A stretch of 64,000 nucleotides of DNA from Bugula neritina (Eukaryota; Animalia; Bryozoa): NCBI GenBank assembly GCA_964035545.1, contig OZ037769.1:15964633-16028632 (forward strand), given 5' to 3'. The notes under the pieces were generated by a model, which saw only the letters and a program-made list of their open reading frames with translations, was not told the origin of the DNA and did no database searches. Within the stretch, counting starts at the first letter, position 1, and each line of letters begins with the position of its first letter. Positions 1 through 64,000 of this stretch are shown one piece after another. Position numbers and translations under genes: made by a program.

Positions 1-81
1 TGTCACAGCTGTAGACAGATGAGTAGAGTATTATCGTCTGCTAGTCATGCGATACCAGCAATACAGTCACTTGTTATTCAG
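1..81. repeat. ~80-bp repeat unit shared with 62737-62865
   Basis: tgtcacagctgtagacagatgagtagagtattatcgtctgctagtcatgcgataccagc...ttgttattcag matches the two degenerate tandem units at 62737-62865. Confidence 0.6.
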
Positions 82-945
82 GTAGTTAAAAGCAATAAGT
101 GTTACTATGGCTATTAGGAGTAATATTATCCCACAAAGCTGCACTATTGGTTGTATTTAATAATTTTCTTGTATTAGCTTTATATAGGTTTAGACTATTT
201 TATTACCAGTCAGTGTGAAAGTAGGACTGAAATACATCAGAGTGCTGTGAGAATATTTGAAGATGGAGACTGGAGCATTGTTATAGCTGGTAGTAACTGT
301 CAATACACAGCAGTATACCTACAGTACAGTTGAGAGTAGAACTTTATTTACCCTGAAAGGTGTGAATAAACATACATTGGTTATATACTTACTCACTCTT
401 CAACCTATATATATACACATATGGCAGACATATTGTACTATAAATGGGGTGATTGTGTATAAAGTAAAATTGAAAAGTATTTTAAACTAGTTGAAGAAAT
501 ATTGTACAGTGCAGAGATGCTGTACAATATTGTCCAAAGATAGTAGAGAATTATATTTGATGCTATATATGCATGTCGTATTTGTTGTATGCTGTATATG
601 CTGTATGGTATAAGATACATCATGTTATATTATATATATAATGTACGGCATATACTGTATGTAGTGTAGAATATAATATTGAGTATATATGGTAGCTATA
701 TTTATTGTATATATAAAACTTATACTGCTTGTTGTCCCATTATAATAGTCACCTGCACTAATATTGGCTAACTTACTGATAGATAAGTTACTATATAATG
801 ATAAACTTCAATAATAACATTATTATACGCAGCAAACTAATTATTTTACTGTTAATTCCTAAACTGTTGCATGGTATAAAATATCACTAAGAGCAAATTT
901 AGTTGCATTTAGCTAAAAGTATAATCCAACTCTCCCCATTTTGCA

Positions 946-1121
946 GGGCATAATTTCACAGTATCTCGTCTTCAGACATAACACTCATGTGCCAATACGA
1001 GATACATTACATCATAAATAAATGTCGTCTATCGGCAAAAATTTTGCAGTAGCCAATCATAGTACTATAAGAGGGCAGTCTGAGTGTAGTATCTCGTTTA
1101 TCGGCATAATTATAATAGCCC
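946..1121. mobile_element. possible small palindromic MITE relic
   Basis: gggc...gccc ends; internal imperfect inverted repeat tgccaatacgagatac (990-1005) / gtatctcgtttatcggca (1089-1106); no clear TSD. Confidence 0.3.
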
Positions 1122-2144
1122 GTAGTTGAAGATGGAGTTGGAAGCTTTTCAAATACCTCCCACATATAATAGCATTTATGCTAGTCCCTACAGCTAAATA
1201 AACATTATGGTAGACCAATAATCACACAGTTAGTTTAAGGTCATTACTTTCCAGACTAAGGCACTGCTTTATGTTATATATAAACGGTTTCCAGGGGATA
1301 GCTCGAACAGTTTTTGTCTCACATTAACAAATTTTACATGAAAAGATAGCTCTTGCATTCCTCTTTCATATACTTTTTTAATTTTTCAATAAAAAATTTT
1401 CTGAGAAAGTTGTTGCATAATAAGTAAAATTTTACACCCTCCATGTTCCACTGCTGTAACACAGGGGATTCATTTTATAAAGTATAAAAGTTAAACTTGA
1501 CATTCCTTGATATGTTTTCTCTAATATACTTTCTTTGTTTTTTGAAATTCTGTTTATGCTCTTCACAATTTGGTAAAAACATACACCATTTTGCAAGTTT
1601 CACTGCAATTTTCTAAATTCTTCATATGGTGGTTCTAGCTACGCTCCTGTGACTAATTATAACATTCCTAGTACGTTTGCCGCTCTGCACACTATCACAA
1701 TAACATATAGTACCCTCTCGCACAAATTGGCAATCTATTGGATTTCTGCCAATATAATGTTCCCTGTTTTACATTAGCACTTAGCTGAATCATCTCACTA
1801 TGTTACAATAATATATTGAAAATGCCTCAGCACAACATAATTCTTTGTTTGTTTGGCAGAGTTAATTTCAGCTAAATCACTTCACTTTGCAGTCTTGTCA
1901 GTAAAGGTCTGTCTATAGCGCAGCAAGTGTACTTTCAGTTTCTCTAATTCACATATGATTATTTTAAGTACATTGTATTCTATAAGATCAATTTAAGGTT
2001 TAGTCCAGTGTTCAGTATCTAATTATTATGCATGTATGTTGTCTTACTGTTGAACAAAAGTTAAAAAAAAACTTTACAATTATAGCCATATTTATTATAC
2101 ATGCGTAGGATTTGCATAAGTTGACAAAAAAAATTGCAACAAAA

Positions 2145-2202
2145 CAGGGTTGAACCATGACCAACCAACTCGTCGCTGACGCCTCTAACCTCTGGACCAC
2201 GC
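2145..2202 (-). mobile_element. tRNA-derived SINE-like head (Pol III A/B boxes), degenerate
   Basis: Minus strand reads gcgTGGTCCAGAGGttagaggcg...GGTTCAACCC, i.e. A-box-like and B-box-like motifs at tRNA-like spacing in a GC-rich patch; no convincing cloverleaf. Confidence 0.4.
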
Positions 2203-5200
2203 AGACATCGTTATTGAGACGTGCACTATATGAGTCACTATCATTACATAAATATTTCGCGCGCAAATGGGTTATAATTATTAGGCTGTCAATTCATGTT
2301 GATAGCAGTGACTGTTGCAATAGTCTCGGGTTACTGGCAAAGCTAATGGTTTTGAACAAATAACCCAAAAGTTTAAAAATAAGTAGCTTGCGTATTACTA
2401 GCTACAAAAACAGGTCTGAAATAGACTGGTAAAGCAAGCTCTTATTGTAGAGTTTGCAGATGTGCTCTAAAATAAAACTTAAACTGTATGCTATTACATA
2501 AGTATTTGTATGCGAGAGATAAATGGACATTACTGAGTTTCTGGAAAACAACATACTTGAAGTTAACTTTGACAATGGTGTGTTATTTTCATCATAGCTA
2601 GCCTATAGCATAAATCTCTAATCATATGAATCTTTATGAAGCCCACAGCTCATGTAAGGGTGGCAATGTAATTTGAAATGAACAATTATGTTGCTGCATT
2701 GTGTCTAAGGTATATTAGAGAGCAGAATTTGGTTTCACTAGCCTACCCCAACGGCATTCTACAATGCAGCTTATATGCTGGCAGTTGTAACAAGTACTGC
2801 CAATAGCAAGGTTACTATCACTGCTAGCTCTGTGCAGTATGTAACCTCTTGAATAATTGCGCCAATTTTAAACTCTTGGAAGTTGGCCAAGTTATCATAT
2901 CGCAGCCAGCCACCGGAGACAAAGCATCAGAGCTATTCATATAATATTATACTGATGCACTTGGTAGCAGAGTGGCTAACCTAATATAGTTCATAGTTCA
3001 ACACCCTTTACTTTGGGAATACAGCCTCTTTTTTTAGGTTTACCTTACAAAGCATGAAAATATCTAAACTGATATTCTGATAATTTAGAGGTACATTTTG
3101 AAAACTAGGTTAATTGCACTTGTTTGCACAACAATAATAAAATAGATATTATGCAGTATAATAAAAACACACATAATACTATATAATATATTATAATGAT
3201 AATAATATAATATTATAAGTACCATTACTGCATTTTATAAATCACATGGTTGCCAAAAAAATGTATCACAAATTTTGTAATTATACATCAAAAATAGAAC
3301 TAGCTAGGCAGCAGGTTAGAATAGAGTAAATTTTTAAAACATGAAATCATGATTTGACTATTGTTTTATTTAGGCCAACCAACCTAGGAATACAAGATTG
3401 GGTTTTAGCTGACAGTTTATAACATTTAGCTTTTGAGCCAGCAGCACTGGCACTTGTGAAGTATAGGCCAAGTTAGTGAAGCGAGACTAACGAGCACTCA
3501 AATACAAGGCATATTGAGACACAATAACAAGTCAGGAGCGTATAAATTGAAAAGAATGTGGAAGGGGGACTATGTTTTTCAACAAGCTATAACTTAAACA
3601 TGAATTGGCTTTTGAAAAAAATAAAAAAGTATATTGGAGAACATAAGTTTCTTTATCTTTTCATATTTTTTTTGTTCCTGTGACATTCAACCTGTTCGAG
3701 CTATCAGTGGAACATTGTTCATATAGAACATAAAGCACCTGGCAAAGAGCCAGAAAATGAAAAGTATGACCTTAAACCAACTGTGCATGAAAGCTCTACT
3801 CATTTGTAACTGGAGGATTTGTAGCACCACAATACTAAATTTCTTGCATTGGAGGTGCTTAGGCTGTGTTGTCATAGTGATTTGTACTTATTGGGGCTTG
3901 GTATAAAATTAAACCTGATAATTATAAGGATTAAAGTATTATTGCTGTGGTTTCAACTGACCAACTTTGGAGTTATTATCTCGATTCTTCGTCAGGAATG
4001 GTTAGATAATTTCATGCAATAATGAGTTTTGGCTTTATATCATTATAAATATCTACATTGATGGCAGCACTGAGCTAGAATTCTAATATCTTTTCAAGCT
4101 CATTGGGTGGCAGATTATTGGCTAAATTTTATGCAGATATTGAATAAATAATGTGGTTTGATAGTTGTGCTATATTGTTAGGTTCACAAGCATCTTTAAA
4201 AAGTTATAATTATTGCGTTGACCATAGGTCAAAAAATTACCTAAAGAGAGGGCAGACAACTCCAAAAGATTGTTTTCGCAGAAGCAAGTAAAATTCAGCT
4301 GAACTGAATACTCCAACTGATCAACATTTTCATCTATTAAAATTGAAGAAAAGTTAAATATTAGTATACTATTCTAATCATGAATAGGCACAAGCTAAAA
4401 AGATATTTATTTCAAAAAATATAAAAAGTAAAGTAACACAACAATGTTTGCAAACGCAGACCTAAAAATGTGAATATTCTCGCTTGAAATTAAGTCTGAA
4501 ATTCAGACTTTTCTAGGTTGAATTGACTTTAATTGACTCACCAGAAAAAACAATTATTAAAATTATAAAGACAAGCATGTAATGAAATATGTAATTCATT
4601 AGCAAAACTGGAGGAAAGCACTTTTTTTCTAGAAATTGTTCGATTACATAATACATTTTGGGCAAATGATGTTTTTTAATAAAATAAAACTGTTGTATTG
4701 TTTGGCTAGATGAAGTTTCGAAAGTATTTTTAATATTTTCTCAAATAAAGTAGACATGCACTCCATTTTCACATTTTTTGGCAAAACATGATTGGGATTC
4801 AGTAGTCAATCAGTTAAGTTTGACACAAGGAGTTGTCACATCCATTCCAAAGAACAAGACCATCTACAATAACAAACATGGAAAGTACCTAAAATTACAT
4901 TTAAGTTTACAACAGTCCTTAAAATAAATGTTGCCTTCTACCAATGTTAAATAAGAACATGATGTAATGCTATGTTTACTTAGACTAAATCTTGCTGACT
5001 TACAATGAAATTCATTCATTTCAATTTGAAAATTCTTGTCAATAACTTGACTCTATGCTAACAACTGATTGTAATACCAAAATCACACTGCTACTTTTAG
5101 TTTAGGGAATTCGTTTTCATTATTAGTTCAATATTCAGCAGAGGTTTTTCTTTAATGAACAAACAATAGGCATACATGCAGATGAAAGATTAGGTCTAGT

Positions 5201-7399
5201 GAATACTAATTTTGTGCCTAACAAAAAAAAATGAAAGATTGCATGAAAAATTAACAACTCTAAAAACTTGCAATTTGAATGAGGCTCAGGCTTTTAGGTG
5301 AGCAAGGGTAACCAGAAGAGCTACTTTAATGGAAGAAATTACTGACTCATTGTGTAGTTGCAGGCTGCATGATGCGTTTTGATTCTCACAACCACTTTTG
5401 AAAAGGGAAAATCCATTAAATTAAGACTACTGGCAAACAACAGAACGATAAGGAAAAAATACCAAGTAGAAATTCACTTCTCAAAGCAAACTGTAGTTAA
5501 TACATTATAGATGCTTAGAAGAAGCAGGCAATAGTGAATGCTATATAGTGTAGATCAGGATTCTATACAATGACAAGTAAACTGAAATTCCAGTGCACTT
5601 TGAAACTACTTGTAAGAATGGGCTTAGTGCTTTATAGTGCCTTGAAATTTTTTCAAGTCTAATTGGCACCATGCTATTAGAATTCGCAGAGAGATGACCC
5701 TTTAAACTTTCACTTTAAACTTTAATACCTTCACGATTTTCAGTAAGAAATTCAATTCATCTAGGTCTGAAATTTCACCGAGTTGCATTGCAAGCCGCTG
5801 GTCAAAATGTTTAGTTTGTGATAACTTAATCAGCTGATTTCAGAATAACAATCATTGGGAATGACATCTTCATGTAGATATAGATATTTATGCTTATAAT
5901 TATATCGGCTGCCTTCATCAATCATCGATACTATGCTGCCAAATCAACTAATTAATTACAGTTGGAAACTTCAAAGGGCATTGAATAGCAATTAAGCAAG
6001 TTATACTTTTAATATTACAAAAAGAACTTATGCATCAATATGATTTAAAATATAGGTGGGCACTCCGCTAGTGATATTAACTGAAACTGGAACTTTTTTC
6101 ATGCAGGAAAAGCAAAAACGCATCTCAACAGAAACCTAAAAATGTCCAGCACACTTTATGCTTTGGCAACATGCACACAATAACTTCGTTTATGGTACAA
6201 ACCTTTTTGTTGATTGTTTTCCAACATTTTCACTAGAGCAAAGCCGAAAGAAATTTGGAAACTGCATAATGATGCCAGCCACCGTGGCATCATCTTCTCT
6301 GGAAAATTATTGACAAATCATCACCCAAAAACTTCAGCAAAGCCTCCATCAATAGTATGTAATACTTTAGGTGAAACTAAAAAGAAAGAGACAATATTTT
6401 CGTGTAATTTAACCCATCAATAAACGCATCAATAGTTAGTGTGGCCACGGTTTAAACCTCATTAATTTCATGCTATTTAAGGCTTTTACAACTTAAAAGA
6501 TGTAATTCATCTGCAAGAGAAATGTTAGGTATATGAAATGAGTAGAAGTGCAAAAGCAAGCAGGTATTAAGGAAGGAAGAGTTAGTAGGTGTACTTTGAC
6601 TTGCGATAAATCAATGTGATACCAGATGTGAATTTTGAGGTGTGTTTACTCCAATCTCACTGAAAAGGTAGAAATAGCTAAATTTACGAGACACACAATA
6701 TTTTATAAAATACTGCACATTCATAAAAACTTTATAAAACTCTAGTGTGAAGGGTGACTTACACTTTTAAACCGTAGATGAGCTAAGTTGTAAAAGTTTG
6801 ATGAAAACCTTTTACTCTATAAATTTATGCAACAGCTACGAAGTTTTGTTGAAGATAAACTTCCTCAACAAATATACAGAAAAAAGCTATTTGAAAGCCA
6901 AATTTCATTAGCATATTATAAGATTATTTGTGTTTCATCTTTATAAACAGTGATTTAGTCATTTAACTGATAACTAATGATTTCACTTTGTTTTTCATTC
7001 AATAAAAACTAAGTGTAGTTGGTATTAAAAACAGCTTTCATTTCTCACTTTTTTTCTCACCCTAATCTGCGTAGGCAAACAATTGGTTTGTTTCAAACAC
7101 CACAACAGTAAAGCGTGACAGCATAGCCAGTAGAGAAAACAATCATCTATACTGCTGGATTAGTGGCAACTTGTGAGTGTGTCAGAGTAGTGTCTTGTTG
7201 TGTGACTCTACAAATAAATTATGAATTTGAATATACTACAAAGTTGCAAACATTGTTTTAACAAAACACAGCATTTATTTGATATTATATGTAAAGCTCA
7301 AGTTGATATAATATATATTAAATAAATTTTAGCTTTCCTTTTGGATACTCTGAAACAAAATAAAAAAATAAACCAAAATTGGGTAAAGCCATGCAAACT

Positions 7400-7692
7400 A
7401 GAGAGAGAAAGAGAGTGGGAGAGGGGGGGGGGTGGGAGAGAAAGGTTAGGAGAGAGGATGGAAGAGAGATGGGGTAGAAGAGAGAAAGGGAGAGAGTCAG
7501 AGAGATAGTGGAAAAGGGAAGAGAGAAAGGTTAGGAGAGAGAGAAGGTGGGAGAGACGGAGAGTGGGAGAGAGACGGAGAAGGTGGGAGAGACAGAGGGT
7601 GGGAGAGAGGGAGGGTGGGAGAGAGGGAGAGAAAGAGAGAGAGGTTGAGTGGAAGGTGTGGGAAAAAGAGACAGAGAGAGGAGTGAGAGAGC
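7400..7692. repeat. polypurine GA-rich low-complexity tract
   Basis: ~290 bp almost entirely G/A (gagagag, ggtgggagag units). Confidence 0.9.
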
Positions 7693-10600
7693 TTCCAAAC
7701 TAACACCATTGACTTAAAAATGTTGATAAAAACTGCAGCAAGTCTTTAAAAACGATGCTAGCAAGTTCAAAGCTCACTATAACTTTCAAAATCAATAACA
7801 TGTCAAGTTCAAAAAACTTATCTGCGAGCAAAAAATAGTTACAGAGACAACCAGGTATTGGGCAAGAGCCAGCTAATAGGAGTACCTTTTTAGATAAACT
7901 GCATGCAGGCACAGTGAGATAGCATCGGTGAGTTGTGTCTTCATTTTAATTTCCTAAAAATGAACATAAACAAATGCTAGTAATGAAAGTTTTCAGGGTT
8001 ATTAAGGGTGCAATTTTATCACTAAACATCATAGCAATAGCAAAAATTGCTCAGTACAAATTTAAGAAAAATTTCTTTCATCCATTACATAATACCCGAA
8101 ATTAAATCCATTTATTCAATTCATCAAGCTGAAAAACCAAGAATAATCAGAAAGACAGTAAAATCACTTTCTAGTAAAAAACAGCTTTAGATCATAATTG
8201 TTGGGTTCAGCTCTTAAGCTAAGACACCGATGCACTGAAATACGAAAAAGATCAGCATACTTTTGACTGTCACAAAATTTATTTTACGCGCAACAGACAT
8301 TTTAAGGTCACCCGCCACCCTCGCAGGACCACGTTGGTGAAAGGTGACCAGATATTTTAAGGTCAATCAAAATCAAGCAAAGTTCATCGTCATATTGCTT
8401 ACTGCTTAATGCTGCAGCTTATTTTTGCTTACCAAGTTTCTTTCTGCAGAATAATTGTAGCTAGCTTCTCGATTTGCCATCTTTATTCCAGTCCAGGTTC
8501 AAATGACATCTTGATCGTTGCAAATATCCATGCAAGCTAAAAAATATTTATCAATCAGTACAACAACAGAAATACTTATAATGATCCAAATATTACTATT
8601 ACATTACTATAACATTACACAGTAACACTATGTTTATAATTGTAATACGGAAGCATGACTTTGTGGTAGTTTGATATGCTATAGCAAAAGGTAGAAAAAT
8701 CAACTGAAAAACCGACAGAAATAATCAAGTACAATTAACTAAAGTAAATAAACTTACTGAATAGTAAATATTTTACTATACTTAGTGAATTGATTTACTT
8801 CCCCTAGGTTTACTTTCATGATTAAATGCTTCTGTCTATTTTCCAGTTTATAGGAATATATTAAAAGTGAAACCAATTATAATTACTATTACCTTATCTA
8901 GTTTTGACTATATGTTTTTCACAAATATAAACATAGTTATATGCGTATTCCTATTGTGACTGCAGATACCATTGCGGTAACTGAAATCAAACTTCATTCT
9001 ACTTCAAGTTTCAAACATTGTCCTAGTTCAAAGACTAACAAGTGAATAATTAATAACTGTGAAAGCTCCAATAAGTTACTTCATTATTAAATAAGATACA
9101 ACTGATTCTACTGTATATGATACTATGGTATCTGTATTAAATTAAAACATAATTATGAAAATCAAAATTTGTTTTTTGGGCACTTATATTATAGTAATTA
9201 AATTAACAGCTTAAAATAGGCACATTAAACCATGATTGGAATTTTTATCCATTTATCTTTATAATTATATTTATTCTTTATTCTGAAAGTTGACCCAACA
9301 CTGGTAACAAAACTAAAAGTAATTGATTAAGTATGATTTATTCTTACACACTTTACCATTATATTTAGTCTTCCTGACTTTCAGTCTGTCATAGTGATTA
9401 CTACTATATGAAAATGACTTTGACTTAGAAGTCATAATTATAGTCACAGTGTTGATAAGTCAACAGTGTAGGATTAACACAGCACTAGACTAGTACTACC
9501 TCCAGCTTTCAAGTTTATGTTAGGGTATCTCTAAGACTAAAGAGTAACCCTAATAATGTAAGCAAAGAGCAGTGAGTAATAAGCATGCTATTCAACTTCA
9601 AGTTTCACTAGTACTATAACCAATACTACATGTATTTTAATAAAATTATGTAGCTGGTGAGTGAACTATAAAATTAAATAAGGATCAAACTTTGAGCAAT
9701 ATTAATAGAAATAATATTAGGACAGAGGTTTCCAATTATTAGTATGTGAAACCAAAGGGGAATGGATAACTACTATTAGTATTATTACATTTACTTTATA
9801 TTTAGTTTTACCAGTTCGTATTATGATCATCTTACTTTGAATTGTAAAGTATAATAATTATGATATTCATAGTAGTATATTTATATTAGTAATTAATATG
9901 TATATTAGTAAAAACATTTATTTTAAGTTGCTTGTTTATTAAATAATTCTAAATCCTAATAACGATAATCTTAATATTAGTGATAATCATTATGCTCATC
10001 ACTGTCCCCAAGTGCTATCAGTATGACCATCGCAATGTGAACCTAGACGTGAATGTAAAAAGGCACTGCAAAATAGAACATGGGATGGAGGCAGATATCC
10101 ATACCATAATACAAATATTGATATTGAATTTGATAATCATAATTATTATACAAATATAATGATAATAACTACAATGATCAAAAATAAATAATACCAAAGA
10201 GTTTTCGAATTACTATTCATAAAATCAAATATCACATTTATAAAGATATAATCATATCTATTATTAAATTTAAGTCAATTATACTAATAGCAATAGTAAT
10301 ATAAATAGAAAAAAGAATCATTGACCAGGAGTAGGTGCAAAATAAAAGTCAATTTTAAGACAAAGAGTAAGAAAAATACTAAATCGATATTTAAAATTAC
10401 TTATTTTTAATCTTAGTCACTTACAGTCAGTCTTAGTTTAATTTTTACTACTAAGTCTTTAATTTCAAGTTCATTTTGACAATAAACTTGAAGACTTTAA
10501 CTAAGAATATGTATAATTCAAAATTCCAAACTGGTACAAGTAAAAGTTGCTACTGAAGCTTTGTAATACTATTTTAAATTATTGGTATGATAGCATTATA

Positions 10601-11739
10601 TTTTGATTCATAGCAATATTGATAGTGACAATTTCAAACATACCCATACCATTACTGTTACAGTTTAAGTTACTATTGCCATTGTGATTGCCGGTAATGA
10701 GTAAATATAACTTAAATTTATATGACTATTACTATTACTATTTGTATTACTATCACTTTCAGTACCGGTCTAGTATCAGTATCACCTTAATTCAAAATCA
10801 ATGTATAATTTATCAAATTACTTTTATATTATCATTTATCAATAATATGTCTATCACTATGATATTATCATGATATTGATTTTTAATTTAAACATAATAA
10901 AATCATAGGTATAATCATAATCATAATGATAATCATAATGCTTAATTTTACTTTTAGTTCAGGTTCAATGATTTAAGAGTAAGTGAAAGTTACTATAACT
11001 ATTGCCATTGTGATTGCTAGAAATATAATTTAAATTTATATGACTATTACTATTACCAACACTCAGACTTACTCGGACTCAGTCTGTCTCTAACTCTAAG
11101 TCTGAGTCTCACTCCACCAGAGTGAGAGTGACACTGAATTACTATTACTATTACTATTAGTATTAGTATTAGCAAAATATATCAACCTTATGATTATCTT
11201 ATTAGTTATTACAATATGTTCGGCATTGATGTTGAACTAAAAATATTAATAGTTATTACAATCACAATGACAATGCCAATATGATCAAAGACAAATGATT
11301 CCAAGCAGTTTGAGTTGAAGGTAAGTTATAAGTTGAAGTAGTACGTAAGTGGTAGTTGATACTGATACTATCAGTGATAGGTTTATACTCCATACCATGA
11401 TACCAATGAACTCAATAATATTACCTATATATTACAATAAATTATATTACTATTAGTATTACCTATAATTAAAATATATTATTTCTTTTCCAGCTCAGTG
11501 CTTTATACCCTCTACTTAGTCTAATGCCGAGCACATGACGAGAATGTGAGGTGAAGGTCACTCACAGCTAAAATCGCCAAGGATCCATCACTAGTAGTAG
11601 TAGTTCTAGTAGTCGTACTACCAGTAATCTGGCTTCGCTATGGCACTACGAATTGAATGTTGACAAGACGCATGCATGTTTGCTGTTGGTAAACTAATTT
11701 TTACTGAATTTTAATCATGCTAAGCTGCAACCTATTTTC

Positions 11740-12392
11740 TAATGAAATAGTGCAATTACCCTAAAGTTCATGTCAGACATAAAGAAACTGGTCCACCGGA
11801 CAACTAAATTAACAGATCTACAACCAGTAGATCTTACAAGGCACAAGATCACCAACTGCATACAAAATGAATGGACACGCCAATGGAATGCACAGCTCGC
11901 AAATGGGATGTGCCCATATGGCATACTCTCTGTTCTGGAACCGGAACATTTGTTCCACAAACCACTACCATTGAACAACAGGAGAAAAGATGTTGGGGCA
12001 TTATGTGATCTTCTCACTGGTCACAGCAGGCTCCTTTCTTTCCAATACAGGATAAATCTTACATACACCCCAGTATGTACCTGTTTAATAGAAGAAGAAA
12101 CAGCATATCACTACATGTACTTGTGTGCAGACTATGATGTCGCCAGAGCTCATACTAACCCCTCCACGGATAACTGGGAATCAGTCATTTCATTCTTGAA
12201 CCTCACTAGAAGACTGATGTTCTAATTACCCAGAGCAGATGACAACCAAGGCCAGGCTATAACACTCATATACTCAATATAATACTCAATACAATCTTTA
12301 TTTTCAAGCATCATACTGTATTTAATAATATTATATATACCTTATAATATTAAAAAAAAAAAAAAAAACAACAAACAAACAAAAACAAAAAA
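11740..12392 (+). mobile_element. 5'-truncated non-LTR retrotransposon (I/R1/Jockey-group-like ORF2 C-terminus) with poly(A) tail
   Basis: ORF 11770-12225 has W..QW...L.TGH...C.C...ET..H....C, the typical C-terminal CCHC region of LINE ORF2; followed by a short 3' UTR and an A-rich tail at 12352-12392. Confidence 0.75.
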
Positions 12393-12974
12393 CTGTTATA
12401 CAAATATACTGTAGATTGTATTTTTATACATTCAAAAATATTAACTTTCATCTTTGCCTGCAAATAGAGGTATTTTCTTTTTTTTTTTTTTTTCTAAGGA
12501 AATAGTATATTCAATAATAATATAATAAATATAATAATTATCATTATGATATTTTATCATTTAATTTTATAACTTTTACTTTTAGTTTTAGTATTTTGGT
12601 TTTACATCAAAATTTACATCAAAATTTACATCATTGTGATTATCATTATGATTACAAAATAAAAATAATTATCATTAATCATTACCTTTTAATTTATGAT
12701 TATAATTAATGTTAGAATTACCACAATTACAATCATAATGATAATGGCATAATGATAATGCCAATGATAATCACAATCGTAACACTAATAATAATAGTAA
12801 TAGTCAAACTCGAGGATTGAGCCAATGATTCAGATTGTCTAAATTTAATTAAATAAATTTCAGCCTTGGGTTTAACTTTACAGTTCACAATTTTATTTTA
12901 CTTTACGACTGAGAGTCACAGTAAGACTAAGAAAAAGAGTAAGTCATACCTTTCTTGCAGTTATTTTCAAAGTT

Positions 12975-13118
12975 TGTAGTTGTACTAGTACACTAGTAGA
13001 CCTAGTAGTAGTACTAGTAGTAGTAGTAGTAACAGTACTATTAGTAGTAGTAGTAGTACTAGTACTAGTAGCAGTACTAGTACTAGTTGTAGTACTAGTA
13101 TCAGTGGTAGTAGTAATA
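12975..13118. repeat. degenerate (TAG/TAC)n microsatellite
   Basis: tagtagtagtactagtagtag... directly visible. Confidence 0.85.
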
Positions 13119-14186
13119 GGACTGCGATCTTAGATGTAAGTCTAATGAAATACGAATAATAATAGTATAAGTATAACTTTTACATATTTAGTTTTACTAT
13201 AAGTGTAAATAATTATAATGAGTAATAGTAAAACTCAAAGTGTATACATTAACTCAGTTGAGCATTAATGATTAAATATAATAATTATAGTAAAGTAATA
13301 TGATCACCATTACGATTATAATTAAAATTCTTAGTAACACTTTTATGATAGGCCTACTCAGTTTAATTTATTAATATTAAACATTAGTTTGGCTACCACA
13401 AATAACTAATAAGTGCTACTAAAGGTAACTGTAAAGATAAGTATAAATTTAACTATAACATAGACTATCAGCAATAGTAATATATCATATTGATATTAAA
13501 CTATATATGGATAATGCAAATCATAGATCATACCTCATGATAATTATTCCTAATGATCTTACTTTTTATATGCTGATGCTAATAAGTAGTAATTTTAAAT
13601 TTGATAACTCATGAATGATGAATAAGATAACAAGAATAATACTGGACCTAGTAATACTATTAGTCCTACTACTAGAATTTTATTATCTTATATGTGTAAT
13701 ACGCTTCTTTTAGTAATACTGCTGGTCAAAGTTAGTGTTAATCATATTTATAGTTAAATGTTGAAGGAATAAATTAGTTCATAACATAAACATTGCACTA
13801 TGTGAATATGAAGTTTAATATGAATATCCCAATTACACTTGCTGTTGCTCTTTAGAGACTAGAGTTATAACTTATAACTATGATATAATAATGAATACCA
13901 TTATTTTAACTAATCATATTACTCAGCTAATGTTAATGATAACTGTAAGTCTAAAAACCATTACGGTTATAGGTATCACTGACTAATATTATTAATAATA
14001 TAATCATTCGTTTTATACTTGTACCTATATTTATATTTATACTTATACCTATTTTTATACTTATGATCATATCTATACTTTCACGTATGCTTGTACATTT
14101 TACTCATAGTATCAGGGTGGCAATCGAAAAGTCATAATCGATATGCTAAGCTAATAATAAAATCAACTGCACTAATATAGTTGTAT

Positions 14187-17141
14187 ATTATTATTATTGT
14201 TGATTGACCGTAGTTTTTTAGCTGGTCTAACCTTTTACCATTGGCCTAGTTATACTAGGCTGAAATGGATAGAACTTTCCTCAGGATGTGAGCTTATCCT
14301 GATCCTAGTAAGGGTGTCTGCTGAATTAATGAGCATTTGTTTTCAGCTACTCCAAGTAGTGCCAGCCAGTCTACAATCTTGTATAAAGCTCCAAAGGCTC
14401 CAGTTACAACGGGATGACTTTTTTGATGTTTTCCAAAGGCGGGTTTATTCTAGTGCTAAATTCTGATATTTTCCTAACTTTTCGAATTTTTTTTCTTTTA
14501 CTCTGTAGTTAACAGGGACTGTGATATAAATTATCGTTGTTTCAGCATTATGCTTGTCAACTACTAATATATCGGGTCTCCTAACTTTGATGACTACGTC
14601 AGTGTGTATGTTAAAATCTTACAAGGTTTTTACATTATCATTTTCCAGTACGGATTCTGCTTGATGGCCGTACCAATTCTTACTTTTCTGAAACCCACGA
14701 AGTTCACACAACTACTATTGAAATTATCAATGCCAAAAGGTTGTGTTTTTTCTTATATTCTCCTTCTGCTACCTTCTCAAACTCACTCAATACGTGCATC
14801 GAAGTTTTGTCTCTTGCGTTACACATTCCACACTTCTTGCTACCCTGTTCTCTCATCATAGCCACTTTATAATTTCTAGTAGTGAATAGTTGATCTTGCG
14901 CAGCTGTCAGCAGTCCTTCTGTTTCCTTTTTCAGCCAACCATACTTCAACCAGTTCCAGGAAAATGCTTTCATGTCTTCCACCATTTTGATGTATTGACC
15001 ACGTGAAGCTTTTTCTTTACACTCATCAATTCGTTCTATCACTTTATCATTATTTAGTTCTACCGCTGTTTTGTCTTTTAGAAAGGTATTCAGTGTGGTG
15101 TTTCTATCAGTCTATGTTATATTTATGTAGTCTGACATGCTGCAGTTTTCAATCTTTATGCATTTTTCAGTTGACAACATTCTTCTACCGCCTTCCCTTC
15201 TGCTAAAATACAGCCTGCCTACATCTGCTCTCGGATAGGGTGCACGGTTTGTTGTCATTAGCTTCCTTGTCTTTCAGTCCATATTTTTTAGCTCATGAAA
15301 CAGTTCAGTCAAGTATTCTAGCTGTGTAATGCACTGCTGTTACTGCCCATGTGTTTATTGCTTTGATTGTGTTCTCACCATTCAGTTTTGAATCCAGAAG
15401 TTTTCTTATTTGTTTGTAGTACTCCTTGATCTTATTTTTCATTTCATATATTTGTATTCTATCAATCTCAAGAACTCCTAGATATTTATACGGCTTCTCA
15501 CCCAGATCTTTAATTACCTGTTCCTCAGGCAAACTGATTCCTGTGTCCTTGATTTTCTCTCCCTTTCTCATAACCAGTGTGGCACATTTTTTAATCCAAA
15601 TTTCATTTCTATATTCCTTGTGAAGATCCCGGCAGTGTTTACCAAAGCTTCCAGTTCTGACTTTGATTTCCTATTTACCTTCAGGTCATCCACATATAGG
15701 AGATGGTTTGTTTTCTGTCTCGTCGAAATTTGCATCTTTGAGCCGCTTCTGTCATGCGAATCGGTAGTTGGAGAAAAGGGATAGAGATAAAGAGTCTCCT
15801 TGGAAAATTCTTAGTTTGATCTTTATTTCTCCTATCTTTTCTTCCAGGTATTTCAGTTGTGTTTTCCAGGTTTCATGCTTTTTCTTATCAACCTTATGAC
15901 ATTAATTGCTATTCCAGTTGTTTGCATCGTTTCTAAGATCTAATTTCCTTGTCTTTACATATGCTCCAATTTGTTGCTAACTTTATTTAGTCATTCTGCA
16001 TTGGTATTATTTTTAGTTGGCTGACCCCATAATTATATTTTATCAGAATGCTTTTGATTTCCTTGTCAGGTGCCTCTTTAGATGTACGTATTCATTTCCT
16101 CGTAATTCTTGATAAAAGCGCTTATCATTGTAAACATTGTGTTCTGATTATATTGATCAACTCATTCTGTATATCTGTTTATCTTCTGGCTTACAGCTCT
16201 CAGGTTTTGCTTCAGTTTTTCAATCACTACACCACACTCTTTGTTTTTTATCCTATATTTTTCTTCAACCATTCTTCTCAATGAATCATTGTAAGCTCTA
16301 CTTTTTCACTCTGCTATTTTACTTAAGTCTGATCTAATTTTTTTTATTTCTTCTGCAGTCGTATTTTCCATACTTGTACATTGTCAGTTTTTCTTTTTCC
16401 TTTTTGTTACACACTTGTTCTGTTACTATTTTTCGCACAAGCCATGGTGGTGCTATTAAGCTCAATGGTATTAATAATCTCAACACGGTTTAGCACATCA
16501 TTAATCTGTTTTACTGCCTGTAGTAATTTGACCCTCTCAATGTGCCCAAGGGCTCTTAGTGTTGGTCGATCATTAGATAGTTTGTTATGCTCATTTATAA
16601 TTTTTCTACTAACACTTTTTCTACCTCTGAACTAGGTACTCTTAAAATTCTCATGGCTGATTTATATGCTATCTCATGTTGTACTATAACATCCTCTATT
16701 TGCAAATTTAGCTCTTCTTCATCAATTGATGTGCCTAATTTTTGCAAGGTTCCTTCTTCAATCTTATGGAGTTCTTCTTCCATAAAATGCTTGTGTTTCT
16801 TCATAGTTCTTGCTTAATCCGCTAGTCTCTATTCGCTGATGTTAAACTCTCCTCTGTTTTCCAGCGTTTGCACATTCTTTTTAAATAATTCCTTGATCCG
16901 GGTCTACAGAGCTCATACATTGTTTTTCTATGACCTCTCAATTTGGGTGTACTTTTGAAGCAGCATTTCATGACAACTTTGTTGTCTTCTCTTGAGTATC
17001 TTCTTCTAGTTGTGCCAGTAACGGGTTGACGGCCGTAGGTTGCCTGGTCCTCCACATACCCACTGCCAGACGAGACATGCCATGTTTAGTTAGACATACC
17101 ATTAACGTCGTTGGCTTTATTAGTTCTATTTTAATTGATCA
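14187..17141 (-). mobile_element. decayed R4/Dong-like non-LTR retrotransposon (RT + CCHC + restriction-like endonuclease), internally deleted, with many stops and frameshifts
   Basis: Minus strand: N-terminal RRRYSREDNKVVMKC..S.PK.RG.RK.M (16822-17055); RT motifs IFQGDSLS (~15785-15810) and NHLLYVDDLK (~15680-15710); YKYLG; C..C....H; RLE motif RPDILVVDK...EK..KYQNL (~14455-14580); flanked on both sides by (TTA/TAA)n tracts (14186-14198, 17142-17169). Confidence 0.8.
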
Positions 17142-18044
17142 TATTATTATTTTTAATTATTATTATTATCACTATCAGTAGCAAATAAATAATTTTATAT
17201 TTGTTATTAGTTACTACTTATATAAATTGAGTGCCACAGCTTGAGGGTTATAAAGTCAGTCTTAGTCAATGTAATGGGGATGCTGATACTGACATTTGGC
17301 TTCGAGCTCATAGTTAAATTGCTAACAACTATACCTAAGGATAACAGGAGTATTAAAATATTAATTTATAATGATTATAACCTTAGAATGGAGATATTAT
17401 TCTCAATTTATTCAGTTTTTACTTTACTAACTTTTATTTTATTCATCAACCTTACTGTCTATTTAAATAGCAAACTAAAGAATAATTATGAAGGCCTTTG
17501 AATTGAAGTACTTTTCTGTAGCTGATTAGATTTCAAGTATTAAAATAACATACTAAGACAGAATACCATTATATGAGCTAGATTAATAAAGTAAAGAAGA
17601 TTTCTTTGTTAATCAAAATATAGGTGTCACATATGCCTATTTTTAAGATTATGTTCTTATATGTGCTGTCTTTTTAATATTTTTAAAGTGCTACATTTTG
17701 AGGGTAGCCTACATCAATATGACTGCCCTGTAATTGCTTGTCAACTATAAGAGTTAGACCTATAAACTGTCTCATTTTCAAATTATCTTTACTTTTCTAA
17801 TTGATGTTAACATGACTATTCCTATTAGTATTTTGGTGTTTACCATTAGTAATGTTTGAACTAACATCAATATCATTGTTAATTTGTCTAATTATTCAAA
17901 TTTTAATATTCATCATTTGTGAACAGTAATAAAATTTTGTCTTTCTTAAATTAATGTGATGCTAGATTAGCTACTCTAGCAAGTGTGTATTGTGCAATGA
18001 GTACTAATGCCATATTTTTGCACTTCTTGTTCTATATAATTTAG

Positions 18045-19977
18045 ATTTAAGGTAACAATTCCTAAAGCTATCACATAATGCTGCTATCAGTTATAAAGAT
18101 GTCACTGATCCAAACATTGAAAACCAGCTGAGTGCATGCAAGGTTGAAAACTTATTTTCTCTGGTTAGGTAAGTAGAAAGGTATTTGCTGTAATTTACAA
18201 CTATTTTGTTTTCAACATCCTTGATGTTCATCTCTAAAAGATAAGTAGCACATAATGGTACCTGTTTTACTTAGCAGAAGAAATTATTGTCAAAGCTCTA
18301 TTACTACATTTTAAATTGTATGACACTCTTTTGACTACATTTGATTTCATATCTCAAATAATTATATTTCTGACTCATGAAACTGTAACCACACACTTGA
18401 GAACAAAATAAATAATGATATGGAAGCTTTCTTTAACTTTGTCAATTTAGTCACCAGCCAATGACTGAAAACATGTTTTGTACACTATTGATTGCCTCTC
18501 TATTTCCGCTATAAGGCAGAAATTTTAATCTCAAAATTTAAGACACTGGCAATTCTTCCCAATAATACGTTGTTCAAAACAAATATTTTTTGCCAAGTAA
18601 TATAGTATTTAATTATATTTTTTAGTCAAAGAAATTTGTTTGGTTTCTTGTGTCATCTTGAATAGCTTGTTATTCATTATCTTTTTCTTCGTGTTATGAC
18701 TATGAGTGTATATAACCTTTGCTGACAGGTTTTTCCCCCATCACTATATGTTTCTCTGTTTACTCTCTAACAGTTTTATTTCCATTCATTTTTTAGAGTT
18801 TACTAAAATGACATGGGTGTGCTTTGTTGTGGCTCCTAATTGAGCGCATCCGTTGAGATTATTGGAAGTTTTGTTGAAACTGAGCTGAGGCCTCTTACTC
18901 CTAAAGGCAAGAATTTGAGTCATCTTAGCTACTTGTAGCATATCAACATCGAACAGCACCATTCCACTACTCTAAGCTTAAGGTTTTGGCTGCATTAGAT
19001 CAACAGGTAAGTTTAATAGTTTGTATTTCGTACACTATTTCATGATGTCTGTTCAGCATTTACTTAGTAGCACACATTTATAGATTTTGCATTCTTTTAG
19101 TTTTTTGCAGTACAACTTTTCCACGCAACTATTACACTGTTGTTGCTGTTAATTGTGGTTTATTCTGCTTGACCATGCAATTATTGAATTATGTTGCAAA
19201 GGTGATTGAGTCCTTTTATTTAATTTAGTACACACTGGAAATCTGCAGTTTTTAGCCATTTTTACAATTTAGCTGCTAATGAACAATGCTTTTTGCCTAA
19301 AATTAGTGAGACATCAAGAAATTCACCTAAATAATCAAGGTTCTTCTTAATTTTGCATGATTTCTCATGTTTTTTCCTATTTATTCATTTCATTTGGATT
19401 GCCTACTGTTACAAACTAACCGTGGCGATCCGCAGTCAGAAGTTGCTGTAATTAGAAAAAAGCATAGGAAATCAAAGAAAATTAAAAAGAGCCTTGATTA
19501 TTTAGGTGTATTTATTGATATTTTTTTAGTTTCGGGCCAAAACTCATGTTCATTAGCAAAAACTTGAGATCTTCAGTATGTACTAACTTAAATAAAGTGA
19601 ACCAATTGCAGTAAATTTCTGCATTTTCTAATACTTCTCAAATTTACACCTAAAATAGTGCTGTCTTAAGAAAATGACACTAGCTGCTGTTTTCATGTAT
19701 GTGCCCCAATTGTATATAATGCTGTTGATTTGTTTAGTGCTTTTTCTATTTGTTTGTTATATAACTTTTCTTTTATGGTTGTTGCCAGCACCTAAAGCAT
19801 TATTCATTAGTGTCAATTAATTTCTACTCACAGTTTTACTGTTACATAGTTTATAAAGCCCTTGTGTCAACTTTTCTAGATATCCTGGTTAAAATTGTTC
19901 CACTTGATGAATGGCATAGGGCATATGCAATAGCAAAACAGTTGCAGGCTGTTTTGGAAAAAAAATTGTGCATATAA
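18045..19977 (+). pseudogene. degraded spliced coding fragments of unknown family (exon-like blocks 18045-18168, 18797-19006, 19880-~19977)
   Basis: Blocks start at polypyrimidine-ag; the first two end in ag|gtaagt; protein-like reading (QFLKLSHNAAISYKDV...; YQHRTAPFHYSKLKVLAALDQQ; ILVKIVPLDEWHRAYAIAKQLQ) but with in-frame stops. Confidence 0.35.
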
Positions 19978-22900
19978 TCTTTATTTTATACATGTTATTT
20001 AGGCTTTGGTAGAACTGTTGGAGAGCCTTCCTCTTGAATAAAGCTACTCAACTTCCTGGATTCTACTTTATTGACATTAACCCACTACCTACAACACGCC
20101 TTGAAATTTAGCTAATAAATTATGTATTTTGTGAGTTTTTTTAAATGTACAATGTTATGTATAAATTACAATCAGTTTATATATATATACATGTCTTTTG
20201 CTACTTAGTATTACAGTGTAAAAAGCATTTCAGGGTTAACAATTTAATTAATTGGCCCTAACAGTAATTATGTATAATACAGATTTGCAGATGCTTTAAA
20301 TGAACCCAAAAAGCTGATGTTGTTAAACAGTGTACAAAATAGTCACCTCATATCAGCCAGACATGCTTAGTCATTACCTAGCATTAAAATCATATTATGA
20401 ATGCAGTCAAGTTTTGATATGCATCCCTATTATTGATAGTTTGTGAACCAGCAATTAAATATCAAGAAGCAATATTACTAACCAATGTGCTGGTTAAAGA
20501 GTTTCAAGTTGTAGTTATAGTATCAAACTATTATAATGGCATAAAAAACTATCAGTTAAAACATCTTATTAATATTTACTACAGGAATACATATTATAGG
20601 TGTGCTAAAAATCTGGTAGAAGCATCAATTATTTTAGATGTTTTGGATTTAGTATCTCTGTACTATAATGTAATATACAGAACATCAAGTGCTATCTCCA
20701 CAGTGCATTGATGGCACTAATGAATATTAATACATGCAGGCAGTGTTGGTAATGATTTATTGAAATAGGAGTTTAAAAACTGTTTAAACAACAATGAAAA
20801 GCCTGAGATTAGTCCAAGGAGAGGGGTATTTCAAGCTAGCAGATGAGCAATATAGATGCGAAAGTCTTGCCTAAAAATCATTATTGTTATATCTAGTCAT
20901 TAATTTCTTGCAATAGATCTATTTCACTATTGAGAAGAACAAAATTAGCTAGTAAACACTGTAATAGAGTCAAGGCACTTTGGCAGTGCTAGTTTAAAAT
21001 AAACCTGGGATAGTCGAATAGCAGAAGTACTTTTTGATGCATAATATAATTATGTACAGCTTAAGATTTTGCAATACTGTGTTTTCAGTGAGATATTAAT
21101 TTCAATAGCTACATTAAAATAATGTACAATTCTAGCAAGTGATGCAAAATCTTCTAAGATGCTATGACTGTAGCAGTTTGCTACTAGTCTCAAGTAACAA
21201 ACCAAATAGCCTTTCTTTGTGCCACCATCCAAATGCCAAACAAATAACTCATTCACTCTGTAACAACAAGGTGGTCTCCTAAGTAGATTGTTAGACATCT
21301 CAGGCATTAATAACCAAAGGCTTTTCACTTTGGCATAATTGTATAGTTACCCAGCTAAATAAATAATGTATTCATGGTATCGTAATTCCAAGCCATGCAT
21401 TTATCTGTGAATGCAGCTAAGTATTTAATACGGCCTTACATTTATGTACTATGTAGCAATGCCTAATGTAGCTGTCAAGCTTCTACTTATACTCATTTTA
21501 CTGATGCTTTACTTCTGATTACATGATTACAAACATAGCAGTTCAAACAAAATTATTTTAGATAGGAATAAATATAATGCTCCTAGCAAATGTTGTAAAA
21601 CTATTTTCCAAAAACATATACTTTGCAAAAAAACTTTTCAGAAAGTTATAATGCATTTATCATATTATTGTTTCATTTAAAAGTTATAATGATAGAATAT
21701 TATACTTAAAACACACTCAAATTTTTAGATTCTTGTAATATTGTTAAACAAGAGTTAACAGTAAGATTGGCTGTAGAGTAGAATGTTTAGCTGTTTGTAC
21801 TGAAGCTAACAAGTAACTGGCATTAAAAAGAGATGTAGATAAAAAGTGACAGAATAACAACTGGCTTGTATATTGGTAGTGCAAAAAGCTGTATATAACA
21901 GTTTAAACAAATACCCATTAGAATAAATGGTAACCCAGTACTTAAAATGTGGTATGTCATAATACATATTTGTGGTGTATTGACTAGGCTAGATCAACAC
22001 ATAGCACTATATAATTGCTTTAGTATTTACAATTAGTTTGTGGTCTGGTGGGATTTGTTGATAGCCATTGTCTTTATTAACATAACAGTTTCATAAAATT
22101 AGCAGTTTTCCTTATTCACCTAGTTAATTTTTAAGATTTATGTACAATATTTACATATTAGGATATAAAAAATATCTTCAACCAGTGAATATCAAAATAA
22201 TGATTAAAGACATATTTTATGTCATATTCTTGTGGCAATCTAAATAATAAGCTGGTCTAAATTGTACTTGTGCAAACAGAACCAGCTCATGAATATATGT
22301 TGTCTTTTTTTAACTTGACAGTTAATCTAATATGGATGTGTATTTTATACTTGCTTTTGTGTTTAAGGTGATAAAATTGCACTGGTAAGGTAAATAAACG
22401 TTGCTTGTTTGGCATGCTTTTGCGTGGCATTGCATATTATGCTAAACTAATGGCCAGTTTTGCAGTAGCTTCACCATAACCTTCAAAAGAATGCAAATAT
22501 CATCTAATTATTGTAAGCTTTTTAAGTTAACTTGACTAGCTATAAACACATGTAAAACTATTAGGCTATTCCAATTTCACGATATACATAGCTCTATAAT
22601 TCTGAAAAACTGCTAGGTAGAGTGGAAATTAAACATGATCTATTCATTGCTAAAGTATAACAGCTATGAATAATATATATGTGATTACCTGAGTGATATC
22701 ACAATCTTCACTTGCTAAGTTAGTTTAAATACAGGAAAAAAATTAATCTGGGGAAAGATTATATATGAGAAGCTGTTTTTGTAATAATTCCCTGCTCTAG
22801 GGTGGTTTAGAAGAATTGTTTTAAAGCAAAACTTTTGCATACATGAGTTGAATAAAATCATTGAGAGTTTTATGAAGGTCTATTTGTGTATAGGTAGCCC

Positions 22901-24444
22901 TATGTCACAACTCAAGTTTTTAGATTTTATGTAATTTGTGGTGCAAAGTTGCAAATAAAAACCTTATTTTAATAATACTTAGACATATGCAAGCAATAAA
23001 GATAATGAAAAAAAATGCTATAGTTGCTAATTAGCTAATATTACTTGCATATGATGCAAATATTTGTATGCATGCATGTTTAGTTTATTAGCATTGGTTA
23101 GATATAATTGAATATATAGATTTGATGTGGAAATTGAAGAAAATCAATATGTTGTGTTCTATATACAACAACAGTTTGTACATTGGTTTGTTAATTACTT
23201 CATAAATCATTTATTACTTCATGCAATATTTGTTCCTGCAACTTTGCAGAGTGGCAAAATGCATTTCAAAGACATATATTAAGTGATTTTAATTATACTA
23301 GAATTTTCAAACTAAGAATTTTTGGGGAGTTTTCTTCTTCCTAAGACATATGTGGCAATTGAACACATAATAAGTGGTGGGCCACAACTCCTTTATACAA
23401 CCTTGCAAGAAATTATGCAGCCATTTAAATAGAAAAGAAATTATTGAATTTATTTATTCAACATTATTAGTATTTTATAAATATTTGTTGCATTTAATTA
23501 ATGAGCATAAAATTTGTCTTACAAATACTGTAATTAACAGCATGGTAAAAATATACTATATATACTGGTATATATTTTGTATTGTATTAGATTTAGGCTA
23601 CATTTCTAATTAAAATGAGTTAATGGCTAAGTTTAAATATCTTCGACTTATAGATTACATTTTTATGTGCTATAAAAATTTAACTCGTTTGTTACGACAT
23701 TTCTCCATGCATAAAAGCAAAACCTACTGCAAGAAATCCTTAGCTAGAAAGATAAATAATAATTTACTTTAATTACATCAAAAGCTAATATCAGCAAGCA
23801 TTCTATAAATAATGGTAATTTACCTAGTGTAATTTTTCTTAAACTAGCTAAGCTTGCTTGGTACTTTAATAAGTTTATTGGCATGGTGTATTATGTTATA
23901 CTTATATATTTTTAAGGCTTTAAGGAAAATGATGTTTTAGCTGCGTTATTCCTAATGCAAGCCTTATAAATTTACAATATATTATACTAAAATATTATGT
24001 TTGTAATTAGAAAGAAAACAAATTACTTTCATAAACTTATAATTATCGCATTCTGTTATTGTTAATGCTAGAATAACAAATTGAACACGGCATATGCTTC
24101 CCTAACCAGATGCTTTTAAACGGATTAAAAATAATTTGTCAATTTCTAATTATGAGGAACAAACTCCTCGATAGTTTCTACATTTGCGCATGATTTTATC
24201 AAGATAGGCTTGCTTTTGTGTCAACCTGTAGCCAGTGCAACTATACTTTATGTAACGAGTAAAACAGACTCATTTCAAAGTACACAGTCTAAAGGGTAGG
24301 AATTACTACAAAGAAAAGTGCCGGTTAAAAGTTAATTATAATTGGAAATAAGGTGAAATATCAGTCAGAAATTAAAAAGTGTCAACTAAAAAGGTGTATT
24401 GTTATTTCTTTTTGGCTTAATGAAAATGTTTTTTGAGGAAGAAG

Positions 24445-25160
24445 TGTGGTAAAATTGTGTATAGTAACTAATGCTTGTATTCCCCTTACTATTATTATCT
24501 TCATTCCCATGGAATGCGTGTTTTCTTAGATATACATCATTACTTAGCTATAGTATTGTAACAGCTAAGTGTTATGTTGGCAATGATAGGATTAGCTATT
24601 ATTCCCAGCTACTTATTACTACTAACGTGACTGGATTAGCTATTGTTTCTGACGGCTCACAGGAACACTTATATAATCAAGATAACCGGGATTTCCCTGC
24701 GAAGTTCGCTCGATTCGAGCGATTCCTTTATTCTAGCCCTGCGAATCCCCTGCGATTCGAGCGAATTCCCTCGAATTCGCTCAGAACATTCTGGGGGAAT
24801 GTTTCCCAAAATATAAAAGGAAGCCCTCAACACAGTAGAGTCAGTCTTCAGCCAGCAGCACAACAGGACACATCTCGGAGCTACCAAGCCAGGACAATAA
24901 CACACGTAGTTAATTATCTTATACTTTGTTTACCAGTTTACTAGTAAGTTTTCCATACATGTAAGGAGTTGTCCTCCCTAACTGCTATTTTTGGATTTAT
25001 ATATATTATGGAGTAAATAAAGGGGATTGTGAGTATTACATTTCTTATTTATTGTGCATAAATACCCTCTTACAAAGAGTCACTGTGTTCCATCAGCTAA
25101 CAACCCACACCAATAATTGCATGCAGCGAATCATAACATTCTACGCATAAAATTATTACA
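24445..25160 (+). repeat. 5' LTR
   Basis: tgtggtaaaa...attattaca; TATA-like tataaaa at 24812; aataaa at 25016; direct repeat of 32382-33097 (offset 7937). Confidence 0.97.
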
Positions 25161-25161
25161 C

Positions 25162-25179
25162 TGGTGGCAGCAGTGGGAT
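25162..25179 (+). promoter_or_regulatory. primer binding site, tRNA-Leu-like
   Basis: tggtggcagcagtgggat starts 1 nt after the LTR; complementary to ...AUCCCACUGCUGCCACCA, which resembles eukaryotic tRNA-Leu(AAG/TAG) 3' ends. Confidence 0.8.
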
Positions 25180-25229
25180 AATCGTCTGGTACAGACTAAG
25201 CTGATGCTCCCCTACGGGGAGAGACAACA

Positions 25230-26330
25230 ATGGATCCATTGAGGCCAGCGCCAGAGCTCGGGCCTGATGATGAACCAGCAGGAGGACGCTTCACCCTAGA
25301 GACATTGATTCGGACTCTCTGGGAAGACAGGGCAGCTGCACAGGCTCCACCTGGTGACAGGTTCCGCCTTAAAGCGCCAGTCTTCGACGGTGAAGGAAAT
25401 GTAGAACAATTTCTACAAGAATTCCGCGAGGTGGCCGTGGCCTCCCAGTGGCCGGCCCAGGTGGAATTACTGCAACTACGGTCCTGCCTGACAGGTCGAG
25501 CCAAACCCTATGCGGTAGGCCCGAATAGGGACCACATCATTGAGGCTCTGCGCGGCCGCTTGGGACTTACCGTCCGGGACGCGAGAGCCCGCCTCCAAGG
25601 ACTCCGACGAGACCCTAAGGTCTCACTACAGGATCACGCCAACAAAGTGGAGCAGCTAGTCCAGGTAGCCTACGGTAACGTAGACCTGGAGTCACGCCAG
25701 GCCATCACCTTTGATATCTTCCTGCAATCGCTCAATAACCTGAGCCTGCAACGGTATCTCTTGGCAGCTGGGGTCGACACCATTGAGGCTGCTCTGGCCA
25801 GAGGAAAGGCGTACTACCAGATCGGCGGGAGTCAGGACTGTGACAGCAGTGCCCGACGAGTCGAGTCAGACTGGGGAGAGGCTGCCGAAGACACTCGGCC
25901 GAGGCCTCAAGTAGCGGCCGCCGCCACTACACCCCCAACCCCACCCGAACTCTCCATGGTATTGGAGGTGGTGGACAAACTGCAAGGAGAGATCGCAACA
26001 TTGCGACGGGACCAAACTACTAACAGACCGGATCGGTCATACGGTAGTCAGCCCAACAAGGACGCTCAGTTAGAGCCTAGGGTAGCAGCTACTGCACCTA
26101 CCCCATCGACCTCAGCCGAAGTCTCCATGGTACTGGAGGTGGTGCGAGATCTACAGGCCGAAGTTAAGGCCCTGAGACGGGCCCAAACTACTAACCGGCC
26201 GAATCAGCCACGTAGTAGTCGCCCCGAAGGGTCTTCTCTCACGTGTTGGAAGTGTGGGACAACAGGTCATGTGCAACGAGACTGTCCCCGAGGACGCAGC
26301 GGTCTTTTAAACACCCAAGGCCTGCGGTAA
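25230..26330 (+). CDS. gag: Gag protein (366 aa) with CCHC zinc knuckle
   Basis: ORF directly after the PBS; FDG...F..F.....W capsid-like start; CWKCGTTGHVQRDC knuckle near the C-terminus. Confidence 0.92.
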   Translation: MDPLRPAPELGPDDEPAGGRFTLETLIRTLWEDRAAAQAPPGDRFRLKAPVFDGEGNVEQFLQEFREVAVASQWPAQVELLQLRSCLTGRAKPYAVGPNRDHIIEALRGRLGLTVRDARARLQGLRRDPKVSLQDHANKVEQLVQVAYGNVDLESRQAITFDIFLQSLNNLSLQRYLLAAGVDTIEAALARGKAYYQIGGSQDCDSSARRVESDWGEAAEDTRPRPQVAAAATTPPTPPELSMVLEVVDKLQGEIATLRRDQTTNRPDRSYGSQPNKDAQLEPRVAATAPTPSTSAEVSMVLEVVRDLQAEVKALRRAQTTNRPNQPRSSRPEGSSLTCWKCGTTGHVQRDCPRGRSGLLNTQGLR

Positions 26331-29300
26331 TCTCCGCCACCCGCAGGCCGAGTCTCCAGACTCACCCGAGGAGGGTTTACTCTGCACCCAGGGAGGCGCA
26401 GACGGAACCCCCCTCAGCCGAATGGCAAGCTCCCCGGAGAACTTGGAGGCCGAAAGGCCTGCCCGAACCTCCAGCTTGGCCACTCAACAACCGGTTCGCG
26501 GGGTTACCCGAGGAGGTTGTGGAGGAGGATACTGATTCCGACCGGGATTTCCCCCGACTGCCCTCCAAACCTCAGAAAACCCCCGTGGTCCCTAGGACGT
26601 GTAAGAGGCCTACCGTCCAGACCCAAGAAGTGTCTCCCCCAGAGACAGACTACTCGAAGCACACCCAACCATACGGAAGCAGCTATTTCCTGCCCGGCAA
26701 GATTGCGGGCAAAGCTGCCACCTTCCTGTTGGACACCGGGTGCACCACAAACCTTCTGAGTAGGCGTCTCTTCGACACTCTTGGCGCTCGGGAGCGGGAA
26801 AGCCTCAAGCCGTATAATGGTGAGCACGGTACGTTGGCGGACGGATCGAGCATACCGTTTTACGGCCTCATCTCACTACCCGGAAGAGTTCGGGATCTCG
26901 TAATCCACGAGACCTTCATAGTGAGTCACCTGAAGGAAGATGCTATCCTTGGCATGCCCTTCCTTGAGGAGCACCAATGCCACATGGACTTCAACAAGTC
27001 AGCAATAGTGGTGGATGGCAAGGAACTTACCTGCGTGGATAAGTTCGGCAGGCCTCTGGTAGGAGGCGTACAGGTGGTCCGGGACAGCCTGATTCCCGGG
27101 CGCTCTCAGGCTACACTCCGGTGCAGGGTCAACTGCAAGGAGATCTCTGAGCTAGGGGTTGTGGAGGGCATGCACGGAAAGGTACAGTTGGCAAACAGCC
27201 TGAATCGGCTAGACTGCCGTGGAGAGTTCCTGGTGCAGTGCATCAACCCCTACGCGGAGCCGGTGAAGTTATCGGCTGGTTCACTGGTGGGCAGGTATCA
27301 CTCGGTTCAGGAGACTGATGTGGGGCCCACACTCGATGCGACGTCGGAGACACCGAGTCGCCCCCTGGAGTCTGGCATGGGACCAGTCCCAGAGCATGTG
27401 GCGGAACTATACAAGGGAGCCTGTGGTGGTTGTGGAAGTAACGTGGAGCGCCAACGGATGGCCCAGTTACTTCGAGAGTACCACGATGTATTCAGCCAAG
27501 GAGACGAGGACATGGGGTTGACTAACGTAGTGCGGCACGAGATACCCCTAGTAACAGGGACTGCCCCCATACGACAACCCACTCGGCGGCTGGGCCCGGA
27601 AAAGGAGAGGGAGGTTAGCCGGCAAGTCCAGGACTTGCTTGATCGGGACCTGATTGAGCCAGCCCACGGTGCGTGGAGCTCACCAGTCGTTCTGGTCAAA
27701 AAGAAGGATGGGAGCTGGAGATTCTGCGTTGATTACCGCAAGTTGAACAGCGTCACCATCCAGGATGCCTACCCTCTCCCCCGGATAGACGAGTCGCTAG
27801 ATGCCCTCGCGGGAAGTAGATACTTCAGCACGCTGGACCTACTGAGTGGATACTGGCAAGTACCCCTCAGTCCTGATGCACAGGACAAGGCCGCGTTCAT
27901 CACCCGCGATGGCCTCTGGAGATGGAAGGTGTTGCCATTCGGGCTGACATCCGCCCCGGCCACCTTTCAGCGGCTCATGGAGCAGGTCCTCAGTGGGTTA
28001 CACTGGAAGACGCTGCTAGTCTATCTGGACGACGTCATTGTTATCTCGCCAGACTTTTCGACTCATGTCAGTCGTCTGCGCGAGGTCTTTGACCGTCTCC
28101 GGGCCGCCGGGCTAAAGCTTAAACCCTCGAAATGTGCCCTCCTGCAGCAGGAAGTCAAATATCTCGGACATGTGGTCAGCCGGGACGGCGTTGCCACCGA
28201 CCCCGAGAAAGTACGGGCCGTACAAGACTGGACTGTTCCCCAAGATATCTATGAACTAAGAGCGTTCCTAGGACTGGTGGGATATTACCGGCAGTATATC
28301 CCTGAATTCGCAGGTATGGCACAGCCATTAAATCGGCTAACCGCCAAAGGAGTCCGGTGGCGTTGGACTCAGGAAGAACAACAGGCTTTTGATCATCTCA
28401 AGGCCCGGCTAGTGGAGGCACCCATCCTGGCTTACCCCGACCCGACCAAACAGTATATCTTGGATACAGACGCTAGCGACCACAGTATGGGGGCTGTGTT
28501 GTCCCAGGTACAAGGAGGTACCGAGGTAGTGGTGGCGTACTACAGCAAGGCCCTCTCCTCCGCCGAAAGGAACTACTGCACGACCAGGAAGGAACTCCTA
28601 GCAGTAGTTAAGGCGGTGAAGCATTTCCGGCCATATCTATATGGTAGAACGTTCAGATTACGAACTGACCATGCATCACTGATATGGCTGTGCAAACGGG
28701 CCGAACCCTCCAGCCAGGTTGCCAGGTGGCTCGAAATACTTGCAGAATTCTCATATCGGATTGAACATCGCGCCGGCCGGAAGCATGGAAATGCTGATGG
28801 TCTGAGCCGTCGTCCAGAGAGAGACTGCAAGCAATGCCTCCATATAGAGAAGCGGGACGGGGGACCCGCTCGCTCGGAAGTCGAGACACAACTGAAGAAA
28901 ACAGAAGCTTACAGGTGGGAACAAGGCCGACTGCAATCCAATGTCCATTCAGATGCTGTCCAGGCCCTTCGGGTCAACCCCACCTTAGCCAGAAATGTCC
29001 AGGACTTGTGCCGATTACAGGAAACCCTGCCGGGGGTAGTGGGAGAGATATTCAGGGCCAAGAAGGAGGGGCGCCAGCCAAGTGAAGAGGAGCAGCGGCA
29101 GAAGGGCGTTGAATTCCAACAGTTCTGCCACCGCTGGGACTCCCTCAAATTCAACTCAGACGGATTGCTAACCATCTCCTTGGCAGCAGACAGGCAACAC
29201 CAGGAACGGGAGCGGGTTGTGTGCCCACACCCCCTCCGGAGAGAGCTCATCTGGGAGACTCACAAGCAAGCCCATGCGGGGACCAGTAGAGTGATTCGGT

Positions 29301-32167
29301 GCTTACAGATGCGGTGGTACTGGCCTGGGATGACAAGGGATGTGAGGCTACAGATCCGGCAATGTGAAATCTGCCAGGCGAGTAAGCATGGCCGTTCTAC
29401 CGAGACCACGGGACGGCGCAGGCTGTACGCCGGTCGCCCGTGGCAGACAGTGGCAGTCGACTTGGTGGGTCCCATGCCGACGTCCGCTCGTGGAAACAAC
29501 TGGATTCTGGTACTAACGGATCATTTTACTAGGTGGGCAGATGCCTTGGCAATCCCGGACGCCTCCGCCCCGACGGTAGCCCGAGCTTTAGATCAGCACG
29601 TTTTCTGCTATTTCGGGCTACCGGAGCAGATCTACACAGATCAAGGGGCACAGTTCCAATCACAGCTGATGAGGGACCTCTGTCGGGTATGGGGGGTCAA
29701 CCAAAGTAGGACCACCCCCTACCACCCCCAAGGAAATGGCGTAGTGGAACGCAACAACAGGATGTTGGGGGACGCCCTGAGGAGTCTACTACTAGGGAAA
29801 AGCCAAGAAGAATGGGACGCCGTGCTACCCCAGATCATGCGTGCATATCGCAGTACTCCCCACTCTAGCACCCAGGAGACACCCAATTTCCTAATGCTAG
29901 GCCGGGAAACACGGGTCCCGGATCATCTCACGTACCACGTCCCCCTCCCAGAGGGACCTGTCCACGAATACGTGAGAGAGCTGGTTGATAGGATGCGGAC
30001 GGCCCATGAGGTCTTAAGGGAAAAACAATGGCAAGTGCGAGGGGAAGACTCGGACGAGCCCCCACTCTACCAGGCTGGCGATTGGGTATGGATGATTAGT
30101 TACAGGAGGAAGCGCGGACAGTCGGCTAAATTACAGCCCAAGTTCGTGGGACCATACTGCATCATCGAAGTGCTACCCAATCACACGTACCGCGTAGAAC
30201 GCTCCGGACAGATTTCCGTCCAAAGCGAGAAATGCTTAAAACCGTACTGGGCCAGCCCTGGGGCAGTAGGACAAGCACCACCACTCCTGGAGCCAGCACG
30301 ACGACCCACCGGGGGAGGAAGGGCGCCCCCCACCCGAGAGTGGGAACTTCCCTATAACATACCGGAGAGAAACCCCGAAGCCCAAGAACCACCCCCCACT
30401 GTGCAAGAGCCCCCCGAGCAACCAGCACCTCAGGCGCCCCCACCAGTAAGACCACCCCCCGCCGTACCAGAGAGGGTAGACCCACCTACCCTGGAAGTAG
30501 GAGAGAGTAGAGCCACCAACCCTGGGGGACAGGCCACTCTGCCAGACACAGAAGGCCTAAGACGTAGCCAGAGGACTCGAAGACCCCCTGGGTACTTAGG
30601 GGAATATTACTGTGGCCAGATAGGGAAAGGATACCCTAGCTCGGAGGACGAAGGGCCCCCCTTGTATTACAACTATTCACCACCTAACCACACCACCAGG
30701 GAGGCTCGATATCGGCCGGGGATCACCTCGATGTTCCTCACCCAGATCGGACAAAAACCCGATCCCGAAGTTGGAAAAACCCAGGCGAGGGACTCTCGCG
30801 ATAAACCACGAACGCATACTTCGTTCATTCCAATCGCAGCAAGCACACACGCCACACGGAATTTAATCTCTCGCCATCTAACAAATATGGATATTACACC
30901 CACTCACCTGAATGTTGAAGAAGAGTCCAGCACACACCCTGGTAAGTCCACTAGACTAGAATTACCTCCTATACCGGAGAATTGTCTAGGTGGTGATGAC
31001 CGTAGGAACTCGAACTCTGATTCCCAGAGTAAATTCGAGATGTGGAGAACTCACACTTGGAACTCTGGAGGGTCAGACTCAGAGTCACCCAACAGAGATT
31101 ACCTACTTGACCAGGACATCCAGAGTATCACTCTACCCCCACCTCGGCAGCTCGCAGTATCGCGACGAGTGCCATATAAGGATATCACTAATAGAGTGAG
31201 TCAGCCATCACGAGTTGGAGATATCGGTCAGACTCGACCAGCTCAACTCTCTATTTCTGTTGTAGACACCGACAAAGTCGTAGAGCCTGCCTCTACGACT
31301 CTCACCTCATTCGGAAGATCCTCCGAAATCGCGACACCCCAGGAACAAGTAATGGAGGGAGATACAGAGACCCCTGCCACTGTCGTCGATATTGGACTAG
31401 ATGAAGGGGAGGAACAGTCTATCCTGTCCCCATCTGAAACTACAGACCCCCCTCAAGGACTAGGAGGAGCTGGAGAGCTAGGATTACCCCGCGTTTTCAG
31501 CACCCGGTCTCACTGGACCAGCACCAAGACGCGGATCCTGATAGCTGAGGCCTGCGGGGAGCCTAGCAACACCAAGTGCCCCACCTGTGGGCGGAGCTTT
31601 ACCTCACACAGGCGACTACGGATACACGTCCAACAACATTACGTTAACTCATTCTGTCCGTGTGGGGAGTTTAGCTTTCAGCGCGACTACGTGCTCAAGC
31701 ACCAACGTATCGGCCGCTGCCACACGGGCAGAATTTTTGATGTAGATGCGGACAATTACCTAGAATTCAGGGACCTGATTCTCCCCCACATCAGCGATCC
31801 CAAGAAGAGGGAGCTGTTGTCCCAAGGGTTCCCGGCCTGTCGACCCACTAGTCAGACGCAACCGCCAGAAGACCCCCCAAGTTGTGAGTTGCCACCCACC
31901 CAGCCTCTCCGGGTAGTGGTAACTCGAGCCGAAGCTACTACAGAAGGAGACCTCCGGACGCCACGAGAAACGGCCCGAACTAGAAGAGAACGGCGTAGAC
32001 AGGGCGCACCGAGGCCGCGTAGTACCACTCCCTATACTACTAGGCACACACACCGTGGACCCCCGGAGAGTCTGGAGGATGTATATCGTGACCTGGACAG
32101 GATCTCTGAGGAACTAGGACGCATACGACGCAGACTGCAGGACCTGGAGCGGCCCGCTCGACCCTAA
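26243..32167 (+). CDS. pol: Pol polyprotein (protease, RT, RNase H, integrase with HHCC and GPY motif) plus long C-terminal extension with C2H2-like fingers; probably expressed as a Gag-Pol fusion
   Basis: LLDTG protease (26732), YLDD RT (28022), TDAS RNase H, H..H...C..C and D,D35E integrase, KFVGPY (~30150); open for 1974 codons. Confidence 0.95.
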   Translation: MLEVWDNRSCATRLSPRTQRSFKHPRPAVISATRRPSLQTHPRRVYSAPREAQTEPPSAEWQAPRRTWRPKGLPEPPAWPLNNRFAGLPEEVVEEDTDSDRDFPRLPSKPQKTPVVPRTCKRPTVQTQEVSPPETDYSKHTQPYGSSYFLPGKIAGKAATFLLDTGCTTNLLSRRLFDTLGARERESLKPYNGEHGTLADGSSIPFYGLISLPGRVRDLVIHETFIVSHLKEDAILGMPFLEEHQCHMDFNKSAIVVDGKELTCVDKFGRPLVGGVQVVRDSLIPGRSQATLRCRVNCKEISELGVVEGMHGKVQLANSLNRLDCRGEFLVQCINPYAEPVKLSAGSLVGRYHSVQETDVGPTLDATSETPSRPLESGMGPVPEHVAELYKGACGGCGSNVERQRMAQLLREYHDVFSQGDEDMGLTNVVRHEIPLVTGTAPIRQPTRRLGPEKEREVSRQVQDLLDRDLIEPAHGAWSSPVVLVKKKDGSWRFCVDYRKLNSVTIQDAYPLPRIDESLDALAGSRYFSTLDLLSGYWQVPLSPDAQDKAAFITRDGLWRWKVLPFGLTSAPATFQRLMEQVLSGLHWKTLLVYLDDVIVISPDFSTHVSRLREVFDRLRAAGLKLKPSKCALLQQEVKYLGHVVSRDGVATDPEKVRAVQDWTVPQDIYELRAFLGLVGYYRQYIPEFAGMAQPLNRLTAKGVRWRWTQEEQQAFDHLKARLVEAPILAYPDPTKQYILDTDASDHSMGAVLSQVQGGTEVVVAYYSKALSSAERNYCTTRKELLAVVKAVKHFRPYLYGRTFRLRTDHASLIWLCKRAEPSSQVARWLEILAEFSYRIEHRAGRKHGNADGLSRRPERDCKQCLHIEKRDGGPARSEVETQLKKTEAYRWEQGRLQSNVHSDAVQALRVNPTLARNVQDLCRLQETLPGVVGEIFRAKKEGRQPSEEEQRQKGVEFQQFCHRWDSLKFNSDGLLTISLAADRQHQERERVVCPHPLRRELIWETHKQAHAGTSRVIRCLQMRWYWPGMTRDVRLQIRQCEICQASKHGRSTETTGRRRLYAGRPWQTVAVDLVGPMPTSARGNNWILVLTDHFTRWADALAIPDASAPTVARALDQHVFCYFGLPEQIYTDQGAQFQSQLMRDLCRVWGVNQSRTTPYHPQGNGVVERNNRMLGDALRSLLLGKSQEEWDAVLPQIMRAYRSTPHSSTQETPNFLMLGRETRVPDHLTYHVPLPEGPVHEYVRELVDRMRTAHEVLREKQWQVRGEDSDEPPLYQAGDWVWMISYRRKRGQSAKLQPKFVGPYCIIEVLPNHTYRVERSGQISVQSEKCLKPYWASPGAVGQAPPLLEPARRPTGGGRAPPTREWELPYNIPERNPEAQEPPPTVQEPPEQPAPQAPPPVRPPPAVPERVDPPTLEVGESRATNPGGQATLPDTEGLRRSQRTRRPPGYLGEYYCGQIGKGYPSSEDEGPPLYYNYSPPNHTTREARYRPGITSMFLTQIGQKPDPEVGKTQARDSRDKPRTHTSFIPIAASTHATRNLISRHLTNMDITPTHLNVEEESSTHPGKSTRLELPPIPENCLGGDDRRNSNSDSQSKFEMWRTHTWNSGGSDSESPNRDYLLDQDIQSITLPPPRQLAVSRRVPYKDITNRVSQPSRVGDIGQTRPAQLSISVVDTDKVVEPASTTLTSFGRSSEIATPQEQVMEGDTETPATVVDIGLDEGEEQSILSPSETTDPPQGLGGAGELGLPRVFSTRSHWTSTKTRILIAEACGEPSNTKCPTCGRSFTSHRRLRIHVQQHYVNSFCPCGEFSFQRDYVLKHQRIGRCHTGRIFDVDADNYLEFRDLILPHISDPKKRELLSQGFPACRPTSQTQPPEDPPSCELPPTQPLRVVVTRAEATTEGDLRTPRETARTRRERRRQGAPRPRSTTPYTTRHTHRGPPESLEDVYRDLDRISEELGRIRRRLQDLERPARP
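26306..26363 (+). promoter_or_regulatory. -1 programmed ribosomal frameshift signal
   Basis: T TTA AAC heptamer in the gag frame (26306-26312), 6-nt spacer, perfect 9-bp stem ggcctgcgg(26319-27)/ccgcaggcc(26341-49), then a second hairpin gagtc-tcca-gactc; pol is in the -1 frame. Confidence 0.85.
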
Positions 32168-32370
32168 TGGTGGCACTTCTCTTTATGTAAATATATATTC
32201 TTGTGTGTATTAACTCATTATCCCTTAACATTTTCTATCTTATATATTTTTGTTTGTGTGACTAGATTAGCCATTCCAGAACTCCCTTACATGTATTTTT
32301 CTTTTATTTTCTTCCTTTTTTTTTTATTATATATTTTTTTTTATATCAGAAAGGGGTTGTACTTTCTGAT

Positions 32371-32379
32371 GGAGGGGAG
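32371..32379 (+). promoter_or_regulatory. polypurine tract
   Basis: ggaggggag 2 nt upstream of the 3' LTR. Confidence 0.8.
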
Positions 32380-32381
32380 TG

Positions 32382-33097
32382 TGTGGTAAAATTGTGTATA
32401 GTAACTAATGCTTGTATTCCCCTTACTATTATTATCTTCATTCCCATGGAATGCGTGTTTTCTTAGATATACATCATTACTTAGCTATAGTATTGTAACA
32501 GCTAAGTGTTATGTTGGCAATGATAGGATTAGCTATTATTCCCAGCTACTTATTACTACTAACGTGACTGGATTAGCTATTGTTTCTGACGGCTCACAGG
32601 AACACTTATATAATCAAGATAACCGGGATTTCCCTGCGAAGTTCGCTCGATTCGAGCGATTCCTTTATTCTAGCCCTGCGAATCCCCTGCGATTCGAGCG
32701 AATTCCCTCGAATTCGCTCAGAACATTCTGGGGGAATGTTTCCCAAAATATAAAAGGAAGCCCTCAACACAGTAGAGTCAGTCTTCAGCCAGCAGCACAA
32801 CAGGACACATCTCGGAGCTACCAAGCCAGGACAATAACACACGAAGTTAATTATCTTATACTTTGTTTACCAGTTTACTAGTAAGTTTTCCATACATGTA
32901 AGGAGTTGTCCTCCCTAACTGCTATTTTTGGATTTATATATATTATGGAGTAAATAAAGGGGATTGTGAGTATTACATTTCTTATTTATTGTGCATAAAT
33001 ACCCTCTTACAAAGAGTCACTGTGTTCCATCAGCTAACAACCCACACCAATAATTGCATGCAGCGAATCATAACATTCTACGCATAAAATTATTACA
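32382..33097 (+). repeat. 3' LTR
   Basis: Direct repeat of the 5' LTR; the only difference I could see is cacacgTagt vs cacacgAagt. Confidence 0.97.
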
Positions 33098-33523
33098 GAA
33101 GTACGAGAAACATCTAGGAGGGGTTCATATCCACCACTGGCAACTACCTGTTTATTGATGAAGAACTATCCAATGATAGTACAGTATTATGGTCTTTTGC
33201 CTTATAATTGGCTTTGATTTTTTTATGTCTAATTACGAGATACTAAACAGATGCAAAGTATGTTGTGCATAGGCAGTTTTTTTATGTCTCTAAACAACAT
33301 TCTAGGAAAATATATACTGCCATTTTGGTGATTGTAAGAATTTTAGTCTCCAAAATTTAATTACTGCGCACTTTTTTAGTTTAGGACATACTATCTTTGT
33401 AATAATTTTCACTTGTTACAAAACTTCTTTATTCATGCAGCTCAACAGAATGACACAGTAAATATACTGCCCAACATCATATATATAATAGAAATTACGC
33501 TATATTAGAAAGGTCATAATTGC

Positions 33524-33887
33524 TCTGGGTTCTATTAGACTTCATAAACCCAGGTGATGCATGTGGTCATGGCAGATAGAGGCTTTTTTAAGTTGCCTTT
33601 ATACCTTCACGATTGAAGAAGAACTTATAGGCGCTGAAGCCAAGTTGGCCATACCACCTGGAAAAAGAGGCCATTTGCAAATGACTAAAATGCAGTTACT
33701 GCAAACGAAGTTGATTTCTAACCTTCGAATCCATGTCGAAAGAGCAATCAAAAGGATAAAGGAGTTCAATATTTTAAATGGTCCCCGAAGTGTAAACTTG
33801 GTGTTGGCACCTCTATTAGACAAGACTATGATAGTCTGCTGTGCTCTCTGTAATCTACAGCCACCATTGGTGACTGATGAAATTTAG
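33524..33887 (+). pseudogene. PIF/Harbinger (ISL2EU-like) DDE transposase C-terminal relic
   Basis: Frameshifted LLDFINPGD / VMADRGF followed by IPP.K.G..Q.....T..I...RIHVERAI.RIK.F.IL...CCALCNLQPPLV, diagnostic DDE_Tnp_4-type motifs. Confidence 0.8.
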
Positions 33888-36299
33888 AATTTGAAGTAAA
33901 AATGTGTCATTTTCACCTGTGCCATTTTACTAGAAATATATATCTAGCTTTTATATAGTATTCTTGTAATTTTTCATCATAGCAATAAATAAATTACATT
34001 GTTTCCACATTAATATTTCATATACTTATAGTTTATTAGAAAGCTTACGTTGTTCATTGTGGATGTTGACTGCTGCAGAAACTGACTATACTATTTTCAA
34101 AATTTGAAAGGAAAACACATTCTTGGTGCAGAAGTGGCAGAATATGTAATACAATTTTTTTCAAATTGAAGGTAAGAAATAGGATCATTTCAGCATTCAT
34201 TAGCTGCACATAATAGTTTATGTGTATATTTATATGGTGTGGACTTGCTATTACTGTGAGCTACAATATTACCAGCATAGGTGGTTCATTTAACCTCTTA
34301 GTAGTTCCCATGGCTTACATACAATAAAATTCTAGTTGAATAGAATATTTACTATTGTAAAGTACAAAACAAATGACCAGAATATTTCGTTTGTTAAACA
34401 GAAATTTTGTAATACTACTGTGGATTGGCTACTGTACATTAGCTAGATGTAGGCGGAGTCTACACTACCCAGCCATCCAGATGCATATACTAAAGGGCCA
34501 TTCAAAAACCAGCCAATCAAAGTCATGTACCAAATTCACAGCCGTTTACTACAAGCTTTCAATGCTAAACAATAACTCATTCAAGCTGCAACAACAAATA
34601 ACTACTAAGCTGGTAGTTATGTAATAATTGGCCTTAAGTTGCAAAAGTGTACCAGGTCATTTTTCTAGACATGCAATTTTTAATTGCATTTTATAAACAC
34701 TTAATTTAGACATTTAAAAAATCATTTCAAGAGTCATCAATTTAAGATATGAAATTAAATAATGCATGAAAAAAAGTTGCACAACTAGCTTTTAGAAGCA
34801 TGCATTTTGCAATTGAACTTGCAGAATTTTATATCAGTTACAATGGTAAGACATTGACCTGGTACACTTCGCTGATTGGCTGAGTTTTACATGGTCTATT
34901 AAAATACTATAATATAGTCATTGCATATATGAATAAATAACATGATTAAAGATATGGTGGAATTTACAAACTTTGTCATGTAAACCCGTAACATATGGTA
35001 TAGTTTTATATGTTTCAAGCCAGTGTAATATAGTAATAATTGTCCCATGATATATATTTCCCTCGCTATATATACAATGTGATTGCAATTATTGTTTATT
35101 TTTACTATAGAGTAGTGTTCACATTGTGTATATGATAAGATAGTTTTCGTGGATTGATGAATTTTGTAAATGAAGTGTATATTTGTGGAAAGCATGCAAG
35201 CCAACTCTGATATACCATGGTATATTAGAGTTTGTATATAAGCAATAAACATATTTATATAGCACCATATTATTATATAATACACGTCACATTCATGTTC
35301 GACTACCATAATGTTTAGGTCTCTGAAATTGCATTTGTTATCTCAAAAGTAATAAAACCAATTTTATGATGGCCAATAAAACTGTAGAGTCAATATAATG
35401 GAAACTTTATCTCAGATTCTAAATAGTCAATTTAAGCTCTTCTTATTATCTATAAGTGTTTTATGATGGACCTGTGTGATGGAAGTTATTGGTATGAAGT
35501 GTTTATTATTACGTATACAAGGTATATATGTGTACAGTTCCCACGTCTTTAAAATTGTGCAATATTAAAGGAATATATACGAGAAATGAAAAAGCAGAGC
35601 TATAAACCTTTTCAAAATTTGGAGTATACCATGCTGAGATATGGATAGTCTACTTAAAGCTTCTTCAAAGAAGATTACCCTATCATGCTTTACAAATTAG
35701 TTAAAACTCTTTATATGAAATGTTGTTCCTCTGTAAACACGTCACATGATGTGAGACAATGCTCCAAGCCACTCATATAGTGTGAGAAGTTAATAAGCTA
35801 AAATTATAAGTTTATTAAATATAAAAAAGTTTGAAAAAAAGAACAATTTTCACGTAGAGCACTCCCTGCTATACTTCATGCAGCTGGGAATAATCAAAAC
35901 AGAGAAACAATTTCTATAAGGTAAGAAATGTGTTGTAATATATTACATTTGGTTAACTGGATGATCATTTATACTATATATACACTATAATATCACTAAA
36001 TAATAATTATTATAAGTTTATAATCCTTGTTGTCATAAAACAATATATTATACATGTAGAATTCATGCCATCACATGGTACATTATATAGTACACTGAAT
36101 GTGCAACAACCTCGGTCATGCGTTCTCCTTCTATGTCAATCATTTTGAGAAAATGGTCATTGGAAAACATTGTGAGATTAGAGAGCATTGGCCCGTGATG
36201 ATGTCATAGAAGGAGTATAATATTACCTATGTTATTGTTAAATTTCCAGAACATAAGCTTGGCCACATTGATAAATATATATAATATATGTATATATTA

Positions 36300-36302
<3 letters not shown>

Positions 36303-36353
<51 letters not shown>

Positions 36354-36363
36354 TATATATATG

Positions 36364-36432
<69 letters not shown>

Positions 36433-36528
36433 TATATATAAATAGGTATACGAGAAACATTGTTATTTATTACTTTATTAGGTAAAGTAATTACACTGAT
36501 ATTTCGGGTACCACTGTACCCATCTTCA

Positions 36529-36619
<91 letters not shown>

Positions 36620-36629
36620 TATATATATG

Positions 36630-36678
<49 letters not shown>
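36303..36678. repeat. compound (TA)n/(CA)n microsatellites
   Basis: Two similar (TA)n-acacacacat-(TA)n blocks. Confidence 0.95.
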
Positions 36679-36679
<1 letters not shown>

Positions 36680-36762
36680 ATATACTTTTATTTTTATTTA
36701 TTATTATATATACATTCATTTATTATTCCAATGCTCAGGTACTTAACATAACATGGTGAATC

Positions 36763-36852
36763 ATGGAGGAGTACATTGCTGAATTAGAGTTACTTTTAAT
36801 AAAACACTTGGGAAAAGCAGAAAAAACAAGAAACTGGGTTGACTACATCAAG
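36763..36852 (+). CDS. predicted first coding exon of NTase-TPR gene A ([30 protein letters not shown])
   Basis: ATG, 30 open codons, aag|gt donor in phase 0, matching the phase-0 acceptor at 39274/39275; frame conserved in copy B. Confidence 0.6.
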
Positions 36853-37578
36853 GTACTACAATATATATTTTATGGTAGAATATATTAGAATGCTATTTGA
36901 ATTTGAGTAATATACCTAGTTGTTGAATTATAGCTAAAATAATATGACATATACAAATTAGAGTAATGAATAAAATAATATATTACTCATCTGTAGACAT
37001 AAACAATTAGTAAATTATTATAAAAAGTGATGATGCAGGAGTTGCAGCAAATTAATTAGAACTCTGATCTACTGAATATTACAATAAAATAACTTTAATT
37101 ATTTCTATAGAAAAGTTTATTTTGAGACAGTTGCTGCTAATCAAGTTTGAAGCTAGACAACATTTCTATTGAAACAAATTTTCTTCTGCTGTGAAGATTT
37201 GGAAGAATTAAATCATATAAAATCACAAAACTGGGTATTTACAAGTATATATAGTATATGAGTTGATTCCGAATCTTTCTTTACAAACTGAATATTATAA
37301 TAATACAAATATTTAGAAAACTATAGGAATACAAACTTTTATTTTCTAATTTATAACTATTATCTATAATAGGTATATACTGAACTTACTCGTTTCAAAA
37401 TAATTTCAATTTTATTTTATTTGCTGCCTTTGAGAGTTATCTGATTAATATCTGATCACTGGAGCCTCACAAAAACTTAGCTGCAGGAAGACAGCTGCAC
37501 GTAGCTATATGGTTATACATAAAACACCGTTGGCGATTACAAAAATCATATAGTAGCTGTGCGTGTCGAAGACAGTGC

Positions 37579-38014
37579 TAGGGCCACACAACTCGATTTA
37601 CACACGCATGACATGCGAGAAAACCTGTTTAGCTCAAAAATGGGATGTTGTGTGCGAGTTTTCATGCAACTAACATGCTGAGAGAAAAGTGGGGAAGCTT
37701 GTGCGTGTTTGATCTAATTGGCTTATTGTCATTTAGCGAGCACACTTTTTTATTTTAATTTATGTTTTAGCTTTTATCGAACTAAATTAAAATTGTTTCA
37801 TATAGTTCGCATTTCCACTTTAATAATATCTAAAGTCACTTTGTCGATGATGTAGTTTTAAAAACAAAAGTCTGTAGGCGAGCAGTAAAGTTTAACGCTA
37901 ACATTATCATAGCTATTAAATTTCGGCAAACGAAACACACGCATTGTGCGTAGCATATGTCTAAACGGGTTTTCTCGTACGTCACATGTGAGTAAATCGC
38001 GTCGTGTGGCCCTA
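37579..38014. mobile_element. PIF/Harbinger-like MITE (present in both duplication copies)
   Basis: ~50-bp imperfect TIRs tagggccacac...gagaaaacc / ggttttctcg...gtgtggcccta; related copies at 55005-55447 and 61340-61687. Confidence 0.8.
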
Positions 38015-38769
38015 ACTGCACTGTACTAAAAATAAACTGCAAAGTTTGTCAGTTGCAAGTATCTCGGAGATTATACGGCTATAAACTGCAACTACATGGA
38101 GTGCAGACCAGTTTTAGGGTCTTGACAACACGTTTACAGAAAAAGATGGTGACTGTAAGAGTAGCTGCATGGAGGTTGAAACTTGTAGTCTGGGACTGCA
38201 GGGTGTTTCCTGAGCAGAGATAATCATTTTGATAACTTTCTATACAATCCGCACTACAATTTGAACTTTTACAGTTTAAATATAAACAATTCATGTTAAA
38301 CAAATATAACCTGTTTACAATGTATATACTATATTAAGTAGTTAACATGACACATGACAAGTAACTAAATGCAGAAAACAGCATATAGTAGTGAGTATAG
38401 CATATGCTAAGAATAAAAAAAGTTAATAAATTTTAAACAATATTCAGATAATGTTAACAACTCAATAAATCAGATGATGGTTATTGGAATGTAGCGTTCT
38501 AGACTAGACTGTCTCCAAAACCGTATTTGGCTTCTCACTTGCAATCATCTTGGAAACCCTGTCTTGGAGTGCGAGGAATATTGGGTAGTTGGAGGTTACC
38601 AGTTGTAGTCTCAGACTGCTAATTGGTGTTACCTCGTGATAACAGCTTTACCAACCAGTCTCCTAGTTTGAACATCTCCATTTTAAAATATAAATAATTG
38701 AAAAAAGTTAGTATGTTAACAATATTGAGCATGCGTAGTTATCAACAGAAAAAACAGATAAATGCATAA

Positions 38770-38772
<3 letters not shown>

Positions 38773-38855
<83 letters not shown>
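38773..38855. repeat. (TA)n microsatellite
   Basis: About 40 TA units here; only a short TA run at the paralogous site (~56204). Confidence 0.95.
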
Positions 38856-38859
<4 letters not shown>

Positions 38860-39274
38860 ACTGGAAATAGCTATTATATATATAGGAACATGTTAAAATT
38901 AGCAGTTGCCTTTTACATGAACTTAATACTACTAATAATCCAAGAACCAACTTCAAGTTAATGTACAGTTACTCTAAAACTGCTATAGTGTAAAAATTGA
39001 TCCTGTCAGGGTCGTGTGTACGTTTTAGTATCTCCAGATTGAAAAAGAAAACAAGTAAACGTCAAGATATAAAATTGAGTGGTAAAAGTTGATATAGTAT
39101 TAACTATATTTTATTTAATTGACTTGCATTTTTACAGTACTGCCGGTATTGATTCACCTTTCATTGTAAATGTTAAACAAATTTCAGTGTAGAGGAGTCA
39201 AAAAAATACTTTTTCCTTGAAGAGCAATTTTTGTTCTTGTAAATATAAGCAGTTGTCTTTCCTTTGTTATGTAG

Positions 39275-42200
39275 AGTCATGGAATAGCAAACCACCTGCA
39301 AACCATAGATTCACAAAACAGTCAGAGATACCAAAAAGTCTATGAAATAGAAAACAAATGGTACAAAGGAAAACATCCACTCACTTTTACAGAGCATCAA
39401 GAATTGACAAGAAAACACAAACAACAACTTAAAGAATATCGAGAGAATACAATCATTAACTTTGACAGTTTGAATAGTGATGTAGAGTTGTTGGACATAG
39501 ACAATGTGTTTAGTGATGCTAATTTAGAAATATCTAATCGGTTGTCTAATGATGTGTTTGCAAGTAGTGAGGAGTGTTCCAAAGCATTTGCAGAGTTTTC
39601 TTGTTCTATAATTAAATCAAGTAGAGAGTTGCTTAAAGGGTATCAAGTGGAGCCACCCTGTAATTTTGCTGTAGTTGCTTTGGGCTCAGTAGCTCGTGGT
39701 GAGGCAACTCCGTATTCCGACCTTGAGTACGCATTTCTCATTGAAAATGAGAATGAGAAAGATTATTTCACTCAGTTGGCTGTTGACACATATTTTAGAA
39801 TAACTAACCTCAACGAGTCCCCATTGAAAACCTTCAACATTAAAGTTGAAAACTCTCCTGACTGTCTCAGTGAGATCTGCCCTGTAGGATATAGAATAGA
39901 TGGTCTCACACCAAATGCTGGTAACATACCGACAGGAAATGGATTGGGTAGAGCTCTCACCTTCACAGTTGAACAAGCAGTGAAGCTGTACAAAGAGGAA
40001 GTGATGTCACCATCTGAGGAACTAGCCAGTCTTTCGGATCTGCTCATGACATCACAGCTGATATACTGTTCTGGTGACGGGGCACAGTTACATGACAGAT
40101 TTATGGAAGAAATAGCTACATATGAGGAAGCTACAGCTCAGAATGATCCTAAAATCAAACAGAAGAGATTGGAGAGACTTTCTCTAGATTTACAGAAGTA
40201 TGATTTTCTCCCAGAATTTGAATTTACAACTTTTGTTGGTGAAGATGTGAAGGTAAAAGAAGACATTTTCCGTTACATCACTCTGTTGGCTACTAATCTG
40301 AACATTGCTCTTTGTTTTCAACTGAACTTTCCATGGAAGGTTTATGAGGCACTTTATCAGTCCGAGATGATTTCTAAAGGAAACTTGAGATACCTTCACA
40401 TTATCCTTGGACTCTCAATATACATGAGAACTATGGCATATATCATGATGGGAACTCAAAAAGCTGAAATCTTACTGAGTACTCCAACTGCTGAAATGAA
40501 AAGTGGAAATGAAAGACACAAACATTACTATGTACCTAGAAAAATATTTGTGACATATGGATCAATACTGATTCCAATAAAGCAATCCCTCATATCAAGT
40601 ATGAACAAAGGAAATAGGCTACTGTCAGCATTCAAGGAAAAGAGTGTGAGTGAATACCTAAAATTAGTGATTCCCAGTGACTTGGTGACAGATAAACATG
40701 ATTATATGACAATTTGTGAGGTACTGTGTTATGTTAAAGACAGAAACACAGCCTTAAAGTACATATCTGCTGATTCAGGTGTTGATATCAGAAGTGTAGG
40801 GTATGAGGAGTTTGTGAAATGTATAAGATCAAAATACAGTACAAACAAGTCAGACTTTCTAGAGAAAAAGTATTTGAAAATGTGCTGTCATTTGCTGACT
40901 AACAGTACCCATTATAGTAGTGCTATCGACTACCTAAGTTGGTTAATCAGTTATGAAACAAATTGGTTTAGTATACTGCAACGTAAGAGGCTGATAGCTG
41001 ACTGTATGAACAAACTGAGTAGATATAAATCTGCTAGAAATATTCTCAATCAGATAAAGTCTACACTAGAAGAAGAGCTCATCATAGACAAGAACACATC
41101 TCTCACTGAGTACATACTAAGAAAGGTAGACACTTCTACTAAATTGCCACAGTATATGCTACATTTCTTTCAATTCACATCTGATCTCTTCCACTCACTG
41201 GGTGACACTAATATTCACTTATCAAATCTAGCTGAAGCTAAGTCTTACCTGATGCAGTCTCTTTCTATTAGCAGAGCATTGTGTGAAAAGAATGTTTTAG
41301 ATTATAGTGCAAGAAAAAACAAGATAATGGAATCAATTATTCGGAGCAGCTTAGGAACTGTGTATTCACAGGAGGGTGCATATAGCACAGCATTAGAATA
41401 TTACACAAAGTCAATAGAGATGATGAAAGCTGTTTATGGTGAACATACAAACCACTCTAATATAGCTAGCAGCTATGTTAATATTGGCAATGTACACAAA
41501 CAACTAGGTAACTATGACACAGCACTAGAATATCACACCAAGTCAATGGAGATGATGAAAGCTGTTTATGGTGAACATACAAACCACTCTAGCATAGCTA
41601 TCAGCTATAATGATATTGGTAGTGTACACAGACAACTAGGTAACTATAACACAGCATTAGAGTATTTCACCAAGTCAATGGAGATGGTGAAAGCTGTTTA
41701 TGGTGAACATACAAACCACTCTAGCATAGCTATCAGCTATAATGATATTGGTAGTGTACACATACAACTAGGTAACTATGACACAGCACTAGAATATTGC
41801 ACCAAGTCACTGGAGATGAGGAAATTTGTTTATGGTGAACATACAAACAACTCTAGTATAGCTATCAGCTATATTACTATTGGTAATGTACACAAACAAC
41901 TAGGTAACTATGACACAGCATTAGAATATTACATCAAGTCAATGGAGATGCTGAAAGCTGTTTATGGTGAACATACAAACCACTCTGATATAGCTATCAG
42001 CTATAGTAACATTGGTACTGTACACACACAACTAGGTAACTGTGACACAGCATTAGAATATCACACCAAGTCACTGGAGATGTATAAAGCTGTTTATGGT
42101 GAACATACAAACCACTCTAGTATAGCTAGCAGCTATGGTAATATTGGTGATGTACACAAACAACTAGGTAACTATGACACAGCACTAGAATATCACACCA

Positions 42201-43021
42201 AGTCAATGAAGATGGAGAAAGCTGTTTATGGTGAACATACAAACCACTCTGGTATAGCTAGCAGCTATGGTAATATTGGTAATGTACACAATCAACTAGG
42301 TAACTTTGACACAGCACTAGAATATTTCACCAAGTCAATAGAGATGAAGAAAGCTGTTTATGGTGAACATACAAACCACTCTAGTATAGCTATCAGCTAT
42401 GGTAGAATTGGTGATGTACACAGTGAACTAGGTAACTATGACACAGCACTAGAATATTACACCAAGTCAATGGAGATGATGAAAGCTGTTTATGGTGAAG
42501 GTTCAGCACATCCTGGTCTTGTAACTGTGATCTCTTCCATTATAGACATCTATTTAATATACAACAGATATGAAGACTGTCTGTCCCTTTGCTATACTCC
42601 TGTGTTGAGTAATCCATGTCTGTCCAAAGTCCTCAACAGAATATCAGCAGATTACATCAAATCATCAAACTACAGAAGAGCTGCTCAGTTTCTGCAGATT
42701 GCTATTTCTAAAGCTGCTGATCATAGCATGCAGCAGGCTGACAACTACCACCAGATGGGTAAATGTTATATGCTGATGTCATCATACAAGAAGAGTTGGT
42801 GTTGGTTGCACTCTGCTCTCTGCCTGTATCAGTCCTTCCCCAAAACCGGGAAGGCCATTTTGTCTCTTGGGCAAGTTCACCTATCTATATCCCATCTACT
42901 TCTGCACACTGGTCATGTGACTCAGTCTCTTGAATATTGTCAAAGATCTCTTGACAATTTTAACAATCTCCCTGATGTCAATACAAACTCTGCTGTCAAA
43001 TATCTGAAGAGAGATATTTGA
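39275..43021 (+). CDS. nucleotidyltransferase (Pol-beta superfamily, GlnD/GlnE/DUF294-like) - helical region - TPR array protein, copy A, large exon (9 homogeneous 44-aa repeats)
   Basis: Frame opens exactly at the tttgttatgtag| acceptor; hhhhGSxARxExxxxSDLE motif (39662-39727), GYRIDG third-carboxylate candidate, DVKVKEDIFR helical segment; kinesin-light-chain/nephrocystin-3-like TPR units 41387-42499; further degenerate TPRs at the C-terminus. Confidence 0.88.
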   Translation, partial: SHGIANHLQTIDSQNSQRYQKVYEIENKWYKGKHPLTFTEHQELTRKHKQQLKEYRENTIINFDSLNSDVELLDIDNVFSDANLEISNRLSNDVFASSEECSKAFAEFSCSIIKSSRELLKGYQVEPPCNFAVVALGSVARGEATPYSDLEYAFLIENENEKDYFTQLAVDTYFRITNLNESPLKTFNIKVENSPDCLSEICPVGYRIDGLTPNAGNIPTGNGLGRALTFTVEQAVKLYKEEVMSPSEELASLSDLLMTSQLIYCSGDGAQLHDRFMEEIATYEEATAQNDPKIKQKRLERLSLDLQKYDFLPEFEFTTFVGEDVKVKEDIFRYITLLATNLNIALCFQLNFPWKVYEALYQSEMISKGNLRYLHIILGLSIYMRTMAYIMMGTQKAEILLSTPTAEMKSGNERHKHYYVPRKIFVTYGSILIPIKQSLISSMNKGNRLLSAFKEKSVSEYLKLVIPSDLVTDKHDYMTICEVLCYVKDRNTALKYISADSGVDIRSVGYEEFVKCIRSKYSTNKSDFLEKKYLKMCCHLLTNSTHYSSAIDYLSWLISYETNWFSILQRKRLIADCMNKLSRYKSARNILNQIKSTLEEELIIDKNTSLTEYILRKVDTSTKLPQYMLHFFQFTSDLFHSLGDTNIHLSNLAEAKSYLMQSLSISRALCEKNVLDYSARKNKIMESIIRSSLGTVYSQEGAYSTALEYYTKSIEMMKAVYGEHTNHSNIASSYVNIGNVHKQLGNYDTALEYHTKSMEMMKAVYGEHTNHSSIAISYNDIGSVHRQLGNYNTALEYFTKSMEMVKAVYGEHTNHSSIAISYNDIGSVHIQLGNYDTALEYCTKSLEMRKFVYGEHTNNSSIAISYITIGNVHKQLGNYDTALEYYIKSMEMLKAVYGEHTNHSDIAISYSNIGTVHTQLGNCDTALEYHTKSLEMYKAVYGEHTNHSSIASSYGNIGDVHKQLGNYDTALEYHTKSMKMEKAVYGEHTNHSGIASSYGNIGNVHNQLGNFDTALEYFTKSIEMKKAVYGEHTNHSSIAISYGRIGDVHSELGNYDTALEYYTKSMEMMKAVYGEGSAHPGLVTVISSIIDIYLIYNRYEDCLSLCYTPVLSNPCLSKVLNRISADYIKSSNYRRAAQFLQIAISKAADHSMQQADNYHQMGKCYMLMSSYKKSWCWLHSALCLYQSFPKTGKAILSLGQVHLSISHLLLHTGHVTQSLEYCQRSLDNFNNLPDVNTNSAVKYLKRDI
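41387..42499 (+). repeat. coding tandem repeat, 132 bp (44-aa TPR), 9 TALEY units
   Basis: acagcactagaatat...aaagctgtttatggtgaacatacaaaccactct repeated at a 132-bp period. Confidence 0.95.
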
Positions 43022-44214
43022 CAACTCTCTGCAACTCTCTGACTCATTGCGTCTTATTAAAATCTTAACCAATCACTTTTAGGAAAAATGCTCACCACAC
43101 ACCTAGTCTCCAGCAAGATTTTCAAGCTAGAATTTGCTTTCCCTTGGCCGACATTTTCTTCGTTTCGTGTATCTTGTGTGGACCCTGTGTGTTGTGATGC
43201 TTTCAGCATGCCGACAGTTATGCCATCAGTTCTTTAGTTGTTGATTCTGGTTTCACACATATGTATATAGAAATATGGTACTTTCATTGCCGTAGAGTTT
43301 CATGGCTCTATTTTTACATATACATGTAGATCTTTTATAGATTAAAATTATTATAATTCTTTAGTTTCCTGTGTTGTTTTACTACTTACAATATATTTGC
43401 TATACCCTGGGAAAGCAGTTTTGGTTAGTCTTATATAACTCAAGTTTTAAACTTGATTATAGTGACATTTGTGATTGTTATTGCAACGACATGATTGATG
43501 TTATATAACTTTTTATATTATTGTATGCTTTACTGTCTTGTATATTTTACCCACAATGCATTTGGTAGTTATAATCAACTTCCTGCATGACTATGAGCTA
43601 GAAGACTTTCTTATCAAAATATTATTTACTCTTTCGGAGCTTACCTTTTTCTTTTTCCTGTTTTCTTCCATCATTTGAGTAAATTGTATCTCTAACAATA
43701 TTCTACTTATGATGCATTTTATGCCACATTTTGTTTAAAGTTAATTTTGAAATTCAGAAAGCTTTTTTAGTTTCATAAAAGTTATACTTTTTGTAATTTT
43801 TGGACTGCAATTCTAATTCATACTATCTTATTGTGTTGCAGTATGTATTAAATAGTATTAGTAAATATATCTTATGTTATGCAAACATTATTCACTACTG
43901 TATTAGTTTGAATTTAAATTTAGCTCTTCATAGCAAATGTGTGCCAAAATGTAATATCTAAACATTATCCTGAAACAAGTAACATGTTAAAACATATCTG
44001 AACAGTGTGAAGATACTTCTAGCAACAAACAAATGACCTATATATTATTATACTGTATACATACGCTGTCAACCTCAGAAACTTTCTTTTGTACTCTTCT
44101 GATATCAACATTTTTTGCCTCCAGAATAGGCTATAGAAAGAAAAATTAATAAATTTAGTTAATAAATAATAATATTAAGGTACTGCATATTTTGAGCCAC
44201 TTGCTTTAAATTAC

Positions 44215-44730
44215 AATACACTGACTATTCATATAATAATATACCCAAAGAGTATACCATACATACATTACACTGACTATTCATATAATAATATACCCAA
44301 AGAGTATACAATACATACAATACACTGACTATTTATATAATAATATACCTAAAGAGTATATAATACATACAATACACTGATTATTCATGTAATAATATAC
44401 CCAAAGAGTATACAATACATACAATACACTGACTATTTATATAATAATATACCTAAAGGGTATATAATACATGCAATACACTGATTATTCATGTAATAGT
44501 ATACCCAAAGAGTGTACAATACATACAATACATGCACTAACTATTCATATAATAATATACCCAAAGAGTATACAATACATACAATACACTGAATATTCAT
44601 ATAATAATATACCCAAAGAGTATACAATACATACAATACACTAACTATTCATATAATAATATACCCAAAGAGTATACAATACATACAATACACTGACTAT
44701 TCATATAATAATATACCCAAAGAGTATACA
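44215..44730. repeat. 52-bp minisatellite, ~10 copies
   Basis: Unit aatacactgactattcatataataatatacccaaagagtatacaatacatac; period 52 (44221 to 44273). Confidence 0.95.
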
Positions 44731-45564
44731 TATATGATAAGCTATTGAATGTAAAGAGATATATTTCTATATTACTATTAGAGAATGAGTCATGGAAACT
44801 TCTAGAAGGTCTTATGGAATCCTTACTTAGAGTCAAGTGGACAAGTATTTATAAGTTGATAAGTTATACTCTGCAGCGTACTTAAATAAGTGAGAAGATA
44901 ACTTTGAAAAGCTGTACTGACAGTCACTTTGTTCTGACAGTCAATGTGTAGTGAGTGTAACCAAGACTGTGGTGTGACTTATATAGTGACTGTTTATGCA
45001 ATGTGACTCTGTAGTGACAATTACTGTTATACATTAAAGTACATGTCAACCCTCTGAAGTTGAAGAGAAATTTGTGAATATTTCACTAGCTAACCACTAC
45101 TTATAAACTGTAAACAATGCAAAATAGGACACTTTAGACTTTGGTGAAAGTGCAAGAAACTTTATTTTGAGATCACATTTGTCTAACATATAATTAAAAC
45201 AGCAAGTAAGATTCTGCTAAAGCCATGCATTATGCCAGGATAAAAGAACTTATGTTAATGAAAATAGAAAAATATAAATTGGAACTCTACAACAAAAAAG
45301 TCTAAAAATAGAGAATATAAAAGCTGCAGATAATAAATTTAATAAAAATATAGTCTAGAAATTTAATTATAAACACAAATACAAAATATTTTGGGGTTTT
45401 ACAGTTTACATGAAATATCAGTTAATACTCGCACAAACAAAATAATGGAGTCACTACATCGTACATTAAATGACGAAAAATATATCACTTAAAGTATATT
45501 ATGCAAACAAAAGAAGATTTAAGGAAAGTAATAAAATAAACAGCTATATACATGAGCCGATAAA

Positions 45565-46532
45565 AGCTACTACACTTCAACTTCACTCTACGGCTTAGGA
45601 ATAGGATATGCTGTAGCCATCATCCTAGCAGTTGTTAGTGACTTATGTTCAGCTAATCAACTTCTGCTAATCTTTGGTATAGAGTGTTTTTCAGAAGGTT
45701 TGGGAGGTCTTGCTCTAATCCCTGTTGCTGGTAAGTCATTGATTGAAGAACTTAGCCTGTTAAAAATATTACATAGATTTGTATTATTATATATTGTATA
45801 TATTATTTGTTGTAAATTGAAAATATTATGTTGTTGCCATCAATTTGCTTTTGTTGAGTATATACATCGTATAGGCAGTAATAGTGATCTTTGGTACCTT
45901 TAGTAGCATGCATATAGAGTTGTTTGTTCTTTCACTTAGAAATAGGTTTACCCCTTATTTCGAAAACTTGGGTGTATAATGTCTATCATCGGTATGCATC
46001 TGTGTGTAACAGCTATAGTTGGCTCATGATAAAACTTAGCTTCAGCTGGTGCTCATTCAATAGATCACCGAGTAAGCTGGGGAATTGCTAGATGCAGCAC
46101 AACTCTAGCTGTTAATGAGTGCAGTGTTTGTATACACAGTGTTCAAGGTTCAACTCTGCACACTATAATAGATACTGTATTTCACCAGTGTACTTACTAA
46201 GTGACCCCCAATCTTTGTGCTGCGCCAAGCTATTTCTCAGCTGACTGCAACATTATAAGAGAATGAAGCAGAATTATCAATTTTTTGAAGATATAATATT
46301 AATTATACTTGAGCTTTATAAAGCCAAGTTGCTCGGGAAAGGTATCTTGAAAAAGCTGAGCTAATTCTAAATATTCTGTAGAAATGCAACCAACAGCAAT
46401 TCTGCCTTGGACATTGAATCACCGTGACACACAGAAGAGAAATACGGGCTCATATTTGTGGGTAGTTGTGGAGTTGTAGGAGCCCTGGCTATGCTGGCTA
46501 TAGCTGTACTAACTGCAAGAAAGAGAAGATAA
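45565..46532 (+). pseudogene. 3' fragment of an MFS transporter gene (SLC16/monocarboxylate-transporter-like last TM helices); exon pieces ~45565-45730 and ~46430-46532
   Basis: LYGLGIGYAVAIILAVVSDLCSANQLLLIFGIECFSEGLGGLALIPVA g|gtaagt, then YGLIFVGSCGVVGALAMLAIAVLTARKRR*; no upstream exons found in the window. Confidence 0.65.
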
Positions 46533-47531
46533 CTCTTAAAATAACTTACATATTAATTAGTGCACTAAACCCATAATGCACTACATGTCATTGTGTTATA
46601 TATAGTATATTCCAATAGTGTGAGATGCTCTAACTTTTATTTTTTATATTCTTAGCATTTTTAAATAACAGAAATGTTAAATCTACGTATTTTCAACTTT
46701 AAATGTTTTGTTAAGTCATCAAAATAATCCATCAACTGTACAGTTTTGCTGTGGCAGCATTTTATCTCAATATGAAGAGTATATAAGAAGCAGTTGGCTG
46801 ATTAAATAGGTCATGACTTGCTATAAGACTACCAGAATTTTGACATATTAGGACTTACTGCTATAATACGTACTGCAGAAAAGATATTATACTTATTTAT
46901 CTAGCAGTATATATATGTGTGTGTGTCTCTAACCAATAGACTTGTTAAACTGTAAACTGAAAGTCCCTTAGCATTATCTATTAACTGCAAAATGGCTACA
47001 AAGGAATTTAAAACACCATTCGCATGATGTCTCATTAAAATCTTTTAGCAATGTTTTGTGTTTATTGCTTTCTAGCTGTGCATACTATTATATACCTACT
47101 GCTATTATAAAACGGGTTTAATCTTTTAGATTACTGATTTGCGTAAATGTAAGGAATGGAATGCTTAGTTATAGGAGGTTTACCTAAAAAGTTATACATA
47201 CTTTTTGAGATGTATATTTTAAAATAATAAAGAACCCTCCCAATATTATGTTATTACGTTCTGCTGCAGTTGTTATTTAACAGTTCAAGTAAATTTTTAT
47301 TCATGATATCAAAAGAATAATATATTTGCAGCTAAAATGAATAGAAAAGCTGTATCAAATATGTGCAATTCTTCCAAAGTATTGAAATAAGAAGGAATAT
47401 AAATAATATTATACTAGCTAGGTGCATCTGTATTATTGAGTGGATAACTCCAAACTATATCAGTGTAAAATATAATAGAGCAGTTATCTCCACTTGACAC
47501 CTAATCCTCATACTACGATATCATTTAGAAT

Positions 47532-49267
47532 TTAGATGTTGCAGTAACTGGGTATGTTGAAGATACTCGGATCTGTGATTCCTTTAGTCATGTTTCCATA
47601 TTGTAGTGTCACCAGCTGTGGAACTACAAGATATAAATAGATAGTAATGGAGTACTAAATGCAGATATAGACAAACATGAGTGATTGCAATATTTACATA
47701 AAGACCACTTGACAATTTAGACCAATGATATTTATATAAAGATAAAACAGTGTAAACTATTGTAAATAAGGAAAGTCAATAGCTATTTACACTTTCACGC
47801 ATGCAGCAGCTAGAAACTAGTGGAACCAATATATTACAGATGCTTACATTTATTTTAACTGACTGGAGAATTCATTTCCTTCTATAAGGACCTTTAAGAA
47901 TTAGATAAATATTTAAAGTATACAATAGAAATTCTACTCACCACCTCCTATCACATGCTCTACATTTTCAGAAATCATAACAAAGTTGTCTCTCATGACG
48001 GTGACGGTAGTCTTGCTGGATCCATTGTTATACTGGTAGGTGTCACTCCACTGGGTACCTCCAACCAACCAGGAGGTTCTGTAAGTCAACCAACCTGAAG
48101 GGTACAGAGGTTGTGTGCGTGAGATACATTGTATTTGAATAAGAGCTACTCAAACAGGTCCTTTGAATATGAAGAAGCTCTGAGCTTGTAATAGGTTACC
48201 AGTGCAGCAGCTTTAAGCAAATGATTGACAAATTTGCAAGCCTAGGAAATTATCTACATGTAACAGGAGTTAATATATATTGATTTAATAATTATCATGT
48301 ATAAGTACAGTCCTTAAAGGATTGCTCTATCTTGTCTAATAAATGGCCATTTAGGTCAAACACACATAATATTGTGTTTTTCTAAGCATGCATTGACAAA
48401 AAGCATTTGACCAAAGGTAGAAAAAGTTAGTTGAAGTTGAGGGTGTAGATTGGTAACAGCCAAAACGCCGATTTTAAAATGAGCTGGGAACTGTGACGTA
48501 ACAGCGCCAGCATTCCTGCTGGTCACGTGACTATACAAATGAATAACTATAGAAATATGACTGTGAGATGTGATCTTTCAGCTCGTAATTTGTATATTTG
48601 TAGAAGTGCAAATGTGAATTATCTCAATCTATAGTTTTTTGACATGTTAAATAACATGTATGTGATAACATTAGGCCATATTTTGCTTGTAAGCATAGAA
48701 AAAAGCATTGCAAAAACATGCATTCTTTAGGATGAATGCCTGCGATCGATCTAAACTAGGTCAGATTGTGCAATATTACGGGCGCACCAAAGCTGACCTA
48801 TATAGCGCACTGTAACTGCTTGAGCGTTATTGGTTGATGTTGCGCTCAGCAACCTTGAATACTAGCGTTATAGTTAGCACGTGCAGCATAGTTACTGGCG
48901 TTCACACGTCACGTATTAGGCTATTCTTTTTCATGGCTGAAAATTTTACCTCCCTCAAAATTGGAATTTTGAAAAGCTGTTTTCTAGGCATATATCTCTT
49001 TGCAAAGTCGCAATTGTTTGCATACACATTAGATTATAGTTCATAATTATAATGTGATTGTAATAAACTAAGATAGAGCAATCCTTTAAACCTATGAATA
49101 TAGAGCCCACCCCAACCCTCCCAATAAAAACCTGCATGGGAGAAACTTAACTTGAACCTAATTGACTTATATAGTCACTTACTGCTGTCAGAACAAGGCT
49201 GATCTACTGTAACTGGTGGTAACTTCTGACATTTCCTATTCACTACATCTGCCAAGTATGATGCAGA
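47532..49267 (-). CDS. ependymin-related protein, last three exons (49267-49183, 48094-47942, 47623-47532); 5' exons not identified
   Basis: Phase-consistent GT-AG splicing gives SASYLADVVNRKCQKLPPVTVDQPCSDSSWLTYRTSWLVGGTQWSDTYQYNNGSSKTTVTVMRDNFVMISENVEHVIGGVPQLVTLQYGNMTKGITDPSIFNIPSYCNI*; the N.T.GI.DP..F..P..C terminus and C.K motif are ependymin hallmarks. Confidence 0.8.
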
Positions 49268-51218
49268 CTACAATAAGAAGCAAAATGGTTCTGCATAGTT
49301 TTGCTGTAGCCATTGCATTAACACACTATACTAAACTACTGAAAAGCAGGGGAAGCAATCCTGTTTCTTCTAGCATGGATGGCAAAAGATTTTCTCCGAG
49401 CAGTTTAAGTTGATAAGAGCTCCTTAGGCTTATCAGTGATAGCAGCAAGTATTATTTCTTATTGATATTGTATAAGTAAAATGCTCTGGATAAGCATTGA
49501 CTTAAGTCTATTTATATATACACCGATATTAATGGCAGTTTCCTATCTGTGAAAAATAGCAAGTAACTTTTAAATCCAAGTGCCAAACAATTGTAAGCAA
49601 GGAAGCTACAATCTCAACTGTAAGCGTAAGCAAAGTCAAAATGCCAATAATAATTCACCTCATAAAAAGTGGCGTTGGCCCATTTTGTTGAAAAATAGTT
49701 AGAAAATATATAGTCAATTATTACGGAGAAATAAAGTAATGAAAGTTAAAAACTACACATTATATGTTACATAGAACAAAATTATGTTGTTTACAGTTTT
49801 CTCTTGCGTTATATCACAGTTTGAACTGGTGAGCAGCATTGTAAGATACTAGCTAATAAGAAATATAGCCTTAGGTTTAGGTAAACAGTCCCCCATCTGG
49901 TTGTCACAAGAAGTTAGTTTGCTATAACTCCAAGCACCTGCATTAGCAGTTCATTTACAACATTTTGTTCTTTCTCCACATTAAGAAAGTGACTCAATAT
50001 ATAAGTTTCTTTTGTTTCAATTGTCACGTGACACAATCTCATGACAATTTATTTCTTCTAATCCGAAGTTTAGTTGCATGGTACCCACTGTTGGAATGAT
50101 GAGTTAGAATCAATGAAATATCTTATTATTACATAATTTTATTGGGAATAAACTAGATTCATTCCTTGGCCTGCCAACAGTATAATAGGTTTGAAACTGT
50201 TTTTATGGAACTAAAGAGTAAATATTTAGACTCTATCTTGGATTCTAAAAGTTATTGTAAGCTCTTCTTATCATCTGTCACTATTTGTATAACATAAAGT
50301 TAATTAAAGTTATTAATATGCAGAGTGTTATCATTATATACACATCATGGGAGGTCTACAATGTACACATCCCTGCTATATACTGTTTATAGATAACTTA
50401 TATGTATTATGTTATATCGAAACATTGCAAATAGTGGGACGCAGTTATGAAACTTTTCAAACTTTGAACTTCACCATGTTAAGTTATGCATAGCCTACGA
50501 ATATACTTGTTTAAATAGAATAATCTTATCAAGGTACGTCTGCGGAGTTAACACTCCTTATATGGAGTGTTTTTCCTCCATAAACACGCCACATGACGTG
50601 AGACCATGCTTCAAGTTACTCCTATAGTGTGAGAAGTTAGTGAGTGGAATAAGTTTGTTAAATTAAGAAGTTAAAAAGAAGAAGCACTTTGTATGTGATA
50701 CTAATACTGTTTCATCTTGGATCATTCAACACACATTATATGCAGAAATAGTTTCTATGTAATAAGGTAAGACATACCATCGTTGTATCTTATTATATTT
50801 ATTTTTTGGTTGAATATTTACTACCATATTTCTATACACAAAACTATACACACTATTCCTAAAGACTCTATAATAAGTAACATATATAATGTAGTATGGT
50901 GTATTTTATGCTATGGTATAATGCATGTCTGTCATCCGTTTTGAAAAAGACATTGCGGCCAAACATTGTAAGATTAGAAACCTTTTGTCTTTATTGATGA
51001 CATCACAGCATTATTGTGAAATTACCAATGTTGTTGTTATCTTATGTAGTGTAGAGATATGATGTCAATTTGAAAGTATTTCCTGGAGAAGGTATATATT
51101 ATGACAAAGGAAGTACAAGATACAGACAACTGCATGAATTAACAAACTTGAAGGTAAAAGCTGTGCTTATTTTGTTATTAGATTTTTATCTGGTTGCAGT
51201 ACAATATCCAGAGAGTAT

Positions 51219-51328
<110 letters not shown>

Positions 51329-51370
51329 CACCGTATTCCAATGCTCAGGTACAACATAACATGGTGAATC

Positions 51371-51460
51371 ATGGAGGAGTACATTGCTGAATTAGAGTTA
51401 CTTTTAATAAAACACTTGGGAAAAGCAGAAACAACAGGAAACTGGGTTGACTATGTCAAG
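51371..51460 (+). CDS. predicted first coding exon of NTase-TPR gene B ([30 protein letters not shown])
   Basis: Paralogue of 36763-36852; same length, phase-0 aag|gt donor. Confidence 0.6.
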
Positions 51461-52120
51461 GTACTAACATACATATTTTATTGTAGAATATATTAAAATA
51501 ATATTTGAATCTGAGTAACCTGTTGAATTACAACTAAAATAAAAAAATATAACATATACAAATTAGAGTAATGAATAAAATAGTATATATTACCCATCTG
51601 TAGACATGAACAATTAATAAATTATTATGAAAAGTGATGACGTAGGAATTGTAGCAAATTAATTAGAACTCTGATCTAGTTAATACTACAATAAAATAAC
51701 TTTAATTATTTCTATAGAAAAGTTTATTTTGAGACAGTTGCTGCTAATCAAGCTTGAAACTAGACAACACCTCTATTAAAATGAAAGCCTCATTCCAAGA
51801 CTGCAAATTTTCTTTTGCTGTAAAGATTTGGAAGAATTAAATCATATGAATTCACAAAGCTGGGTATTTACAAGTATATATAGTATAAGTTGGTCCTGAA
51901 TCTTTCTTTGCAAACTGAATATTATAATAATACAAATATTTAGGAAACTATAGGAATACAAATTTTTTATTTTCTAATTTATAACTATTATCTATAATAG
52001 GTAGATACTGAACTTACTCGTTTCAAATAATTTTCAATTTTATTCTATTTACTGCCTTTGAGAGTTATCTGATTAATATCTAGTCACTGGAGCCTCACAA
52101 AAAACTTAGCTGAGCTAGGG

Positions 52121-54905
<2,785 letters not shown>

Positions 54906-55004
54906 AGCTAGGGAAGACAGCTGCACCTAGCTATATGGTTATACATAAAGCAACATTGACAATCACAAAAATCACAGTAGCTGTGCGTATCGAAAACAGT
55001 GCTA

Positions 55005-55447
55005 TAGGGCCACACGACGCGATTTACACACGCGTGACGTGCGAGAAAACCTGTTTAGCTCAAAAATGGGACGTTGTGTGCGAGTTTTCATGCAACTACC
55101 ATGCTGAGCGAGAAGTGGGGAAGCTTGTGCGTGTTTGATCTAATTGGCTTATTATCATTTAGCGAGCACACTTTTTTATTTTAATTCATGTTTTAGCTTT
55201 TATCGAACTAAATTAAAATAGTTTTATATAGTTCGCATTTCCACTTTTATAATATCTAAAGTCACTTTGTCGATGATGTAGTTTTAAAAACAAAAGTCTG
55301 TAGGCGAGCAGTAAAGTTTAACGCTATAAACATTATTATAGCTAATAAACTTCTGCAAACGAAACACACTCATTGTGTGTAGCATATGTCTATATAAACG
55401 GGTTTTCTCGTACCTCACATGTGAGTAAATTTCGTCGTGTGGCCCTA
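55005..55447. mobile_element. PIF/Harbinger-like MITE (paralogue of 37579-38014)
   Basis: Same TIRs and internal sequence at the paralogous position. Confidence 0.8.
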
Positions 55448-56617
55448 ACTGCACTGTACTAAAAATAAACTGCAAAGTTTGTCAGTTGCAAGTGTCTCTG
55501 AGATTATACGGCTAAACTGCAACTAAATGGAGTGCAGACCAGTTTTAGGGTCTTGACAACACGTTTACAGAAAAAGATGGTGACTGTGAGAGTAGTTGCA
55601 TGGAGGTTGACACTTGTAGTCTGGGACTGCAGGGTGTTGCCTGAGCAGGGATAATCATTTTGATAACTTTCTATACAATCCGCGCTACAATTGGAACTTT
55701 TACAGTTTAAATATAAACAATTCATGTTAAACAAATCTAACCTGTCTGCAATGTATATATTAGGTAGTTAACATAACACACGACAAGTAACTAAATGCAG
55801 AAAACAGCATATAGTAGTGAGTATAGCATATGCTAAGAATAAAAAAAGGTAATAAATTTTGAACAATATTCAGATAATGGTAACAACTCAATAAATCAGA
55901 TGGTAGTTATTAAAATGTAGCGCTCTAAACTTTAACTAACTGTCTCCAAAACCGTAGTTGGCTTCTCACTTGCAATCATCTTGGAAACCCTGTCTTGGAG
56001 TGCGAGGAATATTGGGTAGTTGGAGGTGACCAATTGTAGTCTCAGACTGCTAATTGGTGTTACCTCGTGATAACAACTTTACCAACCAGTTTCCCATAGT
56101 TTGAACCTCTTCATCCCAAAATATAAATAATTGAACAAAGTTAGCATGTAAACAATATTGAGCATGCGTAATTACCAATAAAAAAAACAGATGAAGATAA
56201 TGCATATATATTATACTGGAAATAGCTATAGGAACATAGAATTAGCAGTTGCCTTTTACATGAACTTAATACTACTAATAATCCAAGAACCAACTTCAAG
56301 TTAATGTACAGTTACTCTAAAAACGCTATAGTGTAAAAATTGATCCTGTCAGGGTTGTGTGTACGTTTTAGTATCTCCAGATTGAAAAAGAAAACAAGTA
56401 AACGTCAAGATATAAAATTGAGTGTTAAAAGTTGATATAGTATTAACAATATTTTATTTAATTGACTTGCATTTTTTCAGTACTGCCGGTATTGATTCAC
56501 CTTTCATTGTAAATGTTGAACAAATTTCAGTGTAGAGGAGTCAAAAAAATACTTTTTCCTTGAAGAACAATTTTTGCTCTTGTAAATATAAGCAGTTGTC
56601 TTTCCTTTGTTATGTAG

Positions 56618-59600
56618 AGTCATGGAATAGCAAACCACCTGCAAACCATAGATTCACAAAACAGTCAGAGATACCAAAAAGTGTATGAAATAGAAAACAA
56701 ATGGTACAAAAGAAAACATCCACTCACTTTTACAGAACATCAAGAATTGACAAGAAAACACAAACAACAACTTAAAGAATACCGAGAGAATACAATCAAT
56801 AACTTTGACAGTTTGAATAGTGATGTAGAGTTGTTGGACATAGACAATGTGTTTAGTGATGCTAATTTAGAAATATCTAATCGGTTGTCTAATGATGTGT
56901 TTGCAAGTAGTGAGGAGTGTTCCAAAGCATTTGCAGAGTTTTCTTGTTCCATAATTAAATCAAGTAGAGAGTTGCTTAAAGGGTATCAAGTGGAGCCACC
57001 CTGTAATTTTGCTGTAGTTGCTTTGGGCTCAGTAGCTCGTGGTGAGGCAACCCCATATTCGGACCTTGAGTACTCATTTCTCATTGAAAATGAGAATGAG
57101 AGAGATTATTTCACTCAGCTGGCTGTTGACACATATTTTAGAATAACTAACCTCAATGAGTCTCCATTGAAAACCTTCAATATTAAAGTTGAAAACTCTC
57201 CTGACTGTCTCAGTGAGATCTGTCCAGTAGGATATAGAATAGATGGTCTCACACCAAATGCTGGTAACATACCGACAGGAAATGGATTGGGTAGATCTCT
57301 CACCTTCACAGTTGAACAAGCAGTGAAGCTGTACCAAGAGGAAGTGATGTCACCATCTGAGGAACTAGCCAGTCTTTCAGATCTGCTCATGACATCACAG
57401 CTGATACACTGTTCTGGTGACGGGGCACAGTTACATGACAGATTTATGGAAGAAATAGCTACATATGAGGAAGCTACAGCTCAGAATGATCATAAAATCA
57501 AACAGAAGAGATTGGAGAGACTTTCTCTAGATTTACAGAAATATGATTTTCTTCCAGAATTTGAATTTACAACTTTTGTTGGTGAAGATGTGAAAGTGAA
57601 AGAAGATATTTTCCGTTACATCACCCTGTTGGCTACTAATCTGAACATTGCCCTGTGTTTTCAGCTAAACTTTCCATGGAAGGTTTATGAGGCACTTTAT
57701 CAGTCAGCAATAATTTCTAAAGATAGCCTGAGATACCTTCACATTATCCTTGGACTCTCAATATACATGAGAACTATGGCATACGCCATAATGGGAACTC
57801 AAAAAGCCGAAATCCTGCTAAGTACTCCCACTGCTGAGATCACAAGTCAAAATGGAAATTACAAACATTACTATGTACCAAGGAAGATATTTGTGACGTT
57901 TGGTTCAATACTAATTCCAATAAAACAATCGCTCCTATCAAGTATGAACAAAGGAAATAGGCTAATGTCAGCATTTAAGGAAAAGAGTGTGAGTGAATAC
58001 CTAAAATTAGTGATTCCCAGTGTTTTGATGACAGATAAACATGATTATATGACAATCTGTGAAGTATTGTGTTATGTTGAAGACCAAAACACAGCCTTTA
58101 AGTACATATGTGCTGGTTCAGGTGTTGATATCAGAAGTGTAGGGTATGAGGAGTTTGTGAAATGTATAAGATCAAAATATAACACAAACAAATCAGACTA
58201 TCTAGAGAAAAAGTATTTGGAAATGTGCTGTTACTTGCTGATTACTAGTGATTATGATAGTAGTGCCATTGACTACCTAAGTTGGTTAATCATTTATGAA
58301 ACAGGTTGGTTTCGTATACTGCAGTGTAAGAGGGTGATAGCTGAGTGTATGATCGAACTGAGTAGATATAAATCTGCTAGGAATATTCTCATTCAGATAA
58401 AGTCTACACTAGAAGAAAAGCTCATGATAGACAAGAATAAATCTCTCACTGAGTACATACTAAGAAAGGTAGAAGCTTCTACTAGATGGTCAGAGTATAT
58501 GCCAAACCTGTTTGACTTCATATCTTATCTCTTCCACTCACTGGGTGACACTAATATTCACTTATCAAACCAAGCTGAAGCTAAGTCTTACCTGATACAG
58601 TCTCTTTTTATTCACAGAGCATTGTGCGAAAAGAAGTTCTTAGATTATAGTGCTAGAGAAAACATGATGATAGAATCAACTATTCTGAGCAGCTTAGGAC
58701 TTGTGTATACACAGGAGGAAGCGTATAGCACAGCATTAGAATATCACACCAAGTCACTAGAGATGGATAAAGCTGTTTATGGTGAACATACAAACCACTC
58801 TAGTATAGCTAGCAGCTATTGTAATATTGGTAGTGTACACACACAACTAGGTAACTATGACACAGCACTAGAATATCTCACCAAGTCAATAGAGATGATG
58901 AAAGCTGTTTATGGTGAACATACAAACCACCCTAGTATAGCTATCAGCTATGGTAATATTGGTAATGTACACAAACAACTAGGTAACTATGACACAGCAC
59001 TAGAATATCACACCAAGTCATTGGAGATGGATAAAGCTGTTTATGGTGAAAATACAAACCACTCTAGTATAGCTATCAGCTATGGTAATATTGGTCATGT
59101 ACACAAAGAACAAGGTAACTATGAAACAGCACTAGAATATTACACCAAGTCAATGAAGATGACGAAAGCTGTTTATGGTGAAGGTTCGGCACATCATGAT
59201 CTTACAGCTGTGATCTCTTTTATTATAGACATCTATGTAGAATACAAGAGATATGAAGACTGTCTGTTTCTTTGCTATACTCCTGTATTGAGTAATCAAT
59301 GTTTGTCCGAAGTCCTCAACAGAATTTCAGCAGATTACATCAGCTCATCAAACTACAGAAGAGCTGCTCAGTTTCTGCAGATTGCTATTTCTAAAGCTGC
59401 TGATCATAGCATGCAACAGGCTGACAACTACCACCAGATGGGTGAATGTTACATGCTGATGTCATCATACAAGAAGAGTTGGTGTTGGTTGTACTCTGCT
59501 CTCTGTCTGTGTCAGTCCTTCCCCAAAACCAGAGGTGCTATTTTTTCTCTTGGTAAAGTTCACCTGTCCATATCCCTTCTACTTCTGCACATGGGTCACG

Positions 59601-59755
59601 TGACTCAGTCTCTTGAACACTGTCAAAGATCTCTTGACAACTTTAACAATCTCCCTGATGTCAATACAAACTCTGCTGTCAAATATCTGAAGACAGACCT
59701 TCTGCAACTCTCTGACTCATTGCACCTTATTAAAATCTTAACCAATCACTTTTAG
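56618..59755 (+). CDS. nucleotidyltransferase-TPR protein, copy B, large exon (4 homogeneous 44-aa repeats)
   Basis: Frame opens at the acceptor tatgtag|agt (56617/56618); same GS..SDLE motif; TPR array 58730-59182; intact C-terminus ...LIKILTNHF*. Confidence 0.88.
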   Translation, partial: SHGIANHLQTIDSQNSQRYQKVYEIENKWYKRKHPLTFTEHQELTRKHKQQLKEYRENTINNFDSLNSDVELLDIDNVFSDANLEISNRLSNDVFASSEECSKAFAEFSCSIIKSSRELLKGYQVEPPCNFAVVALGSVARGEATPYSDLEYSFLIENENERDYFTQLAVDTYFRITNLNESPLKTFNIKVENSPDCLSEICPVGYRIDGLTPNAGNIPTGNGLGRSLTFTVEQAVKLYQEEVMSPSEELASLSDLLMTSQLIHCSGDGAQLHDRFMEEIATYEEATAQNDHKIKQKRLERLSLDLQKYDFLPEFEFTTFVGEDVKVKEDIFRYITLLATNLNIALCFQLNFPWKVYEALYQSAIISKDSLRYLHIILGLSIYMRTMAYAIMGTQKAEILLSTPTAEITSQNGNYKHYYVPRKIFVTFGSILIPIKQSLLSSMNKGNRLMSAFKEKSVSEYLKLVIPSVLMTDKHDYMTICEVLCYVEDQNTAFKYICAGSGVDIRSVGYEEFVKCIRSKYNTNKSDYLEKKYLEMCCYLLITSDYDSSAIDYLSWLIIYETGWFRILQCKRVIAECMIELSRYKSARNILIQIKSTLEEKLMIDKNKSLTEYILRKVEASTRWSEYMPNLFDFISYLFHSLGDTNIHLSNQAEAKSYLIQSLFIHRALCEKKFLDYSARENMMIESTILSSLGLVYTQEEAYSTALEYHTKSLEMDKAVYGEHTNHSSIASSYCNIGSVHTQLGNYDTALEYLTKSIEMMKAVYGEHTNHPSIAISYGNIGNVHKQLGNYDTALEYHTKSLEMDKAVYGENTNHSSIAISYGNIGHVHKEQGNYETALEYYTKSMKMTKAVYGEGSAHHDLTAVISFIIDIYVEYKRYEDCLFLCYTPVLSNQCLSEVLNRISADYISSSNYRRAAQFLQIAISKAADHSMQQADNYHQMGECYMLMSSYKKSWCWLYSALCLCQSFPKTRGAIFSLGKVHLSISLLLLHMGHVTQSLEHCQRSLDNFNNLPDVNTNSAVKYLKTDLLQLSDSLHLIKILTNHF
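58730..59182 (+). repeat. coding tandem repeat, 132 bp (44-aa TPR), 4 TALEY units
   Basis: Exactly 660 bp (5 x 132) shorter than the array in copy A. Confidence 0.95.
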
Positions 59756-60807
59756 GATAAACGCTCACCACACACCTGGTCTTCGACAAAGTTTTTAAGC
59801 TGGAATTTGCTTTCCCTTGGCCAACATTTCCTTTGTTTCGTGTATCTTGTGTGGACCCTGTGTATTGTGATGCCTTCAGCATGCCGACAGTCATGCCATC
59901 AGTTCTTTAGCTGTAGATTCTGGTTTCACAAATATGCGTATAGATATATGGTACTTTCATTGATATAATTTTTGGCTCTATTTTTACATACATTTAGATT
60001 TATTATAGATATTAATTATTATAATCATTATAATTCTTTAGTTACTGTGTTGTATTTACTACTTATAATGTATTTGCTATTATACCTTTGTTAGTCCTTC
60101 ATAATTCAACTTTGAAACTTGTTTATACTGACTTTTGCAATATATATTACCTTGAAACTGTTTATATTGGGAGGAGATTTTATGTTACATAACTTTTTAC
60201 CATTGTATGCTTTACTATGCTGTATATTTTACCCACAATGCATTTTGTAGTTATAATCAACTTCCTGCATGACTATGAGCTAAAAGATTTTCTTGACAAA
60301 ATAATATTATTTACTCTTTCGGAGCTTAGTATTTGCTCTTTCCTGTTTTCTTCCATCATCTGAACAAATTGTATTTTTACAAATATTCCATTTATGATGC
60401 GTTTTATGCCACATTTTGTTTAAAGGTAATTTTGAAATTCAGAAATATTTTTTAGCTTCATAAAAATTATATTTTTTGTAATTTTTGCACTGCAATTTTA
60501 ATTATGATTCTATCCTGTGTCAGTATGTATTTAATAGTATTAGTAAATATATCTTATGTTATGTAAACATTATTCACTTCAATATTAGTTTGAACTTAAA
60601 TTTAGTTCTTCACAGCAGATGTGTGTCAAAATATGATATTTAAACATTTTCCTGACACAAGTAACATGTTAAAACAGATCTGAACAGTGTGAAGATACTT
60701 CTAGCAACTAACACATGACCTATATATTATTATACTCTATACATACACTGTCAACCACAGAAACTTTCTTTTGTACTCTTCTGATATCAACATTATTTGC
60801 TTGAAAT

Positions 60808-61020
60808 TACATCACACTTATCATTCATATAATAATATACCCGAAGAGTATACAATACATACAATACACTGACTATTCATATAATAATGTATCCAAAGAG
60901 TATACAATACATACAATACACTGGCTATTCATATAATAATATACCCAAATAGTATACAATACATACAATACACTGATTATTCATATAATAATATACCCAA
61001 AGAGTATACAATACATACAT
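60808..61020. repeat. 52-bp minisatellite, ~4 copies
   Basis: Same unit as 44215-44730. Confidence 0.92.
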
Positions 61021-61339
61021 TATAAAAGTTTAGGTACACGAACCACACATTTCATGTAGTTTCACAGAAAAGACATTATATATCTACCCGTTCAGTAACT
61101 ATAAGTACATACAAGCCACTATATTTGTTATAGGAAGATATGATATGATATTGCATGCATGTAAGAAGGTCCATTTCTATAAATACTATTAGAGACTGAG
61201 TCATGGAAACTTCTAGAAGTTCTTATGGAATCCTTACTTAGAGTCAAGTGGACAAGTATTTATAAGTTGATAAGTTATACTCTGTACAGTGTACTTAAAT
61301 CAGTGAGAAGGTAACTGCTAAAAGCTGTACTGACAGTTA

Positions 61340-61687
61340 GCGTAGGGCCACACGACACATTTTACACGCTCGTGACGTGCGAGAAAACCCCTACCGGTGC
61401 GATGTTAGCGTTAAACTTTACTGCTCGCCGACAGACGTTCGTTTATAAAACTACGTCATCTGCAAAGTGACTTTGGATATTATAAAAGCAGAAATGCAAA
61501 TTATATGAAACTGTTTTAATTCAGCTCGCTTAAAGCTAAAATGTAAATTGAAATAAAAAAGTGTACTCGCTAAATGATAATAAGCCAATTAGACGCATGA
61601 AAATCCCTCTAACGACCTCCTATTATTTGGGCTAAACAGGATTTCTCGTAGTCACGCACATATAAAATGCTCCGTGTGACCCTTCGC
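61340..61687. mobile_element. PIF/Harbinger-like MITE, opposite orientation, TTA TSD
   Basis: tta|gcgtagggccacacg...gtgtgacccttcgc|tta; internal sequence is the reverse complement of the 37579/55005 MITEs; empty site in copy A at ~44923. Confidence 0.82.
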
Positions 61688-62417
61688 TTACTCTGTACTG
61701 ACAGTCAATTTGTGTAGTGACTGTAACCAAGACTATTCAATGACAGTGACTTATATAGTGACTGTGTATGCAGTGTGACTCTGTAGTGACTGTAATATAG
61801 TCACACCTTGAAGAGTGGAGGTGCTCACCATTTTAGATATCAACTGTTACATTAAAGTACATGTCATCTCTCTGAAGTTGAAGAGAAATTTGTGAATATT
61901 TCACTAGCTAACCACTACTTACAAACTGTAAACAACTCAAAATATGACACTTTAGACTTTAGTGAAAGCAAGAAACTTTATTTTGACATCACATTTGTCC
62001 ACCATATAATTAAAACAGCAAGTAAGATGCAGCTAAAGCCATGCATTATGCACAGGATTAAAGAAATTATGTTAATGAAAATATAAATTGATACTCTACA
62101 ACAAACAAGTCTAAAAATAGAGAATATAAAAGCTGCAGACAAAAACCATAATAAATCAGTCTAGAAATTTAATTTCAAATACAAATACAAAATATTTTGG
62201 GGTTTTACAGTTTACATGTAATATCAGTTAATACTTGTATAAAGTAAATAATGGAGTCACTAACTTGTATATTAAACTACAACAAAAATAAATTATCTAA
62301 AAATATATTATGCAGACAACTACAAGATTTTAGGAAAAGTAATAAAATAAACAGCTATTCACGAGCCAATAGAATGAGTCATCAGATTCTTCTCATATAG
62401 AGTTATCTTCCCATGTC

Positions 62418-62729
62418 TCACATGTAGACTAAAGAAAGTAGAGTATATAACACATATATTATATAGAGTATACTTGTTCAGTATGAGAGGTTATCATTAT
62501 ATTACAATATACTCTGAGTGCAGTTAGATACACCATCTTGAAGTAAGGAGTGGATATAATATTACTGTACCTGGAGGGGGAGGTGGGTACTGACTAGTGT
62601 AGTCAGCTGTCTGTCCAGTAGGGGGTGCTGTCCTGTTGATGGGTGGAAGACGACCTTGAGGATAATGTTGTTGAGACTGAGAGTACGTTGGAGGAGGTCG
62701 TCTGCTGTTATGGTGACTCATCTCTTGTT
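62418..62729 (-). CDS. 3' end of a minus-strand gene with a Pro/Gln-rich, PPxY-containing tail (exons 62729-62571 and 62428-62418); upstream exons not identified
   Basis: ctttag| and |gtacag boundaries, phase 1-1 exon of 159 nt; spliced tail ...RRPPPTYSQSQQHYPQGRLPPINRTAPPTGQTADYTSQYPPPPPVYM*. Confidence 0.55.
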
Positions 62730-62736
62730 CTAAAGA

Positions 62737-62865
62737 AGCAGAAGAGTAGAGTATAGTCTGCTAGCCATGTGACACCAGCAGTACAACCAATTGTTATTCA
62801 GTGTCACACCTGCAGAAGGATGACTAGATTACAGTTTGCTAGTCATGTTACACCAGCAGTGCTAC
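62737..62865. repeat. two degenerate ~75-80-bp tandem units related to 1-81
   Basis: gagtagagtatagtctgctagccatgtgacaccagcag / gactagattacagtttgctagtcatgttacaccagcag. Confidence 0.6.
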
Positions 62866-63195
62866 ATATATACTTGTTCTTTAGTGTCAAATACTAAAAC
62901 AACAAATATTTTGTTAGTAAAGATATCATTTCTTTTAAAAGTATATATATATAGTAATAAATATTATATTTTACTCTTTCACATAATAACATAATGAAAT
63001 ACTAAACTGTGCTCAGCTGAATTATAACAAAATACACAGAATACTAAAACATAATAAATATGTGAACTAAAACAACAATTAATCAGAATACAGAGTTTAG
63101 TGTATACTTTGCATCAGTTTCTCTTTAGTGTAATTCTCTCCTAGGATATGGTAATAATCATATATTGTATATATATATGCTCCGTCATGTAACTT

Positions 63196-63755
63196 TTTCC
63201 AACAACATGGCAGCATTTCATCAACAACATGGCAGTATTTCACCAACAACATGGCAGTATTTCACCAACAACAAGGCAGCATTTCATCAACAACATGGCA
63301 GCATTTCACCAACAACATGACAGCATTTTATCAACAAAATGGCAGCATTTCACCAACAACATGACAGCATTTTATCAACAAAATGGCAGTATTTCACCAA
63401 CAACATGGAAGTATTTCACCAACAACATGACAGCATTTCACCAACAACATGTCAGCATTTCACCAACAACATGGCAGCATTTCACCAACAACATGGCAGC
63501 ATTTCATGAACAACATGGCAGCATTTCACCAACAACATGGCAGCATTTCACCAACAACATGGCAGCATTTCATGAACAACATGACAGCATTTCACCAACA
63601 ACATGGCAGCATTTCACCAACAACATGGCAGCATTTCATCAACAACATGGCAGCATTTCACCAACAACATGACAGCATTTTATCAACAAAATGGCAGTAT
63701 TTCACCAACAACATGGCAGTATTTCACCAACAACATGGCAGCATTTCATCAACAC
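63196..63755. repeat. 22-bp minisatellite, ~25 copies
   Basis: Unit caccaacaacatggcagcattt. Confidence 0.95.
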
Positions 63756-64000
63756 CTTCCAGTCAGCTGCTAGTCTCAGTGACTGAGTATTATGTGTCAG
63801 CAATCCCTCGTGTGACGAGTATGATGTCTGCTTGCAAGCCCTAGTCTGTGCCGTGATCCGTAATCCGTTCCAGTTCAAAAATCCGTAAAATCCTACTAGA
63901 GGTTGTGAGTTCTGAGGTGACTCACAAGCCCAATTCGAGATCGGCATAATTTGCCACAGTGAGGACAAATGTTACTAGAGTCAGTCACTGGTGGGTGTGT

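What the first reader, a model, noticed from the sequence alone, without database searches (positions are those of the whole stretch)
41387..42499. TPR repeats have a near-invariant DNA scaffold with a few hypervariable codons and variable copy number (9 vs 4)
Seen: the 132-bp units are almost identical, including at synonymous sites, yet a few positions change in nearly every unit: SY[VN/ND/IT/SN/GN/GR/CN]IG[N/S/T/D/H]VH[K/R/I/T/N/S], ALEY[Y/H/F/C/L] and M[M/V/R/L/Y/E/K/D/T]K. Copy B lacks exactly five units (660 bp). Established: this pattern (concerted evolution plus positively selected positions) characterises the high-internal-conservation WD40/TPR/ANK repeats of fungal NLRs such as HET-E, and helix-A residues line the TPR ligand groove. 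Inference: unequal crossing-over shuffles a combinatorial recognition code.
Basis: partly seen in the sequence, partly recalled or inferred. Interest (0 to 1): 0.82.

Follow-up and report, generated by a model that had tools for sequence, protein, structure and literature searches.

The report
Hypervariable TPR arrays, bryozoan AMPylase-like genes
Two neighbouring bryozoan genes fuse a bacterial-type protein-nucleotidylating enzyme domain to near-identical 44-residue TPR repeats that differ mainly at the classical ligand-contact positions and in repeat number, the evolutionary pattern known from fungal non-self receptors and here seen in an animal gene family.

Summary
Gene A (exon 2, 39275-43021) has 8 full 132-bp TPR units plus a hybrid cap. 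Gene B (56618-59755) has 3 plus a cap, so they differ by exactly 660 bp.

Units are 90% identical in DNA, and 97% outside ten codons. Those ten codons hold 76% of all differences. Seven of them are TPR positions -1, 2, 5, 6, 9, 12 and 13, the concave ligand-contact face of helix A.

At these a-priori sites, nonsynonymous change exceeds synonymous change:
- about 5.5-fold in the window's units;
- 1.0-1.45-fold in 18 close paralogues, where the sites are saturated;
- 2.6-3.4-fold (p about 1e-9) in an independent distant subfamily.

Synonymous divergence between the A and B arrays (0.066) is about 2.5 times lower than in the flanking coding parts (0.158 and 0.176). Positional orthology is absent. 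One paralogue carries a unit that is a chimera of A's units 2 and 3, and others carry identical block duplications. Together these indicate unequal crossing-over or conversion within and between paralogues.

The N-terminal domain is a DrrA/GlnE-type nucleotidyltransferase with an invariant catalytic triad. No NOD/P-loop is present, so this is not an NLR. The gene family was noted earlier in this scan (s1-451043, s1-475833). The repeat regime was not.

Function, allelic polymorphism and long-read confirmation remain untested.

The parts
36763..36852 (+). Gene A, exon 1 coding part (30 codons from [14 protein letters not shown]...), followed by a GT donor
   Evidence: Homologous to gene B's exon 1, whose junction to exon 2 is carried by RNA-type contigs. 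In frame with exon 2. No in-frame ATG precedes the enzyme motif in exon 2.
36853..39274 (+). Gene A intron 1 (GT...AG)
   Evidence: Zero depth in the RNA-type runs X7 and X9 over 37988-39151, with depth resuming at exon 2. Polypyrimidine tract and AG at 39273-39274.
39275..43021 (+). Gene A exon 2: one open frame of 1248 codons plus stop, holding the enzyme domain, degenerate TPRs, the repeat array and the C-terminal domain
39563..40003 (+). DrrA/GlnE-type (DUF294) nucleotidyltransferase core. G-S-x10-D-x-E lies at 39683-39727 and the third acidic residue (D166) at 39899-39901.
   Evidence: Pfam DUF294 30.1 bits (cut-off 21). G94, S95, D106, E108 and D166 are invariant in 25 family members down to 20% identity. 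AlphaFold model pLDDT 84. Foldseek top hits are DrrA 6yx5_B (E 1e-5) and GlnE 1v4a and 3k7d.
40631..41386 (+). Degenerate (non-repetitive in sequence) TPR-like helical pairs that lead into the array
   Evidence: A profile of the N-terminal half matches KLC and consensus TPR structures over residues 410-625. The model is all helical there.
41387..42442 (+). Gene A array: 8 full 132-bp (44-codon) TPR units with high internal conservation
   Evidence: Model pLDDT 83.5, with helix B at unit codons 43-17 and helix A at 24-39. TPR superhelix hits in the PDB.
42443..42574 (+). Hybrid cap unit: the first 19 codons are repeat-like and the rest is diverged
42575..43018 (+). C-terminal helical (TPR-like) domain. 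It ends 17 codons early because a 10-bp insertion (43014-43023) brings in the stop.
51371..51460 (+). Gene B exon 1 coding part (30 codons)
   Evidence: The exact 22-nt end of this exon is joined to the start of exon 2 in contigs of runs X7 and X9.
56618..59755 (+). Gene B exon 2 (1045 codons plus stop)
58730..59125 (+). Gene B array: 3 full 132-bp units
59126..59257 (+). Gene B hybrid cap unit

Best explanation
A and B are tandem paralogues of a large bryozoan gene family, with at least 66 matches in this 216-Mb genome. Each protein joins a DrrA/GlnE-type nucleotidyltransferase to a TPR superhelix. The core of that superhelix is an array of 44-residue units with high internal conservation. 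The array evolves under the regime described for repeat domains of fungal non-self receptors. Unequal crossing-over and gene conversion, within a gene and between clustered paralogues, keep the scaffold nearly uniform, silent sites included. The same processes change unit number and order in whole-unit steps. Amino-acid changes are kept preferentially at the helix-A positions that line the concave TPR groove. Each unit therefore offers about 6-7 variable contact residues, and each paralogue presents a different binding surface.

Shown here: the repeat anatomy, the site pattern, the silent-site deficit, the recombinant units, the excess of nonsynonymous change, the fold of the enzyme domain with its intact catalytic residues, and splicing and transcription at family level.

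Inferred: the groove binds variable protein or peptide ligands. Binding either targets or switches the enzyme domain, which most likely AMPylates a protein, and the family serves immune or allorecognition functions in a colonial animal. The confidence given is for the evolutionary regime and the binding-surface reading; the immune or allorecognition role on its own I put at about 0.3-0.4.
For: - **Anatomy:**
- **Family size and clustering:** at least 66 matches and about 18 close paralogues in tandem clusters, with 3-8 full units per gene.
- **Site pattern is the same** in 93 distinct units of 18 paralogues, in a distant subfamily on contig C6 and in Watersipora proteins.
- **Register:** TPR_1 profile position 1 is unit codon 27, so variable codons 28, 31, 32, 35, 38 and 39 are TPR positions 2, 5, 6, 9, 12 and 13. 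These are the HOP ligand contacts on the concave face (PMC1261162).
- **Helical wheel:** the variable helix-A codons form one face (R 0.69, P 0.003) that lies 166 degrees from the packing face.
- **pN/pS at a-priori concave codons, in independent matched pairs:** window 5.5 [2.3-40]; all 18 genes 1.45 [1.11-1.94]; C6 subfamily 2.63 [2.0-3.6], close pairs 3.4; single-step changes only 2.85, p 8e-10. Scaffold pN/pS is about 0.4-0.6.
- **Homogenisation:** array pS between A and B is 0.066, against 0.158 in the N-terminal and 0.176 in the C-terminal coding parts. Same-index units (0.075) are about as close as different-index units (0.081). Only 10 of 87 units have their nearest neighbour in the same gene.
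- **Recombinants:** L013 unit 5 matches A unit 2 over nt 1-112 and A unit 3 over nt 113-132. L022 units 2 and 3 are identical to units 5 and 6. L028 unit 4 is identical to unit 6.
- **Enzyme domain:**
- **Splice junction and exon-only depth** in RNA-type runs.
- **Precedent:** the fungal regime is described in PMC4986451.
Against: - In the 16 close paralogues outside the window, the excess at concave codons is not significant (1.19 [0.90-1.62]). With single-step changes only, the whole close family gives 1.00. That count ignores 48 multi-hit concave codons, so it is conservative.
- The window-only estimate rests on 5 independent pairs.
- Silent differences inside the variable codons are themselves raised (0.22 against 0.12). 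This may be a path-averaging artefact, but it could mean locally raised mutation or mosaic conversion.
- My tests are pairwise counts, not recombination-aware codon models.
- Codons 6 and 10 (TPR positions 24 and 28) vary conservatively and sit next to the packing face, so they are probably not contacts.
- There are no allelic data, no long reads, no ligand and no enzyme assay.
- Gene A has a 10-bp insertion that removes the last 17 residues, so A itself might be slightly impaired.
Confidence: 0.7

Rival explanations
1. Neutral reading: the arrays are young tandem amplifications, and the variable codons are simply surface positions free of constraint. Nothing adaptive is involved and there is no recognition code.
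For: In the close family, pN at the variable codons is about equal to pS when only single-step changes are counted (1.00). It is not significantly above 1 in the 16 paralogues outside the window. Codons 6 and 10 give about 1.1.
Against: Neutrality predicts pN no greater than pS. The window's units give 5.5 and the independent C6 subfamily gives 2.6-3.4 with p about 1e-9 at sites fixed in advance. The same few positions vary in Watersipora. Other exposed positions, on the convex face and in the loops, stay conserved with scaffold pN/pS of 0.4-0.6. Amplification alone also does not explain array pS falling below that of the flanking coding regions between paralogues, or the lack of clustering by gene.
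Confidence: 0.15
2. Assembly artefact: the difference in unit number (8 vs 3) and the mosaic units come from collapse or mis-joining of a repetitive region, not from biology.
For: No long reads could be laid. Only short Logan contigs were available and none spans the array.
Against: All 18 close paralogues keep an intact frame, and their arrays differ by whole 132-bp units. Units differ at enough sites (6-19 of 132) to be resolved by long accurate reads, and the assembly has contigs of 10-17 Mb. Independent public proteins from other samples and species have the same 44-residue arrays with 4-8 units. The array is only 1.1 kb long.
Confidence: 0.05
3. Programmed or targeted diversification: a mutator (DGR-like templated mutagenesis or deaminase-type hypermutation) or somatic recombination among the tandem paralogues creates the variable codons.
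For: The variation is sharply localised. Third codon positions at several variable codons are invariant. Silent differences inside the variable codons are somewhat raised. The tandem paralogue cluster would offer donors for conversion.
Against: The changes are not base-specific: C/T, T/G, A/G and A/C all occur, and they are not confined to adenines. No template repeat is associated. The only reverse transcriptase nearby belongs to an ordinary Ty3/gypsy element. The variation is germline-encoded across paralogues, and it follows the protein's helical face rather than any DNA motif. No joints or variant forms appeared in the laid contigs, although contigs drop rare variants.
Confidence: 0.03
4. 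Housekeeping diversification: the TPR groove selects endogenous substrates for the enzyme domain. Paralogues have subdivided a set of host targets, with no role in non-self recognition.
For: TPR domains commonly dock endogenous partners, as in the KLC, LGN and OGT hits. The enzyme domain is conserved and looks active.
Against: A fixed set of host partners predicts purifying selection after divergence and stable orthology. It does not predict continued shuffling, loss of positional orthology and pN above pS. A lineage-specific family of 60 or more members in tandem clusters is typical of conflict genes. That last point rests on general knowledge and was not tested here.
Confidence: 0.12

Closest known systems
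[quoted passage not shown] 2014, PMC4986451
   Same: Near-identical repeat units, repeat-number variation in whole units, exchange of repeats within and between family members, and positive selection on a few positions that map to the concave binding face of the TPR (compared).
   Different: There is no NACHT, NB-ARC or any P-loop domain. The unit has 44 residues. The host is an animal, and Dyrka et al. report HIC repeats in only 0.8% of metazoan repeat proteins. The attached domain is a DrrA/GlnE-type nucleotidyltransferase. Variation is shown here among paralogues, not among alleles.
Podospora anserina 'nearly identical TPR-like repeats' protein, PDB 4Y6W
   Same: Kinesin-light-chain-type extended TPR units with very high internal identity. 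It appears among the structural matches.
   Different: It is fungal. By my own knowledge, not tested here, its unit has 42 residues against 44 in this family. It has no enzyme fusion. It was not compared residue by residue here.
Legionella DrrA/SidM AMPylation domain and E. coli GlnE adenylyltransferase (Pfam DUF294 / GlnD-GlnE-type nucleotidyltransferases)
   Same: Best structural matches of the N-terminal model (6yx5_B E 1e-5; 1v4a; 3k7d). The G-S-x10-D-x-[DE] motif and a third acidic residue are invariant.
   Different: About 12% sequence identity. The SidM_N Pfam score is below its cut-off. Substrate and nucleotide are unknown. The bacterial enzymes carry no TPR array.
Animal FICD/HYPE (TPR motifs plus a Fic AMPylase). 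This comparison rests on my own knowledge and was not tested here.
   Same: An animal protein that combines TPR motifs with a protein-AMPylating domain.
   Different: It has an unrelated catalytic fold (Fic), only two TPRs, is single-copy and conserved, and has no repeat homogenisation or hypervariability.
Lamprey VLR and other repeat-based variable receptors. This comparison rests on my own knowledge.
   Same: A solenoid repeat scaffold in which a few concave-face residues per unit, together with unit number and order, create binding diversity.
   Different: VLRs are LRR proteins assembled somatically from cassettes. Here the diversity is germline and spread over paralogues, and no somatic process was seen.

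Membership tests
High-internal-conservation (HIC) repeat arrays of the fungal-NLR type | Units of one array are near-identical (Dyrka et al. worked with over 85% internal conservation) | tested here: met
   Mean pairwise DNA identity is 89.9%, and 96.8% outside ten codons.
High-internal-conservation (HIC) repeat arrays of the fungal-NLR type | Repeat-number variation in whole units | tested here: met
   3 to 8 full units among 18 close paralogues, always in steps of 132 bp. Allelic variation could not be tested.
High-internal-conservation (HIC) repeat arrays of the fungal-NLR type | Concerted evolution: repeats are exchanged within and between family members | tested here: met
   Array pS between A and B is 0.066, against 0.158 and 0.176 in the flanking coding parts. 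There is no positional orthology. A chimeric unit and identical block duplications are present.
High-internal-conservation (HIC) repeat arrays of the fungal-NLR type | Diversifying selection on a few positions of the binding surface | tested here: met
   pN/pS at a-priori concave codons is 5.5 in the window, 2.6-3.4 in the C6 subfamily and 1.0-1.45 in the close family. These are counting methods, not codon models.
NLR / STAND receptors | Central NACHT or NB-ARC P-loop NTPase (NOD) domain | tested here: not met
   No such Pfam hit. No Walker A motif in any of 18 paralogues. The region between the enzyme domain and the array is helical and TPR-like.
TPR repeats (Pfam TPR_12 / TPR_1, kinesin-light-chain-like) | Helix-turn-helix units that match the TPR profiles, with the small and large residue signature (positions 4, 7, 8, 11, 20, 27), and that form a superhelix | tested here: met
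   TPR_12 E 2e-118 and TPR_1 E 7e-58. The model has regular helix pairs. Foldseek matches to consensus TPR, OGT, LGN and APPBP2 at E 1e-10 to 1e-12. The period is 44 residues.
GlnE/GlnD/DrrA-type nucleotidyltransferases (Pfam DUF294) | G-[GS]-x(9-13)-[DE]-x-[DE] motif plus a third acidic residue on the polymerase-beta-like fold | tested here: met
   GS-x10-D106-L-E108 and D166 are invariant in 25 sequences. DUF294 scores 30.1 bits against a cut-off of 21. The fold matches DrrA and GlnE.
GlnE/GlnD/DrrA-type nucleotidyltransferases (Pfam DUF294) | Transfers a nucleotide monophosphate to a protein side chain | not testable with these tools
   Needs an enzyme assay.
Diversity-generating retroelements | Template repeat, a dedicated reverse transcriptase and adenine-specific changes in the variable repeat | tested here: not met
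   Variable columns include C/T, T/G and A/C changes. The only nearby reverse transcriptase belongs to a Ty3/gypsy element.

The most novel reading that the evidence does not exclude
The family is a new class of animal non-self receptors without a NOD domain. A germline repertoire of 60 or more proteins uses a shuffled, hypervariable TPR groove to sense microbial or conspecific (allorecognition) ligands, and that sensor is wired directly to a protein-AMPylating effector. If so, it could be the unknown fusion/rejection or immune recognition system of bryozoans.
Probability: 0.3. Interest if true: 0.85.

Novelty: new variant of a known kind. Interest (0 to 1): 0.66.

Why it matters
Repeat arrays that combine homogenisation with diversifying selection are the hallmark of fungal allorecognition and immune NLRs. 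Dyrka et al. report them as rare in animals (0.8% of metazoan repeat proteins). Here the same regime appears in a colonial animal, in a lineage-expanded family whose output domain is a DrrA/GlnE-type nucleotidyltransferase. I found no paper that describes this enzyme class as an animal sensor-effector.

This gives concrete candidates for two open questions: what recognises non-self in bryozoans, and whether protein AMPylation is used as an immune output in animals. Both are testable with population long-read sequencing, expression at colony contact zones or after microbial challenge, and in-vitro AMPylation assays.

The arrays are also a natural library of TPR binders with a fixed scaffold and defined variable positions.

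Tried and rejected
- **Long-read check of unit number.** The look-up of sequencing runs offered only Logan contigs, and no piece spans the array. The point stays open.
- **Allelic comparison with public proteins.** P0001-P0009, including Bugula neritina EB796_007152, are only 77-88% identical to any paralogue here. They are other paralogues or another species, not alleles, and I do not name the species.
- **DGR-like or base-specific mutagenesis.** Rejected, because the changes are not adenine-specific.
- **NLR membership.** Rejected, because there is no NOD domain and no Walker A motif.
- **Silent rate inside the variable codons as the neutral yardstick.** It is inflated (0.22) and rests on few sites with multi-step paths. 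I used the silent rate of the whole unit instead and say so.
- **Mapping on model coordinates.** The model files are not exposed to scripts. I used the TPR register and a helical wheel instead.
- **GC-rich block at 24-32 kb.** No Rfam family matched. It is a Ty3/gypsy element and unrelated to the finding.
- **C-terminal pS for pairs with indels** (L018). The comparison was misaligned, so I ignored it.
- **Sequence-profile search of solved structures with the N-terminal half.** It found only TPR proteins. The DrrA/GlnE relation is visible by fold and by Pfam DUF294 only.
- **Spliced models.** The joined exon 1 + exon 2 sequence was not built or searched.
- **Large representative-protein search.** Not used, because it was not needed.


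Full report
**What is there.** The window is AT-rich eukaryotic DNA (about 30% GC) from contig C5 of a 216-Mb assembly. The best named relatives of the encoded proteins are bryozoan. They are Bugula neritina EB796_007152 (85% identity over part), Watersipora subatra (31-37%) and, more distantly, an octocoral. No public protein is closer than 88% to any paralogue here, so I call the organism a bryozoan near Bugula and do not name the species.

Tandem Repeats Finder reports a 132-bp period at 41386-42499 (8.4 copies, 90% matches) and at 58729-59182 (3.4 copies). Both lie in long open frames on the + strand. Neither frame has an ATG before the enzyme motif.

RNA-type contigs (runs X7, X9) join a 22-nt sequence to the window at 39273. 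That sequence occurs once in the window, at 51437-51458, upstream of gene B. Together with the alignment of the two upstream regions, this gives two-exon models:
- **Gene A:** exon 1 coding part 36763-36852, GT..AG intron to 39274, exon 2 39275-43021.
- **Gene B:** exon 1 coding part 51371-51460, intron to 56617, exon 2 56618-59755.

The RNA-type runs have no depth over A's intron but do cover exon 2. The junction contig carries B's version of exon 1, so transcription and splicing are shown for B or a B-like copy. For A they are shown only at family level, because short contigs cannot separate paralogues. I did not build or search the joined exons.

A and B sit in a segmental duplication (A 36590-43999, B 51216-60681, 87-92% identity).

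**The observation.**
- In frame, A has nine units that start TALEY at 41387 + 132n. Eight are full. The ninth is repeat-like for 19 codons and then becomes a cap.
- B has three full units plus the same kind of cap. The difference is exactly five units.
- The 11 full units are 89.9% identical in DNA.
- Ten codons (6, 10, 13, 25, 28, 31, 32, 35, 38, 39) carry 76% of the differences. The rest of the unit is 96.8% identical.
- At several variable codons the first two bases vary while the third is invariant.

I add codons 10, 25, 28 and 39, and I note that '9 vs 4' includes the hybrid caps.

**Protein architecture.** Pfam finds DUF294 (GlnD-type nucleotidyltransferase, 30.1 bits against a cut-off of 21) near the N-terminus and very strong TPR_12/TPR_1 matches in the C-terminal half.
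- An alignment of 25 family members down to 20% identity keeps G94, S95, D106, E108 and D166 invariant. This is the G-S-x10-D-x-E motif plus the third acidic residue of polymerase-beta-type transferases.
- An AlphaFold model of residues 1-640 (pLDDT 84, pTM 0.84) is most similar to the Legionella AMPylase DrrA (6yx5_B, E 1e-5, TM 0.61 on the target) and to both domains of E. coli GlnE (1v4a, 3k7d).
- Residues 410-625 are degenerate TPRs.
- The model of residues 600-1205 (pLDDT 83.5) is a regular TPR superhelix. Helix B covers unit codons 43-17 and helix A covers 24-39. Its matches are consensus TPR, OGT, LGN and APPBP2.
- There is no NACHT or NB-ARC hit, and no Walker A motif in any of 18 paralogues.

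This is a sensor-like TPR array fused to an enzyme. It is not an NLR.

**Where the variable residues sit.** Pfam's TPR_1 alignment places profile position 1 at unit codon 27. Codons 30, 33, 34, 37, 2 and 9 then fall on the canonical signature positions 4, 7, 8, 11, 20 and 27.
- Variable codons 28, 31, 32, 35, 38 and 39 fall on positions 2, 5, 6, 9, 12 and 13.
- Codon 25 falls just before helix A, equivalent to position 33 of the preceding repeat.
- Magliery and Regan (PMC1261162) report positions 2, 5, 9, 12, 13, 33 and 34 as the most variable in TPRs and as lying on the concave face. They report 2, 5, 6, 9, 12 and 13 as the HOP contacts with its peptide ligands.
- On a helical wheel, the seven helix-A codons form one face (resultant 0.69, P 0.003 against random choices). 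That face lies 166 degrees from the packing residues.
- The three helix-B codons (TPR positions 24, 28, 31) form a stripe only 56 degrees from the packing face.
- Codons 6 (Y/H/C/F) and 10 (M/I/L/V) vary conservatively and are probably second-shell. Codon 13 is truly hypervariable.

I could not read model coordinates, so exposure is inferred, not measured.

**The family.** The pre-array part of A matches at least 66 places in the genome, mostly intact frames of 900-2267 codons in tandem clusters. I fetched 16 further close paralogues (77-98% identical).
- All have the same 44-codon units, with 3 to 8 full units per gene.
- Across 93 distinct units, the same ten codons are the only ones whose nonsynonymous difference exceeds the overall synonymous difference.
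- The 44-residue period with high internal identity also occurs in distant members, namely Watersipora P0012 (0.84) and P0013, and JGI proteins P0015, P0016, P0018 and P0022. The same positions vary there. Other members have ordinary, diverged TPRs.
- Two earlier notes of this scan (s1-451043, s1-475833) had already recognised the DrrA-like transferase-TPR family in this genome. My fold and family results were obtained before I read those notes, and they agree. Neither note describes the repeat regime.

**Selection.** To limit non-independence and recombination artefacts, I compared units in disjoint minimum-distance pairs. I used as test sites the seven concave codons fixed a priori from the TPR literature. 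The yardstick was the synonymous difference of the whole unit.

| Data set | pN/pS at concave codons |
|---|---|
| Window's 11 units (5 pairs) | 5.5 [2.3-40] |
| All 18 genes | 1.45 [1.11-1.94] |
| 16 genes without A, B and L013 | 1.19 [0.90-1.62], not significant |
| C6 subfamily (5 genes, 82 units) | 2.63 [2.0-3.6] |
| C6 subfamily, close pairs | 3.4 [2.5-4.8] |
| C6 subfamily, single-step changes only | 2.85, p 8e-10 |
| Close family, single-step changes only | 1.00 |

- The C6 subfamily has N-terminal domains only 32-36% identical to A. Seven of its ten most variable codons are the a-priori ones.
- The close-family single-step count discards 48 multi-hit concave codons, so it is biased downward.
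- Scaffold codons give 0.4-0.6 throughout.

I read this as diversifying selection at the concave face. It is clear in young arrays and blurred by saturation in older comparisons. The evidence is counting-based and should be repeated with recombination-aware codon models.

**Homogenisation and shuffling.**
- Between A and B, the synonymous difference is 0.158 in the 640 codons before the array and 0.176 in the 148 codons after it. Between their array units it is only 0.066, the same as within each gene (0.083 and 0.061).
- Across paralogues, interior units at the same index (0.075) are about as close as units at different indices (0.081).
- Only 10 of 87 units have their nearest neighbour in the same gene, against 5 expected by chance.

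The units therefore behave as one pool shared by the clustered paralogues. Dyrka et al. summarise the same behaviour for the Podospora NWD family.

Direct footprints of unequal exchange:
- In L013, whose N-terminal part is 98% identical to A, unit 5 matches A's unit 2 at all five diagnostic sites up to nt 112. It matches A's unit 3 at both diagnostic sites after nt 112. This is the product expected from a crossover between adjacent units.
- L013 unit 6 is identical to A unit 4.
- L022 carries a three-unit block duplication in which two of the units are identical copies.
- L028 has identical and near-identical unit copies.

**Mechanism proposed.**
- *Shown:* the anatomy, the site pattern, the silent-site deficit, the recombinant units, the nonsynonymous excess, the enzyme fold and its catalytic residues, and the splicing.
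- *Inferred:* the concave groove binds variable protein or peptide ligands. Unit number, unit order and about 6-7 contact residues per unit set specificity. Binding either recruits a substrate to the transferase or switches it on. The transferase probably AMPylates a protein hydroxyl, as DrrA and GlnE do.
- *Further inference:* a role in immunity or colony allorecognition. It rests on the evolutionary regime, the size of the family and the tandem clustering.

**Rivals.**
- *Neutral surface drift* does not explain pN above pS at pre-chosen sites in two subfamilies, or the conserved convex face.
- *Assembly artefact* is unlikely given 18 intact frames, whole-unit steps and independent public proteins. 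Long reads were not available.
- *Targeted or somatic diversification* has no support. The changes are not base-specific, and the pattern follows a protein face rather than a DNA motif.
- *Endogenous substrate subdivision* remains possible, but it predicts stable orthology rather than continued shuffling.

**Limits.**
- Only Logan contigs could be laid, so there is no information on copy number or alleles.
- Gene A ends 17 codons early because of a 10-bp insertion (43014-23) that is absent from B and L013.

Noticed in passing
window 25230-32167 (+): The GC-rich block (55-58% GC in a 30% GC background) is a Ty3/gypsy-type retrotransposon. It has a gag-like ORF with a zinc knuckle (25230-26330) and a 1974-codon pol ORF with protease, RT, RNase H and integrase (26243-32167). 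No Rfam family matched. I observed it only.
   Followed up: partly
window 43014-43023: A 10-bp insertion in gene A, absent from gene B and from paralogue L013, introduces the stop codon and removes the last 17 residues that the other paralogues share (...SLHLIKILTNHF).
   Followed up: yes
window 44212-44730 and 60823-61019: A 52-bp tandem repeat about 1.1 kb downstream of each gene also differs in copy number (9.9 vs 3.8 copies). The non-coding part of the duplicated segment is therefore length-variable too.
   Followed up: no
window 52552-54474: A (TA)n-rich microsatellite of about 1.9 kb lies inside intron 1 of gene B. It accounts for most of the size difference between the introns of B (5.2 kb) and A (2.4 kb). 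Shorter (AT)n tracts occur at 36271-36677 and 38773-38856 in and near A's intron.
   Followed up: no
window 37692-37907, with an inverted copy at 61402-61593: A stretch of about 215 bp inside A's intron has very high depth in all four runs, with loose ends on both sides. It has an inverted 87.5% copy downstream of gene B. It is probably a dispersed repeat or a small transposable element rather than an exon.
   Followed up: no
window 63199-63754: A 22-bp tandem repeat with 25 copies and 89% matches. Its significance is unknown.
   Followed up: no
protein P0013 (Watersipora subatra): One Watersipora relative has TPR units on both sides of the transferase domain (TPR - NTase - TPR). The domain order is therefore not fixed in the family.
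   Followed up: no
window 42083: The only variant letter inside the array that is shared by three runs (T>A) falls on the first base of hypervariable codon 13 of unit 6. It may come from a paralogue rather than an allele.
   Followed up: no
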